Positions 1 to 64,000 of a stretch of 64,000 nucleotides of DNA are shown piece by piece (position 1 is the first letter of the stretch; the number at the start of each line of letters is the position of its first letter). Both the position numbers and the translations under genes were made by a program. The notes below the pieces were generated by a model, which had not been told where the DNA came from, made no database searches, and saw nothing but the letters and a program-made list of their open reading frames with translations. Origin of the DNA: an uncultured Fimbriimonadaceae bacterium (GTDB lineage Bacteria > Armatimonadota > UBA10988); assembly GCA_964405335.1 (NCBI GenBank), contig CAYONP010000005.1, positions 9,202 to 73,201 on the forward strand, given 5' to 3'.

Positions 1-1
1 G

Positions 2-688
2 GCCCACTACCCCGAGCAGGGCATCACCGCCACGGTCTACACCTCGCCGGCTGAGTCCGAGTCGTACGTCGAGCTCGGGCTTCGCTCGCCGCTGCGCGAA
101 CTGAAGTCGGGCGACACGATGCGCTTCGCCGTCGAATACGGCGCGGCGCGCTGCCCGGCGCCGATTGTCGCGGCGAGCAACGTCGGCTGCGTCAACACGC
201 CGCTGACCGCCGAGCGGCTGGCCGACTCCGATCGCTCCGTGGCGCTGAAGGGGATCTTCGGTGTCTTCTATGCGGGTCAGGCGCAGATCGCCTTCTTTGA
301 CGCCGAGGGCGAGGTGCTCGCCCGCACCCAGCCGGTCACCGTCACGCCGCGCGAGGAGTTCCGGCTCGACACCATCGCGCCGCTGCCCGACGGCGCCGTG
401 CGCGCGGCGGTGGTCATCGTCGCCCATTCACGAGTCGACGTCGGCGAGCTGGCCGACTGCAGCATCGTCGACGCCCCCGCCCCGCCGCCCGACGGCCTGG
501 CCGCGCCGGCGCTGAGCGAGGTTACGCCGCTGCTGCCCGGCGTTCCCGAGGTGGAACTCGCACCGGGAGAGGGACCGTCCCTCGAAGCAGGGCCGGCGAT
601 GCCCGACGCGCCGGAGACGCCGGCTGACGACCAGCCCGCCGCGCCGGAGCCGATCCGGCCGCCGGAGACCGAGGATGGCACGCCGTAA
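2..688 (+). CDS. hypothetical protein (5' partial, frame open from window edge); Pro/Glu-rich C-terminal tail
   Basis: Frame 2 is open from nt 2 with no stop (AHYPEQGITATVYTSPAESESYVELGLRSPLREL...), so the gene starts upstream of the window. Protein-like composition. The stop overlaps the next gene's start by 14 nt. Confidence 0.5.
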   Translation, partial: AHYPEQGITATVYTSPAESESYVELGLRSPLRELKSGDTMRFAVEYGAARCPAPIVAASNVGCVNTPLTAERLADSDRSVALKGIFGVFYAGQAQIAFFDAEGEVLARTQPVTVTPREEFRLDTIAPLPDGAVRAAVVIVAHSRVDVGELADCSIVDAPAPPPDGLAAPALSEVTPLLPGVPEVELAPGEGPSLEAGPAMPDAPETPADDQPAAPEPIRPPETEDGTP

Positions 689-2345
689 GGCGTGGCTCGC
701 CGCACTGCTCTGCGCCGCCTGCGCCGCGCGGGGTGAGGCACCACACCGCATCGCCCTGACCGCGCGAACCGACGGACCGGCGCCGGCCGGCTGGTACCTG
801 CTGCCCGACTTGCTGGCCCACCGCACGCCGCCCGATGTGCTGCTGCGGCTCTGGTCGAACACCTGGCAGGAGGCGGCTGAGAACCTGCTCCTCGCCGCCG
901 AGGGCGGCGGCCTTCCGCTGGCCGAAGCACCGGACGGCACGCGCTGGCTGCGGCTCGACGGCATCGACCTGTGCACCGTGGCCGAGTGCGAAACCTGCCT
1001 GGCCGCGCCGCCCGACCCGCACCAGGTGCTCGAGCTGGCCGACCTGCCGGCCAGCACGGCCGACCAGTTGGCCTTCTACACCGCCGTCGGTCAGCGCGCC
1101 GAGGGGCATCGGTGGCTGCGGCTCTATGCCGTCGGCCTCGAGCCGCCGCGCCCGCCGGCTGGAGTGCGGGGGATGCCCGGTCCGCCGATCGCGCCGGTCG
1201 ATCCGCACCGGCCGCCCGGACCGCCGCTCGCGCCGGCGGGCTTGGTGCCGGCGGGACCGATCGGCGCCCGCGCCCCATTGCCGGCGCCGCCGAAGTTCCT
1301 CTCCACCGGCCTGTGGGCATACGGCGGCGACGAGTTCCGCAGCCAGCGCCGCACGGATGAGCTCGACCTGGGCGTGACCTACGAACTGCGCGCCCTGCCC
1401 GAGGGCGAGTTCCTCGGCCTGCCGGGCCGCGCGTCGCTGCTGGTCGACGACCTCGCCCCCGCCGACTCGGTCGCGGTGCGGGCGCATCCGCGCGACCTCG
1501 CGGCGATCCCCGACACCTGGTTCCACGACCGCCTCGACGCCGTCGAGGCCGGCGCTCGCACCGCGCTGGGCAACCGCTACCGCGTCGACGATCCGCTGCT
1601 CGCCCGCGCGCTCGATGTCTGTGTGCCGCTGCGCGAGCAGCTCGACCAGCCACCGTATCAGCTCGCCGCCGGGCTGGTCGACCTGGTCGCCGCGGTCGAC
1701 CAGGGCCGGCCGCTGAGCGACAGCGCCGCCAGCCGGTTGCGGCACGCCCGGCACCCCGACCTCATCCGGCGCATCGGGTCGTTGCGACGCGTGGCGGAGC
1801 TCACTCCCGGCTCGTACGCGCTGCCGGGGGCGCCGGCGGCGAGCATCGACGGGATGCTGGCGCCGGGTGAGTGGGCCACCGCCTGCCGCCTGCGCCTTGC
1901 GCTGCGCGATGACGGCACGCCGGCCGATCGCCCGGCCGAGGTCTGGCTGGCGCTGCGCGGCAACGAGCTCTGGTTTGCCGTCTCGGCGACCGAACCCGAT
2001 CCGGAAGCGGCGAGCATGGCCGACCGACTGCTCATCCGCGTGTCGACGGGCGACCTGGCGATGGTCACCGAGCACGCCTTCACCGTCGGCGGCGAGGCGA
2101 CGGCGCTCGAGCGCGACTCGATGACCGGCGCGGCGGCCGAGGCACCGGTGACCGGCCGTCACGCTGCGCTGTTCGACGGCCCCGGCTGGACGATGGAGGG
2201 CCGCCTGCGCCTGCCCGCCGGCGACGCTTGGCGGGTGCAGTTGATCACCGAGCACCGCGCCCGCTACGACCGCGACGCGACGGTGCTGCAACCAACCGCC
2301 GGCGCCGGCTGGTGGCCGCCGAGGTACGTTACGCTACACCGTTGA
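675..2345 (+). CDS. secreted hypothetical protein (Sec signal peptide, Pro-rich linker)
   Basis: N-terminus MARRKAWLAALLCAACAARG is signal-peptide-like. It has a long non-repetitive ORF with an internal PPRPPAG/PGPP linker. It overlaps the upstream gene, suggesting an operon. Confidence 0.55.
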   Translation: MARRKAWLAALLCAACAARGEAPHRIALTARTDGPAPAGWYLLPDLLAHRTPPDVLLRLWSNTWQEAAENLLLAAEGGGLPLAEAPDGTRWLRLDGIDLCTVAECETCLAAPPDPHQVLELADLPASTADQLAFYTAVGQRAEGHRWLRLYAVGLEPPRPPAGVRGMPGPPIAPVDPHRPPGPPLAPAGLVPAGPIGARAPLPAPPKFLSTGLWAYGGDEFRSQRRTDELDLGVTYELRALPEGEFLGLPGRASLLVDDLAPADSVAVRAHPRDLAAIPDTWFHDRLDAVEAGARTALGNRYRVDDPLLARALDVCVPLREQLDQPPYQLAAGLVDLVAAVDQGRPLSDSAASRLRHARHPDLIRRIGSLRRVAELTPGSYALPGAPAASIDGMLAPGEWATACRLRLALRDDGTPADRPAEVWLALRGNELWFAVSATEPDPEAASMADRLLIRVSTGDLAMVTEHAFTVGGEATALERDSMTGAAAEAPVTGRHAALFDGPGWTMEGRLRLPAGDAWRVQLITEHRARYDRDATVLQPTAGAGWWPPRYVTLHR

Positions 2346-2372
2346 CGCGAAATGTTAGCCCGGCCGTAACAT
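2342..2372 (+). promoter_or_regulatory. possible sigma70-like promoter (TTGACG-N19-TAACAT) ahead of 2436..3272
   Basis: AT-rich hexamers stand out in a GC-rich background about 65 nt upstream of the ATG. The 19-nt spacer is longer than optimal. Confidence 0.2.
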
Positions 2373-2435
2373 GAACGCGCCCGAGCGGCTGAACTCGCCC
2401 TGCCGGGCATCGTCAGTGCCGGCCAGGAGTGGTTC

Positions 2436-3272
2436 ATGCGGTCGCGGGCGAGGTCACTCGGGGTGGTCGGGTTGGCACTCTTCGGCGTCGTCGCGGCGGC
2501 GGCTCAGGACCGGCCGCAGCGCGGCGCGCGGGGAGCCATGCCGGCGATCACCGGCGAGATCCTCGACGTCGCCGACGAGTTCATCACCCTCCGCCCGTTG
2601 GCCACGCCCGACGCGGGTGCGGTGCGCGGTGGGCGCGGTGACGGCGACGGCGGCGTGTTCGGTCCCGCGCGCAGGCAGGCCGGTCCCGGCGGCGAGGTGA
2701 CCATCACGCTCGGCGGCGAGACCCGTTACCGCATTCTCGACGAGGGCGATGAAGACGCTCTCGAAGCTGATTTGCTCGCCGCGGCGCTTGGCTGGGCCGA
2801 CGACGATCCCGAGACCATGCTGGCCCGCGCGGTGGCGGTCTATCGGGCCGGCGACGAGCCGGCCGACGTGGTGCCGCTGCTGCTCGGCTCGCTGCGCCAC
2901 CTGGCTCAGGCGGCGGAGATCGGCCCGCGGCAGGGCCAGGGTCGGCCGCAGCGGCCCGAGTTCGTGTTCGGCACCATCGACACGCCGGCGCCGTTGACCA
3001 TCGAGCGGCTCGGTCGCGAAGAGCCCCGGCTGGTCGACGTCGACCTCGATCCCGAGGCGAAGGTGCTGTGCATCGATGAAATCGAGCCGGACGAGCTCGA
3101 GATCGGCCAGTGGGCCGTGGTCACGCTGGTCCGCCCGGAAGGCCGCGGCGGGCAGCGTGGGCGGCAGCCCGATTTGACGGCGGCGATGGTCATGATGACG
3201 CCGCCGATTGAGATCCGCGAGTTCGCCGGGCGCGCCGGAAGGCAGCCCGGTGATCGACCACCGGCACAATAG
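2436..3272 (+). CDS. secreted acidic hypothetical protein
   Basis: Signal peptide MRSRARSLGVVGLALFGVVAAAAQ. The body is Asp/Glu-rich. The antisense frame 2454..3269 is Arg-rich junk. Confidence 0.5.
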   Translation: MRSRARSLGVVGLALFGVVAAAAQDRPQRGARGAMPAITGEILDVADEFITLRPLATPDAGAVRGGRGDGDGGVFGPARRQAGPGGEVTITLGGETRYRILDEGDEDALEADLLAAALGWADDDPETMLARAVAVYRAGDEPADVVPLLLGSLRHLAQAAEIGPRQGQGRPQRPEFVFGTIDTPAPLTIERLGREEPRLVDVDLDPEAKVLCIDEIEPDELEIGQWAVVTLVRPEGRGGQRGRQPDLTAAMVMMTPPIEIREFAGRAGRQPGDRPPAQ

Positions 3273-3299
3273 CTCCTCCTTCCCGGTTGGTCACCTCCT

Positions 3300-3335
3300 C
3301 CGCCGCGGCGCAAGCCGCGGCGGCCTTCTTTGTGG
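3300..3335 (+). terminator. intrinsic terminator-like hairpin (CCGCCGCGGC-GCAA-GCCGCGGCGG followed by CCTTCTTTGT)
   Basis: A perfect 10-bp GC stem with a GCAA tetraloop, followed by a T-rich run. It lies between convergent genes and is oriented for the + strand transcript. Confidence 0.45.
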
Positions 3336-3347
3336 CCCGCGGAGCGG

Positions 3348-4520
3348 TCAAGCCAGGCCGCTCTGATCGAGGAGCTGGAGGAGCTTGGTCCGCGTCTCGC
3401 GGACCAGCATCTGCTCGCGGCGGAGCAGGCGCGCTTCAATGGCCCGACGGCGTGCCGCGGCGGCGCTGTTGGGCAGCGTCACGCCGGCCACCGAGGCGCC
3501 CGCCAGGGCAAGCCCGAGCCAGGCGACGGTGCGGCCGGGCAGCGCACTCGGCCACGGCGGCGGCCAGCGGCGGCGCGAGCGCAGCCAGCCATAGGCGGCG
3601 GTGAGCAAGCCGACCAGCGTGCCGCCGCCGGCGACGGCGATGGTCAGCCCGGTGGCGCGCTCGAAGTCGTGAGCCAGCCGCCGCTGCGCGGCCAGCAGCT
3701 CGAGCACCACCGGCGTGAGCTCGTGTCGGGCAGCGGCCGCGGTCACCTCGCCGAGGACCCGCTCCCGGCCGCGCAGGGCCATCATCACCGCGCTGACGCC
3801 GCCGAGCAGCACGCTCGGCCGGTCGGGCCCCGAGGCGATCTGTAGCCGGCCGATGGCGGCCATCCGGCCCAGCGGCTCGGCTGGCTCCTGGTTCCGTTGC
3901 CGGGCCGAGCGCGCGTCGGCATAGAGGTGCTCGAGCAGGTAGCGCGTCGCATCGGCCTGCCGCTCCGGCCACAACTCAGAGAGCGAGGCGCCGAGCCACG
4001 GCGCGGCCTGATCGACCGCCTCGGCGACCGGCGAACCATACGGCGTGTATCGCGTCGCGGCCAGCGCCTGGGCCAGCACGCCGGCTCCGGCTTGGCGGTC
4101 GCCGGTGCTCAGCCGCGCCGCGGCCAGGGCGAGGTGCGGCACGGCGTTATCGGCATCGAGCCGGGCGGCGGTGGCGAAGCCGCGCCGGGCATCGAGCGGC
4201 AGGCCACGCCGGCGGCCGAATCCGCCGGCGTGCGACAGGCCGTAGGCGTAGTTGATGGCGGGATCGTCCGGGGCGCCCTGGGCCGCCTCCTGGTAGGCGT
4301 GCGCGGCGGTCAGCGGGCCGGCGGCATCGACCTCGTCGGGCGCCACGCCGAGCGCCCAGCCGTAGGTCGCCAGGTGTGTCGGCTCGCCGTCCTCGGCGGC
4401 GCGGCGGAAGCAGCGCAGGACGACCCGGTCGACGCTGAGTCGGCGCGTCAGGCGACGCAGGCCGAGGTCGTACGGATCGCCCTGAAAGCGCTCAAGCAGC
4501 GCCGCCGGATCCATCGTCAC
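3348..4520 (-). CDS. TPR-like / membrane-anchored hypothetical protein (last gene of psp-like array)
   Basis: Helical repeat-like N-terminal half (AHAYQEAAQGAPDDPAINYAYGLSHAGG...). The C-terminus is hydrophobic with 2-3 predicted TM helices. It overlaps the PspA paralog stop by 29 nt, so the start codon is uncertain. Confidence 0.5.
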   Translation of the reverse strand: MTMDPAALLERFQGDPYDLGLRRLTRRLSVDRVVLRCFRRAAEDGEPTHLATYGWALGVAPDEVDAAGPLTAAHAYQEAAQGAPDDPAINYAYGLSHAGGFGRRRGLPLDARRGFATAARLDADNAVPHLALAAARLSTGDRQAGAGVLAQALAATRYTPYGSPVAEAVDQAAPWLGASLSELWPERQADATRYLLEHLYADARSARQRNQEPAEPLGRMAAIGRLQIASGPDRPSVLLGGVSAVMMALRGRERVLGEVTAAAARHELTPVVLELLAAQRRLAHDFERATGLTIAVAGGGTLVGLLTAAYGWLRSRRRWPPPWPSALPGRTVAWLGLALAGASVAGVTLPNSAAAARRRAIEARLLRREQMLVRETRTKLLQLLDQSGLA

Positions 4521-5448
4521 CCTCCGCGGCCGGGGCTGGTTCGGGCGCCGGCGCGGGCGGCGCGGCCGGCCCGCCCTTCATGCGGCGGAGCTCGTCCTCG
4601 ATGTCGGTGTCATCGGTGTCGCGGTAGCGGCGCTCGATTTCGCTGAGCATCCGCTCGCGCTCGATGGTCAGGTCGCGGCTCGGGCGGTCCCACGGGCTGC
4701 GGTACTCGACCAGCTCGGCCCGCTCGCGGCGCCGCCGGCGCGGGCGCGGCTCGTCGCTCTCGTCGCGCGGCACCTCGGCGCGGCCGAGCGTCGGCTCGGG
4801 CAGTGGCCGCTCGCGCTCGTCGGGCTCCAGCCGCCCCACGTCGGCGGCTTCGTCCTCGAGCTCGGACTCCGCCTCGGCGTCGACCTCGTCGAGCACCTCT
4901 CGCTCAATCACCTCGGCCCGGATCCGTGCGTCGAGCTCGTCGTCGGAATCGTCGAGCGGCGGCGGATCGAGGCCGAACTCGCGCCGGTACCGTTCATACC
5001 GCTCACGCAGCGCGGTGACCCGCTGGCGTGTGCGCAGAAAGTCGCTGCGCAGGCGCAACTCCTGCAGCTTGTCTTCGAGTTCGTCGATGTGGCGTTCGAG
5101 CATCGCGATCAGCTCTTGATGCTCGCTCCACTGCCGCTCGAGGATCTCGACCCCGCGGATGGCCCGCCGGCGGCGGCGGACCAGGTCGCGGCCGAGGTCG
5201 TCGTTGCCCGCGTCGACCGCCTGCTGCGCCCGCTCACGCAGCCGCTCGGCGTCGCGGCGCTCGGTATCCATGCGGCTCTTCAGCCGCTGCTCGTCGCGCA
5301 GCGCGACTTCGAGCTCGCTGCGCGCTTCGGCCAGGTCGCTTTCGAGCAGCGACAGCACCTCGTCGACGCCGTCGCGCTGCGGCGGGGCGTGGAGCAGGTC
5401 GTCCATCCCCTCGCGGATTGCCGCGCCCAGATCGCGGAAGAAACTCAC
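4492..5448 (-). CDS. PspA/IM30 (Vipp1) family protein, diverged paralog, GTG start, long acidic Pro-rich C-terminal tail
   Basis: N-terminus VSFFRDLGAAIREGMDDLL followed by coiled-coil heptads (…AQQAVDAGNDDLGRDLVRRRR…) typical of PspA. It lies 2 nt downstream of the stronger PspA paralog. The tail reads PAAPPAPAPEPAPAAEGDDG. Confidence 0.7.
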   Translation of the reverse strand: MSFFRDLGAAIREGMDDLLHAPPQRDGVDEVLSLLESDLAEARSELEVALRDEQRLKSRMDTERRDAERLRERAQQAVDAGNDDLGRDLVRRRRRAIRGVEILERQWSEHQELIAMLERHIDELEDKLQELRLRSDFLRTRQRVTALRERYERYRREFGLDPPPLDDSDDELDARIRAEVIEREVLDEVDAEAESELEDEAADVGRLEPDERERPLPEPTLGRAEVPRDESDEPRPRRRRRERAELVEYRSPWDRPSRDLTIERERMLSEIERRYRDTDDTDIEDELRRMKGGPAAPPAPAPEPAPAAEGDDGSGGAA

Positions 5449-5450
5449 GG

Positions 5451-6362
5451 CTAGAGCTCGACCCGGCGGCCCCAGCCGCCGCCGTTGTCATCGTCCTCGT
5501 CATCCTCGGGCGCGGGCCGCTGCAGATCGGCCGGCGGCTTCTCGGCCGGCTCTTCGGCCGGCGGGTCGGCCGGCGCCTCCAGCTCGCGGCGGCGCGAACG
5601 GCGGCCCTCGGACGGCTGCTCGGCGGCGCGGCCGGCCCGCTTGCGCATCTCCTCGAGCTCGATATCGACCTGCAGGTCGGCCTCGCTCTGCTGCCGCGAA
5701 CGGCCGGAACGCCGGCGGCCGGTCTCGCTGTCGATCCGCTCGGCCAGCTCGCGGTCGGGCTCCAGGTAGTCCTCAATCTCGCGCGACGCCTCGGTCCGCG
5801 CCTCGAGGTCTTCGATCTTGCCGGCCATCTCGTCGAACTTGTCGAACGCCGTCTGCTCGGTCAACGAGCCGGTGTCGATGCTCCGCGCCCTGCCGCGCCG
5901 GCCCTCGATCTGGCCCTGCGCGCGCTGCCGGTAGATGTCCGCCTGCAACGTGCGCCGCTTGTCGCGCGCCTCGCGGAGCCGCGCCTCGAGCTGCTTGTAC
6001 TGCTCGCGGAGCTTGTCCACCGCGTCCTGCTGCTCGGCCAGTTGCGTGTCGTACTCGCCGGCCAGGTCTTCGTAGGTGCGCTTCTTGCGCAGCGCGTCGC
6101 GGGCCAGGTCGTCCTTCGCCGCGTCGACCGCCTGCTGCGCCTTGCCCGCCCACAGACGGGTCAGGTCGTCGGCCTCGTCGAGCTGCCGGCGGAGGCGCTT
6201 CTCATCGGCCAGCGCGCGGATCAGGTGCTGCTTCGCCTGGCGCAGCGCATCCTCCATGTCGGTCAGGTAGAGGTCGAGCTGCTTCTCGGGATCCTCCGCC
6301 GACGAGAGCAAATCGTTGATGTTCGACTTGATGATCCTGCCCAGCCGCTTGCCGAAGCTCAC
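5451..6362 (-). CDS. pspA: phage shock protein A / IM30 family protein
   Basis: SFGKRLGRIIKSNINDLLSSAEDPEKQLDLYLTDMEDALRQAKQHL and KAQQAVDAAKDDLARDALRKK match the PspA N-terminal helix and core. GTG start with GGAAGGAG RBS 6 nt upstream. The longer ATG-start ORF (to 6431) begins with Arg-rich junk. Confidence 0.8.
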   Translation of the reverse strand: MSFGKRLGRIIKSNINDLLSSAEDPEKQLDLYLTDMEDALRQAKQHLIRALADEKRLRRQLDEADDLTRLWAGKAQQAVDAAKDDLARDALRKKRTYEDLAGEYDTQLAEQQDAVDKLREQYKQLEARLREARDKRRTLQADIYRQRAQGQIEGRRGRARSIDTGSLTEQTAFDKFDEMAGKIEDLEARTEASREIEDYLEPDRELAERIDSETGRRRSGRSRQQSEADLQVDIELEEMRKRAGRAAEQPSEGRRSRRRELEAPADPPAEEPAEKPPADLQRPAPEDDEDDDNGGGWGRRVEL

Positions 6363-6427
6363 CGCCGTCTCCTTCCGCCGCCGTCCCGCCGCTCTGCCTT
6401 GGCCACCGCGCCGCGCGATCCTCCCCG

Positions 6428-7171
6428 TCACTCCTCACAACGCTTCAGCCGCAGCCGCTGCTCCAGCCCATCGACGCGCACCTCGCGACGGCGCAGCAGC
6501 TCCAGCAGCACCGGCGCGTTGGCCACCAGGCCGAGCGGGCAGACCGACCCGCCGTCGAGGGTCAACATGCCCCACGCCGTGTCGGCTTCGCTGATCTCGC
6601 TCCACGGCCACTCGAGCCCCTCGCAGGCGAGGCCCATCGGGCCCACCTCGAGCGGCCCGAACCAGACCGTCTGCCCGCGCGCGAAGCGATCCAGCAGCTC
6701 CTCGCCCGTATTGTGATGCACCGCGGCCACCACGCGCTGGAGCAGCGGCTCGAAACCCTCCAGCTCGTCGTCGAAACGGAGCCTGCGCTCGCCCGCCTCG
6801 AGCACCACGCCGAGATAGAGCCGGTGCTCGCCCGGCAGCGGCAGCAGGCGCACCTTGGCGTCGAGGTAGAGCGCCTCCAGCTCGTCCCACCGGGCCTGAG
6901 CGATGCCCTGCAGCGCCGAGACGCGGAGACCATCTTGGTGGACCCAGACCACGCGCGTCAGCGTCGGGGCCAGATCGGCGATCAGCACGACCACCACCGC
7001 GGCGACGACCAGGCCGAACAGACCCGGCGTGAGCCGCCCACCGAGCCACTGCGCCACGGCGCTGAGCAAGACCAGGCCGGCCAGCACCGCCGGGATGGCC
7101 ACGCGGGACTTCCGCACGCGGTGGACCTCTTCCTCGGCGCCCAGTCCGGCCTCGTCGGTCGTCGCCGCCAT
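6428..7171 (-). CDS. 2-TM membrane protein, hypothetical (upstream partner of PspA pair)
   Basis: Two hydrophobic helices (IPAVLAGLVLLSAVAQWL and LFGLVVAAVVVVLIADL) then a soluble domain. The alternative frame 6435..7190 is Arg/Gly junk. Confidence 0.5.
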   Translation of the reverse strand: MAATTDEAGLGAEEEVHRVRKSRVAIPAVLAGLVLLSAVAQWLGGRLTPGLFGLVVAAVVVVLIADLAPTLTRVVWVHQDGLRVSALQGIAQARWDELEALYLDAKVRLLPLPGEHRLYLGVVLEAGERRLRFDDELEGFEPLLQRVVAAVHHNTGEELLDRFARGQTVWFGPLEVGPMGLACEGLEWPWSEISEADTAWGMLTLDGGSVCPLGLVANAPVLLELLRRREVRVDGLEQRLRLKRCEE

Positions 7172-7173
7172 GG

Positions 7174-7905
7174 TTACTCCTCAACCTCAAACAACGACTG
7201 CTGCACCGGCTCGGGTCCCACTGCTTCGCTCGCTGTCACCCGCGGCCGGCCGCGCAGCCGCGCGGCCATCGCGCGGGCGGTGTCCAGGTCGGCGGCCAAC
7301 TGGCGCTTCAGCTCGTCGAACTCGGCGCCATGCTTGCGCAGCAGGAAGGCCGGGTGAAGCACCGGCATCACCCGCGCGGGCCGGTACGGATGCTCATCGA
7401 ACCACTTGCCCCGCTCGCGGGTGATGCTCACCGCCCGACCCAGGATCAGCTCGGCCGACGGCGCGCCGATGCAGACGATCACCCGCGGGCGAATCAGCGC
7501 CAGCTCGGCGTCGATCCATGCGCGGCAGGCTTCGATCTCGTCGGGCTCAGGGTCGCGGTTGCGGCCCCGGCCGCCCTCGGTCCGGGTCCACGGCCGGCAC
7601 TTGACGATGTTCGTGATCCAGACATGCTCGCGCCGGATGCCGAGCTCGCTGAGGCACTCGGTCAGCAACTGCCCCGCCCGGCCGACGAACGGCGAGCCCT
7701 CGCGATCTTCCTGCTCGCCGGGCGACTGGCCGGCGAGCAGCATCGGCGTGTGCGGATTGCCCTGGCCGAAGACCACCTGCGTGCGATCGGCGTGCAGCCG
7801 GCAGGCGGTGCAGGCCAGCGCCGCCTGGCGCACGGCGGCGAGGGTCGCCTCGATCTGTGACCGTTCGGTTTCGGGCACCCGCAACGGCTCCCGGCAGGCC
7901 GGCAC
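7174..7905 (-). CDS. uracil-DNA glycosylase, family 4 (UdgA-type, Fe-S)
   Basis: CTACRLHADRTQVVFGQGNPHTPMLLAGQSPGEQEDREGSPFVGRAGQLL and HVWITNIVKCRP are family-4 UDG motifs. GTG start. Confidence 0.8.
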   Translation of the reverse strand: MPACREPLRVPETERSQIEATLAAVRQAALACTACRLHADRTQVVFGQGNPHTPMLLAGQSPGEQEDREGSPFVGRAGQLLTECLSELGIRREHVWITNIVKCRPWTRTEGGRGRNRDPEPDEIEACRAWIDAELALIRPRVIVCIGAPSAELILGRAVSITRERGKWFDEHPYRPARVMPVLHPAFLLRKHGAEFDELKRQLAADLDTARAMAARLRGRPRVTASEAVGPEPVQQSLFEVEE

Positions 7906-7932
7906 ACTCGGCCGGTCGGCAGGCGCCTCCTT

Positions 7933-9021
7933 TTACCACGCCGGCGCCGGGCCGTCGAACGCCAGCTCGATGCCGAGCACCCACAGCTCGGGCCCGCCGG
8001 CCGGCCAGAGGTCGAGCCGCACGGCGTCCTTTTCGGTGGTGATCACCGCCTCGCAGCCGGCGGTCGTCGCCCGCTGCACCACCCCGGCGATGTTCTCCTG
8101 CGTGTAGCGGTGGTGGTCGGGAAACGGCTCCTCCTGCACCGCCGCCGCGCCGAGCCCGGCCACCGTGGCGAAGAACGCGCCGGGATTGCCGATGCCGGCC
8201 ATGGCCGCCACCCGCCGGCCGGCGATGCGACCCAGCTCGAGGCCCGCGCCGGAGGGAAAGTGGGTCAGTCTCACCGGCGCGTGGCGCGTCAGGTAGACCG
8301 GCGCCTCGGGCGCCAGCGCGCGCAGCCGGGCGGTCAGCTCGCCGAGCGGGCAGGCGTCGGGATGGTCGGTACGGGTAATCCAGATCTGGTCGGCCCGCCA
8401 CAGCGCCGCGGGCGGGTCGCGCAGCGTGCCGTCGGGGAACAGCTCGCCGACACCGAACGGCTGCGTTGCATCGAGCAGGACGATGTTCTCGTCGACGGCG
8501 AGGCGGCGGTACTGGAAGCCGTCGTCGAGGATCAGCACCCGGGCATCGAATCGCGCGACCGCCGCCAGCGCGGTCTTGCGCCGGTCCTTGCCGGCCAGCA
8601 CCGGCACGTCGCCGAGCCGCTCGGCCAGCAGCGCCGCCTCATCGCCGATGTCGTCGACACTGAGCCGCCGCTCCAACCCGTCGTGGACCGTGTTCACGCC
8701 GCGCAGCCGCTTGCCGCCGTGGCCGCGGATGAGCACCGCCACCCGCTCGCCACGGTCGCGGAAGTGACGGGCTAGGTAGGCCACCGCCGGCGTCTTGCCC
8801 GTGCCGCCGACGGTCAGGTTGCCGACCGAGATGACCCGCGCGTCGACCTCGAGCGGACGCACCAGCCGCAGGCCGTAGGCCGCCTCGCGCAGGGCCAGAC
8901 CCAGGGCGTAGCCGCGCGCGGCCAGCCACAGGCCGGCCCGGCTCGGCGAGCGGCCGGCCACCGTGGCGAACCACCAGGCCTCCAGTGGCGCCGGCGCCGG
9001 TCTGGCGGTCGGGTCAGGCAT
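7933..9021 (-). CDS. lpxK: tetraacyldisaccharide 4'-kinase
   Basis: VISVGNLTVGGTGKTPAVAYLA P-loop and LDDGFQ motif. It overlaps kdtA by 8 nt. Confidence 0.8.
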   Translation of the reverse strand: MPDPTARPAPAPLEAWWFATVAGRSPSRAGLWLAARGYALGLALREAAYGLRLVRPLEVDARVISVGNLTVGGTGKTPAVAYLARHFRDRGERVAVLIRGHGGKRLRGVNTVHDGLERRLSVDDIGDEAALLAERLGDVPVLAGKDRRKTALAAVARFDARVLILDDGFQYRRLAVDENIVLLDATQPFGVGELFPDGTLRDPPAALWRADQIWITRTDHPDACPLGELTARLRALAPEAPVYLTRHAPVRLTHFPSGAGLELGRIAGRRVAAMAGIGNPGAFFATVAGLGAAAVQEEPFPDHHRYTQENIAGVVQRATTAGCEAVITTEKDAVRLDLWPAGGPELWVLGIELAFDGPAPAW

Positions 9022-10318
9022 CGATCAGCTCGAGCAACGCAGACGCCGTGCGCTCGGCCGCGCCCCGGCTCGAGTCGACCGCCGCCCGGGCCCGAGAGCC
9101 GGCCGCCGCCAGCTCGGCGGGCGCGTCGAGCAGCGCCAGCGCTTGTTCGGCCAGCTCGCCGGCATCGTGCACGAACCAGAGCGCGCCGGCGCGTTCGAGC
9201 AGCGCCACGCTGTCGCGGAAGTTGGCCACGTGCGGGCCGACCAGCACCGGCTTGCCCTGCGCCGCGGCCTGCATCACATTGCTCCCGCCCAGCGGCTCGA
9301 GCGTCCGGCCGACAAAGACCACCGTCGCCACCGCGTAGAGCTCGCTCAGCTCGCCGATGGTGTCGACCACCACCACCGCCTGCTCGGCCAGCGAGCGAGC
9401 CGCGCGGCCCGGCAGTTCGGTCCGCAGCACCACCGCGTGACCGGCGCGCCGGGCCGCCTCGACCACCTCGGCCGAGCGCTCGATCAGCCGCGGCACGAGG
9501 ATCAGCCGCGCGGCCGGATGCCGCCGCCGCACCGTCTCGAACGCCGCCAGCACCGCCTCGTTCTCCCCCGGCGCGGTACTGCCGGCAAGCAGCACCGGCG
9601 CCTCGGCGGCCAGACCGAGCGTCTTGCGCCACCAGGCCAGCCGGGCGGAATCGACCGTGGGGAACGGCTCGTCGAACTTGACGTTGCCGGCGACGACGAC
9701 CCGCTCGGCCGGCGCGCCGAGCGCGATCAGGCGCTCGCGGTCGAGCGCCGACTGCATCAGGCAACGGTCGAGCTGCGGCAGGAAGGCGCCGTAGAACCAG
9801 CGCAGGCCGAACGAGCGGATCCGCCGCAGTGACCGGTCGGAGATGCGGCCGTTGGCCAGCGCCACGCGCACGCCGGCCGCGCGGCAGCGGCGGATCAGGT
9901 TCGGCCACAGCTCGGTGTCGATCGAGCAGAACAAGTCCGGCCGCAGCGCGGCGATGACCCGATCGACCAGCCAGGGATAGTCGAACGGCACGTAGAAGGT
10001 GCCGGCCAAGCCGGGTAGGCGCGCCGCCAGATCGCCGCCCGAGCGGGTCCAGTGCGAGATGACCAGCACCGCGCCGGGCGCCCGCCGGCGCAGCGCGGCG
10101 ACCAGCGCGCCGGCGGCCTGCACCTCGCCGACCGAGGCGGCGTGGATCCAGATCACCCGCCGGCCGCGGCAGGCGTTGACCAGCGGCGCGGGCAGGCGGC
10201 CGAGACGGTTGAGCCAACCCTCGTGGTGCCGCCGGCGGAGCATCCGCTGCACCTGCCCACCAAGCGCCAAGAGCGGCGCGGCCAGGATCCCGACGACGTT
10301 GTAGAGCAGATAGAACAT
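9014..10318 (-). CDS. waaA: 3-deoxy-D-manno-octulosonic acid (Kdo) transferase
   Basis: IWIHAASVGEVQAAGALVAALR, the GT30 N-terminal signature, and a GT-B C-terminal half. It shares 1 nt with the msbA start. Confidence 0.85.
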   Translation of the reverse strand: MFYLLYNVVGILAAPLLALGGQVQRMLRRRHHEGWLNRLGRLPAPLVNACRGRRVIWIHAASVGEVQAAGALVAALRRRAPGAVLVISHWTRSGGDLAARLPGLAGTFYVPFDYPWLVDRVIAALRPDLFCSIDTELWPNLIRRCRAAGVRVALANGRISDRSLRRIRSFGLRWFYGAFLPQLDRCLMQSALDRERLIALGAPAERVVVAGNVKFDEPFPTVDSARLAWWRKTLGLAAEAPVLLAGSTAPGENEAVLAAFETVRRRHPAARLILVPRLIERSAEVVEAARRAGHAVVLRTELPGRAARSLAEQAVVVVDTIGELSELYAVATVVFVGRTLEPLGGSNVMQAAAQGKPVLVGPHVANFRDSVALLERAGALWFVHDAGELAEQALALLDAPAELAAAGSRARAAVDSSRGAAERTASALLELIDA

Positions 10319-12072
10319 CAGCCGGTCTGACGCGACTGCAGCAGGTAGGCACGCTGGTAGTGACCCGGCAGGCGGAGCAGCTCTTCGTGCCTGCCGGTGG
10401 CGACGATGCGGCCGTGCTCGAGGACCACGATTCGGTCGGCCCGCAGGATGGTGCTCAGCCGGTGGGCGATCATCAGCGTGGTGCGGCCGGCCATCAGCCG
10501 CTCGAGCGCCTCTTGGACCAGCGCCTCGCTCTCGGAATCGAGCGACGAGGTGGCCTCGTCGAGGATCAGCACCCGCGGGTCGCGCAGCACGGCGCGGGCG
10601 ATGGCGATGCGCTGCGCCTGGCCGCCGCTGAGCTTGGCCCCGCGCTCGCCCACCTCGGTCTGGTAGCCGTCGGGCAGCTCGGCGATGAACCCCGCGGCGT
10701 TGGCCACCTCGGCGGCGCGAGCGATCTCGCCGGCCGAGGCACCGGGCCGGCCGAAGGCGATGTTGAACCCGATGCTGCCGCGGAACAGCACCGTCTCTTG
10801 CGGCACAATCCCGAGGTGGCGACGCAGCGAGGCGAGAGTCACCTCGCGCAGGTCGTGGCCGTCGAGCCGAACCGCGCCGGCGGTCGGGTCATAAAGCCGC
10901 GGGATCAGGTTGGCCAGGGTCGATTTGCCGGCGCCGCTCGGTCCGACCACGGCCACGGTCTCGCCCGGCGCCAGCTCTAGGTCGATGTCGCACAGCACCG
11001 GCTCGCCCTGCTGATAGGCGAAGCTGACCCGTTTGAACGTCACCCGACCCTCGACGCTGCCGAGCTCGCCGGCAGCGGGCGCGTCGGCGACGGTGACCGG
11101 TGCGTCGAGCAGCTCGAACACCCGGTCGGCGGCGGTGAGCAGCTCCTCGGCCGCCACCCGCGCCCGGCCGAACTGCTTGAAGTTGGTGGTCATCAGCATC
11201 AGGCCGGTCAGCACACTGACGAACCGCCCGAGTTCGATCGAGCCGTCGCGGTAGAGCAACCAGCCGCCGAGCACGCCGAGCAGCAGCAGCCCGGCCAGGC
11301 CGGTGACATGCACCGTCGGCTCGACAAAGGCGCGCACCCGCACGGTGCGCATCATCGCCCGGCGGGTCTCGAGGTTCTCGGCCTCGAACCGCTCGACTTC
11401 CTGCGGTCCGGCGCCGAAGCACTGGATCACCCGCATGCCGCTGATGCTCTCCTGCAGCCGCGCGCTCAGGTCGGCCAGGGTCGCCTGCACCTGCGCCGTG
11501 TGGCGGCGCATGCGCCGGCCGGCGGCGTTGAGCAGCGGCACCATCACGGCCGCGGTGCCGAACGCGACGAGGGTCAGCGCGACGCTCTGGTAGAGCATGC
11601 CGGCAATGAGCAGCAGGATGGTCAGCGGGCAGCGCGCCAGGCGCGTCAGCTCGACGGTCAGGCGGGTCTGGAGCAGGTTCAGGTCGTTGGTCGCGCGGGA
11701 CATCAAGCCGCCGGTGCGTTCGCCCTCATAAAAGCTGAGCGAGAGCTGGTGGATCTTGGCGAACAGGTCGCGGCGCAGGACGAAGAGAACTTTCTGCGCC
11801 GCGTAATCGAAGCAGAAGTTGCCGCTGAAGTCGGCGATCGCCTGCGCCAGGCCGAGCAGCATCAGCAGGCGGAGCAGCGGGTAGATGCGCTCGAGGTCGA
11901 CACTGCTGCCGCGGGATTCATCGACCAATGGGGCGAGCAGCACCGCCAGGATCGGCTCGGTGGCGGCGCGTACCGCGACGGCGACCAGGGCCACGGCCAG
12001 GATCCAGCGCAGCGGCGTGAAGTAGCCGGCCAGGCGGCGGGCAATCGTGGCGTTCGCCGGCCGGGCCCTCAT
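10318..12072 (-). CDS. msbA: lipid A export ABC transporter, fused permease/ATPase (MsbA-like)
   Basis: Six-TM N-terminal domain. Walker A GPSGAGKST, signature LSGGQAQRIAIARA, Walker B LILDEATSSLD. Position within the lipid A cluster supports MsbA. Confidence 0.8.
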   Translation of the reverse strand: MRARPANATIARRLAGYFTPLRWILAVALVAVAVRAATEPILAVLLAPLVDESRGSSVDLERIYPLLRLLMLLGLAQAIADFSGNFCFDYAAQKVLFVLRRDLFAKIHQLSLSFYEGERTGGLMSRATNDLNLLQTRLTVELTRLARCPLTILLLIAGMLYQSVALTLVAFGTAAVMVPLLNAAGRRMRRHTAQVQATLADLSARLQESISGMRVIQCFGAGPQEVERFEAENLETRRAMMRTVRVRAFVEPTVHVTGLAGLLLLGVLGGWLLYRDGSIELGRFVSVLTGLMLMTTNFKQFGRARVAAEELLTAADRVFELLDAPVTVADAPAAGELGSVEGRVTFKRVSFAYQQGEPVLCDIDLELAPGETVAVVGPSGAGKSTLANLIPRLYDPTAGAVRLDGHDLREVTLASLRRHLGIVPQETVLFRGSIGFNIAFGRPGASAGEIARAAEVANAAGFIAELPDGYQTEVGERGAKLSGGQAQRIAIARAVLRDPRVLILDEATSSLDSESEALVQEALERLMAGRTTLMIAHRLSTILRADRIVVLEHGRIVATGRHEELLRLPGHYQRAYLLQSRQTG

Positions 12073-12863
12073 CGCTCGAGCTGCCGGCCGTTCTTGCCCT
12101 CACGGATCGCGGCCACGAAGTCGAGCAGCTCGACGAGTTCGGCCGGCGGCGACGGCTCGGCGCGGAGCTGCTCGAGCATCTGGCCGCGGTGACCGTGCGA
12201 GAGGTAGAGCAGCCGAATCGCGCGCTGCAGCGCCGCGCGGGCCTCGCTCGTCACCCCGTTCCGCCGCAGACCGACGACGTTGATCCCGCGGACCTTGTTC
12301 GGGTTGCCTTCGGCCAGCGCGAACGGCGGCACGTCGGTGTTGACCCCCGCCAGACCGCTGACCATCGCCATGCGGCCGATGCTCACCTTCTGGTGCACCG
12401 CGGTCATGCCACCGATGACCACCCGATCGCCCAGGTGGCAGTGGCCGCCGATGGTGACCAGATTGGCCAGCATCACGTGGTCGCCGACCTGGCAGTCGTG
12501 GCCGAGGTGGACAAAGCCCATGAGCAGGCAGCCCGACCCGACGCGGGTCACGCCGCCCTCGTGGTTCGAGCGGTGGACGGTCACATTCTCGCGGATCGAG
12601 TTGTCATCGCCAAGTTCGAGGAAGGTCTCGTCGGTGGTGCACTTGAGGTCCTGCGCCGCGCCGCCGAGGATGGCGCCGGTGTCGACGGTGCAGCGGGCGC
12701 CCAGCGTGACCCGGCCGTGGATGGTCGCCCGCGGGCCGATGACGCAGTCGTCACCCAGCCGCGCGCCGGCAAAGACGAGGGCGTAGGCTCCGATGCGGCA
12801 CCGTTCGCCCAGCTCGGCGCCCGGCTCGACGACGGCGGTCGGATGGATCTCGGTCATCGGCAA
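12069..12863 (-). CDS. lpxA: acyl-ACP--UDP-N-acetylglucosamine O-acyltransferase
   Basis: Left-handed beta-helix hexapeptide repeats throughout plus the LpxA C-terminal helical domain (…NKVRGINVVGLRRNG…). ATGA overlap with msbA. Confidence 0.85.
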   Translation of the reverse strand: MPMTEIHPTAVVEPGAELGERCRIGAYALVFAGARLGDDCVIGPRATIHGRVTLGARCTVDTGAILGGAAQDLKCTTDETFLELGDDNSIRENVTVHRSNHEGGVTRVGSGCLLMGFVHLGHDCQVGDHVMLANLVTIGGHCHLGDRVVIGGMTAVHQKVSIGRMAMVSGLAGVNTDVPPFALAEGNPNKVRGINVVGLRRNGVTSEARAALQRAIRLLYLSHGHRGQMLEQLRAEPSPPAELVELLDFVAAIREGKNGRQLER

Positions 12864-12867
12864 CCTG

Positions 12868-13386
12868 CTACTCGCCGTCGGGCCGGATCAGCGCGAACGA
12901 ACCCGTCGCCTTGGCGACCAGCTCACCCTCGACAAAGGCCGACATCTGCGCCCGGCAGTTCAGCGCGCCGCGGAAGAAGCGTGACCGTTCGAGCGTTGCC
13001 TCGAGCCGCAACAGGTCGCCGGGCACCACCGGGCGGCGGAACTTCGCGTCGTCGATGCCGGTGAACAGCGTCAGCCAGTCGCCCGGCGCCACGGCCGACA
13101 TGACCGTCATGCCCGAGACCTGCGCCAGCGCCTCGATGATCAGCACCCCGGGCATCACCGGCCGGCCCGGAAAGTGGCCGGCGAAGAACGGCTCGTTGAC
13201 CGTTACGGCTTTGACCCCCACGGCGCGGGCCGCCGGCTCTAGCTCGATGATTCGGTCGACCATCAGCATCGGCGGCCGGTGCGGCAACAGCCGGCAGATC
13301 CCGGCGACATCCAGCACCCGCCCGGCGTAATGCGCGGCGACGGCTGGATCGGGGTAGAGAAACGTGCGCTCCTCGACTGCCGACAT
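12868..13386 (-). CDS. fabZ: 3-hydroxyacyl-ACP dehydratase
   Basis: LLPHRPPMLMVDRIIELEP…VNEPFFAGHFPGRPVMPGVLIIEALAQ is the FabZ hot-dog signature. I chose the internal Met (MSAVEERTF…) as the start because the upstream 143 aa of the ORF are Arg-rich junk. Confidence 0.8.
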   Translation of the reverse strand: MSAVEERTFLYPDPAVAAHYAGRVLDVAGICRLLPHRPPMLMVDRIIELEPAARAVGVKAVTVNEPFFAGHFPGRPVMPGVLIIEALAQVSGMTVMSAVAPGDWLTLFTGIDDAKFRRPVVPGDLLRLEATLERSRFFRGALNCRAQMSAFVEGELVAKATGSFALIRPDGE

Positions 13387-13466
13387 GACCGCTCCGTGGG
13401 CGCACCCAGAACGCCCTAATCTAGCAGCGCCGCCGGTGGCAGTCAATCGCCGGTGCGCGGCGTGGG

Positions 13467-14039
<573 letters not shown>

Positions 14040-14098
14040 CGCTGCTCCGTGCAGGCGTTATGCGGGCCTGCCGGAGCGCTGTCAGGATCGCGCGGGCG

Positions 14099-17000
14099 TC
14101 ACGGCCCGACGGAGAAGTCGTCCAGCCACCAGGTGGCCAACTGCGGGTTGACCCCCATGCCGGCGTGGCGATACGGCACCGGATCCAGCATGCCGAAGAT
14201 GATCCGCTGGATGGTCAGATCCTCGTTCTCGCCGGCGGCGGCAAAGGCCGCGGCCAGGTCGAACTCGACCGCCCGCCAGGTGTCGTCGGCGCGCGCCTGC
14301 AGGTCGCCCAGCGCGCGGTAGCCGGCCGGTCGCTCCTCGCCGCCGGTGAAGCGCAACTGGTACCAGCGGTCGCGGGCGCGGACATAGGCGTTGAGCGCCA
14401 CGTTCGGCGGCACCTTGTAGCGGAAGCGCAGCCGCGGCCGGTCGCCGAGCCGGAAGTCGTCGCTGACCGCCATCACCCCAAACTCGCCGCCGGTGACCAG
14501 ATTGCTGATCGCCAGTCCGAACTGCCCGGCGGCCGCCTCGCGCTCGCGGCTGATCAGCACGGGGTGCAGCGGGTTGAGGCCGCTGAACTGCCCGATGCCG
14601 CGCTCGAAGTCATTGGCGTAGGTCTGGGCCTCATCGGCCGTGCCATGGTTGGCGGCGGCCAGCAGCGCGCCGGTGTCGACAAACGGCGTGGGGGCCGGCT
14701 CGCGCTCGTACCAGAGCTTCGCCCGCGAGACCATGACGCCGTTCTGCACGGTGTAGAGCGCCGCCTTGCCACTGTCGATCGGGTCGGGATCTTCGACGTC
14801 GAAGAGCACCTTGTCGTCGACCACCGCGAGCAGCCGTCCACCGGCCTTGCGCAGCACCAGGTGGAACCAGTGCCGGTGGAAGTTGCGCGTCCCCTCGTCG
14901 TCGGTGGCGATGTGGGTGAAGTAGCTGTCGCGCGAGTCGTTGCGGCCGATCACCTTGCCGTTCTTGAGCAGCAGCGCGCAGGTGTTGTTCTCGGCGGCGA
15001 ACATCAGCGCATAGCCGCTGGTCACATCGCGCCCGTCGCCGCACAACACGACGCACAGGTCGCTGGCGTTCTCGTACCGGTTCTCGCCGTCGCGGGCCTT
15101 CATTTTGATGGCCATGTAGGCTTCGATTTGCTGATCACCGCCGTAGTCGGCCTTGGTCCAGATCAGGGGGTGCATGTCGAGGTAGCCGCCAAAGAAGCTC
15201 CACCGCGGGTCGCACTTCCACCGGTTGGTGGTCTCCCAGGTGCCCTTGCCGACATGCCAGGCAGTCGGCGCGGTGACGAAGGTCGTGTCGTAGCCGTTCG
15301 GCGTGCCGGCCTCGACGCGATCGAGGTCGACCCGGCCGCCCTGGCGCTGGATGCCGACGCTCCGGCCCGCCTCGGCCTGCGGTCGCTGATCGAACGTGCC
15401 GATCAGATACCGCGCATCGGCGTAGAGGCCGATGAACCGACCGCGGCGCACGAACCGCAGATTGTCTGCGTCACTCAGATCGACCGACGCCTGCGCCGCC
15501 GGCTGGCCGGCGATCTCGAGGCTGAGCAGGCGGTTCGGCTCGCCTTTCGGGTCGCGGGCGATCACCGCGCCGTAGCCGCTGGCGGCGGAGCGGCCGTCGC
15601 CGGCGAGGATGAGCCGCAGCGGGCTGTCGCCCGAGCCGACCAGTCGGGCGTCGACGGTCAGCCAGGCGTCGCCGCAGAACATGCCGCGGTGCCAGACCGT
15701 GCCGTCCTGCTCGGGTGCGGCGTGCCACGAGCCCGACGGCCGGCTCCAGGCGGCCATGGTCTCTTCTTCGGTGAACTGCTCGGTGAACTCGACCGGCCGC
15801 GGCGGCAGGATCTCCTCGACCGTCACGCCGTCGAAGATCACCCGCTCGCCGGCGGCCAGCAGGCCGGCCAGGCCGGCCGAGAGCGACGGGTCGAACGCCT
15901 CCAAGATGCGCTGGCCGCCGATGGCCGCGCCGATCCAGCCGTCTTCGACGGTGAGGTTGAGCCGGTGCCACTCGCCCGCCGGCGGCGCGCCGTCGCGCTG
16001 GACCAGCACCTCTTCGGCGCCGTCGCGCACGCGGATGAGCTGCAGCTTGTCGCGCCACGGCGCCGGTGCGCCGCGCCCGCCCCAGCGCAGCGCCACGTAG
16101 TTGCGCTCGTCGCGGTAGCCGGCCACCAGGCCCGCCCCGGCGCCGGTGGCCACCTTGGCGGTGGTGCCGACCCGCACGTTGCGCCAGGCCGCGTTGCCGC
16201 CCACCAGCAGGCCGGGCGCTCCGTGGTTGGCCACCACGCCGGGGTCGCGTTCACCGGGATTGTCGGCCTCCAGACGCCAGTTGCCGGCCACCGCGCGCCA
16301 GCGGCCGGCGCGCTCGGCGCTGAACGTCTCGACCAGGTCTTCGCTGCCGACAATCGACACGTCGTCGAAGTCGGCGAATTCGACCTGCTCGGCCAGCAGC
16401 CCCACTTCGCCCTGGCCGAGCAGATCAGTCTGCGCCCGGACCGCCACGCGGCCGTCGATCTCGGCCTCGACCACCCCGCCGGTCAGCTCGAGCGCAATCT
16501 CGTACCACTGGTCCTGCTGCCAGCCGCCGTCGTTCTTGGCCAGGACCGTTTTCTGACCATCGACCACCGCCACCAGCCGCCGCTCGCCGCCGCCGCCGCC
16601 GGCCGCCTGCCACTCGAACGCGAGGTAGGTCTTGTCGTCGCGCAGGTAGCCGGCCAGGCCAACCAGCCCGCTGCCCTTGGCCCGCACCGCCGCGCGGGTC
16701 CGGTAGCGGTCCCAGAACCAGTAGCCGGTGGTCGCCAACGCGCCGTCGCGGGTTTCGGTGGCGCGGTAGGCAAACGGGTTGCTGCTCTTCGTCGCGTCGG
16801 GCTGCTTGTCGCCGAAGCCGTCCTCCTGCGACACCCCGCTGGCCGTCCAGGTACCGCTCAGTGTGCGCCAACTGCCGCGCGCCTCGCCCGCGCGCATAAA
16901 ATCGTCGGTGAACCAGACCGTCTCGGTCGGCTGCAACTGCACCGCCTCGAGCCTGACCGCGGCCGCCGCGCTGCCGACAAGCACGCGGCCCGGAGCGAAC

Positions 17001-18472
17001 TGCTCGTCGCCGACCACCAGCCGCTCGCGGTCGTCGGTCAAGACGCGGATCGCATGCCGGTCGCGCTGCACCGTGATGGTCGAGCCGGCGCCGAGTGCCG
17101 CGGCCGACTCGGCCAGCACCTGGTCCTGATCGGGCCCGCGGTGGCGAATGAGGCGCAGGCGGTTCGGCTCGGCCAGCAGCACGTAGCCCGAGTGCGCGGT
17201 GTCGACATCGAACGCAATGCCCGCGCGCGCGCCGCGCGGCCACTCGCCGTCGGGCGCCAGGCGGAAGCGAACCTTGTACTGCTCGGGCGCCTGCTCGGCC
17301 ACCACGGTGACCGGCCGCTCGCCGGCGAGCAGTTCGGCCAGGGCCAGCTCGCGCTGCGCCTCGACGCGCCAGGCATTCGGGTCGTCGGCCCCGCGGAAGG
17401 CGTAGAGATGGCCGTCGAGCGAGGCGACATAGAGCATGCCCGCCCCGAGCGCCGGCGGCCACATGATGCCCGAGAGCAGGGCCGGCTCCTGGACCGCGGC
17501 CGGCGTCCAGGTCGAGATCACCTTGCCCGTCTCGAGCAGCACCGTCGCGACGGTACCGTCCTTGCCACCCAGGAAGCCGAACGGCCCGATGGTCAGCGGC
17601 GGCGCCGCCACCGGCGCCGAGCGCGGAATGGCCAGTCTGCGCCGGCCGGTCGCGGTGTCGAGGCCGTAGAGATGGCCGTCGCTCGAGCCGAAGTAAAGCA
17701 CACCGTCGCGGACGACCATCGGCGACCAGTTCGAGGTCTGGTCGACCGGCGCGGCGGCGGCCTCGGGCGTGTAGCGCCAGCGCTCCTTGCCGTCGGCAAG
17801 GGCGAGGGCGTAGACCGTGTCGTCGGGCAGCTTGAGATAGACCGTCTCGCCCTCGACCAGGGGTTTCGAGTCGACGATGCCGTCGGCAGGGAACTGCCAG
17901 ATCGCGTCGCCCGTCGCGGCGTCCAGCACGTGGAGCCGCCGGTCGTACGACGGGACGTAGAGCCGGCCCTGGTGCTCGGTGATCGCTGAGCCGATCCGGC
18001 CCTCACACTGGTACTGCCAGCGCGGCGAGCCGTCGGCGCGGTTCAGCCCGACCACCAGACCGCTGTCGCCCATGCCGACGATCACCGTCTCGCCGCTGAC
18101 CACCGCGCCGGCGTAAATGACCGTGCCGACCTGCTGAGTCCACCGCTCGGCGCCCGAGCCGGCGTCGAGCGCGGCGACCATGCCGTTGTCGGCGGTGGCG
18201 TAGACGATGCCATCGGCGATCACCGGCTGGCCATAGACCCGGCCGCCCAGGTCGCGTTGCCAACGCACCTCGCCGCTGCGCGCGTCGACGGCGTAGAGGT
18301 GGTTGTCGCGCGAGCCGGCATAGACCAACCCGCCGGCGACCGTCGGCGTGGCGTAGAAGCCGAACTCGGCCTCGAGCTGCCAGGCGAGCTGCAGCGGCGG
18401 ATAGACCGGCTGCTGAGCGAGGGCAAGCGGTCCGCAGACCAGCAACAACGCGGACCAGCGAGGCCAGGTCAT
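14099..18472 (-). CDS. giant secreted protein: N-terminal PQQ-type beta-propeller followed by multiple concanavalin/LamG (DUF1080-like) jelly-roll domains (1457 aa)
   Basis: Start at internal Met MTWPRWSALLLVCGPLALAQQ (signal peptide, GGGAG RBS). The upstream 204 aa of the ORF are Arg-rich junk. Repeated PQQ blades (LYAVDARSGEVRWQ, VYATADNGMVAALDAGSGAERW, …). The C-terminal G-x-W-x(n)-DG jelly-roll repeats recur at least 5 times. Confidence 0.7.
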   Translation of the reverse strand: MTWPRWSALLLVCGPLALAQQPVYPPLQLAWQLEAEFGFYATPTVAGGLVYAGSRDNHLYAVDARSGEVRWQRDLGGRVYGQPVIADGIVYATADNGMVAALDAGSGAERWTQQVGTVIYAGAVVSGETVIVGMGDSGLVVGLNRADGSPRWQYQCEGRIGSAITEHQGRLYVPSYDRRLHVLDAATGDAIWQFPADGIVDSKPLVEGETVYLKLPDDTVYALALADGKERWRYTPEAAAAPVDQTSNWSPMVVRDGVLYFGSSDGHLYGLDTATGRRRLAIPRSAPVAAPPLTIGPFGFLGGKDGTVATVLLETGKVISTWTPAAVQEPALLSGIMWPPALGAGMLYVASLDGHLYAFRGADDPNAWRVEAQRELALAELLAGERPVTVVAEQAPEQYKVRFRLAPDGEWPRGARAGIAFDVDTAHSGYVLLAEPNRLRLIRHRGPDQDQVLAESAAALGAGSTITVQRDRHAIRVLTDDRERLVVGDEQFAPGRVLVGSAAAAVRLEAVQLQPTETVWFTDDFMRAGEARGSWRTLSGTWTASGVSQEDGFGDKQPDATKSSNPFAYRATETRDGALATTGYWFWDRYRTRAAVRAKGSGLVGLAGYLRDDKTYLAFEWQAAGGGGGERRLVAVVDGQKTVLAKNDGGWQQDQWYEIALELTGGVVEAEIDGRVAVRAQTDLLGQGEVGLLAEQVEFADFDDVSIVGSEDLVETFSAERAGRWRAVAGNWRLEADNPGERDPGVVANHGAPGLLVGGNAAWRNVRVGTTAKVATGAGAGLVAGYRDERNYVALRWGGRGAPAPWRDKLQLIRVRDGAEEVLVQRDGAPPAGEWHRLNLTVEDGWIGAAIGGQRILEAFDPSLSAGLAGLLAAGERVIFDGVTVEEILPPRPVEFTEQFTEEETMAAWSRPSGSWHAAPEQDGTVWHRGMFCGDAWLTVDARLVGSGDSPLRLILAGDGRSAASGYGAVIARDPKGEPNRLLSLEIAGQPAAQASVDLSDADNLRFVRRGRFIGLYADARYLIGTFDQRPQAEAGRSVGIQRQGGRVDLDRVEAGTPNGYDTTFVTAPTAWHVGKGTWETTNRWKCDPRWSFFGGYLDMHPLIWTKADYGGDQQIEAYMAIKMKARDGENRYENASDLCVVLCGDGRDVTSGYALMFAAENNTCALLLKNGKVIGRNDSRDSYFTHIATDDEGTRNFHRHWFHLVLRKAGGRLLAVVDDKVLFDVEDPDPIDSGKAALYTVQNGVMVSRAKLWYEREPAPTPFVDTGALLAAANHGTADEAQTYANDFERGIGQFSGLNPLHPVLISREREAAAGQFGLAISNLVTGGEFGVMAVSDDFRLGDRPRLRFRYKVPPNVALNAYVRARDRWYQLRFTGGEERPAGYRALGDLQARADDTWRAVEFDLAAAFAAAGENEDLTIQRIIFGMLDPVPYRHAGMGVNPQLATWWLDDFSVGP

Positions 18473-18504
18473 GTCACCACGCTCCCGGACGATCTGGATG
18501 GCGC

Positions 18505-21500
18505 TCAGCGGACGACGAGAATCCGCGTCACACGGCTGACCGCGCCGTTGGGCGACAACACCTCGGCCTCGAGGCGATAAACACCGTGCGGCACCGGCCG
18601 GCCATGCGCGTCGCGGCCATCCCATTGGAGGCTGACGACCCGCCCGGCGGACAGGTTCCGCGCCACCGCGTCGACCGCCTGGCCGCCCAGACCGCGCACC
18701 GTCACGTTGACCAGGCCCGGCTCGCTCAGGTTCAGCCGGATGCGCGTCACGCCACCGCGGCCGGGAGCCGCCTCGAGGTTGGCAATCTCCGAGCGCGCCA
18801 GCCGACCGAGCCGCGCGACGAGCTCGAAGCGCCGCTCCTCGCCCGCCCGGCCGGGCGTGTAGACATAGCTGCTGCGGGTGTTCAGCAAGACCGTCGTCTG
18901 GCTCTGCAGGTCGCGCAGCTCGACGATCCAGCCGGGCGGCGCCTGGCGGCCGAACGACGGCCAGCTCAGCGTCACCGCCGCGCCGTCGCGGCTGGTCACG
19001 CTGGCCTGCCAGACCTCCTCGGCCGGACCGGCCGGCCGCAGTTCGCCGGCCAGGCGGGTCGGCCCATCGCGCAGGAACGACCACTCGACCGCCGGCGCCG
19101 CACCCGCTTCAGGCGGCGTCTCGATGGCCAGCGTCTCGGTCAGGCTGCTGCTCAGCCCGAACAGGTTGCCCGCGTCGACTCCGCTCTCGCTGCTCGCCGT
19201 CAAGCCGACCGTCCAGCTCCCCTCTTCCTGCCGCGCCCTCGACCGGCTGACGCCGCCGAGCGGCTCGGGCACGACCAGACTGACGCCGTCACGCAGCGCC
19301 TTGAGCCACAGCCCGGCCTGCGTCGGCAGGGCCGGCAGCAGCGACTCGAAGCCCGGTCGCGTGGTGTCGAAGATGAGCAGTGGAGTGAGTCGGCCGCGCG
19401 GATAGGTCCAGCCGTAGGGCAGCACCGTGCTGGTCCACAGCTCCTGGTCGGCCAGCGTGCCGACGCGCTGCTCATCGACCCGCACTTCGATCGCCTCCAG
19501 GTCCCAGACCAGCGCGTCGAAGAACGGGTTGGCCATCTGGTTCCAGCCCATCTGGAGCGGCAGCTCGTATGGACCCGGTCGTCGCAGGTCGCCGAGGAAG
19601 CGGATCCGTTGCGGTTCGGGTGAGAGCGCCCAGACGCCGTGGCCGGAAGGCAGGATCAGCCGGCCGGCGAGCGACTCGTACCGCTCGGTCTCGGGATTGA
19701 AGCGCAACACCTGCAACGGTCCGCGACCGGTCAGGAGCTGGATGCCCTGCTGGTTCAGGTCGATTGGCAGGCCGAAGAAGCTCGGCCCGGCCGGCAGGTT
19801 GAGGTCGGCAAAGGCGCGCACCTCGAGCGTGACCGGATCGAGCGGCACATCCTGCACCATCACCTGCAGCTCGTGCCGGCCTGGGTCGCGGCTGGTCACC
19901 CGGATGACGAACTGCCCGTCGCGATCGCTCGGCCCGCCGAGCGAGAGCACGTCGACCTGGCCGGCGCCGCTCCCACCCAGCACCCGCAGATCGGGCGGCG
20001 AGCCGATGATCGGTTGATCGAGCGCATTGCGCAGGGTCACCTGAATGGCCGCCTGCTCGGTCCCATCGCCGGCGATCTGCTCGGGCTGGAGGCCCACCTT
20101 GGAGCGCAGCGGGTCGATCACGCTCGACGGGGCAAAGGCCAGCCGGGGCCGGTCGTCGAGCAGTACATCGACCACCTTGACGCCGACCATGAAGGCGACC
20201 GGCTCACCCAGGCTCTCGATGAACGCCGTCGTCTTCCCGTCGGCGTCGGTCGGCTCGACCGGGTCGAAGATCCGCACCATCGGCGCCGCGTCGGGGTTGA
20301 CGAACACATCGACGAAGGTATGCGACAGGCCGGTGACCGGCGCATCGCGATCGTCGCGGACGAAGATGTTGAGCATGAACCGCTGCCCGACCTCGGCCGG
20401 CAGCACCAGCGGATCGACCACGATGCGCGAGTTGCTTGGGTCGATCACCGGCCCGTCGTCGGGCGGCTCGCGGAACTCGGCGGTGGGCTTCTGGGTCAGC
20501 GGCTGGCCGACGTTGCGCACCTCGACGGTGAAGGTGACCGGCTCATCGGAGCTGAGAAAACCGCGCGTGATGCCGGCCGAGTCGGTCACGGTGGTCGGCT
20601 GCTGCACCGTCACCACCCCCTGGCCCGGCGGCTGCGGGAGGATCTCGAAGTCACTTCCGGGCAGGCCGGGGATCGGGTTGCTGAACCGGTCGAGCGCGGT
20701 GATCCGGACGGTCGTCTGGCTCACCCCGTCGGCATCCTGCACCAGCGGGTTGACCACCACCAGGCTGCGGTCGCGATCGAGCGGGCCGGGTAGGATGTTG
20801 AACAGATTGCTGGTCGCTTCGAACGGCCCGACGCCGAACACCTGCGGCAGAGTCGCCTTCAGCGAGTAGCCGTCGCCGGACCGGCGGAGGAGGAGATTCG
20901 TGAAGCGCGCGGTGCCGCGGTTCAGGTCCGCGCTCAGGTCGCCGAACAGCGTGGCGCCGGTCGGATTGTCGGACAGGCCGACGATCAACGACTGGCCGCT
21001 GAGCGGGACCAGGCGGCCCGCGGCGTCGAACAGACTGACCGATGGCGCGGGGTCAAACGTATCGCCGGCGACGGTGTTGCCCTGCAGCGTGACGAACTGA
21101 AGCTGGGTCGGCGGGCCGGTGACCAGTGTGTTGCCGCCGAACTCCGAGGTACCGTCGGCGCCGATGGTCGCCGTGCTGGTCAGAAAGTCGCCCGGGTCGA
21201 GGCTGCCCCGCGGGACGGTGAACCGGAAGCGGTTGGTCGTGTCGGTGCCCTGGTTCAGACCGTTGAACGGGTTGGGGTAGCTGCCGGTGCCCGAGTCGCT
21301 GTCGTCGACCGAACCCTCGAGCTGCGTGCCGACGAAGCTGATGCCGCCGCCGAACCCGGTGCCCGGCGCCTCGTAGAGGCTGACCGCCGAGCCGGGCCGG
21401 GCGAACCCGGCGACGATCAAGTCGGTGCCGGCAACCACCGCGAAGTCGATCACCGGGAAGTTGAGCAGGTTGTTCGCCCCGGTGTCGGCGTCGCCGGGAT

Positions 21501-23748
21501 CGTTGCGCGTGGTGCCGTTCGGGTTCTGCGTCCCGCCGTCGAGGTTGATGTTCAGCAGGTTGTTGCCGCTAACCAGGTTGCGCAGGAAGACATTGCTCAC
21601 CCCGGCGTCGTTGGCGCCGTAGATGCCGCTACCGCTGTTGTTGCCGATCAAGTTGCCGCTGCCCGCGGCGGTCCCGCCGATCAGGTTCCGGTTCGCGCCA
21701 TTGCCGAGCAGAATGCCGTGCTGCCCGTTGCCGCGCGGGGTCTGCCGGTCGCCGGCCAGGCCGATCACGTTGCCGCTGATGGTGTTGCCGACGGCAACCG
21801 GCTCAAGCAGCCGGATGCCGTCGCGGCCGTTGCCCGAAATGCAGTTCCCGCGCACCTGGTTGCCGGCGGCGCCACCGGCGAGGTGTACGCCTTCGTCGGC
21901 GTTCGGCAGCACATTGTTGAAGGCGCCGTCGAGGCCGATCGAGTTGCCGGTGATCAGGTTGTCGTTGGCGCCGATCACCTCGACGCCGATCCGATTGCCG
22001 CTGATCACGTTGAACTGGCCCGCGCCGGTGCCGCCGATGGTGTTGTTGTTCGGCCCATTGAAGATGCGCACGCCGGCGAACTGGTTGCCCAGCGCGGCGG
22101 TGCCCCCGACGTTGGTGCCGATGAAGTTGCCCTGCAGCAGGTTGTTGTTCGAGTTATCGGTGATCGAGACGCCGAACCCGTCATTGCCGCCGATCACCGA
22201 GTTGAGCACGTTGACGTTTTGTGTGTTGAGCAGGTGTACGCCGTTCCCGAGGTTTGGGAAAGCGCTCGAGCCACCCGTGTTGGTCCCGATGAAGTTGCCG
22301 TCGAGACTTCCGCCGTCGTGGCCGTTGATCAGGATGCCGCTCGCCCGGTTGGCGCTGATGGTGCTGTTCGTGATGGTCAGACCCGAACCGCCTGCGGCGC
22401 CGACGCCCAGGCCGTCGTTCGGCAGCGGCGCGGTGCCGCCGGTGGCCATGCCGACCGTCGAGTCGGTGATCGACGGGTTGACCACGCTGTCGAAGAACAG
22501 ACCGTTCGAGTTGTTGCCGCTGACCGTCGAGTTTGAGATGGTGACGTTGCTGCTGTTCGCCACTCGGACCCCGTCGCCGCCGTTGGGCACGGCGCCGGTG
22601 CCGGCCAGGTTGGTGCCCAGCCGGCTGGTGTTGATGGTCAGGCTGAAGCCGTTGTCCATGAACACGCCGGTGCCGGTGTTGCCGCTGATGGTCGAGTTGG
22701 TGATGGTCACCTGACCCGAGTCCTGCAGCGCCACGCCCTCGCCGTTGTTCGGCAGCGCCGCGTCGGTGGTGCCGTTGGTGCCGATCCGGCTGTCGTTGAT
22801 CGCGATGGTCGAGGTGGAGCTGAACCTGACCCCGGGAGCGCTGTTGCCGCTGACAGTCGAGTTGGTGATGGTCACGTTGCCGGCGTTCTGGATCAGCAGC
22901 CCGCCGGTGTCGTTGGCGATGCCCGCCGTGCCAGCGGCGTTGGTGCCGAGCTTGCTGTTCTGGATGGTCAGGATCGACGAGCCGTCGCCTTCGATGCCGC
23001 GCCCACCGTTGCCGCTGATCACCGAGTTGGTGATGGTCGTGGTGAAGGTGTTCTGGATCCTAATCCCGCCGGCCGCGTTGCCCTCGTCGCTGGTCCCGGC
23101 GCGGTTGGTGCCGATCCGCGCGTTGATGATGTCGTTGCCGTTGCCGGCGTTGACGATCAGCGCTCCGAACTGACCGTTGCGCGAGAGCACCAGCCCCTCA
23201 TTGGCACCCGGCCCACCGAGGTTGTTGTTCGCCGCGCCATTGAACAGCATCACGCCGTTGATGGCGTTGGTCTCGACGATCACCGTCCCGCCCGGACCGG
23301 GCCGGACACCGCTGAACACGTTGATGATATCGTTGCCGTCGGAGCCGTTGATCACCAGCCCGTTGCCCTGGAAGTTGGCGATGGCAATACCGCTCACGAC
23401 GTTGTTGTCGGCGGCCAGGTGCAAGCCGTCGCCGGTCCCCGCCGCGGCGCCGTTGAGGATGATCAGCGGCTCACCCGAGAAGCCCGGCTGGCTCTGGCCG
23501 TCGATCGTCAGCGGGTCGTTGATCTGAGGTAGTGGCGAGAGCAGGTTGAAGAACTGCGTGCCGGTGCCGACGCTGAACGTGATCATGTCGGCGCCGGTGT
23601 TGGCGTTGGCGCTGATGATCGCCTCGCGCAACGACCCGCCGCCGGCGTCGTTGGTGTTGGTCACCACGAAGTTCGCTGCACCGGCGGGTAGAGCAGCCGC
23701 CAGCAGCAGCACGGCGCAGCGGCGAACGAGGCGGGTCCCATCCAACAT
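18505..23748 (-). CDS. giant secreted right-handed parallel beta-helix repeat protein with CSLREA-type N-terminus, Big-like middle region and FlgD-Ig-like C-terminal domain (1747 aa)
   Basis: Signal peptide MLDGTRLVRRCAVLLLAAALPAGAA, then VVTNTNDAGGGSLREAIISANA (CSLREA motif). There are more than 25 PbH1-like repeats (…ITNSTISGN…). C-terminus WDGRDAHGRPVPHGVYRLEAEV (FlgD Ig-like). An alternative start 15 codons upstream (23793) is possible. Confidence 0.75.
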   Translation of the reverse strand: MLDGTRLVRRCAVLLLAAALPAGAANFVVTNTNDAGGGSLREAIISANANTGADMITFSVGTGTQFFNLLSPLPQINDPLTIDGQSQPGFSGEPLIILNGAAAGTGDGLHLAADNNVVSGIAIANFQGNGLVINGSDGNDIINVFSGVRPGPGGTVIVETNAINGVMLFNGAANNNLGGPGANEGLVLSRNGQFGALIVNAGNGNDIINARIGTNRAGTSDEGNAAGGIRIQNTFTTTITNSVISGNGGRGIEGDGSSILTIQNSKLGTNAAGTAGIANDTGGLLIQNAGNVTITNSTVSGNSAPGVRFSSTSTIAINDSRIGTNGTTDAALPNNGEGVALQDSGQVTITNSTISGNTGTGVFMDNGFSLTINTSRLGTNLAGTGAVPNGGDGVRVANSSNVTISNSTVSGNNSNGLFFDSVVNPSITDSTVGMATGGTAPLPNDGLGVGAAGGSGLTITNSTISANRASGILINGHDGGSLDGNFIGTNTGGSSAFPNLGNGVHLLNTQNVNVLNSVIGGNDGFGVSITDNSNNNLLQGNFIGTNVGGTAALGNQFAGVRIFNGPNNNTIGGTGAGQFNVISGNRIGVEVIGANDNLITGNSIGLDGAFNNVLPNADEGVHLAGGAAGNQVRGNCISGNGRDGIRLLEPVAVGNTISGNVIGLAGDRQTPRGNGQHGILLGNGANRNLIGGTAAGSGNLIGNNSGSGIYGANDAGVSNVFLRNLVSGNNLLNINLDGGTQNPNGTTRNDPGDADTGANNLLNFPVIDFAVVAGTDLIVAGFARPGSAVSLYEAPGTGFGGGISFVGTQLEGSVDDSDSGTGSYPNPFNGLNQGTDTTNRFRFTVPRGSLDPGDFLTSTATIGADGTSEFGGNTLVTGPPTQLQFVTLQGNTVAGDTFDPAPSVSLFDAAGRLVPLSGQSLIVGLSDNPTGATLFGDLSADLNRGTARFTNLLLRRSGDGYSLKATLPQVFGVGPFEATSNLFNILPGPLDRDRSLVVVNPLVQDADGVSQTTVRITALDRFSNPIPGLPGSDFEILPQPPGQGVVTVQQPTTVTDSAGITRGFLSSDEPVTFTVEVRNVGQPLTQKPTAEFREPPDDGPVIDPSNSRIVVDPLVLPAEVGQRFMLNIFVRDDRDAPVTGLSHTFVDVFVNPDAAPMVRIFDPVEPTDADGKTTAFIESLGEPVAFMVGVKVVDVLLDDRPRLAFAPSSVIDPLRSKVGLQPEQIAGDGTEQAAIQVTLRNALDQPIIGSPPDLRVLGGSGAGQVDVLSLGGPSDRDGQFVIRVTSRDPGRHELQVMVQDVPLDPVTLEVRAFADLNLPAGPSFFGLPIDLNQQGIQLLTGRGPLQVLRFNPETERYESLAGRLILPSGHGVWALSPEPQRIRFLGDLRRPGPYELPLQMGWNQMANPFFDALVWDLEAIEVRVDEQRVGTLADQELWTSTVLPYGWTYPRGRLTPLLIFDTTRPGFESLLPALPTQAGLWLKALRDGVSLVVPEPLGGVSRSRARQEEGSWTVGLTASSESGVDAGNLFGLSSSLTETLAIETPPEAGAAPAVEWSFLRDGPTRLAGELRPAGPAEEVWQASVTSRDGAAVTLSWPSFGRQAPPGWIVELRDLQSQTTVLLNTRSSYVYTPGRAGEERRFELVARLGRLARSEIANLEAAPGRGGVTRIRLNLSEPGLVNVTVRGLGGQAVDAVARNLSAGRVVSLQWDGRDAHGRPVPHGVYRLEAEVLSPNGAVSRVTRILVVR

Positions 23749-23864
23749 GGCCTCTCCCCGGGGCGGCGCTCCCCTCGACGCCCGACGCGCCACCCATACA
23801 AGGAGTATAGCCCCAAGGGCGAAGCAACGGTAACGGCTGCACCCGTCGTGGGTCGGAGTCCCTC

Positions 23865-25202
23865 ATGGCTGTCGCCCTCGGAAGCCTGCTGCTCGCCGGC
23901 CTGCGGGCTGTGCCCGCCGCCGGACCGCTGGCCGTCTGCGCCGACAACCCGCGCTGGTTTGCCGGGCCCGACGGCCGGGCGCTCGTGCTAGTCGGCTCGC
24001 ACACCTGGAACAGCCTGCAGGACTGCGGCCCGAGCGACCCGCCGCCGGCGTTCGACTGGCCGCGTTACCTCAACTTCCTGGCCGGCGTTGAACACAACTT
24101 CGTCCGCCTCTGGCGCTGGGAACTGACCCGCTGGCAGGCGCACAACACCGGCGGGCAGATGCTCCATTGCAGCCCGCACCCGTGGCCGCGCACGGGGCCC
24201 GGCACCGCGCTCGACGGTAAGCCGAAGTTCGATCTCAGCCGGTTCGACCCGGCCTACTTCGACCGGCTCCGCGAGCGGGTCGAGTCGGCCGGCCGGCAGG
24301 GCATCTACGTCTCGGTGATGCTGTTCGAGGGTTGGGGCATGCAGTTCGTCACCGACGCCTGGCAGTATCACCCTTACCACCCCGAGAACAACGTCAACGG
24401 CCTGGGCGGTGAGGTGACCGATCCGCTGACCATCCACGAGCTGGTCGACCCGGCGGTGACCGCCAACCAGGAGGCCTATGTGCGGAAGGTGATCGAGACC
24501 GTCGGCGACCTCGACAACGTGCTGTACGAGATCTCGAACGAGAACCACCCCGCCTCGACCGAGTGGCAGTACCACCTGATCCGGCTGATCAAGCAGGTCG
24601 AGGCCGAGCGGCCGAAGCAGCACCCGGTGGGCATGACCTTTCAATACCGCGGCGGCAACAACCAGGCCCTGTTCGACAGCCCGGCCGACTGGATCTCGCC
24701 GAACCCCGACGGCGGCTATCGCGACAACCCGCCGGCCGCGAACGGCACCAAAGTGGTGCTCAACGACACCGACCACCTGTGGGGCATCGGCGGCAACGGC
24801 CCGTGGGTCTGGCGCTCGTTCCTGCGCGGGCTGAACCCCATCTTCATGGACGAGTACGACGGCAATGTGCTGGGCGAGCCGTTCCAGGCCAAGTGGGACC
24901 CGATCCGCCGCCAGATGGGCTATGCCCGCCGGCTCGCCGAGCGGCTCGACCTGGCTCGGATGATGCCGCGCCCGGAGCTCGCGTCGACCGGCTACTGCCT
25001 CGCCGGCGAGACCCAGATGCTGGTCTATCAGCCGGAGCCCGGCGCGCCCTTCACGGTCAAGCTGCCGCCGGGCGCGTGGCGCGGCGAGCTGATCGACGCG
25101 CGCTCCGGCGAGTCGCAGGGCGTGACGGAGATTGCCGCGGCCGGCGAGCACCGCCTCGAGCCGCCGGGCGAGACCGAGGTGGTGGTGCTGTTGTGGCGGT
25201 GA
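23865..25202 (+). CDS. secreted TIM-barrel glycoside hydrolase-like protein (GH5-clan / DUF4038-GH140-like)
   Basis: Signal peptide. YEISNENHP resembles the GH5-type NEP catalytic motif. The aromatic-rich barrel is typical of clan GH-A. Family assignment is tentative. Confidence 0.55.
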   Translation: MAVALGSLLLAGLRAVPAAGPLAVCADNPRWFAGPDGRALVLVGSHTWNSLQDCGPSDPPPAFDWPRYLNFLAGVEHNFVRLWRWELTRWQAHNTGGQMLHCSPHPWPRTGPGTALDGKPKFDLSRFDPAYFDRLRERVESAGRQGIYVSVMLFEGWGMQFVTDAWQYHPYHPENNVNGLGGEVTDPLTIHELVDPAVTANQEAYVRKVIETVGDLDNVLYEISNENHPASTEWQYHLIRLIKQVEAERPKQHPVGMTFQYRGGNNQALFDSPADWISPNPDGGYRDNPPAANGTKVVLNDTDHLWGIGGNGPWVWRSFLRGLNPIFMDEYDGNVLGEPFQAKWDPIRRQMGYARRLAERLDLARMMPRPELASTGYCLAGETQMLVYQPEPGAPFTVKLPPGAWRGELIDARSGESQGVTEIAAAGEHRLEPPGETEVVVLLWR

Positions 25203-25205
25203 GGG

Positions 25206-28187
25206 TCAACGCACGCGCACCACGATCACCTCATCGGGCCCCAGTCGGCCGACCAGTCGCCGGCCCTCCAGCCGGAGCGACGAGCCCGCGCCGGCGTAGA
25301 GCAAGCGCGACTCGCGCGCGCCCAGCTCGGCGTCGAGCTCGATGGTCGTCGTCCGGTCGCCGCCAGCGGCGTTGAAGACCGTCAGGTAGACCGCGCCCCG
25401 CGCGGGATCGCCGTAGCGCTCGAGCCACACCTCGTCGCGATCGCCGCGGGCCAGCGTGAGCGGCTCCCAGCCGGCGGCGGCGAGCTCGCGGATGACCGGG
25501 ATGACGCGCTCGAACAGCGGCCGGTCGCGCTGGTACAACGTGGCGTTGTGCCAGTACGGGTCGTCGGCGGCGTTGTGGCTGAAGAAGCTGGGAAAGACCG
25601 CGTAGAACAGGCAGCGCTCGAAGTAGCGCGTGACCCACTCGGGCCGGAAGCGTGAGTAATCGGTGTTGAGCAGCAGGCAGTAGGGCTTCTGCCGGCACAT
25701 CGCGCGGCGGAACAGCATGTCGGCGTCGCTGTTCGGCTGATACTCACCGCCCGGAGCCCAGTCGGTCTCGATCCCGAGGACATCGAACAGCGGCGCCGCC
25801 GCGGCGAAGCGGCCGAGCACCGCGTTGGCGAAGAAGAGCCTGTCGCGCCCGTGGAGATCGTCGGCCATGGCGCGGCAGAACTCCCAGGTGTGCTGGAACC
25901 CGTAGGCGCAGACCTGCTTGCCGGCGGTCGTGTAGAGCAGCGGCAGGTCCATGACGCGCCAGTGCTCGCGACGATGGTTCGGCGTCGTCGCGGCCATCTC
26001 GAACGAGTCGATGTAGACGCCGTCGAGCTGCGGCGCGACGCCCTCGAAACGCGTCTCGAACCCGGGGTTGGCGAGCAGGTTCTCGCCACCCTCCTCGCGC
26101 AGCTCGACCTGGTCGAACCAGACCGTGCCGCGGTGGCCGCCGCGCAGCAGCAGGTGGAGCGAGACGCTGCGCACCGGCTTGGTCGGCTCGACCCGCACCT
26201 CGACGCGCTGCCAATCGCGCGCAGCGGGATCGAACGGCGCGACTTGGCCATAGAGCGGCGTGCCGTCGACGTGGCTCAGGTCGAGGTAGAGCGAGAAGTC
26301 GTTGTCCGCCTCGCCGGTGACGCCCTCGGCGCGGCACCAGGCGCTGGCCACGATCGGCCGCGGCTCGGTCTGGTCGAGCACCACACTCTGCCGCGCGCCC
26401 GCGCCGGCCTCGGTCGTGCGGGTGCAGCGGATGGCGCCACTGCCCACGAGGCCGGCGGCCGGCTCGGCGACAAAGCCCGCCTCCCACGCCGCCCAGCCGC
26501 TCAGCACCGGCCGGTCGGCGCGGGCGAAAGCCGCGTCGACGATCGACTGGTTCTGATCGGCTTGGGTCCAGCCCGCGTCGCCACGGGGCAGCTTCGGATC
26601 GGGGTTGGCGATCCACAGCGCACCATCGGACCAGGGCGCGTCGACGAGATGCCCGACCAGCTCACCGGCAGCGGTGTGGAAGCCCGACGAGAGCGCCGCC
26701 CGGGCGTTTCGCCGGCGCGCATGGCCGTCGTCGGCAGCCTCGGCCGTGAGCTGCGCCAACGCCGCCGCGGCGGTGCGCGGCGTCTCGGGCGGCATCGACA
26801 TCCAGTAGCTCATCGGCTCGATGTAGACGAAGCTGTCGATGCCCTGCGCCTCGTCGAACGGCACGTTGTTGTCGCCCTCGTGGAACTGGAAGCCGAAGCT
26901 GGCGTGGTTCTGCACCGTGCTGATGTCGGTGAACGGCATCCAGATGCCCTCGCGCGTGACCCGCTTGACGAACAGCTCCGAGTGCAGGTCGTAGTACCGC
27001 TGTAGCGCGGCGCGGAAGCCCCATTCGGGCTCGAAGCGGTAGAGCAGCAGCGAGAAGCTCGCCTCGCCGGGGGTGCGGCTGTCCTGGCTCAGGCCGAGGT
27101 CGAGGCTGGCGAACAGCTCGGCCGTGTCGGCGTTGTAGCCGAGGCGCACATGCTGGGGCCGGTCGAGCCGATAGCCGATCGCCAGCCCACGCGTTGCCGA
27201 CCAGGCGGCGGCGCAGGGATAGCGGCTCATCGAGCCGGTCGCGCCGAGGCCGGTCTCGACCGGGTTCAGATACTCGCCCTCGGCAATCGGCCGGGTGGTG
27301 CGCGGATCGTCGCCCCACTGTCCGCCGCGCAGGTCGACCGCGATCGGCCAGGTGATCGTGATTGCCCGGTCGGCGCCGGTCGTGTCGCGGACGGTGCCCT
27401 CCAAGCGGACCAGACCGGCCTCCATGGTCAATGTCTGCCTCAGCTCGAGACCGAGTTCGGCGCAGGTGCCGTGGAGCAGGTCGGGCTCCGGCTCCTGGTC
27501 GCGCACGTAGTGCGGGACAAGGAAGTCGCTGCCGGCGGCCACGTCGCGGAGCTGCAGCCGGTAGGTCAGCCAGTCGATCTCCTCGGCCGGCGGCGCGAGC
27601 AGCTCGGCCGGCCGTTCGATCGCCACGCCGTCGAAGCTCACCGCGCCGGCCGGCAGGTCGAGCTGCTTGAGGCTGAAGTCGTCGAACCAGACCACGCCGC
27701 GGTGTCCGCGAAAGAGGCCGTAGAAGGTCAGCCGCGCAATCGGCTTGGACGGCACCAGGCTGACCTCACGGTACTCCCAGTCGTGCGTGCCGACACTGAA
27801 GTTGGCCGTCTGGCCCCACAGGTGCGTGCCGTCGGCATAGTCGATGTCGACGTAAAGGCTGTAGCCGCTGGTCGGACTGCCGTCGACGCCCTCGGCGCGG
27901 CTCCACCCGCCGGCGACCACCGGCAGCGGCCTGATCTGGTTCAGCTCGACCGTCTGTGCGGCGCCGCGCTGCTCGTGTTCGTCGGTCGAGGCACAGCGCG
28001 CGCCGCGACCGGTGCGCCCCTCGTCGACCAGCTCGTAGCCGAGCTCCCACGGCTGCCAGCCCTCGTCGCCGGCGGTGAACGAGCCGTTGCGGGCCAGCTC
28101 GCGGGCGTTCGCGTCGGCGCGGATCACTCGCTTGGCCACCGTCGACGCCGGCGCGGCCAAGAGCGCGGCCAGCAGGCAGGCGATCAT
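25206..28187 (-). CDS. large secreted protein with two CBM-like beta-sandwich modules each followed by a catalytic-like domain (993 aa)
   Basis: Signal peptide MIACLLAALLAAPAST with GGGAGGA RBS. Internal duplication: NGSFTAGDEGWQPWELGYEL… and NPGFETRFEGVAPQLDG… each precede a DFSLY(V/L)D(I/L) block. Confidence 0.6.
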   Translation of the reverse strand: MIACLLAALLAAPASTVAKRVIRADANARELARNGSFTAGDEGWQPWELGYELVDEGRTGRGARCASTDEHEQRGAAQTVELNQIRPLPVVAGGWSRAEGVDGSPTSGYSLYVDIDYADGTHLWGQTANFSVGTHDWEYREVSLVPSKPIARLTFYGLFRGHRGVVWFDDFSLKQLDLPAGAVSFDGVAIERPAELLAPPAEEIDWLTYRLQLRDVAAGSDFLVPHYVRDQEPEPDLLHGTCAELGLELRQTLTMEAGLVRLEGTVRDTTGADRAITITWPIAVDLRGGQWGDDPRTTRPIAEGEYLNPVETGLGATGSMSRYPCAAAWSATRGLAIGYRLDRPQHVRLGYNADTAELFASLDLGLSQDSRTPGEASFSLLLYRFEPEWGFRAALQRYYDLHSELFVKRVTREGIWMPFTDISTVQNHASFGFQFHEGDNNVPFDEAQGIDSFVYIEPMSYWMSMPPETPRTAAAALAQLTAEAADDGHARRRNARAALSSGFHTAAGELVGHLVDAPWSDGALWIANPDPKLPRGDAGWTQADQNQSIVDAAFARADRPVLSGWAAWEAGFVAEPAAGLVGSGAIRCTRTTEAGAGARQSVVLDQTEPRPIVASAWCRAEGVTGEADNDFSLYLDLSHVDGTPLYGQVAPFDPAARDWQRVEVRVEPTKPVRSVSLHLLLRGGHRGTVWFDQVELREEGGENLLANPGFETRFEGVAPQLDGVYIDSFEMAATTPNHRREHWRVMDLPLLYTTAGKQVCAYGFQHTWEFCRAMADDLHGRDRLFFANAVLGRFAAAAPLFDVLGIETDWAPGGEYQPNSDADMLFRRAMCRQKPYCLLLNTDYSRFRPEWVTRYFERCLFYAVFPSFFSHNAADDPYWHNATLYQRDRPLFERVIPVIRELAAAGWEPLTLARGDRDEVWLERYGDPARGAVYLTVFNAAGGDRTTTIELDAELGARESRLLYAGAGSSLRLEGRRLVGRLGPDEVIVVRVR

Positions 28188-28188
28188 G

Positions 28189-29760
28189 CTATCCTCCCGG
28201 CTCGTAGCCCCACCCGGCGAACCGCGCCGGGCCCGTGGCGCGAAAGCCGAGCACCCCGCGGCGCGTGTTGTTCGTGTCGCTCACGTAGACCTGGGTCGAC
28301 TCGGCCAGTACCGCGCCGGCGGCGTCGCGGACCCGGATCTGGACCCGGTCGGTGACCACGATGCCCTCGAAGCGGTAGACCCGGCCCGGCTCGAGCCGGA
28401 GCGCATCGCTGTGCCACAGGACCCGGCCGTCAAGCGATTCGAGCCGCAGCTCGTCGCCCAGCGTACAGGCGAAGCCGGCGGCCAGCGACCCAGCGGCCTG
28501 GAACAGCAGTGAGACCGAGCCGGTGCCCTCGCCCGCCTCGACCTCCGTCGTCCAGACCCCCTGCACGCCCTCGGTGGCCAGGTGCAGCGCGGTGCCCTCG
28601 CCGGCGACCCGCAGGTCGCCGTCGCGGCTCCACTCGCCCGCCACCGCACGCCAGCCGTCGCCCAGCGTCGACTCGGGCGCGGCCGAGCTCGCCGCCTGCC
28701 CGAACTCCCAGAACGTGCCGGTGCCGTGCCAGATCATGAAGCCCAGCCCGCCGGCGCGGCCGCGCTCTTCCGGCAACAGCTCGAACGGCGGGCTGGCGGC
28801 CAGCTCGGCGCCGTCGGCCGAGAGCAGCCGCACGCGCACCTGGTCGCCGGCGATGGTCGCCTCGAGCTGGTATTCGGTGTCGTACTGCCAGACGCCCTGT
28901 GGCGACGACCAGAGCGCGGTCATCGGCAGCCGATAGAGCATCAGCCCGCCGTTGCCCCAGGTGCCGCCGAGCCAGCAGTTGAAGCCGCGCAGCAGCTCCG
29001 GATCGATACCGAACAGCAGGCCCGCGCCGCCGGCGCCCGGATCGACCTTGACCCGGCAGCGCCAGGTGCCTTCGGCGCCGCCCAGGCCGAGGTTGACCGC
29101 GGTGCTCCGCTCAACGGCGGCGATCTGCCGCAGCCCCTGCTGTTCCGGCGTCAGCCAGCGCCACTCGCCGGCCACGCCGCCCTCGCCGACCACGCGCCAA
29201 TCGGTGCCCTCGCCGTGCCGCAGGCGGAGCTTGTTCGGCGCATCGGGCACCAGCGGCGAGAGCGGCTCGGCCACCTGCTCCCAGTTGTAGAACCGCGCCC
29301 GGCGCGTGCCCGGCAGGAGCGCCAGTTGCCCGGCGGCGGCGGTCTGCGCCGCCGGCACGTCGAGCCAGTCGCTCTGGCTCTGCAGCTCGCCGCGCTGGTC
29401 GAACATCTGGACCCGGATGCGCCCCGGCTCGATCACCGCCTCGAGCGTGTAGGGCGTGTAGTAGAGGCTCGGCGCGTAGTCGTCGGCCCAGAGCACCTCG
29501 CCGGCGGCGTCGCTGAGCCGAAACCCACCGCCGAGGGTGAGCCGCCAGCCGCGGCCGAGCGCGGCGTCGGTTTGGACCGCGATGCCGGCCTCGGCCGCGC
29601 CGGGTCCGCACTCGACGACCGCCCGCCAGCAGCCGCCGGCGGCGCTGCCGTCGAGCAGCAGCGGCCCGGCCTCGGGCGCGAGCTCGAGCAGCATCGCCCC
29701 GCCGGCGGTCAGGCCGGGCGCGGCGGTCAGCGTCAGGGCGGCCAGCCACATGGCAACCAT
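28189..29760 (-). CDS. secreted protein with repeated LamG/DUF1080-like jelly-roll domains
   Basis: Start at internal Met MVAMWLAALTLTAAPGLTAGGA (signal peptide, GAGGAAAG RBS). The upstream 109 aa are Arg/His junk. G-x-WR-x-V-x-GEW repeats occur three times. Confidence 0.55.
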   Translation of the reverse strand: MVAMWLAALTLTAAPGLTAGGAMLLELAPEAGPLLLDGSAAGGCWRAVVECGPGAAEAGIAVQTDAALGRGWRLTLGGGFRLSDAAGEVLWADDYAPSLYYTPYTLEAVIEPGRIRVQMFDQRGELQSQSDWLDVPAAQTAAAGQLALLPGTRRARFYNWEQVAEPLSPLVPDAPNKLRLRHGEGTDWRVVGEGGVAGEWRWLTPEQQGLRQIAAVERSTAVNLGLGGAEGTWRCRVKVDPGAGGAGLLFGIDPELLRGFNCWLGGTWGNGGLMLYRLPMTALWSSPQGVWQYDTEYQLEATIAGDQVRVRLLSADGAELAASPPFELLPEERGRAGGLGFMIWHGTGTFWEFGQAASSAAPESTLGDGWRAVAGEWSRDGDLRVAGEGTALHLATEGVQGVWTTEVEAGEGTGSVSLLFQAAGSLAAGFACTLGDELRLESLDGRVLWHSDALRLEPGRVYRFEGIVVTDRVQIRVRDAAGAVLAESTQVYVSDTNNTRRGVLGFRATGPARFAGWGYEPGG

Positions 29761-29768
29761 CGCTTTCC

Positions 29769-30965
29769 TCACGCCGGATCGAAGCTGGGGATGTCGAGCA
29801 GCTCGCCGCCGCGGCGGCTCGATTCGTTGGCGATGATGCCCGGCACGGTCATCGCCAGCGCTTCGTAGAGGTTGACCTCCGGCTCGCGTTGCTCGACCAG
29901 CGCCATGACGAACTCGTGGGTCAGAAACGGGTGCGACCGCCCGTGCCCCGTGTCGCGGCGCATCAGCGGCGGGACCATGTGCCAGTAGTCGGGCAGCTCG
30001 CCGAGCGTGGTGCCGTCGGCGAGCAGCAGCCGGTGCGGCTGCCCGCCCGAGCCGGCCATGTAATAGGTGCCCTGGTCGCCGATCCACTGCGCCCGTTCGC
30101 CGTGGGCGTTGAGGTGCCAGCAGACGTTGCCCCGGAAGGCGTGCCCGCCGCTGGTCCGGAACATCGCCACCTGGCTTTGGAACGGGTTCTGGTAGTCGTT
30201 GTTGTCGGCCCGAAAGGCCTCGTCATCGCCGCCGAGGCCGACGCAGCTCACCTGCGTCAGCCGCTCGCCGGTGACGCTGACCAGGAACGAGGTGGTGTGG
30301 GTCGGGTAGAGCATCGGGGTCAGGCCCCAGCGCCAGGTGCGCTGGCCGTCGCGCAGGAACAGCCCCTCGCGCTCGGCTCCGCGGAAGGGATGGTAATACT
30401 CGCCCTCGACATAGAGCAGCTCGCCGAACAGCCCGTCCTGATAGAGCCGCTTGGCGGTGATGGTCTCCCAGCGGTAGTGGCTGGTCTCGGCCATCATGTA
30501 GGTCAGGCCGGTGCGCTCTTTGACCGCTTTCAGCTCGCGCGCCTCGTCGAGCGTGAGGCAGGCCGGCACGGCGCTGATCACATGCTTGCCGTGGGCAAAG
30601 CAGTCGAGCACGTGGCGGGCATGGTCGGGCGCGCCGGTGAAGACGGCCACCGCCTCGACCTGCGGGTCGGTGACCAGCACCTCGAGCGACGGGTAGCTCC
30701 GCTCGCAGCCATAGACCTGCTGCAGCCGTATGTTGCGCTCGGGGATCAGGTCGCTGACGGCATAGACCTCGCAGTTCGGGTGCTCGTGCCAGTGGAAGCT
30801 GCAGCCGAACCCGCCGCCGACCACACCGATGCGGATCTTGCGGTCGGAGGTCTGTTCCCAGGTCGGCATCGCCGCCGCCAGCCGCGGTCCGAGCGCCAGG
30901 CCGGCGGCGGCGGCGCCGACCTGCAGGAAGGTCCGACGAGTGACAGCGGTCGACGGCTCGGGCAT
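29769..30965 (-). CDS. Gfo/Idh/MocA family oxidoreductase, Tat-exported
   Basis: Twin-arginine signal TRRTFLQVGAAAAGLA. Rossmann fold IRIGVVGGGFG. The C-terminal Gfo/Idh/MocA alpha/beta domain. Confidence 0.8.
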   Translation of the reverse strand: MPEPSTAVTRRTFLQVGAAAAGLALGPRLAAAMPTWEQTSDRKIRIGVVGGGFGCSFHWHEHPNCEVYAVSDLIPERNIRLQQVYGCERSYPSLEVLVTDPQVEAVAVFTGAPDHARHVLDCFAHGKHVISAVPACLTLDEARELKAVKERTGLTYMMAETSHYRWETITAKRLYQDGLFGELLYVEGEYYHPFRGAEREGLFLRDGQRTWRWGLTPMLYPTHTTSFLVSVTGERLTQVSCVGLGGDDEAFRADNNDYQNPFQSQVAMFRTSGGHAFRGNVCWHLNAHGERAQWIGDQGTYYMAGSGGQPHRLLLADGTTLGELPDYWHMVPPLMRRDTGHGRSHPFLTHEFVMALVEQREPEVNLYEALAMTVPGIIANESSRRGGELLDIPSFDPA

Positions 30966-31011
30966 GACTCACTCCGCGGGGAGTTTTGGCCGGCCCGAGG
31001 CGGCTTCCCTC

Positions 31012-31875
31012 CTACTCGTCCGCGGGCTGCTCCGGCAGCGGCACAGTCGGCTCGCCGGTCACGGTCAGGCTCGAGTTGAGGCTGACCTTGAGCGTGTCGA
31101 CCACCAGCGCATCGCAGGTCAGGTTGCCCCCCGTGACGACCTCGAGGCGCGACAGCGGCGCGTAGACCAGGCCGTCGAGCGTGGCGTGCCCTTTCCAGAA
31201 GATCGCCGCCGTCTTCCGGCTGGTCGAACCGAACACCACGCCGGCCAACGGCCCCTCGGTCGGCGCGCTCAACTCGAGGCGGCTCTGCTCGCCGCTGAAG
31301 CTCAGCGAGCCCGGATTGTCGCCGACGAAGAGCAGCGTCACGCCCTCGCCTTGGATCACCGTGTCGCGCGGCACCCACAGGTCGCCGTCGACAAAGGCAT
31401 AGAGACCCGGCGCGAGAGTGATCTCCGAATCGCCACCGACGGTCAGGCCGCCGTAGTAGACGCCGGGTTGGAGGGTCAGCCGCAGCTCGTCGTCGAGCCA
31501 GACGCGTTCGTTCGAGCGGACTTCGTCGATCGCCGGCACCTGGAGGAAGGCATACGGGTTGTCCATCACCCCGACCTGCACCGGCTGCGGGTCGATGCGG
31601 TGGCCATGCCAGGCCATGCCGCCGACCATGCCGATGGTCCCGTCCTCGGCCACCAGCGTGCCGCGGCCCATGAACAGGCCGTGCACGTGCGAGCTGTTGA
31701 CCTGCACGTCGCCGTGCTCGACGGTCAGCACCGCGTCGCCGTCCACCAGCAGGGCCATGGCCGTGTCGTCGGCGTTGAGGACCAGCACCGGCGGAGCGGT
31801 GACGAACCGCTGCCCCGCGGCGGCAACGGCCGCGGACACGAGCAGGAATGCGAGCCCATAGCGCGCCCAGAACAT
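31012..31875 (-). CDS. secreted hypothetical protein
   Basis: Signal peptide MFWARYGLAFLLVSAAVAAAG. A beta-rich body. Same strand and tight spacing with the Gfo/Idh/MocA gene. Confidence 0.5.
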   Translation of the reverse strand: MFWARYGLAFLLVSAAVAAAGQRFVTAPPVLVLNADDTAMALLVDGDAVLTVEHGDVQVNSSHVHGLFMGRGTLVAEDGTIGMVGGMAWHGHRIDPQPVQVGVMDNPYAFLQVPAIDEVRSNERVWLDDELRLTLQPGVYYGGLTVGGDSEITLAPGLYAFVDGDLWVPRDTVIQGEGVTLLFVGDNPGSLSFSGEQSRLELSAPTEGPLAGVVFGSTSRKTAAIFWKGHATLDGLVYAPLSRLEVVTGGNLTCDALVVDTLKVSLNSSLTVTGEPTVPLPEQPADE

Positions 31876-31945
31876 GGCGGTTCACCCGTGCCGCGCCCGC
31901 GGCATAGCGCGATTCTGCGGTCGCGCCGTCGTCTCGTCAACCGCC

Positions 31946-34777
31946 TCACGGTGCGAGCGAATAGACCCCGCCGGCGACCGTTTCGAGGCTTACCAGCCCG
32001 CCGTCGGGCCGGCGCACGCGGCACGGCCCGCCGCGGTCGCTGCGGATGACCGCACCGGCCAGACGCCCGTCGCGCCAGGCCAGGTCGACCTCGAACCCGC
32101 CGCGCGCGCGCAGGCCGCGGACTTCGCCCGTCGGCCAGGTCGACGGCAGCGCCGGCAGCAGCCGGATCTCGCCCAACTGGCTCTGGACCAGCAGCTCGCA
32201 GACCGCCGCGGTGGCGCCGAAGTTGCCGTCGATCTGGAAGATGTGCGGCGGGTGGAGGTCGAACAGGTTGGCCTCGGTGCTCTTGGCCAGCAGGTTGAGC
32301 AGCCCCTCGGCGGCCCGGTCGCCCTCGCCCAGGCGGGCCCAGAAAGCGCAGATCCAGGCCTGGCTCCAGCCGGTGTGCCCGCCGCCGTGTGCCAACCGGC
32401 GCTCCAGGCTCCGCCGAGCGGCGGCCAGCAGCGCCTCGTTGCCCGGCCGCAGCAGCTCGTCGCCGGGGTGCAGGGCAAACAGGTGCGAGAGGTGCCGGTG
32501 GCCCGGCTCCGGCTCGTCGAAGTCCTCCGGCCACTCCTGCAACTGGCCGTGCCGGCCAATCCGCATCGGCGTCAGCCGCGCACGGGCGGCGGCTAGCTCG
32601 GCGGCAAGATCCGGCTCGATGTCCAGCACGCGCGCCGCCTCGAGCACATGGTCGAACAGGCTGCCGATCAGTTGCTGGTCCATGGTCGGACCGAGGCAGA
32701 GGTTGGCCTGCGCGCCGTCGGCCGTGCGGAAGCTGTTCTCGGGCGAGACGCTCGGCCCGCCGCGCAGCAGCCCAGTGCGCGGATCCTCGACCGTCCAGTC
32801 GAGACAGAACTCGGCCGCGCCACGCAAGATGGGCCAGGCAAAGCGGCGCAGCCAGGCCTCGTCGCGGGTGAACTCGTAGTGGTCCCACAGGTGCTCGCAG
32901 AGCCACACCCCGCCGGTCGGCCAGCAGCCCCAGCCGACGCCCCAGCCGGGCGCGGTGTAGCCCCACACGTTGGTGATGGTGTGCGCGGTCCAGCCCCGCG
33001 CGCCGTACATCGTCCGCGCCGTCCGGCCGCCCGGCTCGACCAGGCTGGCGATCAGCTCGAACAGCGGCTCGGCGCAGTCGCTCAGGTTGGCCGTTTCGGC
33101 CGGCCAGTAGTTCATCTGCAGGTTGATGTTCAGGTGGTAATCGCTGTGCCAGGCCGGCCGCAGCTCGTGGCACCAGAGGCCCTGTAGGTTGGCCGGCAGG
33201 CTGCCCGGCCGTGACGAGGCGAGCAGCAGGTAGCGGCCGTACTGCGCATGGAGCGCGACCAACCCCGGATCATCGCCGCCGGCACGCACCGCGGCGAGGC
33301 GTTCATCGGTCGGCAACGCGTCCTGGGCGGAGTGGCCGAGCTCGAGGTGGAAGCGGTCCATCGCCGCCTGATGCTCGGCCACGGCCGGGTTGCGCAGCGC
33401 CTGATAGGCCTTGGCCGCGGCGCGGTCGACTTGCCCCTGCGCCGCGGCGGCCGGCTCGGCCTCGCGAAAGCCCGTCGCCGCGGCGATCACGATGGTCGCC
33501 GCATCGGCGCCGTCGACCACCAGCGTGGCGCCCTCGGCGCGCAGCGTGCCGCCCTCGGGGACGATCCGCGCCCGGGCGGCGAAGCGCATCCCCGCCCCGC
33601 CGTCGCAGGCGCCGTCGAGGGTGAGGGTGTCGCCCGCCGCGCCGGCCGTCGCATCCGCCTCGCGCGACAGACCGGCGGCGAAGGTGAGTCGCCCCGGCCG
33701 ATCGCAACTCAGTCGCAGCACCAGCACCCCGTCGGGCGCCGAGGCGAACAGCTCGCGGGTGAACCGCGCCCCGCCGGCGAGATACTCGACCCGCGCCAGG
33801 CCGCGCCGCAGGTCGAGCGTGCGGACGTAGTCGTCGACCCGTTCGGGTTGGTCGGCGAAGGTGAGGGTCAGGTCACCGAGGGTCTGGAATGTGGTGTGAT
33901 AGACCCCGTCAAACCCGCCGCCGAGGTTGGTCAAGTGCTGCTGCGCCAGGCCTTGCGCCTCGGTATAGCGGCCGTCGAGCAGCAGCGCGCGGATCTCCGG
34001 CAGATGCTCGAGCGCCGCCGGGTTGTCGGCCTCGGCCGGCCCGCCCGACCAGAGGCTGTCCTCGTTGAGCTGCAGTCGCTCGATTTCGAGCCCGCCGTGG
34101 GGCATCGCCCCCAGCCGACCGTTGCCGACCGGCAGCGCGGCGAACCAGTCCTCGGCCGGGGCGCGGTACCACAGCGTCAGTGGCTCCGCCGGCGGGCGCT
34201 GTCGGCCGGCGACGATGGTCCGCGGCCGGCCCGCCGGCCGGCCCGCCGCCGCGCGATACTGCTCCGCGGCCATGGCCAACTCTCCTTGCGCGAGTGACGC
34301 CCACCGCGGGTCGTCGCCGAGCCGGAACTGCCACTCGCCCGCCAGCTCCAGCTCGCCGCGCGGGCCGACCAGCCGCAGCGGCCCGGCGGTGATGCCGCCC
34401 GAGCCGCCGGCATCGTAGACCCGCACGGCAATCAGGTTGTCCTCGCCGAACCGCCACCCGGCCGCCGGCACGCGATACTCACGCTGCGCCTGCCAGGCCG
34501 TCCGCGCGTCGGGCGGCATCGTCCCCGTGGCGCCGACCAGCGCACCATTGACGTAGGTCTCGTCGCAGTCATCGATCTGGCCGAGCCGGAGGGTCAGGTC
34601 GGCGCCGGCCCAGTCGGCCGGCAGGTGGACGAAGCAGCGGTACCAGGCGAAGCCGTCATGGCTGCGCTGTGCGGCCGGCAGCACCTGGCTCCAGTCGCCG
34701 GGCACCGGCACCAGCGACCAGTCGGGTCCGGCGAGCAGGATGCAGAGGGCAAGGGTGGTCATCGCGGCACGATGCAC
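31946..34777 (-). CDS. glycoside hydrolase family 95-like (alpha-L-fucosidase type) with N-terminal sugar-binding jelly-roll domain
   Basis: [39 protein letters not shown] and the (alpha/alpha)6 region are GH95 hallmarks. The N-terminal GH2-like sugar-binding domain (FAWYRCFV…NGALVG). Confidence 0.75.
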
Positions 34778-34832
34778 CGGCGGCGGCGGAATCCCTCCGA
34801 CAGGACTCTCGCAAATCCATTGCAGAAAAGTG

Positions 34833-34858
34833 GGAACGCGGTTCCGGCTGACCCGTCT
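34833..34858 (+). promoter_or_regulatory. ECF sigma-type promoter GGAAC-N16-CGTC upstream of Spy-like/sigma operon
   Basis: tGGGAACgcggttccggctgacCCGTCtc, with -35 GGAAC at 34833-34837, an exact 16-nt spacer, and CGTC at 34854-34857. It lies about 30 nt upstream of ATG 34888, leaving room for a GAGGAGG RBS. This is consistent with autoregulation by the ECF sigma encoded two genes downstream. Confidence 0.5.
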
Positions 34859-34887
34859 CGGAAGGTGGATGCGCGAGGAGGTAGATC

Positions 34888-35340
34888 ATGAAGCGCATGA
34901 TTTGGACGCTGGCGGCGGCGCTGATGACCGTCGCGGCGGTGCACGCGCAGGCCGCTGATCCGGCGCCGGACACCTGTCCGCTGTGTGGCCGGGTCGGGCC
35001 GGTCGGTCCGGTGTGGCAGAGCCAGGCTCAGGCCGACCTGCGCCAGGCGGTGCGCGAGGCCAACTGGGAGTTGTACCGGCTGATGAACACCGAGCCGGTC
35101 GACGAGGCGGCGGTGGCCGCGCAGCAGGCGCGGGTCGACGAGCTGCGCCAGGAGATGTGGGCCCAGCGCGACCTGGAGCGGCAGCAGATGCAGCAGACGC
35201 GGCCGGGCCAGGGCTTCGGCCGGGGCAACGGGCCGTTCGGTCAGGGCCGTGGCCAGGGCTTCGGACGCGGCTACGGCCGCGGCGGCGGGCAGCGGGCGGG
35301 CTGGGGCCGCGGCTTCGGTCGTGGGCCGAATGCCTGGTGA
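34888..35340 (+). CDS. periplasmic Spy/CpxP/ZraP-family chaperone-like protein with CxxC motif and FGRG-repeat tail
   Basis: Signal peptide MKRMIWTLAAALMTVAAVHAQA. Helical core (LRQAVREANWELYRLMNTEPVDEAAVAAQQARVDELRQEMWAQRDLERQQMQQ), as in Spy/ZraP. CPLCG after the signal peptide. Tail GFGRGNGPFGQGRGQGFGRGYGRGGG. Confidence 0.55.
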   Translation: MKRMIWTLAAALMTVAAVHAQAADPAPDTCPLCGRVGPVGPVWQSQAQADLRQAVREANWELYRLMNTEPVDEAAVAAQQARVDELRQEMWAQRDLERQQMQQTRPGQGFGRGNGPFGQGRGQGFGRGYGRGGGQRAGWGRGFGRGPNAW

Positions 35341-35352
35341 ACTGAGGCGCGC

Positions 35353-35907
35353 ATGGGCGCTGGGGCATGGTCGAATGGTGCGGGCGGGCTCGTCGAGCGC
35401 GCCCGCACCGGCGACCGCGGCGCCCAGCAAGCGCTGTTCGAGGTCTGGCAGATGCCTGTCTACAACTACCTCAAGCAGATGACCCGCGACCCCGACGCGG
35501 CCGCCGACCTGACCCAGGAGACCTTCGTCCGGGCGCTGGGCAACCTGCGCCGCTTACGTCACGACGGCGCGTTCCGGTCGTGGCTGTTTCAGATCGCGCA
35601 CAACCTGGTCAAGGACCGCGCCGCGGCGCCGCTGGTCGAGCTGGATGAGGATCCGCCCGAGACCGCCGATCCGGCCGCCGGGCCAGAAACGAGCCTCGAG
35701 CGCGACGAGCTGAAGAGCGCCGTCGATCGGGCGGTGGCCGGGCTCTCGGCCGAGCATCGCGAGGTAGTGCTGCTGCACCACCTGCGCGGCCTAGAAGTCG
35801 ACGAAATCGCGCACAGCCTGCGCCTGCCGGCCGGCACGGTGAAGTCGCGGCTGGCGCGGGCGCGGGGCATCCTGCGGCGGCGCCTGGCGCCGTATGTGGA
35901 GGGCTGA
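35353..35907 (+). CDS. RNA polymerase ECF-type sigma factor (sigma-70 region 2 + region 4)
   Basis: Region 2 LFEVWQMPVYNYLKQMTRDPDAAADLTQETFVRA…FRSWLFQIAHNLVKD. Region 4 REVVLLHHLRGLEVDEIAHSLRLPAGTVKSRLARA. Confidence 0.85.
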   Translation: MGAGAWSNGAGGLVERARTGDRGAQQALFEVWQMPVYNYLKQMTRDPDAAADLTQETFVRALGNLRRLRHDGAFRSWLFQIAHNLVKDRAAAPLVELDEDPPETADPAAGPETSLERDELKSAVDRAVAGLSAEHREVVLLHHLRGLEVDEIAHSLRLPAGTVKSRLARARGILRRRLAPYVEG

Positions 35908-35908
35908 C

Positions 35909-36328
35909 ATGGACTGCGACAAGCTGCGCCAACGGCTGCCCGAGCTGATCGAGGGCTGCCTCAAGCAGCGCGACCGGCTGGCGCTCGAGCAGCACCTCGG
36001 GTCGTGCCCCGAGTGCCAGGCCGAGCTGGCCTGCCTGCGCCGGGTCGCCTCGCTGTTCGAGACCCTCTGCGACGAGCCGCCGCCGGCGGGTCTGTGGGAC
36101 CAGGTCTCGGCCCGGCTGCCGGTCGCCGCGCCGCGGCGGCTGCCGCGCCTGGCCCTGGCCGGCGCGCTCGCAGCCGGGCTGATTGGCCTGGCGCTGCTGC
36201 GCCCGCCGGAGCCCGAGCCGGCGACGCCATTCCTGCGCGACCACTACCGCGCCACCTCGCTGGTCGCCCTGGGCAACCCGGCGGTCAGCGACGTGATGGC
36301 CTATGTGGTGACGGAGCCCGGGCAATGA
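35909..36328 (+). CDS. anti-sigma factor, zf-HC2 type, single TM
   Basis: MDCDKLRQRLPELIEGCL…HLGSCPECQAE (H-x3-C-x2-C zinc motif) and one TM (LALAGALAAGLIGLALL). It lies immediately after the ECF sigma. I chose the Met 2 nt after the sigma stop, with GGAGGG RBS. Confidence 0.65.
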   Translation: MDCDKLRQRLPELIEGCLKQRDRLALEQHLGSCPECQAELACLRRVASLFETLCDEPPPAGLWDQVSARLPVAAPRRLPRLALAGALAAGLIGLALLRPPEPEPATPFLRDHYRATSLVALGNPAVSDVMAYVVTEPGQ

Positions 36329-37299
36329 TCCGCTCCCTCCTGGCCCTGCTGCTGGCCGCCGGCGCCGCCGGCGCCGACGACCTGGCGCTGCTCCGCCGCG
36401 CGGTCGAGGCCGACGCGGCGCGGCCGCGCATCGGGCGGCAGAGCATCGAGGTCTATCCCACGGAGGCGGCGGTCCGCAGCGAGGTCGAGGTCGCCTTCGA
36501 CGGCGCCGGACATGCCCGGCGCGAGCACCGCAGCGGCCCGAGCGCTGGGCTGGTGGTGATCAGTGAGGGCCGTTACGAGTGGCTGCGCGGGCCCGGCGCG
36601 ACGGCCTGGGTGCGGACCATCTCGAGCCGCGCCGGCGATGTCGATCTCCGTGCCGGGCAGCTCGACCGGCTGGCTTCGAACTACACGATCAGCATCAGCC
36701 GCGGCGGCGAGGTGGCCGGGCGGGCGACGCAACGCCTCGACCTCACTCCGCGCCGCGAGGGCAACCCGTCGCGGCGACTGTGGGTCGACGCGGCCACCGG
36801 CCTGACGCTCCGCTGCGAAATCCGCAACCGAGCCGGCGAGCTGGTCCAGCGCTGGAGCTACGCCAGCCTGCGCTATGCCGCGCCCGACCCGGCCACGGTC
36901 CGCCTGCCGGCCGACGCCGAACGCTACACCGGCGCCGCGCCGGGCAGCCTCGAACAGGTCGCCAGCCAGGCCGAACTCGAACGGCGGCTCGGCCATCCGG
37001 TGCTCCGGCCGCGCAACCTGCCCGCCGGCTATATCGCCAGCGGCTGGTTTGTCCGGGCTTGCCGCGAGGGTGGCTTCACGCCGGTGACGACTTTCTCGGA
37101 CGGGCTTAACGCGGTCACCCTGATGGAAACTCGCGGCCGTGGCAGGGGACGCGGCCGCCGCTGGCGCGGTGGGCGATGTCAGATCCAGCCGAGCCGGCTG
37201 CAGGTCGTCGTCCGGGTCGGGGTCGACGGGCACGAGGCGGTGATTGTCGGCGACCATGCGCCGGCCGGGCTCGAGGCCATGGCGCGGAGTTTGGAGTGA
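36325..37299 (+). CDS. MucB/RseB-like periplasmic sigma-E regulatory protein (LolA-fold), tentative
   Basis: ATGA overlap with the anti-sigma stop. Signal peptide MIRSLLALLLAAGAAGA. Weak but patterned similarity to RseB (…D(R/L)AGELVQRW… and a C-terminal helix). The upstream 107 aa of the ORF are Arg/Gly junk. Confidence 0.45.
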   Translation: MIRSLLALLLAAGAAGADDLALLRRAVEADAARPRIGRQSIEVYPTEAAVRSEVEVAFDGAGHARREHRSGPSAGLVVISEGRYEWLRGPGATAWVRTISSRAGDVDLRAGQLDRLASNYTISISRGGEVAGRATQRLDLTPRREGNPSRRLWVDAATGLTLRCEIRNRAGELVQRWSYASLRYAAPDPATVRLPADAERYTGAAPGSLEQVASQAELERRLGHPVLRPRNLPAGYIASGWFVRACREGGFTPVTTFSDGLNAVTLMETRGRGRGRGRRWRGGRCQIQPSRLQVVVRVGVDGHEAVIVGDHAPAGLEAMARSLE

Positions 37300-37304
37300 C
37301 CACC

Positions 37305-37907
37305 ATGCACCGGCGGAGCTTCTCACCGCGAGCCTTCGTCTCGTTGGTCGCCGCCGTCCAACTGGTGCTGCTGGCTGCCAGCGGGCTGGTGCTCTTGGTC
37401 GCGCCGGCGTGCGGAGTGGCGGCCCGCATGGGCTGGGCGGTCGGCGGGCTGAGCAAGGAGCAGTGGCAGGCGGTCCACGTCAACACCGGGCTGGTCTTCC
37501 TGATCATCGGCACCTGGCATCTGGTCTTCAACTGGAAGGCGCTGCTGCACTACCTGCGCCGGCGGCTCGGCGCGGAACGACGTTGGCGGCTCGAGCCGCT
37601 CTATGCCGGGCTGTTCGGCCTGCTGCTGGTGCTCGGCCCGGCCACCGACATGGCGCCCTTCGCGCAGGTGACCGCCCTGTCCGAACGGCTCTCCGCGGCG
37701 TGGACCGCCCGCGTCTCGACGTCTGGCGGGCAGAGCTGGGGACAGATGAACCTGGCCGAGCTCTGCGAGGCCGCCGAGCTGAGCCTGCCGGCCGTGCTCG
37801 ACCGCCTGGCCGGCCTCGGACTGGCGGCCGACGACACCACCTCGGTGCGCGCCGTGGCCGACGCGCTCGGCTTGCCGCCCAGCCAGCTGGCCGAGGCGTT
37901 GCGGTAA
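37305..37907 (+). CDS. DUF4405-like small membrane protein with C-terminal helix-hairpin-like region
   Basis: Start at internal Met MHRRSFSPRAFVSLVAAVQLVLLA (TM1) with GGAG RBS. The second helix has conserved His/Trp (LVFLIIGTWHLVFNW). Confidence 0.45.
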   Translation: MHRRSFSPRAFVSLVAAVQLVLLAASGLVLLVAPACGVAARMGWAVGGLSKEQWQAVHVNTGLVFLIIGTWHLVFNWKALLHYLRRRLGAERRWRLEPLYAGLFGLLLVLGPATDMAPFAQVTALSERLSAAWTARVSTSGGQSWGQMNLAELCEAAELSLPAVLDRLAGLGLAADDTTSVRAVADALGLPPSQLAEALR

Positions 37908-37955
37908 CGCGCAGGACCGGCCGGGCCGGCGGCCAACCTCTCCACGGAGCCGCCG

Positions 37956-40187
37956 ATGCCGACTCTCTGCCTGCTGATCCTGCTCACCGCGCCGGCCGAC
38001 CCGTGGGCCGCCACCGCCGAGCACGGCCGGCAGGGCGCGGAGGCTCTGGCCTGTGCCCAGGGCGTGCTGCACGGCTGGTGGGCGATCCGCGACGAGGCGA
38101 CCGGTCTGCTGCCGCAGCACGTGACGCAGAACGTCTGGACGCCGTCCAATGCGGCCGCCGACCTCTACCCGTTCCTCGTCCTGACCGCCCACTGGACCGA
38201 GCCCGCGCTGCTGCCCGACCTGCTTGCCACGCTGCGGCACGAGCTCGCCTTGACCACGCGCATCGGCGTCATGGGCGACAACTACGATCTCGGCGCGCAT
38301 CGCTTCAGCCACGCCGAGCCCGACCTGGCGCGGCTGATCTTCGGCGCCTCGGAGTACTGCAAAGACGGTCTGCTCCCCGTCTGGGAGCTGGCCGGCCGCG
38401 GCGTCTGGTTCCACCGTCTGGTCGACCTCGAGCAGGCGGTCTGGGCCGCCGCGCCCATCGAGACGCCGTTCGGCCGGCTGCCGGCGGCCGATACCGAGGT
38501 CAACGGCGAGCAGCTCCAGGTCCTGTCGCGGCTCTGGTGGGCCACGCGCGACGCCCGCTACCTCGACTGGGCCAGCCGCATCGGCGAGGCTTACTGCCAG
38601 GAGATCCTGCCCCTCGGCGGCTGGTTGCCGGCGCATGTCTGGGACTTCGCCGCGCATCGCCCGGCGCGCGACCTGTTCAGCCTCAACGACCACGGCAACG
38701 AAATCGTCCTCGGCCTGGCCGAGTGGCACCACGCCCTGCGCGCCGCCGACCCGGCGCGCGCGGCGGCGGCGGAGCCGGCGCTGCGACGGATGTTCGACCG
38801 ACTGCTCGAGGTCGGCCGCAGCCCCGACGGGCTCTGGTTCGCCCAGCTCAAGCCGACCACCGGCGAGGTCCTCGCCCGCGGCACGCCCGATACCTGGGGC
38901 TATGCCCTGTGCGGCGTCTACACCTTCGGCCTCGGCACTGGTGAGGAGCTCTACCGCGACGCGGCCCGACAGGCGCTGGCCGCGCTCGACCAGCCGGCTT
39001 ACTACGACTGGGGCGGCGCGGACGCCTTCGCCGACTCGATCGAAAGCGGTCTGCTGCTGATCAACCGCCTCGACGAGCCGGCGGCGCTGCGCTGGCTCGC
39101 TGAGGTGGTGCCGCGCCTGCTGGCCAAGCAGCAGCCCGGCGGCATCGTCGAGGGCTGGTACGGCGACGGCAACACCGCCCGCACCTGCCTGATGGTCGCC
39201 ATGTATCACAGCCAGGGCGCCCGCGTACTGCCCTGGCGGCCCGACCTGCACCTCGGCGCCGTGCGCGACGGCGAGTCGCTGCTGGTCTCGCTCGAGTCGC
39301 CGGCCGACTGGTCCGGCACGCTCCACCTCGACTACCCACGGCACCGCGAGCATCTCGGTCTGCCGGTCGACTATCCGCGCTTGAACCAGTTTCCGGAGTG
39401 GTTCACGGTCGAGCGCACCGGGCTCTACACGGTCGAGCGAATCGGCGTCGACGCGCCGCTGGAGCTGCGCCTGGGCGAGGAACTGATCGCCGGCCTGCCG
39501 CTCGAACCGGCCGACGGCGGGCCGCTGCGCCTGCGCATCGCGCCCTACCTGTCGCCGCCCTATGGCACCCAGATGCCGCGGCTGGCCGGGCCCGGCGTGG
39601 TCGGCTCGACCGGCGCGTTCAGCCTCGATCTGGAGGTCGGCAACCCGTCCGACCAGCCGGTCTCGCTCCGGCTCTCTGCCGATCTCGGCACGGTCGACCC
39701 GGCCGACCTTGAGCTGCCCGCCGGCGGCACGGCGACGGTGCGGCTCAGTGGCCAGGTGGCCGAGGAGCGGACCGTCACGGTGACGGCCACTGCGCGCGAG
39801 CCGTGGCGGAGCACGGCGCACCGGGTGCGGGTGCTGCTCGACCCGCTGCTGGTCGGTTTCGCCGACTGCGACGGCGGCGAGGTCTATGCCGGCGAGAGCT
39901 ACCAGTGGTGCGGTCGCGGGCCGTTCGAGGTGACGCTCGACGCACTGCCCGGCGTCGACCAGGTGCTCGTCCTCCGCTGGGGCGCCAAGGGGGATCAGCG
40001 CCGGGCACGGGTCACCGTGGCCGGATCGTCGCACGAGCTGACGCACGGTGGATACGACGGCTGGGAGACGGTCGAGGTCGTGCTGCCGGCCGCGGCGGTG
40101 ACCGAACCGCGGCTGACGGTGCGCGTCGAGTCGCTCGGCGATCCGGCGGCGTTCATCAGCGAGATGCGGGTCCGTCGCACCGAATGA
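37956..40187 (+). CDS. secreted hypothetical protein (743 aa), possible glycan-active enzyme
   Basis: Signal peptide MPTLCLLILLTAPADPWAA. A long non-repetitive ORF. The antisense 907-aa ORF 37323..40046 is Arg-rich and rejected. Confidence 0.55.
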   Translation: MPTLCLLILLTAPADPWAATAEHGRQGAEALACAQGVLHGWWAIRDEATGLLPQHVTQNVWTPSNAAADLYPFLVLTAHWTEPALLPDLLATLRHELALTTRIGVMGDNYDLGAHRFSHAEPDLARLIFGASEYCKDGLLPVWELAGRGVWFHRLVDLEQAVWAAAPIETPFGRLPAADTEVNGEQLQVLSRLWWATRDARYLDWASRIGEAYCQEILPLGGWLPAHVWDFAAHRPARDLFSLNDHGNEIVLGLAEWHHALRAADPARAAAAEPALRRMFDRLLEVGRSPDGLWFAQLKPTTGEVLARGTPDTWGYALCGVYTFGLGTGEELYRDAARQALAALDQPAYYDWGGADAFADSIESGLLLINRLDEPAALRWLAEVVPRLLAKQQPGGIVEGWYGDGNTARTCLMVAMYHSQGARVLPWRPDLHLGAVRDGESLLVSLESPADWSGTLHLDYPRHREHLGLPVDYPRLNQFPEWFTVERTGLYTVERIGVDAPLELRLGEELIAGLPLEPADGGPLRLRIAPYLSPPYGTQMPRLAGPGVVGSTGAFSLDLEVGNPSDQPVSLRLSADLGTVDPADLELPAGGTATVRLSGQVAEERTVTVTATAREPWRSTAHRVRVLLDPLLVGFADCDGGEVYAGESYQWCGRGPFEVTLDALPGVDQVLVLRWGAKGDQRRARVTVAGSSHELTHGGYDGWETVEVVLPAAAVTEPRLTVRVESLGDPAAFISEMRVRRTE

Positions 40188-40260
40188 GCGGCGGCGAGGA
40201 GTTGTCCGGCAGGACGCGAAGAGCGGCCGGCGAACGGGTGAGACACGAAGCTAGGAGCGG

Positions 40261-41538
40261 GTGATGGCAAACGAGCCGACCCTGTCGCGGCGGCAGGTGA
40301 TCACATCGATGGTCGGCGCGGCGATGGCGCCGATGGTGCTGACCAGCGCCAAGGGCCGCGCGGCGCCGGGTGATCGTATCACCATGGGCTGCATCGGCAT
40401 CGGCAACATGGGCAGCGGCAACACGGGCGCCTTTCTGGGCCGCGGGCAGGTGCAGGTGGTGGCCGTCTGCGATGTCCGCAAGTGGGTCCGCGACGACTGG
40501 CAGCAGCGGGTCAACCAGCGCTATGCCGAGGCCGCCGGGCGCGGTGAGTATGCCGGCTGCACGGCCTATGCCGATTTCCGCGAGCTGCTCGCGCGCGACG
40601 ACATCGACGCGGTGATGATCGCCACGCCCGACCACTGGCACGCGCTGGTCGCCATCGAAGCGGCCAAGGCGGGCAAGGACATCTACTGCGAAAAGCCGAT
40701 GACCCTGACCGTCCGCGAGGCCCGCGCGCTGGTCGACGCGGTGCGGCGCTACGGGCGGGTCTTCCAGACCGGCAGCCAGCAGCGCTCGTCGCCCGAGTTT
40801 CACCGCGCCTGCGAACTGGTGCGTAACGGTCGGATCGGCAAGGTCGAGCAGGTCAACGTCAATGTCGGCGGGCCGTCGCTGCCGAGGAGCTATGTCGAGG
40901 AACCGATTCCCGAGGGCTTCGACTGGGACATGTGGCTCGGCCCGGCGCCTTATGCGCCGCACAACGGCGAGCGCTGCAGCGGCGACTACGGCGGCGGCTG
41001 GCGCCAGGTGCGCGACTACTCGGGCGGCATGATGACCGACTGGGGCGCGCACCACTTCGATATCTGCCAGTGGGGCCTGGGCATGGACGGCTCGGGCCCG
41101 GTCGAGGTCCACCCGCCCGACGGCAAGGACTACGACAAGCTCACTTACATCTATGCGAACGGCGTCCGGGCGGTCCACCAGGGTGGCGGCAACGGCGTGC
41201 TGTTCATCGGCACCGAGGGCACCGTCGAGGTCAATCGCGGCCACCTGGCGACCAACCCGCCCGAGCTGATGCACGAGGTCATCGGCCCGAGCGAGACCCG
41301 GCTCTACCAGAGCCGCGACCACCACGGCGACTTCCTCGGCTGCATCCGCACCCGGCAGCGGCCGATCTGCGATGTCGCCGTCGGGGCGAGCAGTGTGACC
41401 ATGTGCCACCTGGGCAACATCGCCTGGTGGACCGGCCGCTCGTTCCGCTGGGACCCGCAGACCGAGCAGATCGTGGATGATGGCGAGGCGGCGCGCTGGC
41501 TCGATCGGCCGCGGCGCGACCCGTGGCGCCTGGCGTAG
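40261..41538 (+). CDS. Gfo/Idh/MocA family oxidoreductase, Tat-exported
   Basis: LSRRQVITSMVGAAMAP Tat signal. ITMGCIGIGNMG Rossmann. DIDAVMIATPDHWHA…EKPM core, paralogous to 45789..47027. Confidence 0.8.
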   Translation: MMANEPTLSRRQVITSMVGAAMAPMVLTSAKGRAAPGDRITMGCIGIGNMGSGNTGAFLGRGQVQVVAVCDVRKWVRDDWQQRVNQRYAEAAGRGEYAGCTAYADFRELLARDDIDAVMIATPDHWHALVAIEAAKAGKDIYCEKPMTLTVREARALVDAVRRYGRVFQTGSQQRSSPEFHRACELVRNGRIGKVEQVNVNVGGPSLPRSYVEEPIPEGFDWDMWLGPAPYAPHNGERCSGDYGGGWRQVRDYSGGMMTDWGAHHFDICQWGLGMDGSGPVEVHPPDGKDYDKLTYIYANGVRAVHQGGGNGVLFIGTEGTVEVNRGHLATNPPELMHEVIGPSETRLYQSRDHHGDFLGCIRTRQRPICDVAVGASSVTMCHLGNIAWWTGRSFRWDPQTEQIVDDGEAARWLDRPRRDPWRLA

Positions 41539-41547
41539 GAGGTTGGC

Positions 41548-43953
41548 ATGAAGCGGTTCGTTATCCTGGCGGTTCTGGCGCTCGGCACGGCCCACGGCAT
41601 CACCCCCGAGACGCAGGCGACAGTCGATGCCCTGTGCGGGCGGGCCGACGCGCCGGCCGACTACCCGGCGGCGGTGCAGCAGGTGCTCGACGCGCTGGTG
41701 ACCGACTTCGCCGGCGACGACATCAACACGCAGTTCACCAGCCGCACCGCCTGGGAGCAGGTCGGCATGCACGCGGCGCGGCCCGGCGCCGAGGCCGAGC
41801 GGCTCGCCTTCTGCCAGGTCAGCCTGTCCAAGCTGACCCCCGGCGTGCCGACCTGGAGCCAGGTCTGGATCCTGCGCCAGCTTCAGAACGTCGGCGGCGC
41901 CGAGGTGGTGCCGCGGCTGGCCGAGCTGCTCGGCAGTCAGGACGAACTGATCGCCGAGCACGCCCTGCTGGCGCTGGCCAACAACCCCTCGGCCGAGGCC
42001 GCCGGCGCGCTGCGCGATGCGCTCGCCGCGGCGACCGACTCCGCCGGCCGCATCGCCCTGATCAACGCGCTCGGCTTTCGCGCCGATGCCGCGGCCATGC
42101 CCGCGCTGACCGGCCTGCTCGGCGACGGCGACGAGCAGGTGATCATCGCCGCCGCCGACGCGCTCGGGCGGATCGGCACCGCTGACGCCGCCACCGCTCT
42201 GGCCGCTGCGCGGGGCAATGTGGCCGGCGAGGCGGTCCGCCGCATCGACGACGCCACGCTGAAGTGCGCCGACAAGCTGGCGGCCGGCGGCGCCCGTGAC
42301 CAGGCGGTGGCCATCTATCGCGCGGCGTTCGGAGTCGATCGCGACCTGCGCACCCGTTCGGCGGCGCTGCGCGGCCTGGGGCTGACCCTCGGCGGCGAGG
42401 CCGCCCAGCTCGTGATCGAGGTACTCGGCGGCGATGAGGCCGAGCTGCAGCCGGTGGCCGGCCGGCTGGTGGTCGATATCCCCGGCGAGGCGGCGACCCG
42501 CGCCTTTGCCGATCAACTGCCCGGCCTGCAGCCGCCGATGCAGGTGGTCCTGCTCGGCGCGCTGGCCGAGCGCGGCGACCCGGCGGCGCTGCCGCGCATC
42601 GCCGAGCAGTTCGAGTGCGCCAACGAAGAGGTCGCCGTCGCCGCGGTCGACGCCGGCGCCGCTTTGGGCAACGAGACCTTGGTGCCCTCGTTGGTGGCCC
42701 TGGCCACCGGCGAGCAGCCGCGCGTGCGCGACGCGGCGCGCGGGGCGCTGACCCGGCTCCGCGGCGCGGCGGTCGATCCCGCGATTGCCGCGGCGCTCGA
42801 CGGCGCGCCGAACGCGACGGTCACCATGCTGGCCACCGTGCTGGCCGAGCGCCATGCCTCGGCGGCGGTGCCGGCGCTGATCGCCACCGCCGGCCGGCTG
42901 ACCGACAATCGCACCCTCTCGGCCGTCTACCGCGCGATGGTGCAGGCCGCGGGCGAGGCGGAGCGCGACGCCGTGCGCGACGCGCTGCGGACCGCTCTCG
43001 GCGGCGACGCGGCGCGGCAGCGCGGGGCTCTGGCCGGCTACGAGGTCTGGCCGAACGACGCGCCGATGGACGAGCTGCTGGCGCTCAGCCGCGGCGCCGA
43101 GGACGAAACCGTGCGCACGCTGGCGCTGCAGCAGTATCTGCGCATGTTCGGCATGTCGGAGCGCACGGCGGCAGAGCGGCTGGCGCGCTACCAGGAGCTG
43201 CTGGCCGCGACCCAGAGCGAGGACGAGGCGGCGGTAGTGCTCGAGGCGATCGGCGAGGTGCCGACCATCGAGGCGCTGCGCGCGGCCGAGGCGCGCCTGC
43301 CGGCCACGGCGGCGGCGCAGGCGGTGATCAACATCGCTCGCGAGCTGGCCATGACGCACCGCGAGGCGGCCACCACGGCGCTCGAGGCGATTGCCGCCAA
43401 CGCGCAGGACGGGGCGGTCAAGGCCCAGGCCGGGGCGGTGCTCGAGCAGCTCAAGGCGCTCGGCGCATACCTCACCGACTGGCTCTTCGCCGGGCCCTAC
43501 ACGCAGGGCAACCTGAATAACCTCCAGCTCTACGACACGGTCTTTGATCCCGAGAAGCCCGAGGCCGAGGTTACCTGGCAGCGGCTCGAGTGGGCCGTTG
43601 ACGGCAACGAGCCGTGGCGGGTGAACCTCGATCAGAGCCCCTGGAACGGCAACAACCGGGCCTGCTACGCGCGCACGCGGGTGTTTGCCCCGGCGGCCGG
43701 GCCGGTGCAGTTCGAGCTGGGCAGCGACGACGGCGCGAAAGTGTGGCTGAACGGGACCGTGGTTCACGAGCAGAATGTCAACCGGGCTCACGCCACCGGC
43801 TCGGACAAGTTCACCGCCGAGCTGCGGCAGGGCTGGAACGTGGTCATGATCAAGATCACCCAGGGCGGCGGCCAGTGGGCGCTCAGCCTGCGCATCGTGA
43901 CGCCCGAGGGCACGGTGATCGACGGCCTCCGCGTACAGGCCGAAGAGGAATGA
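41548..43953 (+). CDS. HEAT-repeat protein with C-terminal beta-sandwich (DUF1080/PA14-like) domain, secreted
   Basis: Signal peptide MKRFVILAVLALGTAHG. Many ALxxLG/AAxALG HEAT-like helices. C-terminal FELGSDDGAKVWLNGTVVHEQ jelly-roll. Confidence 0.65.
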   Translation: MKRFVILAVLALGTAHGITPETQATVDALCGRADAPADYPAAVQQVLDALVTDFAGDDINTQFTSRTAWEQVGMHAARPGAEAERLAFCQVSLSKLTPGVPTWSQVWILRQLQNVGGAEVVPRLAELLGSQDELIAEHALLALANNPSAEAAGALRDALAAATDSAGRIALINALGFRADAAAMPALTGLLGDGDEQVIIAAADALGRIGTADAATALAAARGNVAGEAVRRIDDATLKCADKLAAGGARDQAVAIYRAAFGVDRDLRTRSAALRGLGLTLGGEAAQLVIEVLGGDEAELQPVAGRLVVDIPGEAATRAFADQLPGLQPPMQVVLLGALAERGDPAALPRIAEQFECANEEVAVAAVDAGAALGNETLVPSLVALATGEQPRVRDAARGALTRLRGAAVDPAIAAALDGAPNATVTMLATVLAERHASAAVPALIATAGRLTDNRTLSAVYRAMVQAAGEAERDAVRDALRTALGGDAARQRGALAGYEVWPNDAPMDELLALSRGAEDETVRTLALQQYLRMFGMSERTAAERLARYQELLAATQSEDEAAVVLEAIGEVPTIEALRAAEARLPATAAAQAVINIARELAMTHREAATTALEAIAANAQDGAVKAQAGAVLEQLKALGAYLTDWLFAGPYTQGNLNNLQLYDTVFDPEKPEAEVTWQRLEWAVDGNEPWRVNLDQSPWNGNNRACYARTRVFAPAAGPVQFELGSDDGAKVWLNGTVVHEQNVNRAHATGSDKFTAELRQGWNVVMIKITQGGGQWALSLRIVTPEGTVIDGLRVQAEEE

Positions 43954-43954
43954 G

Positions 43955-44818
43955 ATGAAGCGACGTGAGATGCTCATGAACCTGGGTGCAGCGATGGTCG
44001 GACTCTCGGCGGGGCTCGCGGCGAGGGCCGCGGGGCCGCGCCGGCGGATCCTCTTCTACACCAAGTCGGCGGGCTTTCAGCACTCGGTGATCACCCGCCA
44101 GAACGGCGAGCTGGGCCACGCCGAGAAGGTCCTCATGCAGATGGGGAACGAGTACAACGTCGAAGTCGTGTGCAGCAAGGATGGCGGGCTGTTCACCGCC
44201 GACTCGCTCAAGACCTTCGACGCGCTCGCCTTCTACACCACCGGCGACCTGACCCAGACCGGCACCGACGGCCAGCCGGGGTTGCCCGACGGCGGCAAGC
44301 AACTGCTGCTCGACACGGTGGCCGCGGGCAAGCCGGTGGTCGGCTTCCACTGCGCCACCGACACGTTCCACAGCCAGGGCGACCAGGTCGATCCGTTCAT
44401 CACCCTGATCGGCGGCGAGTTCGCCGGACACGGCGCGCAGCAGGAGGCGACCCAGCGAGTGGTCGACCACTCGCTGCCCGGCCTCGACGAACTCGGCGCC
44501 AGCTTCCGGCTGCACGAGGAGTGGTACGCCTTCCGCAACATCAACCCCGACATCCGCGTGCTGCTGGTCAACGAGACCGAAGGCATGACCGGCGGCGACT
44601 ATGAGGGTAAGCCGCCGTTCCCCTCGACCTGGGTGCGGATGCACGGCGAAGGGCGCGTCGCCTACACCAGCATGGGCCACCGCGAGGATGTCTGGACCAA
44701 CCCGATCTTTCAGGGCGTCACGGTCGGCCTGTTCGCCTTCGCCTTCGGCGAGGCCGACCTCGACCTGACGCCGAACCTGAAGCGAGTCTGCCCGGACTTC
44801 ACGGCGGTGGCGGGGTAG
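43955..44818 (+). CDS. ThuA-family (trehalose-utilisation / glutamine amidotransferase-like) protein, Tat signal
   Basis: RREMLMNLGAAMVGLSAGLAARA, then ILFYTKSAGFQHSVI…VVGFHCATDTF…YTSMGHRE typical of ThuA. It starts 1 nt after the HEAT gene stop. Confidence 0.75.
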   Translation: MKRREMLMNLGAAMVGLSAGLAARAAGPRRRILFYTKSAGFQHSVITRQNGELGHAEKVLMQMGNEYNVEVVCSKDGGLFTADSLKTFDALAFYTTGDLTQTGTDGQPGLPDGGKQLLLDTVAAGKPVVGFHCATDTFHSQGDQVDPFITLIGGEFAGHGAQQEATQRVVDHSLPGLDELGASFRLHEEWYAFRNINPDIRVLLVNETEGMTGGDYEGKPPFPSTWVRMHGEGRVAYTSMGHREDVWTNPIFQGVTVGLFAFAFGEADLDLTPNLKRVCPDFTAVAG

Positions 44819-44819
44819 C

Positions 44820-45127
44820 GCCGGGTAGGGCCGCCTCGCCGAGGCGGCCGCCATCGACCGCCGGTAGCGCCCGAACGGACCGCCGGCGTCCCCGCCGGCA
44901 TTGGCCCGTTCGGCGAACGGGCCCTACCCGAGCCCGAACAGACCGCCGGCGTCCCCGCCCCGTTGAGCAGCCCTGGTAGGGGCAGCCCTTGTGGCTGCCC
45001 GCGGTTCGATAAACCCGCTCCAGCAGCGGGCGACCACAAGGGTCGCCCCTACCGGATCGGCGTTCGGTGCCGTTCCATAGCACGTGCGACCCGCCGGCAG
45101 CGGCCCGTTCGGCGAACGGGCCCTACC
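44820..45127. repeat. cluster of REP-like palindromic intergenic repeats between convergent genes
   Basis: Two copies of GCCCGAAC(G/A)GACCGCCGGCGTCCCCGCC (about 44870 and 44932). Two identical copies of the self-palindrome GGCCCGTTCGGCGAACGGGCCCTACCC (about 44904 and 45103). Hairpin GGCCGCCTCG-C-CGAGGCGGCC (about 44829-44849). A 27-nt-arm imperfect inverted repeat GTAGGGGCAGCCCTTGTGGCTGCCCGC … GCGGGCGACCACAAGGGTCGCCCCTAC (about 44975-45052). Confidence 0.6.
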
Positions 45128-45436
45128 CTACGCCGGCAGCTCCGGCGCGGCGGTCGGTGCCGGCCTGGCTCGCGCCAGCAGCCCAAAGCCGACCACCAGG
45201 AGGAGGTACAGGCTGGCCGGCGGCACCGTCCAAATCAGGTACAGAGCGCTCATGTCGCCGTCGCGGATGCCGCCGGTCATTGATGCGATGACGATGCCGT
45301 AGCTGGGCACGGTCAGAATCAGCGGCAACGCCGCCGCCCAGCGCCAGCCGCGGCGCAACACCGCCAGGGCGATGACCTGCAGCAACGGGTAGCCGGCGAA
45401 GACGAGGAAGCTCACCAGGAACATGACGCCGCCCAT
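45128..45436 (-). CDS. small 3-TM membrane protein, unknown family (paralog B)
   Basis: Start at internal Met MGGVMFLVSFLVFAGYPLLQV with GGAG RBS. Paralogous to 45475..45792 (shared PLLQVxALxVLRRGWR…motif). The upstream part of the ORF is Arg-rich junk. Confidence 0.5.
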   Translation of the reverse strand: MGGVMFLVSFLVFAGYPLLQVIALAVLRRGWRWAAALPLILTVPSYGIVIASMTGGIRDGDMSALYLIWTVPPASLYLLLVVGFGLLARARPAPTAAPELPA

Positions 45437-45474
45437 CGAGCATCTCCGGCCGACGCCGATGCGCGGCGGTGCTG

Positions 45475-45792
45475 CTATTCTGTGGCGTCCGCCGGCGGCG
45501 CGTCCGCCCGCCGCGCCGCGATGAGGCCTCCGATCAGCACGATCAGCAGGTAGACCGCGCCGATCGGCCCGAACAACAGCGCCCAGATGCCGCCGAGATT
45601 GTCCATCGAGCGCGGCTTGCTCCAACTGGCCAGCAGCGCGGCATAGGCCAGCACGCCCGGCAGCAGCGGGATGAACGCCGCGGTGCGCCAACCGCCGCGG
45701 AGCACGAACAGGGTCACCGCCTGCAGCACCGGCCAGGCGCAGATCAGCACCGCGGCGAGGTAGACGATAGGCGACGTGTCCTGGTCGCTCAT
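45475..45792 (-). CDS. small 3-TM membrane protein, unknown family (paralog A)
   Basis: MSDQDTSPIVYLAAVLICAWPVLQAVTLFVLRGGWR… The ATG overlaps the TGA of the upstream Gfo/Idh/MocA gene (ATGA). Confidence 0.55.
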   Translation of the reverse strand: MSDQDTSPIVYLAAVLICAWPVLQAVTLFVLRGGWRTAAFIPLLPGVLAYAALLASWSKPRSMDNLGGIWALLFGPIGAVYLLIVLIGGLIAARRADAPPADATE

Positions 45793-47027
45793 GCCGGCAT
45801 GGTCCACGGTGCGCGGTAGTCGTAGCTCAGCATCGCGTTGGCCTCCGGGTCGTTGACGATCTGCTCGCTCTCCGCATTCCAGGTTATCTTGCGGCCCGTG
45901 CGGATCGCGAGGTTGCCGAGGTGGCAGACCGTCGCGCTGCGGTGGCCGATCTCCACATCGCAGATCGGCAGCTCGCGGCTGCGGATGCAGTCCATCCAGT
46001 TGCCCGTCTGGCTGCGCGAGCGGTAGAGCCGCACATCGCCCTCGCCGAGCGGCGTCTCGATGACCTCCGCCGGCTCCGAGGCGAGCTTGCCGCGGTTGAC
46101 CATGATCTTGCCGTCGCTGCCCTCGAAGGTCGTCCCGCCCGGCTGGCTGCTGCCGCACAGGACGGTCACGCCGTCGGGATACTCGTAGGTGCAGTCGAAC
46201 CGCCGCGGCACTTCGTACCAGCCGTCGGGGTGATACTCGGCGGTACCCTCGACCGCCAGCGGCCCGGCCGCATCCATGCCCAGTCCCCACTGGGCGATGT
46301 CGAGGTGGTGCGCGCCCCAGTTGGTCATCTGCCCGCCCGAGTAGGGCCAGAAGAAGCGGAAGTTGTAGTGTACCTGCTTGGCGTTGTAGGGCCGGTACGG
46401 CGCCGGGCCGAGCCACATGTCGTAGTTCAGCTCGGGCGGCGGATCGCCGTCGGGCACCGCCGGTCCCTCGAAGTTGACGCCGGGGATGCCGACGCGGACG
46501 GTGTGGACCCGGCCGATCCGCCCGCTGCGGACCAGCTCGCAGGCGGTGCGGAACTCGTTGGCCGAGCGCTGCTGGCTGCCGCACTGAAGGATCCGCCCGG
46601 TCGCGCGCGCGGCGGTGACCATCGCCCGGCCCTCGGCGACGGTGAGTGTCATCGGCTTCTCGCAGTAGACATCGAGCCCGGCGCGCATCGCCTCGATGCT
46701 CAGCTTGGCGTGCCAGTGGTCGGGCGTGGCGATGATCACCGCGTCGATCAGGCCCGACTCGAACAGCCGCCGATAGTCACCAAAGCCGGGCACCTCGCGC
46801 TCGGTCTTCTCGCGGACCAGCGTCTGCGCGGCGGCCAAGATGCTCGCATCGACGTCGCAGATGGCGGCGCAGTAGCGGGCCAGCCCATTGAGGTGCGACT
46901 TGCCCATGTTGCGCACGCCGATGAAGCCAAGGCGGAGGTCAACGTCGGCGGCCCATGCGCGGCGGGTGATGATGAACGGCAGCGCAACGGCGGCTTTGAG
47001 GATGTCGCGGCGGGACGCGGTTGGCAT
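45789..47027 (-). CDS. Gfo/Idh/MocA family oxidoreductase, Tat-exported
   Basis: SRRDILKAAVALPFIITRRAWA Tat signal. RLGFIGVRNMG Rossmann. DAVIIATPDHWHA…EKPM. GGGAG RBS. Confidence 0.8.
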   Translation of the reverse strand: MPTASRRDILKAAVALPFIITRRAWAADVDLRLGFIGVRNMGKSHLNGLARYCAAICDVDASILAAAQTLVREKTEREVPGFGDYRRLFESGLIDAVIIATPDHWHAKLSIEAMRAGLDVYCEKPMTLTVAEGRAMVTAARATGRILQCGSQQRSANEFRTACELVRSGRIGRVHTVRVGIPGVNFEGPAVPDGDPPPELNYDMWLGPAPYRPYNAKQVHYNFRFFWPYSGGQMTNWGAHHLDIAQWGLGMDAAGPLAVEGTAEYHPDGWYEVPRRFDCTYEYPDGVTVLCGSSQPGGTTFEGSDGKIMVNRGKLASEPAEVIETPLGEGDVRLYRSRSQTGNWMDCIRSRELPICDVEIGHRSATVCHLGNLAIRTGRKITWNAESEQIVNDPEANAMLSYDYRAPWTMPA

Positions 47028-47197
47028 GGGGCGGCTCCCGGTATGTGGTTCGCGGTGGCATGGCGGTGCCCTGCCTGGTTCCGCGGAGGTCGACCGTCTC
47101 GGTCGACGTGGCCTGGGACGGCTGTCCGGCGCCGACCGGGACGGTCGGCCTACGCAGCATCACGGGTCGGCCGACCCGGAAACCGCCACCCCTGTCC

Positions 47198-47226
47198 TTG
47201 ACCCCCCGCCCCACGATAGCTATAAC
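47198..47226 (+). promoter_or_regulatory. sigma70-type promoter TTGACC-N17-TATAAC for the GT2 gene
   Basis: -35 at 47198-47203, a 17-nt spacer, and -10 at 47221-47226, about 25 nt upstream of ATG 47251. The hexamers are conspicuous in an otherwise above-70%-GC divergent intergenic region. Confidence 0.4.
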
Positions 47227-47250
47227 AGCCCTCACACCACGGAGCACGGC

Positions 47251-48195
47251 ATGGCGTTGCGGCTCGGGCCGGGGGAGCCTTCGATTGCGCGCGGGGCGGC
47301 GTTGCGCGAGGCGCCGCGAGTCAGCGTGGTCATCCCCACCTTCACCCACACCTGGCTCGACGACTGCCTCGACAGCATCCGCGCGCAGACCTTCGATAAC
47401 TGGGAGATCGTGCTCGTCGACGACGGCTCGCCCGAACCGGCCGCGCCGAGTCGGTCCGACGACCTGACCCTCGTCCGGCAGGAGAACACCCGACCCGGCG
47501 GGGCGCGGAACCGCGGCGTCTCGCTCGCCCGCGGTGAGTGGATTGCCTTCCTCGACAGCGACGACCGCTGGCGGCCCGAAAAGCTCGAGCGCCAGCTCGC
47601 CTTCCACGAGGCGCATCCGCGCTGCCTGCTATCGACCACCGAAACCTGCTACCTGACGCCCGACGGGCTGGTCGAGAAGGAGTCGCTGCAGCGTTCGCGG
47701 CTGACCCCCGGCATCGTGCCCTACGGCGAGCTGTTCTACGAGAACTTCATCGCCTGCAGCGCGGCGATGGTGCAGCGCGAGGCCTATCTCGCCGTCGGCG
47801 GCATGGCCGTCGGCCGCTGGTGCGAAGAGGTCGACGCCTGGCTCCGGGTGGGCCTGCTGGGCGAGGTCGGTTACCTCGGCGACATCCTGGTCGAGCGGCG
47901 GCATCACGCGGCGAGTTGGACCCGCGTGACCTCGACCGACGGCAAGCTGCTGGCCGACGAGGAGAGCTGCTACGAGGAGTTCTTCGCCGAGCACCCCGAG
48001 CAGAGGGCCAAACCGTATGCGCGGCGGGCGATGTCGCGGCTGCGCCTGCACCGCTGCTTCGCCCACCTGCGCGCGGGCGACCGCGCCGCGGCGCGGCGGG
48101 CGAGCCTCGAGGCGATCCGCTTCGATCCCACGCACCGCCGCGCCTGGGCCGCCTGGTGGAAGTCTATTCGGCCGCGACCGCCGGCCCGTTCATAA
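47251..48195 (+). CDS. family 2 glycosyltransferase (GT-A fold)
   Basis: Start at internal Met MALRLG… The upstream 121 aa are junk. VSVVIPTFTHTWLDDCLDSIRAQTF…EIVLVDDGS…FLDSDD (DxD) are classic GT2. Confidence 0.7.
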   Translation: MALRLGPGEPSIARGAALREAPRVSVVIPTFTHTWLDDCLDSIRAQTFDNWEIVLVDDGSPEPAAPSRSDDLTLVRQENTRPGGARNRGVSLARGEWIAFLDSDDRWRPEKLERQLAFHEAHPRCLLSTTETCYLTPDGLVEKESLQRSRLTPGIVPYGELFYENFIACSAAMVQREAYLAVGGMAVGRWCEEVDAWLRVGLLGEVGYLGDILVERRHHAASWTRVTSTDGKLLADEESCYEEFFAEHPEQRAKPYARRAMSRLRLHRCFAHLRAGDRAAARRASLEAIRFDPTHRRAWAAWWKSIRPRPPARS

Positions 48196-49531
48196 CCGGT
48201 GGCGGGTACATCTGCCCGGTGCTGCCGTTGAGCCAGGCGACCAGATAGCTGCGCGGCGCGGTGGGTGACCAGGCGTTCATGTGCCGCGCCGGGCCGATGT
48301 GGTTGCCCGCGACGGCGGTGTTGCGGGCCACCGGCTCGGTCTCGAAGAAGATCGCCAGCCGCCGGCGGTTGACCAGCTCGTGCAGGTTCTTCCCGGCCAG
48401 CTCGGCGTTGATGGCGAAGGTGATCTGACCCTCCTCGACCTCGACACCCGGTGTGACCAGCAGCTCGCCGCCGTCGGCCGCGCGCGGCTCGAGCAGCGGC
48501 TCGAGCTCGTCGCACCAGGTCGCCGCCTCGGGCAACAGGCCGTCGTTCTGCTCGGCATACTTGAGCAGCGCGGCGACCAGCGCGGCGAGCCGCGATTGGG
48601 TCGCCTCGAGCCGGTCGTTGGCCGCCCAGACATCCTCATAGCTCATGCCGCCGGGGATCTGGAACGTGTTCTCGGCGGTGGTGGCAACCACGTTGACGTC
48701 GCCGTAGCGCGGTTCCATGGCCGCCAGTTCGTCGGGGAAGAAGATCTGGTTGGGCTCGTTGCCGCCCACGTCGGCGAGCAGGACGGTGCGCTGCCGGACC
48801 TGCCAATCGTCGCCCGGGCCCTGTTCGGCCAACTCGGCGTTCATCGCGAAGCTGTAGGTCTCGTCGGGCTTGATGGGTGAGCCGAACGGCCGCTCGCCCT
48901 CGACATAGGGCCGGATCGCGTCGCACCACTCGTCGGGCTCGGGGTAGACGCCGTCGTGCTCCTCGGCGTAGGCGTTGAGCGCGCTGGCCAAGGTCCTGAG
49001 CTGGTTCTCGACCTCGTACGGCGCCATGCGGCCCTCGACCATGGCCGCCTGCTCGGGCATGTTGGCCATCATCTCGGCCTGGCGGATCATCATGCTCCGC
49101 CCCTCGCCGACGGTGGCGTTGAGACTGGCGCGGAGATCGACTCGCCAGGTGCCGTCGTCCTGCCGGGCGAGGATGAGCACCAGCGGGCGAGCCAACTGGA
49201 AGCTGAGTTCGAGCCGTCCGTCGGCGGCCGTCGCCTCGCCGAGTTCGATCGGCGCATCCGGCGTGGTCGGCAGGATGGCCAGCTCGGTCATCACATCCCA
49301 CGGGTTCATGCCGCCCGCGGCCTCGGCGCTGAACTGGCCGCGCATCATGCGCACCATGTTCAAGATGGGCGGGTCGTTGGCGAGGAGCGGCAGCGCGGCG
49401 TCCAGGTCGCCCGCGCGGACCGCGGCGAGGTAGGCCTGCGCGACGGCGTTCTGGTCGGTCAGGTCGACCGCCGGCCGCTCGCCGGCGCGCAGCGGCAGCG
49501 CGAGGATGATGAGCAGGGCGAGCTTCGGCAT
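48164..49531 (-). CDS. secreted hypothetical protein with two pseudopilin-core-like repeats
   Basis: Start at internal Met MPKLALLIILALPLRAGE (signal peptide, GGAG RBS). The upstream 79 aa are junk. Internal repeats LRTLASALNAYAEEHDGVYPEPDEWCDAIRPY and LAALVAALLKYAEQNDGLLPEAATWCDELEPL. The start coordinate is derived from the ORF-table frame. Confidence 0.5.
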   Translation of the reverse strand: MPKLALLIILALPLRAGERPAVDLTDQNAVAQAYLAAVRAGDLDAALPLLANDPPILNMVRMMRGQFSAEAAGGMNPWDVMTELAILPTTPDAPIELGEATAADGRLELSFQLARPLVLILARQDDGTWRVDLRASLNATVGEGRSMMIRQAEMMANMPEQAAMVEGRMAPYEVENQLRTLASALNAYAEEHDGVYPEPDEWCDAIRPYVEGERPFGSPIKPDETYSFAMNAELAEQGPGDDWQVRQRTVLLADVGGNEPNQIFFPDELAAMEPRYGDVNVVATTAENTFQIPGGMSYEDVWAANDRLEATQSRLAALVAALLKYAEQNDGLLPEAATWCDELEPLLEPRAADGGELLVTPGVEVEEGQITFAINAELAGKNLHELVNRRRLAIFFETEPVARNTAVAGNHIGPARHMNAWSPTAPRSYLVAWLNGSTGQMYPPPVMNGPAVAAE

Positions 49532-49643
49532 GGGGCGCTCCTGAGCAGTAACAGCCTGGTGCAACGGCGGCACCTGCAGCAACCGGCCTGGCGCGGCGAG
49601 GTTCACATCGCCTGCGCCCGGCCGCCGGTTCCCGCGGAAGGAC

Positions 49644-50384
49644 TTGGCGCCGCCGGGTGGTAGCCACGCTCGACGGGAGGTGCGCTTGGCCCGGCTGTTC
49701 GACTGGTTCTTGCGCGGCGGACCGCTGATGTGGCTGCTGCTGGCCGCCTCCATCGCGGCGGTGGCCACCGCGGTCGAGCGCTGGCTCTGCTACCGCGCCG
49801 CCCTGCGCCGGCCTGAGGCGCTGCCGGCCGCCCTGCTCCGCGGCTGGCACAGCGCCGGTGCCGCCGGTCTCGCCGGCGCCGCGCAGCCGCACGGCAGCGC
49901 CGCGGTGGCCCTGGCGCGGACCGCCGCCGAAGTGGCCGAGCTCGACGCCGACCTGGCCGCCGACCGGCTGAGCTGCACGGCGGAGGCTCAGCTTGCGCGG
50001 CTGGCCGGCCCGCTGCGGTTGCTCGAGGCGATCTGCGTCGGCGGGCCGTTGCTCGGTCTGCTGGGCACGGTGATCGGCTGGTCGGGCGTGCTCGAGGCCG
50101 CCGCACGGCGGGGCTCGGCCGAGCTGAGCGCCATCGGCGGCGATATGTCGCGGGCGCTGATCACCACCGTCTTCGGCCTCATGGTCGGCCTCGAGGCGTG
50201 GCTGCTGGGGCAGATTCTGCAGGCCCGCTACGAGCGGCTCAAGGTGCCGATCCAGGCGCTGGTGCCGAGGCTCCTGACCATCCTGCGCGGGCAGGGCGAG
50301 GCACCGCCCGAGCCACCACCAGCCACCGAGCCGGCGCCGCCGGAGCCCGAGCCGCAGCCCGAGCCGGCAGAGGAGTACACATGA
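49644..50384 (+). CDS. exbB: MotA/TolQ/ExbB-family proton channel
   Basis: LFDWFLRGGPLMWLLLAASIAAVATAVERWL, then GPLLGLLGTVIGW and GGDMSRALITTVFGLMVGL, the canonical ExbB/TolQ helices. A TTG start at 49689 with GGGAGG RBS 5 nt upstream is an alternative. Confidence 0.7.
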   Translation: MAPPGGSHARREVRLARLFDWFLRGGPLMWLLLAASIAAVATAVERWLCYRAALRRPEALPAALLRGWHSAGAAGLAGAAQPHGSAAVALARTAAEVAELDADLAADRLSCTAEAQLARLAGPLRLLEAICVGGPLLGLLGTVIGWSGVLEAAARRGSAELSAIGGDMSRALITTVFGLMVGLEAWLLGQILQARYERLKVPIQALVPRLLTILRGQGEAPPEPPPATEPAPPEPEPQPEPAEEYT

Positions 50385-50767
50385 GGCGCGCCGGCCTGGC
50401 CGCGGTGCTGGTCGCGACGGCCGATCTGGCGCTGCTCGGCTCGCTCTTCGCCATGGCCACCGCCGTCGCCGCCGAGCAGGCCGGCAGCGAGGTCTTCCTC
50501 GCCGCGCCCGAGGCGGCCGAGGCCGGCCTGCCGCCACGGGCGGTGATTGTCGACGTTGCCGCCGACCGTAGCTACCGGCTCGGCCCGCAACGCCTGCCGC
50601 GGGCGGCGCTGGCGCAGGCGATCCGCGCGCCGCTGGCCGGCCTGCCCGAGCCGATAGTCGCCGTCCGGCCGGCGCCGGGCGCCGACTGGGACGACATCGC
50701 CCACCTGCTCCGTGTCGCGCGTGAGGCCGGCGCGACCCGCGTCGAACTGCTCGGATCGGCGCCGTGA
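50381..50767 (+). CDS. exbD: ExbD/TolR-family biopolymer transport protein
   Basis: ATGA overlap with exbB. Single TM MRRAGLAAVLVATADLALLGSLFAMATAVAA then a periplasmic domain (VIVDVAADRSYRLG…IVAVRPAPGADWDDIAHLLRVAREAG). Confidence 0.6.
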   Translation: MRRAGLAAVLVATADLALLGSLFAMATAVAAEQAGSEVFLAAPEAAEAGLPPRAVIVDVAADRSYRLGPQRLPRAALAQAIRAPLAGLPEPIVAVRPAPGADWDDIAHLLRVAREAGATRVELLGSAP

Positions 50768-51459
50768 GCCGCGCCGGCGGCTGGCTGGCGGTCCCTGCCG
50801 CCCTCGCCCTCCATGCGGCGGCGCTGGCCTTTGTACGGCTGCCGGCGCCGCAAGATCCGGTCCTTTACCGCGCGGTGCCGGTCACCGGTCCGCGGCTGAC
50901 CTTCTGGCCGACGGCACCACGGTTTGTCCCGGCCGATGTGACCGTCCCGCCGTCGCCGCCGGCCGAGCGGCGGATTGAGATCCAGCGTCGGCGCGAGATC
51001 CACCCGGCGCCGCCGCGGCCGCCACAGCCGCCCGTCATGCGCGAGCCACTACTGCCGCCGCTCTGGCGCGGCGAGTGGGAGCTGGCCCCACCACTGCCAC
51101 CGCTGCTGGCCGCGCTGGCCGCTGCCGAGCAGGCGCCGCGAGCGACCGTCGATGGCGTGGCGCTCGGTCTGCCGGCGAGCGCCGATGACGAGGCGGCGAT
51201 GCTGGTCGACCCGCCGGCGGTGCTGGCCGGCCTGGGCGATGCGCCGCCGGAGACGGGCGAGTGGCGTTGGTTGCCGGCGGACGTGTCGCTCTCGCCCGGG
51301 GTGGCGGCCTGGCTGGCCGAGAGCGGCTCGCAGGTGTGGCGCGGCGAGCGCGACGGCGAGTCGGTGCTCTATCTCCCGCTGGCGGCGCGAGCGGGTTGGG
51401 AGGCTCGACGGCCGGAGTCGCTGGCGCTGTGGCAGAGTCTGGTGAGGAGTGCCCGATGA
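50764..51459 (+). CDS. TonB-like protein (N-terminal TM, Pro-rich spacer), tentative
   Basis: GTGA overlap with exbD. The TM (WLAVPAALALHAAALAF) precedes a Pro-rich spacer (PPSPPAERR…PAPPRPPQPPVMREPLLPPLW). The C-terminal domain is diverged. Confidence 0.4.
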   Translation: MSRAGGWLAVPAALALHAAALAFVRLPAPQDPVLYRAVPVTGPRLTFWPTAPRFVPADVTVPPSPPAERRIEIQRRREIHPAPPRPPQPPVMREPLLPPLWRGEWELAPPLPPLLAALAAAEQAPRATVDGVALGLPASADDEAAMLVDPPAVLAGLGDAPPETGEWRWLPADVSLSPGVAAWLAESGSQVWRGERDGESVLYLPLAARAGWEARRPESLALWQSLVRSAR

Positions 51460-51767
51460 TTGTGGTAGCGAACCGGATCCCGGTGGCCGAGGGCCATGAG
51501 CAGGCGTTCGAGGAGCGGTTCCGCCGGCGGGCCGGGATGATCGACGAGAGCCCTGGGTTCATCCGCAACCTGGTGTTGCGGCCCGAGCAGGGCGACTGCT
51601 ACGTGGTGATGACCTTCTGGGCCGATGAGGCGAGCTTCCGCGCCTGGTGCGACAGCGACTCGTTCCGCGCCGCCCATGCCGACCGGCCGCCGAAGGAGAT
51701 GTTCCGCGGCCCGAGCCAGCTTGAGATTCTGAGCGTGGTGACGGATACTGGTGACAGAGGGGAATAG
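51456..51767 (+). CDS. antibiotic-biosynthesis-monooxygenase (ABM) domain protein, HmoA/IsdG-like
   Basis: ATGA overlap with the upstream gene. MIVVANRIPVAEGHEQAFEERFRRRAGMIDESPGFIRNLVLRP…YVVMTFWADEASFRAWCDSDSFRAAH matches the ABM ferredoxin-like fold. Confidence 0.65.
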   Translation: MIVVANRIPVAEGHEQAFEERFRRRAGMIDESPGFIRNLVLRPEQGDCYVVMTFWADEASFRAWCDSDSFRAAHADRPPKEMFRGPSQLEILSVVTDTGDRGE

Positions 51768-51843
51768 ACCGAGCATGGATCCGTTGGCGGCCGGGCGGCG
51801 TCTGATGATCGGAGCCGGTCACCGCGGGCCGGTGGAGTCTTGG

Positions 51844-52953
51844 ATGCGTCGCAGTTTGGCAGGGATGTTGGCCTTGCTCGCCATGTCAGCCGCGCCGGCG
51901 GCGGCACAGCTCGTCGAGGGCCGCGACTTCTTGATGGTCCCGCCGGCCGACACCTGGGCCGCCGAGCGCTGGCCGGTGGTGGTCGCGCTGGCTGGGCCCG
52001 AGCACGAGTTGCAGGCGGTGGCCGACCAGTTCAAGCCGCTGACGGTCATGCGCGGCGCGCTGCTGGTGGTGCTCTCGATGACCGACAACGACACCGCCCG
52101 GCTGCAGCAGGTGGTCAACCACGCGTTTCGCACGCATCCGGCGCAGCCGAACTCGACGGTGCTCGTCGGCGAGGGGCCGATGGCGCTGTTCTGCCGCGAC
52201 GAGACACTCCGCCGGCGCGAGGACGTGGCCGGCTTCATCGGCATCAACACGCCGATGGCGATGACCCCCGTCGCCGCGCCGGGCCCGCCGCAGAAGGCGG
52301 TGCTGCTGGTCAGCGACGCGACCTACCGCGACACCGGCATCCGGCTGCGCGACGAGCTGCGCCGCCAGGGCCTGCAGGCGGCCACGCGCGAGGTGCCGGC
52401 GGCCGAGCTGATGTATCACGTGTCGACCGCGCTGACCCAGATTCTGCCCCCCACCCCACCGCGCTTCCGGCTGCATGATGTGCTGACCGACAGCTACCTG
52501 ACCGCGCTGCCTGGCTGGCAGTTCGACCGTGCCGACGGAATGCTCGCCATCGCCCGGCCGGTCAACGCGACGACCGGTCCGGTGGTGCAAATCTTCAGCG
52601 GCACGCTGGGCGAGCAGACGTTCGAAGGCTACATGCAGGAAGCGCGCCAGTTCTTGGCCCAGGACGAGATCGAGATCCTCAACGAGGAGACGCTCAACGA
52701 GGCCCAGGACGGCACCACCGCGTTGGCCTTCCACTTCGTCGATCGACGCGCCGAAATCGAGTACGCCGTCTACTGGATCCAGGTCGGCCACGACCGGCGC
52801 CTGGTCTCGTTCCGCTCGATGGCCAAGCAGGGCGAACTCGAACCGTACCTGCCGCTGGTTCGCCAGCTCGCGCTGGCCACCACCTTCGACAAGCCGCCCG
52901 AGGGACCGGTGGTCGAGCCTGGTGCTCAGGCCCGGCCGCACGAGCCGGAGTAG
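51844..52953 (+). CDS. secreted hypothetical protein, possibly alpha/beta-hydrolase-like N-terminal domain
   Basis: Signal peptide MRRSLAGMLALLAMSAAPAAAQ. Alternative starts exist at 51751 and 51775. WPVVVALAGPEHE…LLVVLSMTD resembles an esterase core. Weak. Confidence 0.4.
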   Translation: MRRSLAGMLALLAMSAAPAAAQLVEGRDFLMVPPADTWAAERWPVVVALAGPEHELQAVADQFKPLTVMRGALLVVLSMTDNDTARLQQVVNHAFRTHPAQPNSTVLVGEGPMALFCRDETLRRREDVAGFIGINTPMAMTPVAAPGPPQKAVLLVSDATYRDTGIRLRDELRRQGLQAATREVPAAELMYHVSTALTQILPPTPPRFRLHDVLTDSYLTALPGWQFDRADGMLAIARPVNATTGPVVQIFSGTLGEQTFEGYMQEARQFLAQDEIEILNEETLNEAQDGTTALAFHFVDRRAEIEYAVYWIQVGHDRRLVSFRSMAKQGELEPYLPLVRQLALATTFDKPPEGPVVEPGAQARPHEPE

Positions 52954-53990
52954 GCTTCAAGCACTCGGCGGTAGACCGCCACCGTCGCCTCGGCCATGCC
53001 CGGCCACGTCCGCTGCTGCGCCCGCGCCAGGCCCTGGATCATGCGTCTCCGCCGAACCGCCTCGTCAGTGACCAGCGCCGCCAGCGCCGCGACCTGAGCA
53101 GCAGCGTCGCCGAGCGTCACCGCCGGACCGCCGATCTCGGCCAGGAGCGCGTCGGCCGGTCCGACCGCCGGTGTGCCGCAGGCCATCGACTCGAGCAGCG
53201 CCAGCGCGGTCGGCTCGCCCGACGCGCCGAGAATGATCGCCCGCGCCGCGCTGAGCACCGCCGGGCCGAGCTGCGACTCGAGCTCGCGAATCGCCCGGAT
53301 GCCGGCCGGCGCGTCGCCCTCGATGACCAGCTCCAGGTCGAGCCCATGCTCTTTGCGCGCCCGCTCCCAGACCGCCGTCACGGCCTCGGCGCCACCGGCC
53401 CTCGCGCGGCCGAGGACGAACCGCTCGGGTAGCTCGACCAGCCGCAGCGCCGCCGTCTGCACCGACTCGCACTGCGGGCGGTAGGCCGGCTCGACCCCGT
53501 AGGGGGTGACGACCACTTCATTGACACCCAGGCGATCGCGCAGCTCGGCCGCGGTCGTCTCGGAACAGGTGATCACCGCCGCGGCGCGACCGATCTGCCT
53601 CGGCAGCAGGTGCCGCCAGGCCCAGGCGACGGTGCGCGGGTAGGCCTCCGGGCGATCGATCGGCCCCAGGTGTCGCAGGGTGGTGACCACGGGAATCGGC
53701 GAGGCGACCGGCAGCGTGCCCTGGACGTGGAGCAGCCGGCAGCCGGCGCGCTGGGCCGCCGGCGCCAGGGCGCTCGGCTTCCACAGCGATGGGTGGGCGC
53801 GGAGCTGTGAGACGGCTATCTGGTCGGAGCGTGGGATCAGCTCGACCGCGGGCTCGCGGTCGACGAACAGGTGAAAGCCGAACTCGGGTTTGAGGTAGGC
53901 CAGGGCATGGACCAGGTGGAGGGTGTAGGCGTGGGCGTCACTCCCCGGGTCGCACAGCGGGCGGGCGTCGATGCCGATGGTCACGGGCAT
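52926..53990 (-). CDS. family 4 glycosyltransferase (GT-B)
   Basis: The C-terminal half contains E-x7-E-like LESMACGTPAV. The N-terminal half carries the GT-B acceptor domain. It overlaps the convergent upstream gene end by 28 nt. Confidence 0.7.
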   Translation of the reverse strand: MPVTIGIDARPLCDPGSDAHAYTLHLVHALAYLKPEFGFHLFVDREPAVELIPRSDQIAVSQLRAHPSLWKPSALAPAAQRAGCRLLHVQGTLPVASPIPVVTTLRHLGPIDRPEAYPRTVAWAWRHLLPRQIGRAAAVITCSETTAAELRDRLGVNEVVVTPYGVEPAYRPQCESVQTAALRLVELPERFVLGRARAGGAEAVTAVWERARKEHGLDLELVIEGDAPAGIRAIRELESQLGPAVLSAARAIILGASGEPTALALLESMACGTPAVGPADALLAEIGGPAVTLGDAAAQVAALAALVTDEAVRRRRMIQGLARAQQRTWPGMAEATVAVYRRVLEAYSGSCGRA

Positions 53991-53993
53991 ACG

Positions 53994-55112
53994 TCACTCA
54001 GGCACCTCGACAGTATACACGTGACTCCAGCCCCCGCCGTTGTCGCTGGTGTAGATCACCCGCCGCCCGTCCGGGCTGAAGCTGGGGTGCGGGTGCGTCC
54101 ACTGCGGGCCGTAAACCCCCTCCGGCATCGCCGGCGTTGGGGCTGGGTCGCTCGCCGGGTCGTCGCCGCGGATGATGCTGGTGTCGATGCCCGCGCCGGC
54201 CGCCGGCACGGTCAGCGCCCACTGCCTGCCCTGCGCGCTGGCGTTCGGCTGGCAGAGCCGCCGCGCCGCGCCGGTGATCGGGTCGAGCAGAAACAGCCCG
54301 CGGCTCGGGCGCGCCGTGTCGCAGACAATCGACCGGCCGTCGCGCCGGCCGCAGGCGTGCCAGGCGGCGAACTCGGCCACCGTGCGGACGGCGCCCGAGT
54401 CGGGATCGATCGCCCGCAGCGCCCGCGGCCAGTGGGTGAAGATCACCTCGTCGCCGGCGCCAAGCCACGATTCGTGGACAATCCACTCGTCCGTCGTCTG
54501 CTCATAGAGCGGCCGCAGGCCGGATCCGTCGGCCCGCACCAGCCACATCCGTTGCGTCGGCGGGCCGCTGAACAGCAGTGTCTCCGGGTCGCACGGCCGG
54601 AACTGCAGGTGGCCGACCTCGTCGCAGCGGAGCACGGCGTCGGCGCCCGAGCCGTCGCAGCAGACGAGGGCCAGCTCGCCGTAGCCGTCGTAGCGGCAGC
54701 CGACGGCGATCCGCCGGCCGGCCGGATCGAGACTGCAGTTGCCCAGCCGCGCGCCGGCGAAGCGGGCCAGCGGCGCCACCTCGAGCGTCTCGGCATCAAT
54801 CCGCAGCACCTGTTCGCCGGCGGTGGCATAGAGCGCGCTGCCGTCGGGCGCGACGGCGGGCGAGAAGGGGTTCAGGTCGACCCGCGCGGTGACCTGCATC
54901 AGCGCGCCGTCAGCCTCGTCGCAGGCCAACAGGTTGGGGTAGCCGTCGCGGTAGCAGATCAGGTAGAACCGCCCGCCGGCGGCCGGCCACGAGCTGTTGG
55001 TGAAGTAAAGCTGATGATGCATCGCCGGCGCGGCGGTCCAGCGAGTCACCCGCGCGCCGGTGGCCACGTCGCGGAAGGTCCGGCGCTCAGGACGCAGGCG
55101 CACGCCGATCAC
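53994..55112 (-). CDS. oligogalacturonide-lyase-like / TolB-type beta-propeller protein
   Basis: N-terminus RTFRDVATGARVTRWTAAPAMHHQLYFTNSSW parallels the Ogl N-terminus (TFDTYQDAATGVKVTRLT…YFY). C-terminus HPHPSFSPDGRRVIYTSD is the Ogl/TolB propeller motif. The GTG start overlaps the TGA of the upstream gene (GTGA). A start at 55103 is an alternative. Confidence 0.55.
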   Translation of the reverse strand: MIGVRLRPERRTFRDVATGARVTRWTAAPAMHHQLYFTNSSWPAAGGRFYLICYRDGYPNLLACDEADGALMQVTARVDLNPFSPAVAPDGSALYATAGEQVLRIDAETLEVAPLARFAGARLGNCSLDPAGRRIAVGCRYDGYGELALVCCDGSGADAVLRCDEVGHLQFRPCDPETLLFSGPPTQRMWLVRADGSGLRPLYEQTTDEWIVHESWLGAGDEVIFTHWPRALRAIDPDSGAVRTVAEFAAWHACGRRDGRSIVCDTARPSRGLFLLDPITGAARRLCQPNASAQGRQWALTVPAAGAGIDTSIIRGDDPASDPAPTPAMPEGVYGPQWTHPHPSFSPDGRRVIYTSDNGGGWSHVYTVEVPE

Positions 55113-55951
55113 GCCGCGCCCCGCAAGCACTCGAAGGCGTGGCGAGCGCTGGCGGCCCAGGTCTCGGTCAGCGGCCGAGTCGGCGCGTCGTCGGGAAAGG
55201 CCGGCTCGAACACCGCCGCACCGTCGAACCCGGCGGCGAGCAGCGCCGCACCAATCTTCGCCTGGTCGTCGATGCCCTCGTCGAGCCCCTCGCTCCACTC
55301 CTGAGCCGCGCGCCGGTTGCGCAGGTGGCAGAGCGTGATCCGGTCGCCCCAGCGGCGGATCACCTCGAGCGGGTCGCCGCCGCCCCAGGCGAGCCAGGCC
55401 AGGTCGGGGCCGAAGGCCAGCTCGTCGGGCTGCAGGCGCGACAGCGTCTCGCGCACCTCGCAGTAGTCGTCGGCCGCGTCGGGCGCGTAGGTGTGCAGGT
55501 TGGGTGTAATGCCGTGCCGGCGGGCCATCCGGGCCACCGCGCGCAGCGTCTCGGCCTGGGCGTCCCAGTCCGCGGCGGTCTTGGCCCGGCCGGTCGGCGG
55601 CGGCACGCACGAGAGGCCGAGGTGCCGGCCGCCGAGCGGCGCCATCTGCCGACAGATGTGCTCGAGGTAGTCGACCTGCTGCTCGCGCTGGGCCGGGTCC
55701 CAGAAGGGCGCGTTGTGGCTGGCGCCGAGCAACTCGATTGGCCCCGTGCGCAGCGCCTGGCGGTGCAGCGCCACCGCCTCGTCGGTCTCGAGCAGGTTGG
55801 CCATGCTCTCGAAGCCCTCGAAGCCGGCCTGGGCCACGTCGCGGACAATCGTGCCGAGCCGGCGCAGCACCGCCTCGCAGGCCACGGCGAGGCTCGGCGT
55901 CTCGCGCAGCTCGAGCTGAACATAGACCCAGGGATGGAAACCAACCACCAT
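55109..55951 (-). CDS. sugar phosphate isomerase/epimerase (xylose-isomerase-like TIM barrel)
   Basis: Start at internal Met MVVGFHPWVYVQ with GGAGAGG RBS. AQAGFEGFESM and the metal-binding His/Asp/Glu pattern. The upstream 69 aa are junk. Confidence 0.65.
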   Translation of the reverse strand: MVVGFHPWVYVQLELRETPSLAVACEAVLRRLGTIVRDVAQAGFEGFESMANLLETDEAVALHRQALRTGPIELLGASHNAPFWDPAQREQQVDYLEHICRQMAPLGGRHLGLSCVPPPTGRAKTAADWDAQAETLRAVARMARRHGITPNLHTYAPDAADDYCEVRETLSRLQPDELAFGPDLAWLAWGGGDPLEVIRRWGDRITLCHLRNRRAAQEWSEGLDEGIDDQAKIGAALLAAGFDGAAVFEPAFPDDAPTRPLTETWAASARHAFECLRGAA

Positions 55952-56051
55952 GCCGCCTCTCCGCCCGCCGATTCGCGGCCCGACGGCGCGGCCCTTCCGC
56001 AGGGGCAGCCGGCCGCCTGCCGAACGACCGGGCATGCCGCCGGAGGCGACC

Positions 56052-57203
56052 ATGAACATCGACGCCCTGTGCGCACGGGTCGACGCCGACCGACTCGGCG
56101 ACCTGACCCACGAGCTGGTCGGCATCCCCAGCCCGACCGGCCGTGCGCGCCGCTGCACCGAGCATTACGCCGCGCTGCTGGCCGATCTCGGCTGCGAGGT
56201 GAGCCTCGAGGCGGGCGGTTACCCCGATCATCCCAGCGCCGTGGCCCGGCTGCACGGCGGCGACGGGCCGGTGATCCAGTTCAACGCCCACACCGACACG
56301 GTGCCGCTCGATCATCCGCCGGCCGAGCGGCTGAGCGACCGCGTGGTCGGTCGCGGCGCGGCCGACATGAAGGGCGCGCTGGCGATCATGGCCGAGCTGG
56401 CCCGCCTGCTGGCGCCGCTCCGCGCGGCGCTGCCGGGCAGCCTGCTCTTGACCGCGCACGACCTGCACGAGGCGCCGGGCGGGCTGGGCGAGACCATCAC
56501 CGACCTCTGCCGCCGGGGCATCCACGGCGACCTGGCCGTGGTCTGTGAGGGCGGCACGACCGATGTCGGGATCGTCGGCCGCGGCATGGGCATCTTCGAG
56601 CTGACCGTCCGCCGCGACGGCGAGCCGGCGCACGAGGTGACCGGCGCGCCGAACCCGGTCCACGGCGCGGCGGCCGTGGCCGCTGCTCTGCTGGCCCGGC
56701 GCGACGCGATGGCCGCCCGGCCCGAGCCCTACGTCGGCGCCGAGACCATCTTCCTCGGCCAGCTCCACGCCGGCACGTTCTACAACCAGATCCCGCGCGA
56801 GGCGTTCCTCAACGGCACCTGGCGGTTCAGCCCGGCCAAGACCTTCGACCAGGCCGAGCGCGAGCTGGCCGAGCTGCTCGCCGCGGTCGAGTTGCCCGAC
56901 GGCCTGCGCCTCGACCGCCACTTCTTCCAGGTCCGGCCGAGCTACTCGCTGTCACCCGATGAACCACTGGTGACCGCGCTGCAGGCGGCCTATCAGGCCG
57001 AGCACGGCCGCCCTCTGCCGCTGGCCGGCGCGCGGGTGGTCTGCGACGTCCCGGTGCTCATCCGCGAGGCCGGCATCCCCTGCGTCGGCCACGGCCCGGT
57101 CGGTCACGGCGCGCACGGCGAGCCGGAGTGGGTAGCCATCGCCAGCCTGACGGCCACGGCGCGGGTCTATCTGCGGTTGATCGAGGCGTTGTGGCGCGGT
57201 TGA
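56052..57203 (+). CDS. M20-family metallopeptidase / deacylase (ArgE/DapE/ACY1-like)
   Basis: Start at Met MNIDALCARV with GGAGG RBS. HTDTVP…GRGAADMKG…EGGTTDVG…GHG are M20 metal-binding blocks. Confidence 0.75.
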   Translation: MNIDALCARVDADRLGDLTHELVGIPSPTGRARRCTEHYAALLADLGCEVSLEAGGYPDHPSAVARLHGGDGPVIQFNAHTDTVPLDHPPAERLSDRVVGRGAADMKGALAIMAELARLLAPLRAALPGSLLLTAHDLHEAPGGLGETITDLCRRGIHGDLAVVCEGGTTDVGIVGRGMGIFELTVRRDGEPAHEVTGAPNPVHGAAAVAAALLARRDAMAARPEPYVGAETIFLGQLHAGTFYNQIPREAFLNGTWRFSPAKTFDQAERELAELLAAVELPDGLRLDRHFFQVRPSYSLSPDEPLVTALQAAYQAEHGRPLPLAGARVVCDVPVLIREAGIPCVGHGPVGHGAHGEPEWVAIASLTATARVYLRLIEALWRG

Positions 57204-57209
57204 TGCCGG

Positions 57210-58550
57210 TCACCCCGCCCCGCGATGGAACAACACCTCGAACACCGTCTTGACCGCGATCTGCAGGTCGAGCATCAGCGACCAATGGTCGATGTAGTAG
57301 AGGTCGTAGCGCGTCCGCCGGCTGATGTCGCTGCCGCCGCCGCGCTCGCCGTTGACCTGCGCCCAGCCGCTGATGCCGGCCTTCATGCGGTGCCGGTCGC
57401 CGTAGCGCGGCAGCTCGGCGGCAAACTGGGCGACGAACTCGGGCCGCTCCGGCCGCGGGCCGATCAGGCTCATGTCGCCCCGTAGCACATTCCAGAGCTG
57501 CGGCAGCTCGTCGAGGCTGGTCCGCCGCAGGAAGGCGCCCAGCCGCGTCCGGCGCGGATCGCCGGCGGTCGCCCAGACCGCGCCCGAGCCGTGCTCCGCA
57601 TCGCAACGCATGGTGCGGAACTTCAGGATCTCGAACCGCCGGCCCGCCTCCGTCACCCGCGTCTGGCGGTAGAGCGCCGGGCCGGGCGAGGTCAGCCGCA
57701 CCAGCAGCCCGATGAGCAGCAACAGCGGCGAGAGAAGGAGCAGGACGAGGCCGGCGACGACCGCGTCGATCAGTCGCTTGGCCGCGCGCTGCAGACTGTC
57801 CAGCGGCGTCTCGCGAATGTGCAGCAGGGCGATGCCGGCGACCTCCTCGCGCGCGCCGCGGGCGAGGATGAGGTCGATCCGGTCGGGCACCAGCACCAGC
57901 TCGGCGCCGTGCTGTTCGCAGCAGCTCAGCAGCTCGAGCAGCGCCTCGGCCGCCAGTCCGTTGCGCTGCAGCAGCACGTGGTCGACGGCGCCACTGGCCA
58001 CCTGCTCGCGCAGAGCCGGCAGGGCGGCGGCCGGGTCGGCCTGCTGCATGACCAGGTCGCAGTCGTCGCCGATCAGCTCGCCGGCCAGGTCGTCGGCGCC
58101 GAGCAGCGCCACGCGGCGGCGGAAGGCCGGCCGCCGGCGGAGGCGTCGGCCGAGCAGGATGCCACCCGCCCGCACGCCCGAGACGGCCGGCACCGCGAGG
58201 GCGAAGGCGAAGGCAACGGTCAGGCGCGAGTACTCGAACTCACGGTAGAAGAAGCTCAGCGCCACCGCGCCGATGAACACCGCCGCGCCGGCGATCAGCA
58301 CGCGGTAGGTCTCGTCCAGCGCGCTGGTCCAGCGCTCGACACGGTAGAGGTCGAACAACTGGAAGACGATCAGTTGGACCACGGTGACGGCGACCATCGC
58401 GCCGAGGTAGGCCTCCTGGGTCAGCGGCTCGCCCTTCGGCACGGCCAGCCAGCCCGAGCGGAAGCGGACCCAGTAGGCGACGATCATCGCCGCGTTGACG
58501 GCCACGATGTCGCCGGCGACCGCCAGCAGCCGCAGGCCGCGGGTGAGCAT
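57210..58550 (-). CDS. polyprenyl-phosphate sugar-1-phosphate transferase (WbaP/exopolysaccharide initiating transferase family)
   Basis: Four to five N-terminal TMs. C-terminal KRLIDAVVAGLVLLLLSPLLL…RFEILKFRTM…DELPQLWNVLRGDMSLIGPRP is the bacterial sugar transferase signature. I chose the start Met MLTRGLRLLAVAG. Confidence 0.8.
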   Translation of the reverse strand: MLTRGLRLLAVAGDIVAVNAAMIVAYWVRFRSGWLAVPKGEPLTQEAYLGAMVAVTVVQLIVFQLFDLYRVERWTSALDETYRVLIAGAAVFIGAVALSFFYREFEYSRLTVAFAFALAVPAVSGVRAGGILLGRRLRRRPAFRRRVALLGADDLAGELIGDDCDLVMQQADPAAALPALREQVASGAVDHVLLQRNGLAAEALLELLSCCEQHGAELVLVPDRIDLILARGAREEVAGIALLHIRETPLDSLQRAAKRLIDAVVAGLVLLLLSPLLLLIGLLVRLTSPGPALYRQTRVTEAGRRFEILKFRTMRCDAEHGSGAVWATAGDPRRTRLGAFLRRTSLDELPQLWNVLRGDMSLIGPRPERPEFVAQFAAELPRYGDRHRMKAGISGWAQVNGERGGGSDISRRTRYDLYYIDHWSLMLDLQIAVKTVFEVLFHRGAG

Positions 58551-58603
58551 CGCCCGCCGCTCGGTCGGGCGGTCAAGGCTGAGCGCAGCCGGTCGCGCGC
58601 CGG

Positions 58604-60646
58604 TCACCGTGACTCCGGCGGAAGCGGCTCCAGGCGCCAGCTTCCGTCGCTCTCCTTGTACCATGTCAGCAGCACCCGGTCGGGCCAGGCAAGGGCGACC
58701 GCCTCGCGCTGCGGCGTGCCCTCGGCGTCGATCGAACGAGCGACCAGCAGCTCACCCGCCAGACCCGGCGGGTTGAGCGCGAAGCCGATCCCGTAGTCCG
58801 GCGCGATCTGCCCCGGCGCCACCACCCGCTGGTCAAGGATGACCACCGCCGGTCGACCGCCGGCCAACTCGCGCGCGGCGGCGAGCACCGCTCTATCCGA
58901 GGCGTCGCGGCCGCGATGGTTGCGATACGCCGTGCCCAGCTCGTAGGGCACAAAGCCCAGCCAGGCGGCCGCGGTGGCGCAGACGAACAACGCGCCGAGC
59001 CGGCGGCGGTGCACCTCGCGCCGGCCGCCGAGCCAATCGAGCAGCACCCGCGCCCCGGCCACGGTGGCGAGGCAGAGCGGCACGATCAGCGGATGCCAGA
59101 ACCGCGGGCCGAAGGCGATGCCGTGGTACCAGTAGGCGGTGTAGATCAGGATGATGCCGCCGCCGTAGACCAGCCACCGCCGGTCGAGCGCCGCGCGCCG
59201 GCCCCAGAGCAGCCCGACCAGTGCCAGCGCCAGCGAGCCGCAGGCCCAGCCGAAGCCGAGGCGGTTGAGCTCCCAGGCGTTGGCGTTGCTGTTCCACAGG
59301 CCCTCGAGCAGCGAGTGGCCGGCGCCGAGCGAGTGGTCCCAGACCAATCCGCGGTCGGCGCCGAAGCCGGGCCGGTTGACCGGCGCGCCATACTCGACGG
59401 TGTAGAAGTGCTCGACCGGCGTCACCGTCGGCGAGCCGGTCTTGGCCGCGTTGTCGGCCACGACCAGGCCGATACCGGGCAGCATCGCCGCCGCGGCGAC
59501 CAGCCAGCAGCGCGCCGGCGGGCGTCGCTGAGCCGCGGCGCCGAGGGCCACCAGCCCCAGCAGCAGTCCCTCGGCATACCGCGTCGCGAAGCACATGCCG
59601 ACGGCCAGGCCGACCAGCGCCGCGTCGACGGGGCGCTCCATCCGCCGCAGCGCCCGCAGGCCGAGCACAATCCAGAATAGCGTCGCCGTGTGCGAGAGGT
59701 AGGACGCCGCCTGGAGCAGGAGGAACGGGCTGCCGGCCAGGAGCCAGGCCGCCCAGGTGCCGGGCCGCCGGTCGCCGGTCGAGTCGCCGACCAGCCAGAC
59801 GACCGCGCCGGCCAGCAGAGGGTTGACCAGCCAGCCCAGGTCGACCGATGCGCCGATTGCGAGCAGCAGCGGCCAGCCGGGCGGGAAGACGCCGAACATC
59901 CGCCCGCCTGACTGCATCACCCAGCAGAAGCGCGCCTCGAACGCCCCCGGCACCGGCGGCAGCGGGATGGTCAGACCGCCGGCCAGCAGAGACTTGGCCT
60001 CGAACAGATAGGCGAGGCCGTCCTCGACGTGCGGCAGCGGGCCGATCACGCGGTACGACAACAGCGCCGCGGCGAGCGTGGCCACCGCCGGCGCGGCCCA
60101 GCGCGGCAGGTCGAGCAGCCACCGCTCCAGCGCGGCGAGCCAGCCCGCCGGCAGCGCCCGCGCGGCGCAGACCAGCGCGGCCAGGCCGAGCGGCATGGTG
60201 ACCATCGGCAGCAGGCCGCGGACGATGCCGCCGGGATGGTCGCTCCCGGCGAACCATCGCGCGCCGGCATAGAGCATCAGCGCCAGGAGGAGCCCGCCGC
60301 GCGGCGTGGCCAATTGCCGCAGCACGATGCGCGCCCACCGGCCCCAGGCCAGAATGGCGCAGAGCAGCCCCAGCCCGCCGGCCAGGCCGAAGGCCAGCCA
60401 GGTGGCGCCGACGGCGACCGGCGGCAGGCGCAGGTGATAGATCCAGGCCAGCAGGCAGGCGGTGACCATGCCGAGCAGCCAGCGGGCCAGCTCGCGCGCG
60501 GGCAGGCGCGGCTGGAGCAGCATCGCGCCGAGGAGGCAGGCGCCGAGCGAGGCCGGCAGCGCGGCGACGATGGTGAAGCCGCCGAGGATCGGCACCAAGA
60601 GCGCGATCCCGACGCCGCCGAGGAGCGCCTGGACGACGAGCCTCAT
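58604..60646 (-). CDS. polytopic membrane protein (at least 12 TM), GT-C-like (PMT/ArnT-type) glycosyltransferase candidate
   Basis: Hydrophobic helices throughout. The first extracytoplasmic loop has PHVEDGLAYLFEAKSLL (DE/ED-x3-Y-type motif as in GT39/GT83). ATGA overlap with the upstream GT4. Confidence 0.5.
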   Translation of the reverse strand: MRLVVQALLGGVGIALLVPILGGFTIVAALPASLGACLLGAMLLQPRLPARELARWLLGMVTACLLAWIYHLRLPPVAVGATWLAFGLAGGLGLLCAILAWGRWARIVLRQLATPRGGLLLALMLYAGARWFAGSDHPGGIVRGLLPMVTMPLGLAALVCAARALPAGWLAALERWLLDLPRWAAPAVATLAAALLSYRVIGPLPHVEDGLAYLFEAKSLLAGGLTIPLPPVPGAFEARFCWVMQSGGRMFGVFPPGWPLLLAIGASVDLGWLVNPLLAGAVVWLVGDSTGDRRPGTWAAWLLAGSPFLLLQAASYLSHTATLFWIVLGLRALRRMERPVDAALVGLAVGMCFATRYAEGLLLGLVALGAAAQRRPPARCWLVAAAAMLPGIGLVVADNAAKTGSPTVTPVEHFYTVEYGAPVNRPGFGADRGLVWDHSLGAGHSLLEGLWNSNANAWELNRLGFGWACGSLALALVGLLWGRRAALDRRWLVYGGGIILIYTAYWYHGIAFGPRFWHPLIVPLCLATVAGARVLLDWLGGRREVHRRRLGALFVCATAAAWLGFVPYELGTAYRNHRGRDASDRAVLAAARELAGGRPAVVILDQRVVAPGQIAPDYGIGFALNPPGLAGELLVARSIDAEGTPQREAVALAWPDRVLLTWYKESDGSWRLEPLPPESR

Positions 60647-61740
60647 GGCGCGACCTCGCGGTAGAGCCGCAACATCGCCGCGGCCGTCTGCCGCCACGAG
60701 AACCGCGCCGCCTGCACCGGCCCGGCGGCGGACAGCCTGGCGCGCAGCGCCGAGTCGTCGAGCAGCGCGGCCAGCCCGTCGGCCAGCGCTTCAGTTGAGT
60801 CGGCCCGCACGCGCAGCGCCGCGTCGCCGACCACTTCGGGCAGGCTGGCGGCGTCGCAGACCAGCGTCGGCGTGCCGCAGGCTAACGCCTCGAGCGGCGG
60901 CAGGCCGAAACCCTCGTAGATCGACGGCCAAGCAAACAGCGTCGCCGCGGTGTAGAGCGCCGGCAGATCCTCCTCCGGCACAAACCCGAGCAAGGTGAGC
61001 CGGTCGCCCAACCCGAGCGATGCGGCGTGCGCGGCGAGGTCGTAGTCGCCGTGCTGCGTCGGCCCGGCGAAGACAAGCTGCTCGGGCCGGCCGGGCAGCA
61101 CGCGGGCGCAGGCCTCGACCAGCAGATCGACCTGCCGCCGCGGCCGCACACCGCCGACGTAGAGAATGAACCGCTCCGGCAGGGCAAGCCGCGCGCGCAG
61201 CGGCGCCGGGTCGATGCCGGGCTTGAACTCCGGCCCGGCGGCCAGCGGCACGATGCGCAGCCGCTGTTCGGGCACGCGCAGCAGCTCGGCGATCTCGTCG
61301 GCGGCGAAGCGCGAGTCGGTGACGATCCGATCGGCCCGACGCGCCGCGCGGCGCGCGCCGTCGGTGTAGAACCAGCGGGCCTTGCGCGGGAACCACTCGG
61401 GATAGCGCAGGAAGGCGACGTCGTGGATGGTGACCACGCTCGGGCAGCGCACGCCGCGGGGCAGGATGTAGGAGACGTTGTGCAGCAGGTCGGCCTGTTC
61501 GCGGCGCAGCGCCGCCGGCAGGGCGAGGTGACACCAGGTCAGGTTGTTCTCGCGCAGCGGCGCGGTCAGCCGTCGCGCGCTGATGTTGCCGGCCGGCGGC
61601 ACGGTCGCCTCGCCGTCGTGGAGGACGAGGAACTCGTCGCCGGTCGCTTGCTCGCCATACTCCCGCAGCAGGTGCCAGAGGTAGTTGCCCACACCGCCGC
61701 GCGGGCCGAGCAGCCGCCAGGCCGGCAGCACGACGCGCAT
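60643..61740 (-). CDS. family 4 glycosyltransferase (GT-B)
   Basis: LFAWPSIYEGFGLPPLEALACGTPTLV (E-x7-E) and LYVGGVRPRRQVDLLVEA. Confidence 0.8.
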   Translation of the reverse strand: MRVVLPAWRLLGPRGGVGNYLWHLLREYGEQATGDEFLVLHDGEATVPPAGNISARRLTAPLRENNLTWCHLALPAALRREQADLLHNVSYILPRGVRCPSVVTIHDVAFLRYPEWFPRKARWFYTDGARRAARRADRIVTDSRFAADEIAELLRVPEQRLRIVPLAAGPEFKPGIDPAPLRARLALPERFILYVGGVRPRRQVDLLVEACARVLPGRPEQLVFAGPTQHGDYDLAAHAASLGLGDRLTLLGFVPEEDLPALYTAATLFAWPSIYEGFGLPPLEALACGTPTLVCDAASLPEVVGDAALRVRADSTEALADGLAALLDDSALRARLSAAGPVQAARFSWRQTAAAMLRLYREVAP

Positions 61741-62639
61741 CAGCCGCGCTCCGCCAGGTGGCGCAGCGCCAGCGGCACCAGGCAGGGCGCCAAGGGTAGG
61801 AAGTAGCGCGTCTCGCCAACCAGGCCGAAGCAGAGGTGCACGACGAGGAAGACCGGCACCAGGACCAGGCTGCGGCGAAGGAACGCCGGCGCCCCGCGCA
61901 GCCGCCAGAGGGCCAGCGCCCAGACCGGCCCGAAGAGCACGACCACGCGCAGCGAGCCGGCCCGGCTCAGGTTCTCGGGGATGTTGACAGCCGGCGTGAC
62001 CAGTTCGGTGAACGCCTCACGCGGGCCGTAACCCAGGCGCAGCGCCAGCCAGACCATCGCCGCGGTCGCCGCCAGGCCGAGTATCAGGCGCCAATACTCG
62101 AGCCGCCGCCACTCGTCGACGCGCACCGCGGCGGCGAGCAGGACGAGCAGGCCGACGGTCTCTCTGGCCGTCATGCCGACGGCGATGACAACGAACAGCC
62201 AGCCGTCGCGCCGCTGCTCGAGCAGCCGGAAGCCCAGGCAGAAGCAGAGCAGAGCGAACGGATCGGTCTCTTGGAAGCCCTGGCCGATGACGCTGAAGGG
62301 CAGCAGCGCGGCGACCAGCAGCAGGCCGACGAAGGTGGTGTCGGCATCGAGGTAGCGTTCGCAGAAGGCCCGCAGCACAAGCAAGGCGAGCCACCAGAAG
62401 AGCAGCCGCTGCGCCAGATAGGCCAGCGGCAGCGGCAGCGGCAGCAGCTCGCACAGCCAGGGAACCAGCGGGCGGTATTGGTGCGGATAGTCGGCCACGC
62501 CGGCGATGATGCTGTCGTGGATCGGCGCGGCCACACCGCCGCTCCAGACCGGCTCGACCAGCACCCAGGTGGTCCACCCGCCGGCCAGCAGCAGGCCGGC
62601 GAGCAGAGCGGTCTGGATTCGTCGCCGGTCGGGCGCCAT
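61740..62639 (-). CDS. polytopic membrane protein, hypothetical (glycan-assembly locus)
   Basis: Start at internal Met MAPDRRRIQTALLAGLLLAGGW. Eight to nine hydrophobic helices. 1-nt overlap with the downstream GT4. Confidence 0.5.
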   Translation of the reverse strand: MAPDRRRIQTALLAGLLLAGGWTTWVLVEPVWSGGVAAPIHDSIIAGVADYPHQYRPLVPWLCELLPLPLPLAYLAQRLLFWWLALLVLRAFCERYLDADTTFVGLLLVAALLPFSVIGQGFQETDPFALLCFCLGFRLLEQRRDGWLFVVIAVGMTARETVGLLVLLAAAVRVDEWRRLEYWRLILGLAATAAMVWLALRLGYGPREAFTELVTPAVNIPENLSRAGSLRVVVLFGPVWALALWRLRGAPAFLRRSLVLVPVFLVVHLCFGLVGETRYFLPLAPCLVPLALRHLAERG

Positions 62640-62641
62640 GC

Positions 62642-64000
62642 TCACTCCGCGAAGCCGATCAACTGCGGTCCCCGCTCCTTCGAGTAGCGGAACACGGCAT
62701 ACGGTTTCGGCTCGTCGACGGTGATGCTCGGCCCGACATGCCGGCGCAGCGAGGCGATCGGCCGGGCGGCGACCAGCGGATAACCCTCCCAACCCCACCA
62801 GGCGCCGCCGGCGGGCACCTGGTCGGGCGGCATCCAAAGCACGACGTGGGCGCCCGCCGGCAGGTCGGCGGCATCGAACAGGGCGAAGTCGCGCCGCAGC
62901 GTGTCACTCGCCACCTGCCAGTGCTGGGTCTCATCGAGCCGGTTGCGCTGCAAGCCGTAGACCTGCCAACAGAGCAGCACGATGGTCAGAATCACCGCCG
63001 GCCAGAGCAGGATCCGACGGTCGTTTGCCCGCCGCCAGAGGGTGACCAGCCCAAGCGCCACCAGGCCCATCGCCGGCGCGGTGGCCAGGTAGAGGTAACG
63101 CGACGGCAGGTGATCGGGGGTCAAGGAGGCCAGCGGCGCGTAGACGAGCGGCTGGAGCGCCACCCAGCCGGCCAGCACGCGCACCTCACCTCGGCCGCGC
63201 GCCGCCAGCCAGACGACCACCAGCGCGACGGCACCGGTGACCAGGGGCAGCAGCGACGGATCGAGCCGGCGCGTGACCCACACCGGGAACAGGTCGCTGG
63301 CGAACGACGCGGTGACCAGCCCAGTCCAGTTGCCGAGCAGGTGTGGGCCGAGGGCATACTCGGAGTAGTAGAGCCGCGGCCCGGCCAGGCGCCAGGCCAG
63401 GTAGCCGGCGAAGAGCAGCCCCGGACCGAGCCACCGGCGCCATGCGACACGATCGTCGAGCCACTCCATCCAAAGCAGCAGCAGCACCGGGGCGATCGAC
63501 TCCTTGATCAGGCAGCCGAGGATCCCCAGCGCCGTGAGCAGCCACAGCCGGCTCGGCGAGCCGGCGCTACCTGCGTCGCCCGCTCTATCGCGCAGCATCA
63601 GGATCGTCAGCGCGAGCGTCAGGCAGAACGATTCGTTGAGGTTCGAGATCCAGCAGACGCCGTTGCGCGGGCCGTAGGCGGTGGCGAAGAGCAGCGCCGC
63701 GAGCAAGCCGACCGTCGCATCGACGCGGCGGCTCAACCAGACCGCCAGCAACGCGGCGTTGAGCAGGTGGAGGCCAATCAGCAGCACGTAGTAAGCCGGC
63801 GCCTGATGGCCGAACAGGGCGGTCAGCACGGCCCAGAGCGCATTGCCAACCGGTCGCTTCCAGGCGCCGATGTAGAGCTCATCCAGCGGCCCGGGCGCCA
63901 GCACGAGCCCCGGCTCGGCGGCCAGGGTCTCACCGACCTGGAGGTAGGCGAAGTCGTCGCAGACGAAGTAGTTGTCGAGCAGCGGCAGGTAGACCCACAG
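62642..64000 (-). CDS. polytopic membrane protein, GT-C-like candidate (5' end beyond window)
   Basis: The frame stays open to the window edge (LWVYLPLLDNYFVCDDFAYLQV…). There is a DD-x2-Y motif near the N-terminus and many TM helices. Confidence 0.5.
   Translation of the reverse strand: MWVYLPLLDNYFVCDDFAYLQVGETLAAEPGLVLAPGPLDELYIGAWKRPVGNALWAVLTALFGHQAPAYYVLLIGLHLLNAALLAVWLSRRVDATVGLLAALLFATAYGPRNGVCWISNLNESFCLTLALTILMLRDRAGDAGSAGSPSRLWLLTALGILGCLIKESIAPVLLLLWMEWLDDRVAWRRWLGPGLLFAGYLAWRLAGPRLYYSEYALGPHLLGNWTGLVTASFASDLFPVWVTRRLDPSLLPLVTGAVALVVVWLAARGRGEVRVLAGWVALQPLVYAPLASLTPDHLPSRYLYLATAPAMGLVALGLVTLWRRANDRRILLWPAVILTIVLLCWQVYGLQRNRLDETQHWQVASDTLRRDFALFDAADLPAGAHVVLWMPPDQVPAGGAWWGWEGYPLVAARPIASLRRHVGPSITVDEPKPYAVFRYSKERGPQLIGFAE

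Follow-up and report, generated by a model that had tools for sequence, protein, structure and literature searches.

Two diverged PspA paralogs and a TPR protein encoded together in uncultured Armatimonadota: a putative membrane-maintenance module

The 64,000-nt stretch of DNA analyzed here (the window) carries three adjoining genes that encode a canonical PspA protein (PspA1), a deeply diverged PspA paralog (PspA2), and a TPR protein (X). This triad occurs in 11 diverged lineages (approximately 45 to 55% identity), which are uncultured and belong to the Armatimonadota wherever the source gives a name. With moderate confidence, we interpret its three products as the co-expressed members of a lineage-specific PspA (ESCRT-III-like) module for membrane maintenance, in which one subunit would bind the membrane, the second would act as a modifier, and the TPR protein would serve as their dedicated adaptor. 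The features of the locus are listed in Table 1.

TABLE 1 Features of the PspA1-PspA2-X locus (window coordinates)
Feature	Position	Strand	Description
Hairpin	3300..3323	.	10-bp all-GC hairpin between convergent X and ORF 2436-3272; terminator-like site
X	3348..4514	-	388 aa; TPR-fold domain, helical domain, two hydrophobic helices, C-terminal helix; ATG start
X C-terminal charged helix	3363..3467	-	AF2 helix 350-384; pLDDT 79-95 per 10-residue block
X hydrophobic helical hairpin	3471..3656	-	Residues 287-309 and 328-348; joined by conserved loop RSRRRWPPPWP
X N-terminal TPR-like repeat domain	3975..4475	-	Residues ~14-180; conserved Arg-rich segment GGFGRRRxLPLxARRGFxxAARLDxDN
PspA2	4492..5448	-	Deeply diverged PspA paralog, 318 aa; GTG start 2 nt past PspA1 stop
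PspA2 variable Pro/Ala-rich end	4495..4575	-	27 aa; pLDDT 45-61; orthologs differ in length and sequence
PspA2 conserved C-terminal helix	4576..4671	-	LTIERERMLSEIERRYRD...IEDELRRMK; AF2 helix 260-291, pLDDT 82-91
PspA2 acidic Pro-containing disordered linker	4672..4977	-	Residues 158-259; pLDDT 42-63 (AF2)
PspA2 core	4978..5448	-	alpha0 (net charge -2) and alpha1/alpha2-3 hairpin; RRRR..RG invariant past hairpin tip
PspA1	5451..6362	-	Canonical PspA/IM30 (ESCRT-III-like), 303 aa; GTG start, AGGAGA Shine-Dalgarno; PF04012
GWGRRVEL-COOH	5454..5477	-	PspA1 C-terminal peptide; in 19/21 ortholog clusters
PspA1 tail past canonical PspA end	5454..5627	-	58 aa; variable Pro/Ala/acidic linker with conserved motifs
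RRSRRR basic motif	5586..5603	-	PspA1 tail; orthologs carry (E)R(L/R)S(R/Q)RR once or twice
PspA1 N-terminal amphipathic helix alpha0	6303..6362	-	MSFGKRLGRIIKSNINDLLS; net charge +3
DUF6585 protein	6428..7171	-	Two TM segments and ~170-aa soluble domain; PF20226, full-length

The two PspA paralogs

The initial annotation recognized two adjoining PspA genes separated by 2 nt, and their coordinates, spacing, and membership in PF04012 are borne out. PspA1 matches PF04012 with 142.1 bits (E = 2.5e-41), and its residues 5 to 199 align with the solved Synechocystis Vipp1 (E = 7e-29). Its orthologs form 21 clusters above 230 bits, after which the next score falls to 111 bits. The match of PspA2 to the same family (57.4 bits; E = 2e-15; cutoff, 33.9 bits) identifies it as a PspA homolog, and its subfamily comprises only 9 clusters among 5.8e9 proteins. 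The two paralogs are 36% identical across 149 aa. Solved Vipp1/PspA relatives were found for both, and Foldseek with the PspA2 model matched Vipp1 and PspA structures (E = 1e-5 to 3.5e-3).

PspA2 retains only the N-terminal helix and helical hairpin of PspA; in place of the remainder there is a disordered, acidic stretch of approximately 100 residues and a single conserved helix. AF2 places the core helices at residues 2 to 20, 25 to 79, and 83 to 157 (pLDDT, >90 over residues 30 to 160), and the hairpin is the best-conserved region of the protein. Since the hhalign match to the PspA1 profile (Prob, 98%) is limited to residues 1 to 139, the alpha4/alpha5 elements on which PspA polymers draw may be missing from PspA2. 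On average, alpha0 is basic in PspA1 (mean net charge, +2.8; 21 ortholog clusters) and acidic in PspA2 (-1.7; 9 clusters), an opposition that we counted as support for the module.

Both proteins had been credited with acidic Pro/Ala-rich tails of 80 to 100 aa. Linkers and tails are present in all orthologs, but their layout differs from that description. Because the canonical PspA C-terminal motif (VDIELEEMRKRAG) occupies residues 232 to 245 of PspA1, the true extension of this protein is 58 aa plus an insertion of approximately 20 aa. In PspA2 the stretch is mostly internal, with the acidic Pro-rich linker followed by the conserved helix and the 27-aa Pro/Ala tail. The Pro/Ala/acidic sequences originally quoted as a notable feature are variable and poorly conserved (pairwise identity, 0.17 to 0.21 in the PspA1 linker), probably a consequence of the 73% GC composition where linkers are unconstrained. 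What is informative, as judged from sequence conservation, are the motifs set within them. Pairwise identity in the PspA1 tail is 0.59 in the RRSRRR block (18 sequences share R254, S256, R258, and R259 without exception) and 0.54 to 0.97 in the C-terminal blocks with GWGRRVEL. The latter motif has ortholog variants (i.e., DRRVEL and GRQLEL) and has no further occurrence in the window or in the other loci retrieved. In PspA2, identity is 0.02 to 0.44 up to residue 250 and 0.54 in block 251 to 260 (PWDRP motif); GEVPRP and PWDRPxR form conserved islands within the linker, and R264, I271, E272, R273, E286, and L287 of the C-terminal helix are invariant.

It has to be considered whether the tails are irrelevant low-complexity sequence arising from the 73% GC content and the locus is an ordinary duplicated pspA. 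The low identity of the linker segments (0.02 to 0.21) and the Pro/Ala-rich tails of other window proteins (e.g., the UDG end and ORF 119-688) fit this reading. However, we regard it as highly improbable given the invariant motifs inside the linkers (i.e., GWGRRVEL, RRSRRR, and PspA2 helix 260 to 291), the retention of tails in all orthologs, and the dedicated third gene conserved alongside.

The TPR protein X

The gene downstream of PspA2 was first described as encoding a TPR-like protein with C-terminal TM segments, and a TPR fold and two hydrophobic helices are indeed predicted in X (AF2 model; pLDDT, 85.4; pTM, 0.81). Its start is better set at ATG 4514, the choice of gene callers, which lies 7 nt downstream of a GGAGGG Shine-Dalgarno sequence; this shortens the overlap with PspA2 from 29 to 23 nt. 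No Pfam or NCBIfam family matched X, and sequence searches point to a previously undescribed, operon-restricted family (10 clusters at 90% identity; 13 full-length clusters and one 137-aa fragment at 50% identity among 1.84e9 proteins). Its homologs directly follow a PspA2 gene wherever the contig extends that far. Given this constant position and the small number of full-length clusters, we consider X dedicated to the unit.

The TPR fold resembles those of peptide-binding TPRs (e.g., HOP, Sti1, CHIP, and MamA), and the TPR part (approximately 280 residues), which has no signal peptide, is presumed to be cytoplasmic. The predicted hydrophobic helices are marginal (Kyte-Doolittle 19-mer maxima, 1.64 and 1.71; mean hydropathy over orthologs, 0.65 to 1.43), and their Arg-rich loop (3 to 4 Arg and zero acidic residues in 10/10 orthologs) conflicts with a simple N-in/C-in topology. 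Residues N349, E360, and L363, in or next to the C-terminal helix, are invariant.

Conservation of the triad and its neighborhood

All four ORFs (the DUF6585 gene, PspA1, PspA2, and X) lie on the minus strand at the coordinates first annotated, apart from the start of X. The PspA1 stop codon is followed by CC and then by the GTG start of PspA2. The gap between the two genes is 2 to 6 nt in 6 of 7 lineages (48 nt in L012), and PspA2 and X overlap by 20 to 35 nt in 7/7; the tight spacing and overlaps suggest that the three genes are translationally coupled. X follows PspA2 in 11/11 lineages, and PspA1 precedes PspA2 in all 9 with the upstream side visible. The three subfamilies are each tiny and confined to triad loci. 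No PspA2 or X gene turned up outside the triad. This holds for L019 as well, in which the usual neighbors are missing and divergently oriented ABC permease genes lie beside the triad. Recurrence in 11 diverged lineages indicates that the arrangement is not due to chance. As all loci come from one narrow clade, however, some of the conserved order may simply be inherited synteny.

A 2TM-PspA-PspA-TPR quartet had initially been proposed, of which the triad is conserved while the DUF6585 gene is not. The product of this gene matches PF20226 (43.3 bits; cutoff, 27.7), and it does precede the PspA pair and carry two strongly hydrophobic N-terminal segments (Kyte-Doolittle maximum, 2.66). The gene is an optional accessory outside the conserved core: of 9 lineages, 3 have it (L011, L015, and the window; orthologs 32 to 34% identical), and it is absent from L009, L012, L016, L017, L018, and L019. 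The description of a self-contained unit without pspBCF holds, since Pfam and NCBIfam matches revealed no PspB, PspC, PspF, or Lia component within the unit; it also encodes no transcription factor. The hairpin downstream of X, which has a T-run on the plus strand only, is likely the end of the transcription unit.

In 6 of the 9 upstream-visible lineages (the window, L011, L012, L015, L016, and L017), msbA-waaA-lpxK-UDG directly precedes the triad in the same orientation. The linkage noted previously is thus frequent but not obligatory, since L009 has UDG without the lipid A genes and L019 has neither. Hexamers resembling -10 elements (TAnAAT; TATACT in L016) occur directly 5' of PspA1 in five relatives, within gaps of 36 to 112 nt. 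Given these hexamers and the two exceptions, the originally proposed co-transcription of the triad and the lipid A genes can be treated only as a hypothesis. The same observations, and an intervening UDG unconnected with the envelope, make it very doubtful that the module serves lipid A/LPS export or outer membrane biogenesis (the lpxA-msbA-waaA-lpxK string) rather than general inner membrane stress, despite the synteny in six lineages.

Proposed module and related systems

In the mechanism that we favor, PspA1 would be the conventional effector, with its basic amphipathic alpha0 binding the cytoplasmic membrane and its full PspA helical core polymerizing. Membrane binding of PspA/Vipp1 proteins is mediated by alpha0 (PMC12358876, PMC7619361), from which we infer this role by analogy. 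PspA2 by itself would not bind membranes and may join or cap PspA1 assemblies as a modifier subunit, as in two-subunit ESCRT-III systems. Pairing of the two in a heteromer is plausible; among bacteria, the lineages in which PspA is duplicated are the candidates for heteropolymers (PMC7619361, PMC12358876). X would be the dedicated membrane-side partner, anchored by its hydrophobic hairpin, with its TPR domain holding a PspA tail motif (prime candidate, the invariant C-terminal GWGRRVEL of PspA1).

Alternatively, PspA1 and PspA2 may form independent homo-oligomers for different stresses or membrane sites, with X scaffolding one or neither and adjacency reflecting inherited gene order. The PspA2 profile scores PspA1 no higher than unrelated PspAs, so the adjacency does not stem from a recent duplication of the kind favoring co-assembly; cyanobacterial PspA and Vipp1 genes are often adjacent yet functionally distinct (PMC11237479), and every locus comes from one clade. 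We nevertheless consider independence unlikely, as close or overlapping junctions are kept in nearly all lineages, PspA2 and X were found only within the triad even where other synteny is gone (L019), and the acidic alpha0 of PspA2 speaks against autonomous membrane binding. Less probable still is that PspA2 is a non-polymerizing regulator or chaperone that keeps PspA1 in solution or in an inactive state until membrane damage is sensed by X, much as in IST1-type capping or in the regulatory function of E. coli PspA. Consistent with this are the retention of only alpha0 to alpha3, the lack of an encoded transcription factor, and an acidic disordered region (net charge, -17 over the 60 residues 151 to 210) that could pair with the RRSRRR motifs of the PspA1 tail. 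This reading is, however, purely inferential, and the hairpin conserved best in PspA2 is the polymer-contact element, which fits a polymer subunit at least equally well.

The proposed module resembles the PspF-PspABC system of Proteobacteria in its PspA/IM30 effector with an N-terminal amphipathic helix, its adjoining dedicated membrane partners, and its presumed upkeep of the cytoplasmic membrane. It differs in lacking PspB, PspC, and PspF, in having two PspA paralogs instead of one, in the nature of the partner (a TPR protein of 388 aa from a previously undescribed family), and in the score of PspA1, which is far below the NCBIfam PspA equivalog cutoff (112 versus 243 bits). Cyanobacterial PspA and Vipp1/IM30 pairs likewise comprise two diverged, adjoining PF04012 genes, one with a C-terminal extension (PMC11237479), and Synechocystis Vipp1 is the best solved relative of PspA1 (105 bits). 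However, the Armatimonadota host has no thylakoids, the triad includes a conserved TPR gene, PspA2 has diverged much further than cyanobacterial PspA has, and the tail of PspA1 does not significantly resemble the Vipp1 extension (second domain score, -0.7). As in Asgard ESCRT-IIIA/B and eukaryotic A/B-type heteropolymers, two paralogous ESCRT-III-superfamily subunits are encoded together, and their disordered C-terminal regions with short conserved end peptides recall MIM-MIT logic and possible partner recruitment (PMC11804906, PMC7619361). Unlike those systems, the triad has no Vps4-like AAA+ ATPase or MIT domain, the putative reader of its tails is a TPR protein for which membrane helices are predicted, its subunits belong to the PspA rather than the Snf7 branch, and co-polymerization is here a prediction.

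TPR proteins with six TM segments adjoin bacterial Vps4-like ATPases, where the TPR-TM protein replaces Snf7 (PMC11237479). X similarly combines a TPR domain with predicted membrane helices in an ESCRT-related gene context; it has two hydrophobic helices only and accompanies two PspA genes and no ATPase. Small, lineage-restricted membrane proteins encoded beside pspA (i.e., LiaI with LiaH, mycobacterial PspM, and Bacillus YdjG/H/I) anchor or recruit PspA (PMC11237479, PMC8581546). Although X has a large TPR domain and no sequence relation to any of them, it is likewise a lineage-restricted, putative membrane protein encoded next to PspA, and it may fill the role played by PspB/C, LiaI, or PspM in other Psp systems.

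Gene order and the conserved unit

The two PspA genes lie in a run of genes on one strand in a region with a G+C content of 72 to 77%, and X, a predicted TPR protein of 388 aa, is encoded after them (see the table). The genes for the family 4 uracil-DNA glycosylase (UDG) and the DUF6585 protein are separated by 2 nt, the latter and PspA1 by 65 nt (including an AGGAGA Shine-Dalgarno sequence), and PspA1 and PspA2 by 2 nt. Gene callers start X at ATG 4514, which has GGAGGG 7 nt upstream and gives a 23-nt overlap with PspA2; the GTG at 4520, chosen in the initial annotation, would give an overlap of 29 nt. Both PspA products exceed the Pfam gathering cutoff for PF04012 (33.9 bits), with 142.1 bits for the canonical PspA1 (303 aa) and 57.4 bits (E = 2e-15) for the diverged PspA2 (318 aa). 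On the basis of the tight junctions, the gene run, and these scores, the initial description of the sequence is confirmed, with corrections. No Rfam family or tRNA was found in the window.

Features of the PspA1-PspA2-X locus and its surroundings in the window
Feature	Coordinates	Strand	Family or remark
msbA-like ABC transporter	10318-12072	-	
waaA	9014-10318	-	
lpxK	7933-9021	-	
Family 4 UDG	7174-7905	-	
DUF6585 protein	6428-7171	-	PF20226
PspA1	5451-6362	-	PF04012
PspA2	4492-5448	-	PF04012
X, 388 aa	3348-4514	-	No Pfam or NCBIfam family
All-GC hairpin, 10 bp	3300-3323		Between X and the convergent gene
ORF, 278 aa	2436-3272		No Pfam family
ORF, 556 aa	675-2345	+	No Pfam family
ORF, 189 aa	119-688	+	No Pfam family

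We compared gene contexts from eleven diverged lineages (i.e., the window and the related loci L009, L011, L012/L013/L018, L014, L015, L016, L017, L019, L020, and L021). The order PspA1-PspA2-X was found in every lineage as far as the contig extends; six of seven lineages have 2 to 6 nt between the first two genes (L012 has 48 nt), and the X gene begins 20 to 35 nt before PspA2 ends. A DUF6585 gene is confined to three lineages (the window, L011, and L015), whose copies are just 32 to 34% identical. The msbA-waaA-lpxK-UDG set lies upstream in six lineages, is represented by the UDG alone in L009, and is replaced by divergently oriented ABC permease genes in L019. The patchy occurrence of these genes beside a constant PspA1-PspA2-X order indicates that the conserved unit is the triad, and that the two-transmembrane (2-TM) DUF6585 protein, the UDG, and the lipid A genes are its neighbors. 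Thus, the initial interpretation is supported in part: the self-contained PspA module that had been proposed is real and conserved, but its core comprises three genes rather than the suggested 2TM-PspA-PspA-TPR quartet. A role of the triad in LPS biogenesis, as a rival explanation, would fit the lineages with lipid A genes upstream and would fit less well L009 and L019, where the triad occurs next to other genes. All triad loci belong to one clade, and the relatives are Armatimonadota where the sources name them. MAGs with the triad include GCA_016235455.1, GCA_020850355.1, JACPDV01, and JAANMV01.

The DUF6585 protein scores 43.3 bits against PF20226 (cutoff, 27.7; residues 9 to 229 on model positions 13 to 243 of 249). 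Two segments near its N terminus are clearly hydrophobic, and ~170 residues form a soluble part; a metagenome scan with the DUF6585 alignment, aimed at an association with PspA elsewhere, returned no relatives. L009, which has no DUF6585 gene, carries two YcxB-family (PF14317) genes (3068-3676 and 3898-4485, both on the minus strand) 2 to 4 kb upstream of its UDG-PspA locus. Downstream of X and convergent to it, the 556-aa and 189-aa ORFs have homologs at similar positions in relatives (L016 11674-12543; L017 11751-13250 and 14649-14981; L014 6627-6959), with identities of 32 to 35% and 57 to 60%, respectively; the 278-aa ORF had no match in the relatives. The UDG and its orthologs (L009 6278-7003, L011 5516-6247, and L012 6239-6946) share a Pro/Ala-rich linker followed by a Q-x-S-L-F-(D/E) end (VQQSLFEVEE in the window; EQMSLFGDD, DQPSLFDA, and EQPSLFDDV in the others). 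We take this end to resemble the bacterial beta-clamp-binding motif QL[SD]LF, which suggests that uracil repair by this enzyme may be clamp tethered.

The region upstream of PspA1 (window positions 6363 to 6427) was compared with those of L009, L011, L012, L015, L016, and L019. TAnAAT-like -10 hexamers (TAGAAT, TACAAT, TATACT) precede PspA1 by 24 to 60 nt in five relatives, an unusual finding at ~70% G+C; a -10-like hexamer is absent from this region of the window, and a sigma-70 scan of the window region returned zero sites. The Shine-Dalgarno sequence GGAGAC is kept in nearly all upstream regions, and a segment, GAGGATC..CGCGGCGCG, is common to the window and L012 and in part to L009. A sigma-54 promoter, as in Escherichia coli, was considered and rejected: the window has TGG-N10-GC 42 nt upstream of PspA1, a match that is not meaningful in DNA of 73% G+C and that recurs among the relatives only in L015, at another position.

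Two differentiated PspA proteins and their tails

The full helical core of PspA1 (i.e., the N-terminal helix alpha0, the alpha1/alpha2-3 hairpin, alpha4, and alpha5) can be aligned to solved PspA and Vipp1 structures. Its residues 5 to 199 align to residues 4 to 190 of Synechocystis Vipp1 (phmmer search of solved structures; E = 7e-29), which is a closer match than E. coli PspA or Synechocystis PspA. The alpha0 helix (MSFGKRLGRIIKSNINDLLS) is basic and amphipathic (net charge, +3), and alpha0 is basic in every PspA1 ortholog (mean net charge, +2.8; n = 21 clusters). These 21 PspA1-type clusters score >230 bits, after which scores fall to 111 bits.

PspA1 and PspA2 are 36% identical across the first 149 residues, and their profile-level alignment is confined to residues 1 to 139 (hhalign Prob, 98%; 33% identity). 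The AlphaFold2 (AF2) model of PspA2 (overall pLDDT, 75.8) has an N-terminal helix and a long hairpin of the ESCRT-III alpha1/alpha2-3 type (helices 25 to 79 and 83 to 157), both at pLDDT of >90. In a Foldseek search, the model groups with Vipp1 and PspA structures (E values, 1e-5 to 3.5e-3, with 1e-5 for Vipp1 7o3w), and E. coli PspA (4whe) gives a target-normalized TM-score of 0.80. The alternative that PspA2 is a generic coiled coil that Pfam assigned wrongly is ruled out by the hhalign result, the conserved alpha0 and hairpin-tip motifs, and these Foldseek matches. The predicted alpha0 of PspA2 (residues 2 to 20) is acidic (net charge, -2), as it is in every ortholog (mean net charge, -1.7; n = 9 clusters). 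The hairpin is followed by a weak acidic helix (168 to 198), a disordered stretch (199 to 259; pLDDT, ~42 to 72 by 10-residue block), a confidently predicted and conserved helix (260 to 291; pLDDT, 82 to 91), and a disordered Pro/Ala end. As the profile alignment with PspA1 stops at residue 139, PspA2 may have no helices homologous to alpha4 and alpha5 of PspA. A search of 5.8 billion proteins gave only nine PspA2 clusters, and those with a named source are from Armatimonadetes and Fimbriimonadaceae MAGs. A recent tandem duplication was also ruled out. The PspA2 core HMM gives PspA1 orthologs (21 to 52 bits) scores no higher than those of unrelated PspAs (30 to 55 bits), and the paralogs are therefore either old or fast diverged.

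The initial annotation had drawn attention to the acidic, Pro/Ala-rich composition of the tails. The stretches that it quoted are conserved least of all (pairwise identity, 0.17 to 0.21 in PspA1 and 0.02 to 0.44 in PspA2), and further proteins of the window, whose G+C content is very high, carry such stretches too, as would be expected if the tails were meaningless low-complexity sequence. Against that reading stand the conserved motifs embedded in them, through which, and not through their composition, the tails appear to matter. The canonical PspA end of PspA1, VDIELEEMRKRAG (residues 232 to 245), resembles the usual ...EDELAALKA end; the tail holds a basic RRSRRR block, doubled in some orthologs, and its extreme C terminus is GWGRRVEL in 19 of 21 clusters (DRRVEL and GRQLEL in the other two). 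PspA2 contains GEVPRP, PWDRPxR, and the helix ERExLLxxIERR...EL..MK. The local match between the PspA1 tail and the Vipp1 C-terminal extension was nonsignificant (score, -0.7). In four PspA1 orthologs (P0057, P0059, P0060, and P0061), GERLSRRR occurs twice with a variable Pro/Glu-rich spacer between the copies, which points to duplication of a tail motif inside a disordered tail. The next-closest PspA group (P0063 to P0068; 274 to 277 aa; 100 to 111 bits) has a different C-terminal extension of ~55 aa ending in ...EEFAALDPxEQEELAxALAxLEAEEQQELQxKR. Thus, PspAs with tails occur in other lineages too, and the motifs of those tails are unrelated.

A lineage-restricted candidate TPR partner

X falls under the respective cutoffs of the TPR Pfam models (TPR_11, 13.9 bits; TPR_19, 13.8 bits), and its weak profile matches to repeat proteins span residues 55 to 153. 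The AF2 model is all helical (pLDDT, 85.4; pTM, 0.81) and shows a TPR superhelical fold. The family comprises 10 clusters at 90% identity; at 50% identity, a set of 1.84 billion proteins yields 13 full-length representatives and a single 137-aa fragment, every further match being confined to the TPR-like residues. A scan of genome contigs with the X alignment and a narrow pattern returned one locus.

Two uncharged, Gly/Ala-rich helices (residues 287 to 309 and 328 to 348) are joined by a conserved loop containing RSRRRWPPPWP and are followed by a charged helix. Their hydropathy is marginal (mean, 0.65 to 1.43). The loop, WLRSRRRWPPPWPSALPG (residues 310 to 327; window positions 3534 to 3587, minus strand), has three or four Arg and zero acidic residues in all 10 orthologs and is the most Arg-rich flank of these helices. 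Since X also has no signal peptide, a simple N-in/C-in topology conflicts with the positive-inside rule, and X may depart from the conventional 2-TM type. No co-variation linked the TPR domain of X to the PspA1 C terminus: L009, which ends in GRQLEL, has Gly for the nearly invariant R101 of X, part of a conserved Arg cluster (R101 to R103, R110, and R111), yet L012 has the same Gly and a normal GWGRRVEL.

A candidate two-subunit system and its relation to known systems

Within the ESCRT-III superfamily, PspA and Vipp1 are the bacterial members. The analyses described here establish the homologies and folds of the triad proteins, the coupling and co-occurrence of their genes, and the conservation of motifs; the reading that these support best is a module of three parts. 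PspA1 would be the membrane-binding polymer subunit, PspA2 a modifier subunit that keeps the hairpin and would have no membrane binding of its own, and X a dedicated membrane-side adaptor whose TPR domain would recognize a motif in a tail, with the C-terminal GWGRRVEL of PspA1 as the most plausible one. This reading is based on reports that PspA and Vipp1 bind membranes via the N-terminal helix and polymerize via the helical hairpin, that C-terminal extensions tune assembly, and that bacteria in which PspA is duplicated are the ones that might form heteropolymers (PMC7619361, PMC12358876). Most bacteria have one PspA/Vipp1 copy, and only <10% of lineages, those with duplications, could build heteropolymers (PMC7619361, a review). 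Co-assembly, tail docking, and a stress function of the triad are what we infer from these features, and the PspA1-PspA2 heteromer is put forward as a hypothesis. Several features weigh against the module or make it less certain: PspA2 may have no alpha4 and alpha5, the hydrophobic helices of X are marginal, its Arg-rich loop fits poorly with a simple topology, and all loci come from a single clade. Independent homo-oligomers would agree with the distance between the paralogs, which is as great as that to unrelated PspAs, and less readily with their conserved tight gene junctions; PspA2 acting as a regulator would agree with its long acidic disordered region, and its retained hairpin would suit a polymer subunit at least as well. 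The fuller version of the three-part module, a two-subunit ESCRT-III-like machine whose assembly at the membrane is governed by recognition of tail peptides, is in our estimation rather improbable. In it, PspA2 would co-polymerize with PspA1 as a modifier that does not bind membranes, and X, by way of its predicted membrane helices, would read GWGRRVEL and perhaps the conserved PspA2 helix or acidic linker. If true, it would be a convergent bacterial counterpart of archaeal/eukaryotic ESCRT-III A/B-type heteropolymers and MIM-MIT recognition that operates without a Vps4 ATPase.

The locus is a compact, conserved candidate with two strongly differentiated subunits of opposite alpha0 charge, invariant short peptides in their tails, and a single TPR partner dedicated to them. 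Should the three proteins interact in the proposed way, the result would be a simple system, tractable in recombinant form, for studying the recruitment and tuning of ESCRT-III-like polymers in the absence of an ATPase, and X would be a new partner family in the Psp catalog. If they do not, the locus would still give the first account of which Psp components this Armatimonadota clade has.

The triad differs from each known system. A defense-system reading was ruled out, as none of the five proteins had a PADLOC match at E <= 0.01. Unlike classical PspFABC, the four proteins and their immediate neighbors include no PF06667 (PspB), PF04024 (PspC), or AAA+ activator (PspF), and both PspA1 (112.3) and PspA2 (30.1) score below the NCBIfam cutoff for the PspA equivalog TIGR02977/PRK10698 (242.95). 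Vipp1/IM30 sensu stricto is cyanobacterial or plastidic and has a C-terminal extension helix; PspA1, with its Armatimonadota relatives, falls outside it. The Lia system differs as well (StressProtLiaH score, 69.3 versus a cutoff of 380; no LiaI/LiaF domain in the neighbors). Adjacent PspA paralogs occur in cyanobacteria (PspA and Vipp1), and the many cataloged lineage-specific partners of PspA include PspBC, LiaI, PspM/N, PspAA/AB, band-7/flotillin, and CesT-like proteins (PMC11237479). That large comparative study contains no mention of Armatimonadota or of PspA with a TPR partner, its sole TPR remark concerning a TPR-6TM protein beside bacterial Vps4-like ATPases (PMC11237479), and no bacterial PspA heteropolymer or tail-reading adaptor was found in the literature searched. 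Judged from sequence and predicted structure, the locus makes a clean candidate for a two-subunit, ESCRT-III-like system in bacteria that has an adaptor for reading tails, and its occurrence is limited to one small, uncultured clade. Among the PspA/ESCRT-III-like membrane-maintenance systems, it is best classed as a variant, to which X adds one new protein family.

Follow-up and report, generated by a model that had tools for sequence, protein, structure and literature searches.

Two genes on the minus strand

Two long open reading frames, both on the minus strand, fill positions 14099-23748 of the window, the 64,000-nucleotide stretch of DNA that was analyzed. Gene A (18505-23748) encodes a 1747-aa, predicted exported protein that its translation and Pfam matches describe as a beta-helix and Ig-like, adhesin-like protein. 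Gene B (14099-18472) lies downstream of A on the same strand and encodes a 1457-aa protein, also predicted to be exported, in which a BamB-like propeller is followed by a module of six jelly rolls. The 32-nt spacer between the genes (18473-18504) carries a GGGAG Shine-Dalgarno-like motif ahead of the ATG of B, and a GGAG-type motif precedes the start codons of both A and B. Starts were assigned as the first in-frame ATG with a signal-peptide-like sequence after it. The third-position GC of A and B (0.88-0.91, in a window of ~72% GC) indicates that these are genuine coding regions. No paralog of A or B was found elsewhere within the window, an Rfam scan of the whole window gave no match, and a promoter and terminator scan returned nothing informative for either gene.

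Read by eye, both proteins begin with a Sec-type signal peptide made of a basic n-region, a hydrophobic core, and an A-x-A site. The signal peptide of A (23677-23748, minus strand, residues 1-24) reads MLDGTRLVRRCAVLLLAAALPAGA in the translation, ending in LPAGA, with predicted cleavage between AGA and AN; that of B reads MTWPRWSALLLVCGPLALA, ending in PLALA, and is followed by QQ. The first-pass annotation of this DNA had described two giant genes 32 nt apart, each with its own Sec signal and ribosome-binding site, and the reading frames, signal peptides, and Shine-Dalgarno-like motifs bear this out.

From these N-termini, A and B are predicted to cross the cytoplasmic membrane by the Sec route, after which they might remain in the periplasm, be placed in the outer membrane, or be released into the medium. 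The word "secreted", which had been applied to both products, can be kept for the export across the inner membrane that is readable from the sequence; anything beyond that is an overstatement. Neither A nor B matched the C-terminal sorting domain of the type IX secretion system (Por_Secre_tail, PF18962 / TIGR04183) at E <= 0.01 in Pfam and NCBIfam. Two-partner secretion was defined as a TPS domain in the beta-helix protein together with an adjacent Omp85/POTRA transporter, and no Haemagg_act/TPS domain and no ShlB/POTRA match were found in A, in B, or in the scanned neighbors.

Downstream of B, and on the same strand, are a gene for a TMEM175-like channel and then a lipid A cluster (FabZ, LpxA, MsbA, KdtA, and LpxK), which indicates that the host is a diderm. 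Upstream of the pair are a divergent gene for a DUF6298/apiosidase-like protein, a gene for a 993-aa protein without a Pfam match, a GFO/IDH/MocA gene, a DUF7305 gene, and a GH95 gene, with two more GFO/IDH/MocA genes, a ThuA gene, and a gene for a HEAT-repeat protein further along. With GH95, the apiosidase-like DUF6298 protein, three GFO/IDH/MocA proteins, and ThuA, the neighborhood is, by its predicted domain content, glycan-oriented.

Protein A: beta-helix, Ig-like domains, and C-terminal module

After the signal peptide of A comes a CSLREA-like motif, TNDAGGGSLREAI (23617-23655, minus strand, residues 32-44), in which a Gly stands in place of the Cys. We compared it with the 27-residue CSLREA_Nterm model of NCBIfam (TIGR04214), which includes the conserved Cys and requires at least 25 bits. 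Protein A reached 9.9 bits (E 0.64), versus 113.6 bits for the positive control P0074. The CSLREA motif that had been reported for A is therefore present as a look-alike, but it is degenerate and falls below the cut-off of the curated model.

A right-handed parallel beta-helix follows (21469-23571, minus strand, residues ~60-760), supported by the Beta_helix family (PF13229, 117.9 bits over three stretches, gathering threshold 25.9) and by the repeat register; Pfam also returned a NosD match of 52 bits. The register is set by a 55-residue super-repeat (23+32, of the form ITNSTxSGN... / IxxSxIGTN...PNxGxGV...), which is regular across about 640 residues. From it we put the number of coils in the stretch from residue ~100 to ~740 at about 26-28, in keeping with the more than 25 beta-helix repeats counted originally.

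More than 900 homologs match the beta-helix part over about 700 aa, with identities of 31-39%. These giant proteins are modular and vary widely in their C-terminal domains, which include cadherin, Calx-beta, FG-GAP, and DUF11 domains; the annotations of some name a "CSLREA domain-containing" or a "parallel beta-helix repeat" protein. Such a large set of homologs with such varied C-terminal fusions indicates that the beta-helix of A belongs to a modular surface-protein class. This class is that of the CSLREA / parallel beta-helix giant proteins (TIGR04214 together with PF13229), which are found in Planctomycetota and in other metagenome-assembled genomes (MAGs) and with which A shares the succession of a signal peptide, an xSLREA motif, and a long beta-helix with IGTN...PN.G.GV-type coils. 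Protein A departs from the class in its Gly-for-Cys motif, which scores under the model cut-off, and in its rare C-terminal ~990 aa, made up of an Ig stalk and a tail.

The Beta_helix and NosD matches come from a clan in which polysaccharide lyases and hydrolases are numerous, and the GH95 and apiosidase-like genes are nearby, which would suit an alternative to the adhesin reading, with A as an enzyme that degrades polysaccharides and has a pectate-lyase, GH28, or NosD-like fold. We regard this as unlikely, given that the regular super-repeat has no obvious insertion or loop region of the kind typical of active-site clefts, that no PDB enzyme was matched by sequence, and that the homologs carry the adhesin-typical domains listed above.

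A CSLREA-domain protein of Acinetobacter is a type II secretion-dependent exoprotein (PMC9245377), and by analogy the type II system would be a plausible export route for A.

Beyond the beta-helix, a run of Ig-like domains covers roughly residues 840-1310 of A. It takes in a Big_1 / Invasin_D3 domain (20473-20766, minus strand, residues 995-1092) that passes the gathering thresholds of both Pfam families (PF02369, 38.4 bits versus 34.9; PF09134, 42.2 bits versus 33), so that the Big-like middle domains named in the earlier description are well founded. A Filamin match at residues 1212-1303 was below the Pfam threshold. The C-terminal module (18508-19668, minus strand, residues ~1361-1747) finishes with a FlgD-Ig-like end at residues 1672-1730, where the FlgD_ig match is marginal (PF13860, 26.8 bits versus a cut-off of 27) and the match to FlgD in the PDB is weak (E 0.032). 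The precomputed Pfam list for a protein identical to A does include PF13860, and the earlier call of a FlgD-Ig-like C-terminus is essentially right as a borderline one.

An AlphaFold model of the C-terminal 988 aa of A is all-beta, with a pLDDT of 61 overall and below 50 for residues ~1310-1575. With the confident parts of this model, Foldseek found invasin, FdeC, and InvD (1cwv, 4e9l, and, for InvD, 5ldy), matches that, from a low-confidence model, represent generic Ig strings only. Protein A shares Big_1 and Invasin_D3 with the stalks of the invasin / intimin / FdeC proteins. It differs from them in its N-terminus, which is a beta-helix, and it lacks both an inverse-autotransporter beta-barrel and a LysM anchor.

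The C-terminal 988-990 aa of A are far rarer than its beta-helix, being common to P0068 and P0187 and, in part, to a protein at locus L025; the other matches of this half are generic Ig-domain matches. P0068 is an A ortholog (86% identical). P0187, at locus L003, is the one distant full-length homolog (37% identity); it too has a beta-helix, and its motif reads GSLRQA. The L025 protein is a standalone protein of 473 aa that corresponds to the last ~390 residues of A. Protein A would then be an adhesin-like surface protein, with a long right-handed beta-helix as its shaft, an invasin/Big_1-type Ig stalk, and a putatively lineage-specific C-terminal module that has a FlgD-Ig-like sandwich at its end.

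Protein B: propeller and six-jelly-roll module

The N-terminal part of B is a BamB-like (PQQ_2, PF13360) beta-propeller (17213-18400, minus strand, residues ~25-420). The Pfam score (161 bits versus 27.6) and the sequence matches in the PDB, to BamB (E ~1e-21) and to designed propellers, uphold the PQQ propeller of the first-pass annotation. Though it shares the PQQ_2 fold family with BamB (YfgL), B is not a BamB: its scores against the BamB equivalogs are far under the cut-offs (TIGR03300, 153.6 versus 285.2 bits; PRK11138, 104.3 versus 423 bits), it is 1457 aa long versus about 390, it has no canonical lipobox, and its propeller is fused to a 1037-aa module. A PQQ-dependent dehydrogenase is ruled out in the same way (TIGR03075, 70.5 versus 480 bits; TIGR03074, 37.1 versus 832 bits). 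With scores this far below the cut-offs for both BamB and the dehydrogenases, we read the domain as a non-catalytic scaffold propeller. Its fusion to the module is rare and was found in P0216, P0221, and at loci L006 and L007.

The remainder of B (14102-17212, minus strand, residues 421-1457) is a 1037-aa module of six ConA-like jelly-roll domains. The AlphaFold model, computed from a 91-sequence alignment, shows six beta-sandwich domains with a pLDDT of 93 and a pTM of 0.93. The domain types are DUF1080/CBM66, DUF6250, and LamG, all of them ConA-like. Domain 3 (15812-16336, minus strand, residues ~713-887) is CBM66/DUF1080-like, and domain 5 (14702-15295, minus strand, residues ~1060-1257) is DUF6250-like and the most conserved part of the module. 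In B itself, these ConA-like domains are below the Pfam thresholds (26.8 bits for PF06439), with DUF6250 (PF19763) at 17.6 bits versus 26.9. The homologous domain 5 of relatives is recognized as DUF6250 (42.5 bits in P0259 and 39 bits in P0275), and the profile of the module family matches CBM66 in the PDB (E 3e-14). The ConA-like domains are confirmed by this profile match, by the AlphaFold model, and by the fold searches, and the six beta-sandwich domains of the model agree with the "at least five" LamG/DUF1080-type domains that had been proposed.

The invariant or near-invariant columns of domain 5 form the motifs RWxCxPxWSFFGG, CGDGxDxxSGY, and FHRHWF. Such strong conservation of charged and aromatic residues could mean that B acts as an enzyme and not as a binding protein.

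A fold search with the module returned PDB matches to single domains only, and no full-length structural analog was found (full-length TM <=0.17). Examples among ConA-like proteins are the CBM66 of the B. subtilis levanase (4AZZ/4B1M), BT2157, and BT3469 (4JQT). The top Foldseek matches were the LamG-type jelly-roll arrays of neurexin-1 alpha and laminin (multi-LNS and LG arrays), a likeness of domain class only (TM 0.12, about 10% identity) that implies neither homology nor a functional parallel. Known examples of DUF1080 / CBM66 / "3-keto-disaccharide hydrolase" (PF06439) and DUF6250 (PF19763) proteins have these domains singly or in pairs, whereas B has six of them in one conserved, rigid unit of 1037 aa.

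The family of this module is large. Residues 421-1457 of B were used for an exhaustive HMMER search, which, counted in representatives of 50% identity clusters, gave 1667 cluster representatives at E <1e-3 and 625 at E <1e-30. Most members are standalone proteins of 900-1100 aa that are colinear with the whole 1037-aa module and have an N-terminal leader-like sequence. This colinearity indicates that the module is one conserved unit that usually occurs alone; the other fusions in the family bring in a pair of glycan-binding PA14 domains, a Y_Y_Y domain, or a further DUF1080 domain. In Pfam and NCBIfam there is no model for the 1037-aa unit as a whole. The more notable point at this locus is a large unnamed family (>1600 clusters) without a solved multi-domain counterpart, and the 1037-aa unit lends itself to being defined as a family among the little-understood DUF1080/DUF6250 proteins of Armatimonadota and Planctomycetota.

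The neighboring 993-aa protein (25206-28187) was considered as a paralog of the B module and is not one.

Of 21 genome loci with the B module, 18 carry an Armatimonadota-type label and two a Planctomycetota label. The closest homolog of B, at locus L002, is on an Armatimonadota MAG contig. From the taxonomy of the B-family loci and the Armatimonadota label of the P0002 contig, the host phylum is most likely Armatimonadota. A paper on Fervidibacter, of the same phylum, does not mention these domain types.

Domain homology and the fusions in relatives (PA14, extra DUF1080, CBM66-like) make a carbohydrate-related role of the module plausible. Glycan binding seems the most likely role from its predicted domains, and processing may also occur. 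DUF1080 overlaps the non-catalytic CBM66 and is enriched in Planctomycetes (PMC5673643), while some DUF1080 proteins are 3-keto-glycoside lyase/hydratases (bioRxiv 10.1101/2024.03.25.586180; PMC8121099), which leaves room for catalysis by the B module. The module might then represent a new carbohydrate-active enzyme family, of glycosidase, lyase, or 3-keto-glycoside lyase/hydratase-like activity, with its catalytic center in domain 5 or in a DUF1080-like domain and with the remaining jelly rolls as carbohydrate-binding modules. We hold this to be possible, with the chances against it, as the best structure and sequence match is the non-catalytic CBM66 and no GH16 or known lyase catalytic motif was identified. 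The GFO/IDH/MocA genes are so abundant in these phyla that their association with the module is weak.

A more elaborate variant would make the family a set of rigid extracytoplasmic proteins in which domain 5, with its invariant Arg, Cys, Trp, and Asp residues, forms a new glycan catalytic center, and in which, in the host lineage, the propeller of B anchors the module on another envelope component, for instance A. The substrates would possibly be 3-keto-glycosides produced by the abundant GFO/IDH/MocA oxidoreductases. We consider this proposal rather unlikely. The reading that we retain for B is that of a rare fusion, in which a non-catalytic BamB-like propeller would serve as an interaction scaffold for one copy of a widespread six-jelly-roll module that would most likely bind glycans.

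Conservation of the A-B pair

The adjacency of A and B was found only in the window and in one close relative, L001, where A is 86%, the N-terminus of B 95%, and the divergent upstream gene 93% identical to their counterparts and where the spacer measures 33 nt. No cluster representative of B falls between 50% and 90% identity, so close relatives are thinly sampled.

More distant relatives were reached through a genome scan for B-module loci, which used an 8-sequence alignment and two peptide patterns only and hence under-samples the family. At none of its 21 loci did phmmer find an A-like ORF, whether beta-helix or tail, at E <1e-5 in the 10 kb on either side. This includes L006 and L007, which bear the same PQQ propeller fusion and are orthologue candidates for B, still without an A-like ORF. 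At L002, which was judged by upstream Pfam calls and stands outside the phmmer screen, no beta-helix family was called among the eight genes in the 10 kb upstream, and the gene directly upstream of the B homolog encodes a TIR/MshEN protein. Seen from the side of A, the homolog P0187 at L003 is followed by a prepilin-type gene and not by B, and no B is near the standalone tail module at L025. The neighborhoods of the B family show no shared theme in a Pfam census of 99 neighbors, five of which are GFO/IDH/MocA genes.

These distributions bear on the proposal of the first-pass annotation that A and B form a two-component machine, a dedicated surface system for glycan binding or processing. In a fuller form of this proposal, the parts would be co-transcribed and act together, and the propeller of B might, for example, dock with A or attach to the outer membrane. 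Such a machine would fit two genes that share a strand and are 32 nt apart, in an arrangement and spacing kept in L001, whose predicted products are both exported and both have domains of carbohydrate-related classes. However, the pairing is absent from every more distant relative examined (the 21 loci, L006 and L007 included, and L002, L003, and L025), and L001, at 86-95% identity, is too near a relative for shared synteny with it to carry much weight. Beyond L001, the pairing is gone, and we judge the two-component proposal to be unlikely. That the two genes are never co-located in relatives had been named in advance as the result that would speak against it, and this is essentially what was found, the exception being one close relative. 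We agree with the first-pass annotation that the pair is not a named system.

We therefore lean toward the explanation, which we think is fairly probable, that A and B are two large Sec-exported envelope or extracellular proteins that function independently and are adjacent in one lineage. Their adjacency in the host lineage would be due to chance, and they are probably co-transcribed. Both are new members of known protein kinds. Glycan-degrading Armatimonadota and Planctomycetota commonly have multi-DUF1080 proteins and large exported proteins of the beta-helix/Ig kind, and the gene pair alone changes no existing picture.

Two observations weigh against the independence of the proteins. The same-strand spacing of 32 nt that is kept in L001 is compatible with an operon and hence with some functional link in this lineage. 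The pairing is lost at 37-45% identity, and a lineage-specific partnership is compatible with this loss.

Modular tail and divergence of the adhesin-like protein

The C-terminal region of A, the 1747-aa exported beta-helix/Ig-like protein, also occurs on its own. A 473-aa protein encoded on a metagenome contig of ~51% GC (L025:2747-4165, + strand) matches the last ~390 residues of A alone, so that the tail of A, with the FlgD-Ig-like domain in it, can be regarded as a module separable from the rest of the protein.

Compared with its orthologue in the close relative that also carries the A-B pair (L001:585-5825), A (window 18505-23748) is 86% identical overall and 74-76% in residues 1-100 and 801-1000, whereas the flanking genes of the two loci were less diverged (93-95%). 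The greater divergence of A is consistent with a protein that is exposed at the surface and evolves faster.

Gene A also contains two long ORFs in antisense orientation (window 21623-22714 and 22715-23173, both + strand), whose third-position GC is high. They are not genes in their own right but shadow ORFs of the kind to be expected in a high-GC gene rich in repeats.

Genes surrounding the pair

Directly 3' of B, the gene for the propeller and jelly-roll protein, and on the same strand, lie a TMEM175-like K+ channel gene and then a lipid A/LPS export cluster (FabZ, LpxA, MsbA, KdtA, and LpxK; together window 7933-14039, - strand). The sole sigma-70-like promoter match of this region (13446-13418) falls between the TMEM175 gene and fabZ.

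Upstream of A, a 993-aa protein without a Pfam match is encoded at window 25206-28187 (- strand). Its homologue at L009:8173-11763 (+ strand; 35% identity over 160 aa and 29% over 215 aa) is directly preceded on the 5' side by a gene of the B-module family, an adjacency that might indicate a weak functional link between the 993-aa protein's family and the jelly-roll family.

Possible sugar-oxidation genes and a prepilin-type gene

The window also encodes three GFO/IDH/MocA oxidoreductases (29769-30968, 40255-41538, and 45789-47159), a ThuA-like protein (43919-44818), and a HEAT-repeat protein (41539-43953), a set that recalls the ThuAB-type pathways in which sugars are oxidised to 3-keto-glycosides. 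DUF1080 enzymes partner such pathways in other bacteria.

In L003, the gene that comes after the distant full-length A homologue P0187 opens with MRQRGFTLIELLVVI (L003:15500-15563, + strand), an N-terminal methylation motif of prepilin type. Of the 99 neighbours of B-family genes in the Pfam census, 2 were likewise N_methyl proteins.

Follow-up and report, generated by a model that had tools for sequence, protein, structure and literature searches.

The five genes at 34888-37907 of the window (the whole 64-kb stretch of DNA that was analysed) form a real, tightly packed envelope-stress switch, which is headed by a conserved ECF-type promoter. The operon is probably an autoregulated ECF sigma/anti-sigma module, kept in a little-sampled clade of the Armatimonadota. 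Its genes are the following:

34888-35340, + strand: g1, secreted protein of 150 aa, predicted to form a ZraP/CpxP/Spy-like helical hairpin and to end in a disordered Gly/Arg-rich tail (profile, AF2 and Foldseek)
35353-35907, + strand: g2, ECF (group IV) sigma factor, 184 aa (Sigma70_r2, r4_2 and ECF domains)
35909-36328, + strand: g3, single-pass ZAS-type anti-sigma factor, 139 aa (zf-HC2, 5.1e-07, above cutoff)
36325-37299, + strand: g4, periplasmic RseB/MucB homologue with a signal peptide and two domains, 324 aa (MucB_RseB N-domain, 7e-11)
37305-37907, + strand: g5, DUF4405 membrane protein, 200 aa (DUF4405, 8.7e-11, 42.6 bits against a cutoff of 26.7)

Operon organization and conserved gene order

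The first-pass annotation had described five co-directional genes with g4 coupled to g3 by an ATGA overlap, and coordinates, gaps and domain matches all agree with this description. From g1 to g5, the intergenic gaps are 12, 1, -4 and 5 nt, the overlap being the one of -4 nt. Since no terminator-like site was found downstream of g5, the 3' end of the operon is set by the loss of synteny only. No gene for a site-1 or site-2 protease is present within the operon.

The order g1-sigma-anti-sigma-RseB(-DUF4405) is kept in the related loci L003, L005, L007, L008, L009, L013 and L016/L017, and g1 opens the operon in each of the six lineages for which upstream sequence is available. The genes outside the operon vary from locus to locus. 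The RseB-like proteins of L004-L010 share 47-66% identity with g4 of the window (49% in L008, 47% in L009), and in the five diverged lineages that, besides the window, bear the promoter motif this identity is 47-55% where measured. The anti-sigma factor of L016 is 42% identical to g3. The labels on the related loci are those of Armatimonadota (one Fimbriimonadaceae MAG and one UBA10988 MAG).

A conserved ECF-type promoter

The following elements were located upstream of g1:

34824-34832, + strand: A-rich stretch GAAAAGTG directly 5' of GGAAC, a candidate for an extended -35 or a UP-like element
34833-34837, + strand: -35 element GGAAC of an ECF-type promoter, invariant in six lineages
34853-34858, + strand: -10 element CCGTCT with the core CGTC; CCGTC does not vary among six lineages, and its distance of 15 nt from GGAAC is fixed
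34875-34881, + strand: GAGGAGG ribosome-binding site of g1, by sequence reading, 6 nt before the ATG

The motif GGAAC-N16-CGTC occupies 34833-34857 of the + strand, with 30 nt between its end and the ATG of g1, and transcription is predicted to start at about 34864-34867. It had been proposed earlier as the ECF promoter of the operon, a proposal upheld by its conservation in six lineages at fixed spacing. A motif that is merely frequent at random would carry little weight, and within the window alone this is nearly the case: the expectation is 0.90 and two matches were found, a count that is also reached in 22 of 100 shuffles. The second match, at 54599, and two extra matches with N15 or N17 spacing are all located inside long ORFs, and no second regulon member with the motif was seen in the 64-kb window. 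As the count in the window is at chance level, the significance of the promoter derives from the conservation across lineages, which rescues the motif.

Each of eight related loci (L003, L007, L008, L009, L014, L015, L016 and L017) contains the motif exactly once, and in every case 30-37 nt separate it from the g1 homologue downstream. The loci scanned total 65 kb, with a single match in each, and the shuffle probability of the motif per intergenic region is 2e-4 to 2e-3. In the six-lineage upstream alignment, GGAAC and CCGTC are the sole invariant blocks. In the same alignment, GGAAC is preceded by AAAGTG in the window and also in L015 and L016, but L007, L008 and L009 lack it, which is weak evidence that the A-rich stretch might extend the -35 element or be UP-like. 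For other ECF sigma factors, mutagenesis has proven CGTC to be a -10 element (PMC3397946). No sigma-70-like promoter was found in 34500-38300. Altogether, strong comparative evidence points to a working ECF promoter, which would drive the whole operon.

The encoded proteins

Gene g2 encodes an ECF sigma factor in which sigma regions 2 and 4 alone are present (Sigma70_r2, 5.7e-15; Sigma70_r4_2, 1.5e-11), and which passes the sigma70-ECF model TIGR02937 (96.7 bits, cutoff 42.9). An assignment as an RpoE equivalog (TIGR02939) was rejected, with a score of 95.3 bits where the cutoff is 236.15, and none of the equivalog models reached its cutoff. The closest solved structures are AlgU (E = 1.7e-19) and RpoE (E = 1.3e-16), and also SigW. 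The first-pass label “sigma-E-like” can thus be kept for the proximity to AlgU and RpoE but not as a full equivalence, in view of the missed equivalog cutoff, the anti-sigma factor of the ZAS/zf-HC2 type instead of RseA, and the last gene encoding DUF4405 instead of RseC.

The anti-sigma factor g3 is composed of an N-terminal zf-HC2 domain, one transmembrane or hydrophobic segment (residues 78-99, approximately) and, in the periplasm, a tail of about 40 aa with a conserved YLRDHYR motif. Residues C3, H29, C33 and C36 are invariant in eight homologues and are in the same register as C11/H37/C41/C44 of RsrA, and likewise as NMB2145. This H-x3-C-x2-C motif, together with the upstream Cys ligand, places g3 among the class I ZAS anti-sigma factors. 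Membership of the RseA/MucA family was rejected, as Pfam gives zf-HC2 only. In the PDB, g3 has only weak matches, to RslA-like, RsiW and DdvA proteins.

In the PDB, g4 matches MucB (E = 3.5e-06). Its AF2 model (pLDDT 84.9) aligns by Foldseek to full-length MucB/RseB over about 315 columns, with an E value of about 1e-17 and TM scores of up to 0.69/0.78. The modelled structure is that of the full two-domain RseB/MucB fold. It carries a Gly/Arg-rich insertion loop at 269-285, which distinguishes g4 from the E. coli and Pseudomonas homologues.

The last gene, g5, is present in the window, L004, L005/L006 and L016/L017. It is absent in L008 and is therefore not essential to the core of the module. 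DUF4405 proteins bind haem b and have been proposed to be transmembrane electron carriers (PMC11334425). With a Pfam score above cutoff and a conserved His pair on a transmembrane helix, g5 resembles the DUF4405/FezC/MsrQ-like haem-b cytochromes; H58, H72 and C36 do not vary among four homologues. The characterised DUF4405 protein has six transmembrane segments, four His and a link to ApbE flavinylation (PMC11334425), whereas g5 has two invariant His and about three hydrophobic segments by sequence reading, of which a hydropathy scan resolved only the N-terminal one. With these numbers, g5 is predicted to need dimerisation, like FezC. It also has a C-terminal extension of about 60 aa. No ECF-operon context is described for DUF4405 in PMC11334425.

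The first gene had been annotated as a Spy/ZraP-like chaperone. Homology to ZraP is detected, weakly, by the family profile, which matches ZraP (3lay) with an E value of 7.1e-06; profile positions 18-135 align to residues 53-169 of ZraP, whose chain has 175 residues, and the GPWWQS of g1 lies opposite the “TTEQQ” segment of ZraP. The Pfam match to Metal_resist (PF13801) is below threshold (1.4e-4; 22.5 bits, with the cutoff at 29.2). This family is the sole recurrent one among the g1 homologues, in three of seven members, each time below threshold. AF2 predicts a hairpin at 46-104 with a pLDDT of about 90 and a disordered tail; in Foldseek, ZraP (rmsd 1.7 over 58 residues) and CpxP rank first, with non-significant E values of 0.4-0.9. 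Chaperone activity is purely our inference from this relationship.

The g1 family is tiny, with three other clusters among 1.84 billion representatives. No LTXXQ motif is found in it; g1 has one predicted hairpin with one GPWWQS motif, compared with the two-LTXXQ fold, and in the homologues of L007 and P0011 a tandem duplication has given two hairpins. Residues that do not vary are G40, P41, W43, Q44, S45, Ala/Leu positions, D72 and E97. A conserved set of His, Cys or Met ligands is not found in the hairpin of the family. The motif CPLCG is confined to g1 of the window, and Cys is present in the tail of several homologues.

The proteins ZraP, CpxP and Spy are secreted, like g1, and have the helical hairpin that is predicted for g1; ZraP also has a Gly-rich C-terminal tail. 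They are tied to two-component systems, while g1 is part of an ECF sigma operon. Both zraP and cpxP are transcribed divergently from their two-component systems. By analogy with ZraP, CpxP and Spy, which are induced by their own envelope-stress system, g1 may be induced by its own, and, as ZraP and CpxP also repress their sensors, a similar action may be proposed for g1. ZraP is both a chaperone and the repressor of ZraSR, according to an entry in the reference list of PMC6737893.

Comparison with known systems and proposed regulation

The operon is a variant of a well-known type of system, not a new type. The protective role of RseB and the layout of the rpoE-rseABC and algU-mucABC (ECF02) operons are established (PMC6737893). 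As in those operons, an ECF sigma factor is followed by a single-pass anti-sigma factor, an RseB/MucB protein and a small membrane protein, with a GGAAC -35 element and probable autoregulation. The differences concern the anti-sigma factor (RseA_N/RseA_C there, zf-HC2/ZAS with a short periplasmic tail here), the last gene (DUF4405 in the place of RseC_MucC), the CGTC -10 element and the additional ZraP-like gene before the sigma gene.

The clusters of ECF281 and ECF290, formerly part of ECF20, encode an anti-sigma factor at +1, followed at +2 by a protein of PF13801, named “heavy-metal resistance” (PMC7826278, Casas-Pastor et al. 2021). They share with the present operon the combination of an ECF sigma factor with a periplasmic protein of the ZraP/CnrX family and, in ECF281, the zinc-finger anti-sigma factor. 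Here, however, the ZraP-like gene is at -1, proximal to the promoter and sub-threshold, and an RseB homologue and DUF4405 are present. The layout of ECF281 was therefore rejected for this operon: the anti-sigma factor at +1 fits, but the ZraP-like gene at -1 and RseB at +2 do not.

In the operon cnrYXH, the gene of CnrX, a periplasmic protein of the PF13801 family, lies upstream of the sigma gene. The metal ligands of CnrX are not evident in g1. CnrH of Cupriavidus metallidurans belongs to ECF291, with an anti-sigma factor resembling CnrY at -2 and an operon for a metal efflux pump close by (PMC7826278); the present operon differs in its downstream anti-sigma factor of another type, in its RseB homologue and in its neighbours. 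The arrangement had been called distinctive for having the chaperone gene first. This was overstated, as PF13801 genes are already known as ECF neighbours in ECF281 and ECF290 (PMC7826278) and in cnrYXH. What is new is the combination of this place of g1 with a ZAS anti-sigma factor next to RseB and with a DUF4405 cytochrome-type protein in the place of rseC.

In the mechanism that we propose, g2 would be held at the inner membrane of unstressed cells by the zinc-binding anti-sigma domain of g3. The RseB homologue g4 would bind the short conserved periplasmic tail of g3 and shield g3 from the first proteolytic cut, as in E. coli RseA-RseB; as the periplasmic part of g3 is not homologous to RseA, this binding is putative. 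An envelope signal would release g4, g3 would be degraded by regulated proteolysis and the freed sigma factor would read its own promoter, GGAAC-N15-CCGTCT (34833-34858), so that all five genes are transcribed as one mRNA. The main periplasmic output would be g1, as a holdase or buffer, which may feed back on the sensor like ZraP and CpxP. As a small membrane protein of the haem-b type, g5 would be an accessory in most but not all lineages. An autoregulated ECF envelope-stress module of this kind is, as a whole, the likely reading.

Another ECF sigma factor might read GGAAC-N16-CGTC and place the operon in a cascade instead of under autoregulation, as GGAAC/CGTC-type elements are common to many ECF groups and PMC7826278 gives about 10 ECFs per genome on average. 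This is very unlikely, however, since the motif travels with the operon through six lineages with differing neighbours and autoregulation is usual for ECF operons (PMC7826278). Region 4.2 of g2 also keeps the GGAAC-contact residues, K, S and R being aligned to R171, S172 and R176, with which E. coli sigmaE reads this element, and in L012, a distant cousin without g1, GGAAT-N17-CGTC lies directly upstream of the sigma gene. The autoregulated module might also respond to redox instead of to an envelope signal: the ZAS anti-sigma factor would release the sigma factor on thiol oxidation, as RsrA does, g5 would couple the redox state of membrane or periplasm to the system, and g4 would be secondary. 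The full Cys-26 residues-His-x3-Cys-x2-Cys quartet of g3, the conserved H58, H72 and C36 of g5 and the haem-b binding of its family are consistent with such a switch. Several anti-sigma factors with the ZAS motif nevertheless ignore thiol oxidants, among them NMB2145, which has the same quartet and is unresponsive, and ChrR is unaffected by these. RsiW carries the ZAS motif and is membrane-spanning and controlled by proteolysis, and g3 matches it only weakly in the PDB. The membrane anchor, the conserved periplasmic tail and the translationally coupled RseB homologue argue for a periplasmic input, and g5 is absent in L008, so that redox control is distinctly unlikely.

A role of g1 as a sensor or co-regulator, either a CnrX-like metal sensor or a CpxP/ZraP-like titratable repressor in a metal- or folding-stress switch, is a tentative possibility. 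It would agree with the recurrence among g1 homologues of Metal_resist, which PMC7826278 calls heavy-metal resistance and places near metal-linked ECF groups, and with ECF281, ECF290 and ECF291, which tie PF13801 to ECF sigma factors and metal stress (PMC7826278). ZraP as the best solved relative, the CPLCG motif and the Cys in the tail of several homologues point in the same direction, and the first place in an autoregulated operon suits negative feedback. The hairpin lacks a conserved ligand set, however, and CPLCG is specific to the window; no metal efflux genes were found in the flanking sequence covered for the window, L008 and L016, and with g4 a dedicated periplasmic regulator is already part of the operon. 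The output role of g1 is therefore preferred. An unlikely further reading would be a hybrid circuit, in which g1, as a titratable inhibitor of the CpxP/ZraP type, is wired as the self-induced first cistron into an RseB-guarded ECF switch. The Gly/Arg-rich g1 tail might then meet the Gly/Arg loop that is invariant in the RseB homologue, or both might meet a shared anionic ligand of the envelope, and the haem-b protein in the place of RseC might add a redox input. If true, such a circuit would bring into an ECF operon a type of inhibitor known so far from two-component systems.

Layout of the operon and its neighbourhood

The five genes g1 to g5 lie on the plus strand, in a region of the window with a G+C content of ~70-78%, and are separated by 12, 1, -4 and 5 nt in turn. 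The negative spacing is the ATGA shared by the g3 stop codon and the start codon of g4, an overlap pointed out in the first-pass annotation and present in the sequence.

Features of the operon region (window positions)
31946-34777, minus strand: GH95-family glycoside hydrolase, 943 aa (catalytic domain E 9e-169), upstream of and divergent from the operon
34833-34857, plus strand: exact GGAAC-N16-CGTC motif, upstream of g1
34875-34881, plus strand: GAGGAGG, between the promoter motif and the g1 ATG
34888-35340, plus strand: g1, ZraP/CpxP/Spy-like protein, with its ATG start at 34888
35353-35907, plus strand: g2, ECF sigma ORF
35909-36328, plus strand: g3, ZAS (zinc-binding) anti-sigma ORF
36325-37299, plus strand: g4, RseB/MucB homologue ORF
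37305-37907, plus strand: g5, DUF4405 protein ORF
37956-40187, downstream of g5: gene of a 743-aa protein with a signal-like N-terminus

The annotated GTG start of the GH95 gene is probably a few codons 5' of the true start. The 743-aa protein has no significant Pfam match (DUF5719, E 0.02); the GH95 gene nearby makes an uncharacterised carbohydrate-active enzyme a possibility. Its gene was rejected as a sixth cistron: L004, the closest relative, is the only locus to keep it in this position (68% identity), L005 has an unrelated gene there, and in L016 a gene on the opposite strand takes its place. The last gene of the conserved unit is thus g5, except in L008, a Fimbriimonadaceae MAG locus, where it is g4. 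A terminator scan of positions 34500-38300 found no terminator-like site after g5, so read-through beyond this gene is possible. The Rfam scan of the whole window gave no matches.

The promoter motif across lineages

The first-pass annotation had read the GGAAC-N16-CGTC upstream of g1 as an ECF promoter. The motif is not enriched in the window, with two exact matches against 0.9 expected; a spacing of N15-17 gives four matches against 2.5 expected, also no excess. The remaining window matches at these spacings all fall within long ORFs. No regulon is definable from the 64-kb window. The within-window count was rejected as promoter evidence because it is near the chance expectation, which makes conservation across loci the test that matters.

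Related loci were collected by three routes, namely RseB-like homologues, genome and metagenome scans, and g1 homologues from an exhaustive HMMER search. The scans with the RseB-like alignment yielded one locus from genomes (a Fimbriimonadaceae MAG) and one from metagenomes, and the g1 route includes a 38.5-kb contig labelled Armatimonadota_UBA10988. The upstream comparison covers six lineages: the window together with L003 (a near-identical copy), L007, L008, L009, L014/L015 and L016/L017. Where measured, their RseB-like proteins share 47-55% identity with that of the window, and their upstream neighbour genes are all different.

GGAAC-N16-CGTC occurs once per locus in all six lineages, 30-37 nt 5' of the g1 start codon, and the only invariant blocks of the six-way upstream alignment are GGAAC and CCGTC. 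Since the shuffle probability of the motif is 2e-4 to 2e-3 per intergenic region, chance cannot account for five independent recurrences at this position. The promoter call is upheld by the conservation of the motif, and gains nothing from its frequency within the window. No sigma-70-like promoter was found in a scan of positions 34500-38300. For other ECF sigmas, CGTC has been shown by mutagenesis to be a -10 element, and residues R171, S172 and R176 of sigmaE contact the GGAAC part of the -35 element (PMC3397946). The K, S and R of GTVKSRLARAR in g2 align to these three residues in a HMMER alignment with E. coli sigmaE.

The -35 element belongs to a short inverted repeat, GGAACgcgGTTCC (34833-34845), which is probably incidental because it is absent from the other loci. 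Its minus-strand hairpin was the sole "terminator" call; it overlaps the -35 element, is specific to the window and has no meaning there. In the more distant locus L012, GGAAT-N17-CGTC (556-581) lies directly 5' of the sigma gene; this single case is only a lead.

The encoded proteins

The g1 protein starts with a hydrophobic stretch that, by eye, resembles a signal peptide. Residues 46-104 are predicted with confidence (pLDDT about 90) to form a helical hairpin, which is followed by a disordered Gly/Arg/Gln-rich tail with GxGRG repeats (residues 105-150, window 35200-35337). Its Metal_resist match is sub-threshold (E 1.4e-4, 22.5 bits vs 29.2); this is the only recurrent Pfam family in the g1 family, found in three of seven members and always below the cutoff. 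The profile of the seven members matches Salmonella ZraP (3lay) at E 7e-6, in an alignment extending into the Gly-rich tail of ZraP. Foldseek ranks ZraP first (rmsd 1.7 Å, 58 residues), then CpxP, with Spy lower, all at non-significant E-values. A DUF2076 match, below cutoff and reflecting Gly-rich bias, was rejected. The GPWWQS motif is conserved in the family, and the CPLCG motif of the window protein shows no conservation.

The g1 family is very small. A word-indexed search returned two proteins, and an exhaustive phmmer search of 1.84 billion representatives gave eight matches, among which P0009, P0011 and P0012 are true relatives; P0010 and P0013-P0016 were rejected as repetitive proteins matching over short stretches. 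Two tandem GPWWQS hairpin units are found in the homologues of L007 (497-1156, 219 aa) and L016 (6001-6645, P0011, 214 aa), and one in the window protein. The cousin operon of L012 (629-2779) consists of a sigma, a zf-HC2 anti-sigma and an RseB, 28% identical to the window protein and with the canonical MucB_RseB_C domain. No g1-like gene precedes them, and its absence from this distant operon suggests that g1 was added later to an older sigma/anti-sigma/RseB core.

Pfam and NCBIfam identify g2 as an ECF sigma, which passes the generic TIGR02937 model and reaches no NCBIfam equivalog (RpoE, 95 bits vs a cutoff of 236). According to Pfam, g3 is a zf-HC2 anti-sigma. Its C3, H29, C33 and C36 do not vary among eight homologues, and this Cys/His quartet lines up exactly with those of RsrA and NMB2145, the anti-sigmaE of Neisseria (PMC2893595). 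The protein has a single hydrophobic segment (residues 78-99) and a tail of ~40 residues with the conserved motif YLRDHYR...GDV.

Only the MucB/RseB N-domain of g4 is recognised by Pfam. However, its AF2 model, built from five sequences (pLDDT 84.9), matches full-length MucB and RseB in Foldseek (~315 columns, E about 1e-17, TM up to 0.69/0.78), with LolA-like proteins ranked far below, so g4 is a true two-domain RseB homologue. An insertion loop rich in Gly and Arg, TRGRGRGRGRRWRGGRC (residues 269-285, window 37129-37179), is invariant in its RseB-like C-domain; it has low model confidence and is predicted to be disordered. The loop is lacking in P0007, a canonical relative, and is longer in P0006. 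Gly/Arg-rich segments predicted to be disordered are thus present in two periplasmic proteins, as the g4 loop and the g1 tail.

The g5 protein scores above the DUF4405 Pfam cutoff, and H58, H72 and one loop Cys are invariant in its homologues. Haem b binding has been demonstrated for DUF4405 and FezC proteins (PMC11334425). The g5 protein is smaller, having two His and about three hydrophobic segments, and would for this reason have to dimerise, as FezC does. It was found in four lineages and is missing in L008, where the RseB-like gene is followed by ~430 nt without a credible ORF (5877-6312) and then by an opposite-strand gene; the fifth gene is therefore either dispensable in that lineage or lost from it. 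A C-terminal extension of ~60 residues (~141-200, window 37725-37907; GQM.xAELC...) is restricted to the window and the UBA10988 locus (L016 8720-9397), and is missing in L004 and L005. Weak HTH-like Pfam matches in this extension (E 0.004-0.011, below cutoffs) were rejected; from the inferred topology, it would be periplasmic.

Regulatory reading and relation to known ECF groups

The locus is best read as an autoregulated ECF module that would work like rpoE-rseABC (PMC6737893). The g2 sigma would be sequestered by the membrane anti-sigma g3, with the RseB homologue guarding the periplasmic tail of g3. Regulated proteolysis would release the sigma, and the conserved promoter would provide positive feedback. 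As the promoter-proximal cistron, g1 would be the main periplasmic output and possibly also a feedback element, by analogy with ZraP and CpxP. The analysis itself establishes the anatomy and how it is conserved; we infer the binding and proteolysis steps, the inducing signal, and what g1 and g5 do.

That g1 is instead a CnrX- or CpxP-like sensor is possible, if doubtful. Thiol or redox control, by way of the ZAS motif and a cytochrome-type g5, would fit the invariant quartet of g3 and the haem-binding class of g5; it is rather improbable, and L008 has no g5. Less probable again is transcription of the operon by another ECF sigma. Elements of the GGAAC/CGTC type are shared by many ECF groups, which would speak for it; the g2 residues corresponding to those that contact GGAAC in sigmaE speak against it.

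RseB is a known conserved partner in ECF02, the RpoE/AlgU group, from which the window locus departs in its sigma score, RseA and RseC. Placing the chaperone gene first in the sigma operon had been considered distinctive in the first-pass annotation, a claim that goes too far: periplasmic PF13801-family proteins are already catalogued in ECF operons, in ECF281 (zinc-finger anti-sigma at +1, PF13801 at +2) and also in ECF290 and ECF291 (CnrH) (PMC7826278). The gene order of the window locus differs from that of ECF281. What is new is best described as the combination of three features: RseB together with an anti-sigma of the ZAS type, a DUF4405 gene at the place of rseC, and a ZraP-like first cistron. 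This combination is kept across several Armatimonadota lineages, and its first-cistron family is tiny and lineage-specific. Each component class and the circuit logic are already known, no concept is overturned, and a specialist would see a tidy, testable system without surprise.

To our knowledge, there are almost no experimental data on regulation in Armatimonadota, for which the locus provides a clean ECF sigma/promoter pair validated by comparison. The sequences suggest that an RseB guard can pair with a ZAS-type anti-sigma whose periplasmic tail has just ~40 residues, which would make it a handy system for mapping RseB recognition. ZraP/CpxP-like and DUF4405 cytochrome-type proteins in one ECF operon suggest that chaperone feedback, redox state and sigma control are connected. 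With its sigma, anti-sigma and promoter defined, the module also lends itself to a direct trial of these three as an orthogonal expression switch.

Follow-up and report, generated by a model that had tools for sequence, protein, structure and literature searches.

The window, by which we mean the whole stretch of 64,000 nt that was analysed, has a GC content of 72% and contains a gap of 309 nt between the convergent stop codons of a ThuA-family gene and a gene for a predicted membrane protein. The ThuA-family gene matches Pfam PF06283 with E = 2.8e-32 and has a GC3 of 0.93, and its TAG stop codon (44816-44818) lies within a GGTAG motif. The right-hand gene was delimited by GC3 frame analysis and translation; it is convergent with the ThuA gene and ends with a TAG stop at 45130-45128, and the identical 102-aa protein is carried by 8 independent contigs. 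The ORF at 45123-45443 was considered as the right-hand gene and discarded, as its GC content by codon position (0.91/0.64/0.52) indicates the wrong frame. The GC3 frame analysis revealed no phase bias from 44835 to 45105, so the gap is non-coding, just as an earlier note on this DNA had described it (about 300 nt of non-coding sequence between convergent genes). The ORFs 44799-45083 and 44963-45283, which run across the gap, are spurious and should be disregarded. The features of the locus, together with one uncertain element outside it, are as follows.

43955-44818, plus strand: ThuA-family gene, 287 aa
44819-45127: intergenic gap, 309 nt
44824-44849, plus strand: U1, repeat unit of type A, GGTAGGGCCGCCTCGCCGAGGCGGCC
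44869-44896, plus strand: motif M2, copy a, GCCCGAACGGACCGCCGGCGTCCCCGCC, inside the spacer between U1 and U2
44903-44928, minus strand: U2, repeat unit of type A, GGTAGGGCCCGTTCGCCGAACGGGCC
44932-44959, plus strand: motif M2, copy b
44975-45000, plus strand: U3, repeat unit of type B, GGTAGGGGCAGCCCTTGTGGCTGCCC
45028-45053, minus strand: U4, repeat unit of type B, GGTAGGGGCGACCCTTGTGGTCGCCC
45102-45127, minus strand: U5, repeat unit of type A, GGTAGGGCCCGTTCGCCGAACGGGCC, identical to U2
45128-45436, minus strand: predicted membrane-protein gene, 102 aa
63546-63571, minus strand: GGTAGCG-headed sequence, perhaps a sixth unit of type A, uncertain

The gap holds five units of 26 nt each, which follow one another in the orientations + - + - -. 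Each unit is made up of an unpaired GGTAG head of 5 nt and a GC-rich hairpin of 21 nt, and the sequence GGTAGGG, the final GG of which already takes part in the stem as its first two pairs, is common to all five. The stems are 8-10 bp long, and every unit, when folded as single-stranded DNA, gives -10.5 to -12 kcal/mol with the head left unpaired. By their centres, the units fall into two types: three of them (type A) have the centre TCGCCGA, and two (type B) have the loop CTTGT. The hairpin of U1, GGCCGCCTCG-C-CGAGGCGGCC (44829-44849; -12.0 kcal/mol as single-stranded DNA), is the perfect 10-bp GC hairpin to which the earlier note had drawn attention. The first of the two motifs described there (GGCCCGTTCGGCGAACGGGCCCTACCC) is indeed present twice, at 44903 and 45102, where U2 and U5 begin; no difference separates the copies within the 27 nt, and over an extension of 46 nt their identity is 89%. 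This motif had been called a near-perfect palindrome, and palindromic it is, but the core is in fact perfect, with a 10-bp stem and a loop of 1 nt. The large inverted repeat was likewise found (44975-45009 with 45019-45053), with arms of 35 nt and 80% complementarity. The GGTAGGG head had gone unnoticed in the earlier note; because they share it, the palindromic motif, the GC hairpin and both arms of the inverted repeat belong to a single repeat class as its units.

Comparison of the units with each other showed that U1 differs from U2 and U5 by compensatory changes only, at three stem pairs, and that U3 and U4 differ by a compensatory change from AG/CT to GA/TC. Four of the units form inverted pairs with their heads pointing outward, U1 with U2 (spacer 53 nt) and U3 with U4 (spacer 27 nt), and U5 is single. 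U3, its spacer and U4 together make a long REPIN-like hairpin of 79 nt (44975-45053; -30.5 kcal/mol, z = -7.2). The whole region of 320 nt is also strongly structured, with a fold z of -7.2 on either strand. Both ends of the cluster are close to stop codons. U1 begins 5 nt after the ThuA stop, and the head of U5 adjoins the TAG stop of the right-hand gene with 0 nt between them (CGTAG|GGTAGGG on the minus strand). The mixed orientation, the differing sequences and the irregular gaps of 27-53 nt exclude a CRISPR, in agreement with the earlier judgement.

In the window, dinucleotide-preserving shuffles lead one to expect 0.04 matches to the type-A pattern and 0.00 to the type-B pattern; 4 and 2, respectively, were observed. 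Outside the cluster, at 63546, there is a type-A match with 2 mismatches that may be a sixth unit; it is intragenic, and the coding frame runs unbroken across it. Its GGTAGCG head recurs on a REP of the relative L123.

The second motif of the earlier note, here called M2, was confirmed at 44869 and 44932, with 27 of 28 positions identical between the copies, and 2 matches were found in the window against 0.00 expected from the same kind of shuffles. As had been stated, the two motifs are partly complementary to each other (11 nt at 91%). The M2 copies lie on either side of U2 in direct orientation, and a partial M2 end (CCCGCCGGCA) stands ahead of U5. Copy a feeds a 7-bp hairpin at 44882-44899 that runs just beyond the end of the motif; copy b has no significant structure (fold z = +0.37). 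Among all fetched loci, M2 was absent except from the contigs of the window's own locus. It may serve the U2-type element as a tail or a spacer module. U1 is bracketed by a 9-mer, GGTAGCGCC, with one copy at 44814 that includes the ThuA stop codon and another at 44863.

A collection of genomes was scanned with a degenerate type-A pattern (GGTAGGGCCNNNTCGNCGANNNGGCC), which leaves the three inner positions of either stem arm unspecified. The pattern matches at least 105 stretches of genome DNA, with many loci per genome; among the matches listed, one Pelagicoccus MAG and one Kiritimatiellae MAG account for 12 loci each. Kiritimatiellae, Opitutales/Pelagicoccus, Lentisphaerae and other Verrucomicrobiota supply most of the matches listed, and further ones are from Acidobacteriota (Luteitalea, Vicinamibacterales), Limnocylindrales (Chloroflexota), Tepidisphaerales and Binatia. 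The exact 26-mer of U1 occurs 24 times among the matches listed. The exact 26-mer of U2 and U5 was found in none of the 105 genome stretches listed, and in the metagenome scan it was found in two unrelated contigs only, L112 (47% GC) and L113 (71% GC). Several sibling variants of this 26-mer are additionally present in L112, and L113 has a single unit, the GTAG of which provides the TAG stop codon of the upstream gene. Type B was detected in four IMG/VR contigs with the stem variants GG/CC, GA/TC (that of U4) and AG/CT (that of U3), and a unit identical to U3 is present in the IMG/VR contig L117. In the other genomes, adjacent units are paired with heads outward in 44 of 69 cases, with spacers of 5-55 nt; the two pairs of the window, with spacers of 53 and 27 nt, match this layout.

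The inner stem triplets that the pattern leaves free are perfectly complementary in 102 of 126 units among the matches listed, and these represent 7 different types. A less biased set was assembled by picking units by head and loop only and leaving out the matches of the scan pattern, which gave 30 distinct sequences. In this set, each of the seven free positions pairs in 25-29 of the 30 sequences. For the covariation test, the three type-A sequences of the window were added, making 33 distinct sequences. The results showed that standard pairs occupy 94.2% of the cells, a share that 0 of 500 shuffles reached, compared with 75.6% in shuffles. The covariation score is 0.448; shuffling lowers it to 0.128, and no slid register gives more than 0.094. 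Two-sided changes were observed at 5 of the 10 pairs, in 57 cells. Little or no variation is seen in the GGTAG head, in stem pairs one and two and in the central TCG-N-CGA; since the way in which the sequences were picked fixed both head and centre, constancy at these two places is not independent evidence. We concluded that the hairpin, rather than its sequence, is what is conserved among the copies, and that it is under selection.

The type-A REPs are physically associated with a clade of REP-associated tyrosine transposases (RAYTs). An ORF at a REP-bearing locus of a Binatia MAG (L034) contains the HIH and YILQNPVRAGLV motifs and scores 82.2 bits on the NCBIfam equivalog for REP-associated tyrosine transposases, NF047646 (cutoff 80). 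Against Pfam Y1_Tnp it scores 17.9 bits, under the cutoff of 23, and its alignment with E. coli TnpA-REP (PDB 4ER8) is remote (E = 2.9e-7). This protein has 331 homologues at E <= 1e-10, several of which, in Pelagicoccus, Synoicihabitans and Ereboglobus, bear the name REP-associated tyrosine transposase. Five RAYT genes were examined (L034 and L118 to L121), and all five have heads-outward GGTAGGG...TCGCCGA... REP pairs on both sides; in L118 and L119 the GTAG of a REP forms the stop codon of the RAYT gene itself. L118 comes from the same Pelagicoccus MAG that gave 12 REP loci. In about 0.8 Mb of REP-bearing loci there is one RAYT only, which agrees with the low copy number known for these genes, 1.3-1.8 copies per replicon (PMC5581495). 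Within the 64-kb window itself no RAYT was found, either with regular expressions for HUH...Y..NP or by phmmer with the L034 RAYT on all six-frame ORFs.

The surroundings of the ThuA stop codon were compared with those in related sequences. The exact ThuA protein of the window was found in short Logan contigs only; its homologues include relatives at 99%, 71% and 69% identity, these too on short contigs only, and the rest are at most 57% identical, those with names being from planctomycetes. The source is therefore a sparsely sampled, planctomycete-like lineage. In the window the gene ends with ...GCGGTG GCG GGG TAG and runs into U1. In the relative at 99% (L122, from run SRR22452317) it ends with ...GCGGTG ACG AGC TAA, followed by sequence of lower GC content that is unrelated to REPs; no REP is present in the approximately 35 nt visible after this stop and before a poly-G artefact. 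Thus very close strains differ in the final two codons and the stop of the ThuA gene and in the sequence that follows it. In the relative at 71% (L123), a lone REP, of type A and headed by GGTAGCG, lies between the ThuA gene and a different convergent gene, of the LmeA family, and its GTAG overlaps the stop codon of the latter.

Assemblies of the locus break at the cluster. All 14 Logan contigs with the exact ThuA or membrane protein, from 10 runs, end inside it or at its edge. Runs in which the organism occurs are SRR14793169/71/72, SRR26372209-11, ERR3169467/8 and SRR34646253/7. Those that come from the left end at 44850, 44921 (two contigs), 45000 (two contigs) and about 45041, and those that come from the right end at 45130, 45107, 45099 (two contigs), 45091, 45071 and 45026; one right-side contig (L126) departs from the window 11 nt past U5. 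The Logan assemblies were made with a k that we take to be 31. Since no k-mer of 28 nt or longer is repeated within the window, the breaks point to further copies elsewhere, to strain variation or to a loss of coverage at the hairpins. The REP cluster would account for the breaking of short-read assemblies of this organism at the gap.

Taking these results together, the gap is very probably a BIME-like cluster of five GTAG-class REPs, arranged partly as REPIN-like doublets and consisting of non-autonomous DNA that would be mobilised by a RAYT. All five units are short extragenic palindromes with an unpaired GTAG and compensation in the stem, as in GTAG-class REPs, and the alternating orientation, the short spacers and the doublets of the cluster are those of BIMEs and REPINs. 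A REP/BIME-like architecture had been proposed in the earlier note, and it is borne out by the GTAG-headed palindromes, the alternation of the extragenic units, their dispersal, the compensatory changes and the flanking of RAYT genes. The outcome that the note had named as a refutation, motifs confined to this one place, failed in the other genomes, where it was examined. We suggest that the gap should be labelled in the annotation as a REP cluster, rather than as a candidate sRNA, a CRISPR or a regulatory element.

Two other functions had been offered for the region, and the better surviving of them is that of a bidirectional terminator, here in the form of a terminator or 3'-UTR stabiliser that evolved locally and is not mobile DNA. 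The position of the cluster exactly between two convergent stop codons would suit such a role, as would the very stable structure of both strands (z = -7.2), and there is no other terminator-like site that parts the two genes. On the contrary, none of the hairpins in the cluster is followed by a T-tract, the search for intrinsic terminators found none in 44819-45127 (its two sites are at 45463 and 45597), and five hairpins are far more than termination requires. Moreover, identical 26-mers occur in unrelated genomes, where units of this family flank RAYT genes, and the relative with the 99% identical ThuA has no REP in the approximately 35 nt visible past its stop codon. A dedicated terminator is therefore improbable, and this part of the earlier proposal is not upheld as the primary identity of the region.

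It is more improbable still that the units, instead of being REPs that depend on a RAYT, are MITEs that stem from a classical DDE transposon and show terminal inverted repeats along with target-site duplications. The pair U3-U4 does resemble a 79-nt element with inverted ends, and the 9-mer GGTAGCGCC around U1 could be read as a target-site duplication. But the inverted ends are hairpins with a GTAG head and belong to the family found on both sides of RAYT genes, U3-U4 has no flanking direct repeat, and units also exist singly (U5 and that of L113), which is not expected for a MITE. In addition, the covariation of the stems means that the hairpin, and not a terminal sequence, has been conserved. 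For the RAYT-dependent REPs that we favour, the 9-mer was set aside as a target-site duplication, since Y1 transposases are not known to generate such duplications.

The other function offered, a structured small RNA, here taken as a gene with its own promoter inside the gap, has very little probability. The strong fold of the region and the 79-nt hairpin of U3-U4, which gives weak sub-threshold matches to long-hairpin miRNA models, speak for it; yet no promoter-like site was found in the gap, and no Rfam family was reached at threshold. The best matches in Rfam 15 (19-31 bits against gathering thresholds of 60-268) are all to long-hairpin miRNA or snoRNA models. The REP units account for the hairpins one by one, and the sequence is absent from the visible stretch downstream of the 99% identical ThuA gene. 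Chance palindromes in a genome of 72% GC, where short palindromes are plentiful and further GC hairpins occur in the window (for example, at 47080-47180), are next to impossible as an explanation, being already refuted by the shuffles for type A, type B and M2 (4, 2 and 2 observed against 0.04, 0.00 and 0.00), by the fold z of -7.2 and by the presence of identical units in other genomes.

If the gap is a REP cluster as proposed, its origin and action can be outlined by analogy with the systems already studied. The units would be non-autonomous mobile DNA, each folding into its hairpin when the DNA is single-stranded. A RAYT, a transposase of the Y1/HUH type encoded elsewhere in the genome, would recognise the hairpin together with the GTAG head and would cut and rejoin the strand in trans, so that the units spread and build up where the genome is permissive, for example at the 3' ends of genes. 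At the present locus, the hairpins would form part of the transcribed 3' UTR of each convergent gene, where, judging from the REPs of E. coli and Pseudomonas, they most likely block 3'-to-5' exonucleases or cause read-through transcription to pause or terminate. This predicts that the REP hairpins set the 3' ends and the stability of both convergent mRNAs. In E. coli, REPs lying less than about 15 nt from a stop codon can reportedly stall terminating ribosomes. Both U5 (0 nt) and U1 (5 nt) lie within this distance, and they may interfere with the termination of translation; a further prediction is that the expression of both genes is possibly altered by the REPs that lie 0 and 5 nt from their stops.

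A more far-reaching reading is that the GGTAGGG REPs and their RAYT clade constitute one superfamily in at least six phyla, and that the cluster in the window is a recent insertion hotspot that has been rewriting the end of the ThuA gene. We consider this reading possible but doubtful. The phyla that it lists are Verrucomicrobiota, Kiritimatiellota, Lentisphaerota, Planctomycetota, Acidobacteriota, Chloroflexota and Binatota. The GC content of the genomes that have identical 26-mers ranges from 47% to 72%. Were this reading true, either REP-RAYT systems would have spread between phyla, against the present view of a strictly vertical, lineage-specific inheritance of REPINs, or their recognition code would be extraordinarily conserved; at the locus itself, the hotspot would have rewritten the last two or three codons of the ThuA gene and its stop codon. 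A REP family and a RAYT clade common to the PVC group, Acidobacteriota, Chloroflexota and Binatia may bear on how REP-RAYT systems are inherited.

The cluster was compared with known systems. The likeness to the REP/BIME elements of E. coli is one of architecture only: both form mosaic clusters of alternating orientation at the 3' ends of genes. BIMEs of E. coli in the strict sense consist of the REP types Y, Z1 and Z2 and have defined linker motifs as well as sites for the binding of IHF or gyrase. The E. coli TnpA-REP (PDB 4ER8) recognises a GTAG-type head with its hairpin, and the RAYT of the present family is homologous to it, although the alignment is a remote one; this RAYT (that of L034) falls under the Pfam Y1_Tnp cutoff and is above the cutoff of the NCBIfam RAYT equivalog. 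Much work has been done on REPIN-RAYT systems in Proteobacteria. Those known from Pseudomonas and Enterobacteria (Bertels & Rainey 2011, PMC3116915; Bertels et al. 2017, PMC5581495) have, like the window, extragenic doublets of two inverted REPs with a short spacer that form a long hairpin, here U3-U4 with -30.5 kcal/mol, and typically a single-copy RAYT gene flanked by the same REPs, as in this family. They differ in two respects. Many of the doublets found here are heterodimers (U1/U2, and those of L119), whose different stems give two small hairpins and not one long hairpin. Furthermore, the present REP family is common to several phyla, whereas the REPIN populations described so far are lineage-specific.

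The closest counterparts are the GTAG REPs of the PVC group, such as the families GTAG-17 to GTAG-20 of Opitutus terrae and the families of Rhodopirellula baltica (Di Nocera et al. 2013, PMC3733652). They share with the units of the window a short GC-rich stem-loop that bears an unpaired GTAG tag on one side. As in this family, they occur as singles, as tail-to-tail or head-to-head dimers and as clusters, with several families per genome; their GTAG often serves as a TAG stop codon, and they flank RAYT genes, an arrangement called a REPtron (PMC3733652). Differences lie in the longer conserved head found here, GGTAGGG, the named families having been compared by description, and in the host, a planctomycete-like lineage of 72% GC. 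The same paper has on record GTAG REPs, their dimers, REPtrons, TAG stop codons derived from GTAG and intragenic copies (PMC3733652). GTAG REPs, their dimers and clusters, the stop codons that they provide, the intragenic copies and the REPtrons have thus already been described, in the PVC group included. What is mildly unusual is the occurrence of one family and its RAYT clade across phyla, a point brought out by the comparison of genomes rather than by the locus.

The exact 26-mer of the type-A REP unit U2, which has a GC content of 77%, was also present in a metagenome contig of 47% GC (L112, Ga0214474_1001750, 2900-7150 and 9500-9560), where it was accompanied by several sibling GTAGGG hairpins arranged in head-to-head pairs; therefore, the type-A REP family of the window ignores host base composition. 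The family is also carried by two contigs with 72% GC (L013 and L095) from CAYYLJ01, a MAG labelled 'uncultured Enterobacteriaceae'. This label is almost certainly wrong, the MAG having been misbinned or mislabelled.

In the contig of a strain with 99%-identical ThuA (L122, SRR22452317, 2100-2161), the last two codons and the stop codon of ThuA all differ from those of the window (ACG AGC TAA vs GCG GGG TAG), and no REP was found in the approximately 35 nt visible 3' of ThuA, after which the contig terminates in a run of G residues, probably an artefact of sequencing. Another contig (L126, ERR3169468) contains the exact right-hand membrane protein and the unit U5, and within its last 20 nt it departs from the window 11 nt past U5 (GCCGGCGG|TCGCCGTGG vs GCCGGCGG|GTCGCACGTG in the window); either the cluster is polymorphic between strains or the contig here joins a different copy of the REP. 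Within the window, two copies of the 9-mer GGTAGCGCC, 49 nt apart, lie one on either side of the unit U1 (44814-44822, which contains the ThuA stop codon, and 44863-44871). The pair looks like a target-site duplication; such duplications are not known from Y1 transposases.

The genes and palindromes near the cluster, and a further REP-like unit, are as follows.

~40261-41538, plus strand, GFO/IDH/MocA-type oxidoreductase gene, paralogue of 45789-47027
45128-45436, minus strand, membrane protein of ~100 aa, paralogue of the next
45475-~45790, minus strand, membrane protein of ~100 aa, paralogue of the preceding
45789-47027, minus strand, GFO/IDH/MocA-type oxidoreductase gene, paralogue of ~40261-41538
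within 47080-47180, palindrome GTCGACCGTCTCGGTCGAC
within 47080-47180, palindrome GCCGACCGGGACGGTCGGC with CTAC after it (on the minus strand, a GTAG head)
within 47080-47180, palindrome GGGTCGGCCGACCC
63546-63571, minus strand, REP-like unit of type A (head GGTAGCG; sequence GGTAGCGCCGGCTCGCCGAGCCGGCT) within a membrane-protein gene

The two small membrane-protein genes are in tandem downstream of the minus-strand oxidoreductase gene; their products share the motif ...LQ.(I/V).L.VLR.GWR.AA..PL..., and neither matched Pfam. The oxidoreductase paralogues, which both align to the same regions in three loci (L063, L081 and L013), enclose the HEAT-repeat and ThuA genes and the REP cluster. The three further GC-rich palindromes, located upstream of the minus-strand oxidoreductase gene, may be members of another REP-like family.

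The coding frame is uninterrupted across the unit at 63546-63571, which is translated as ...DAGSAGSPSRLW...; possibly, a REP has inserted here within the gene without breaking its frame, an event of the type described for Opitutus terrae (PMC3733652).
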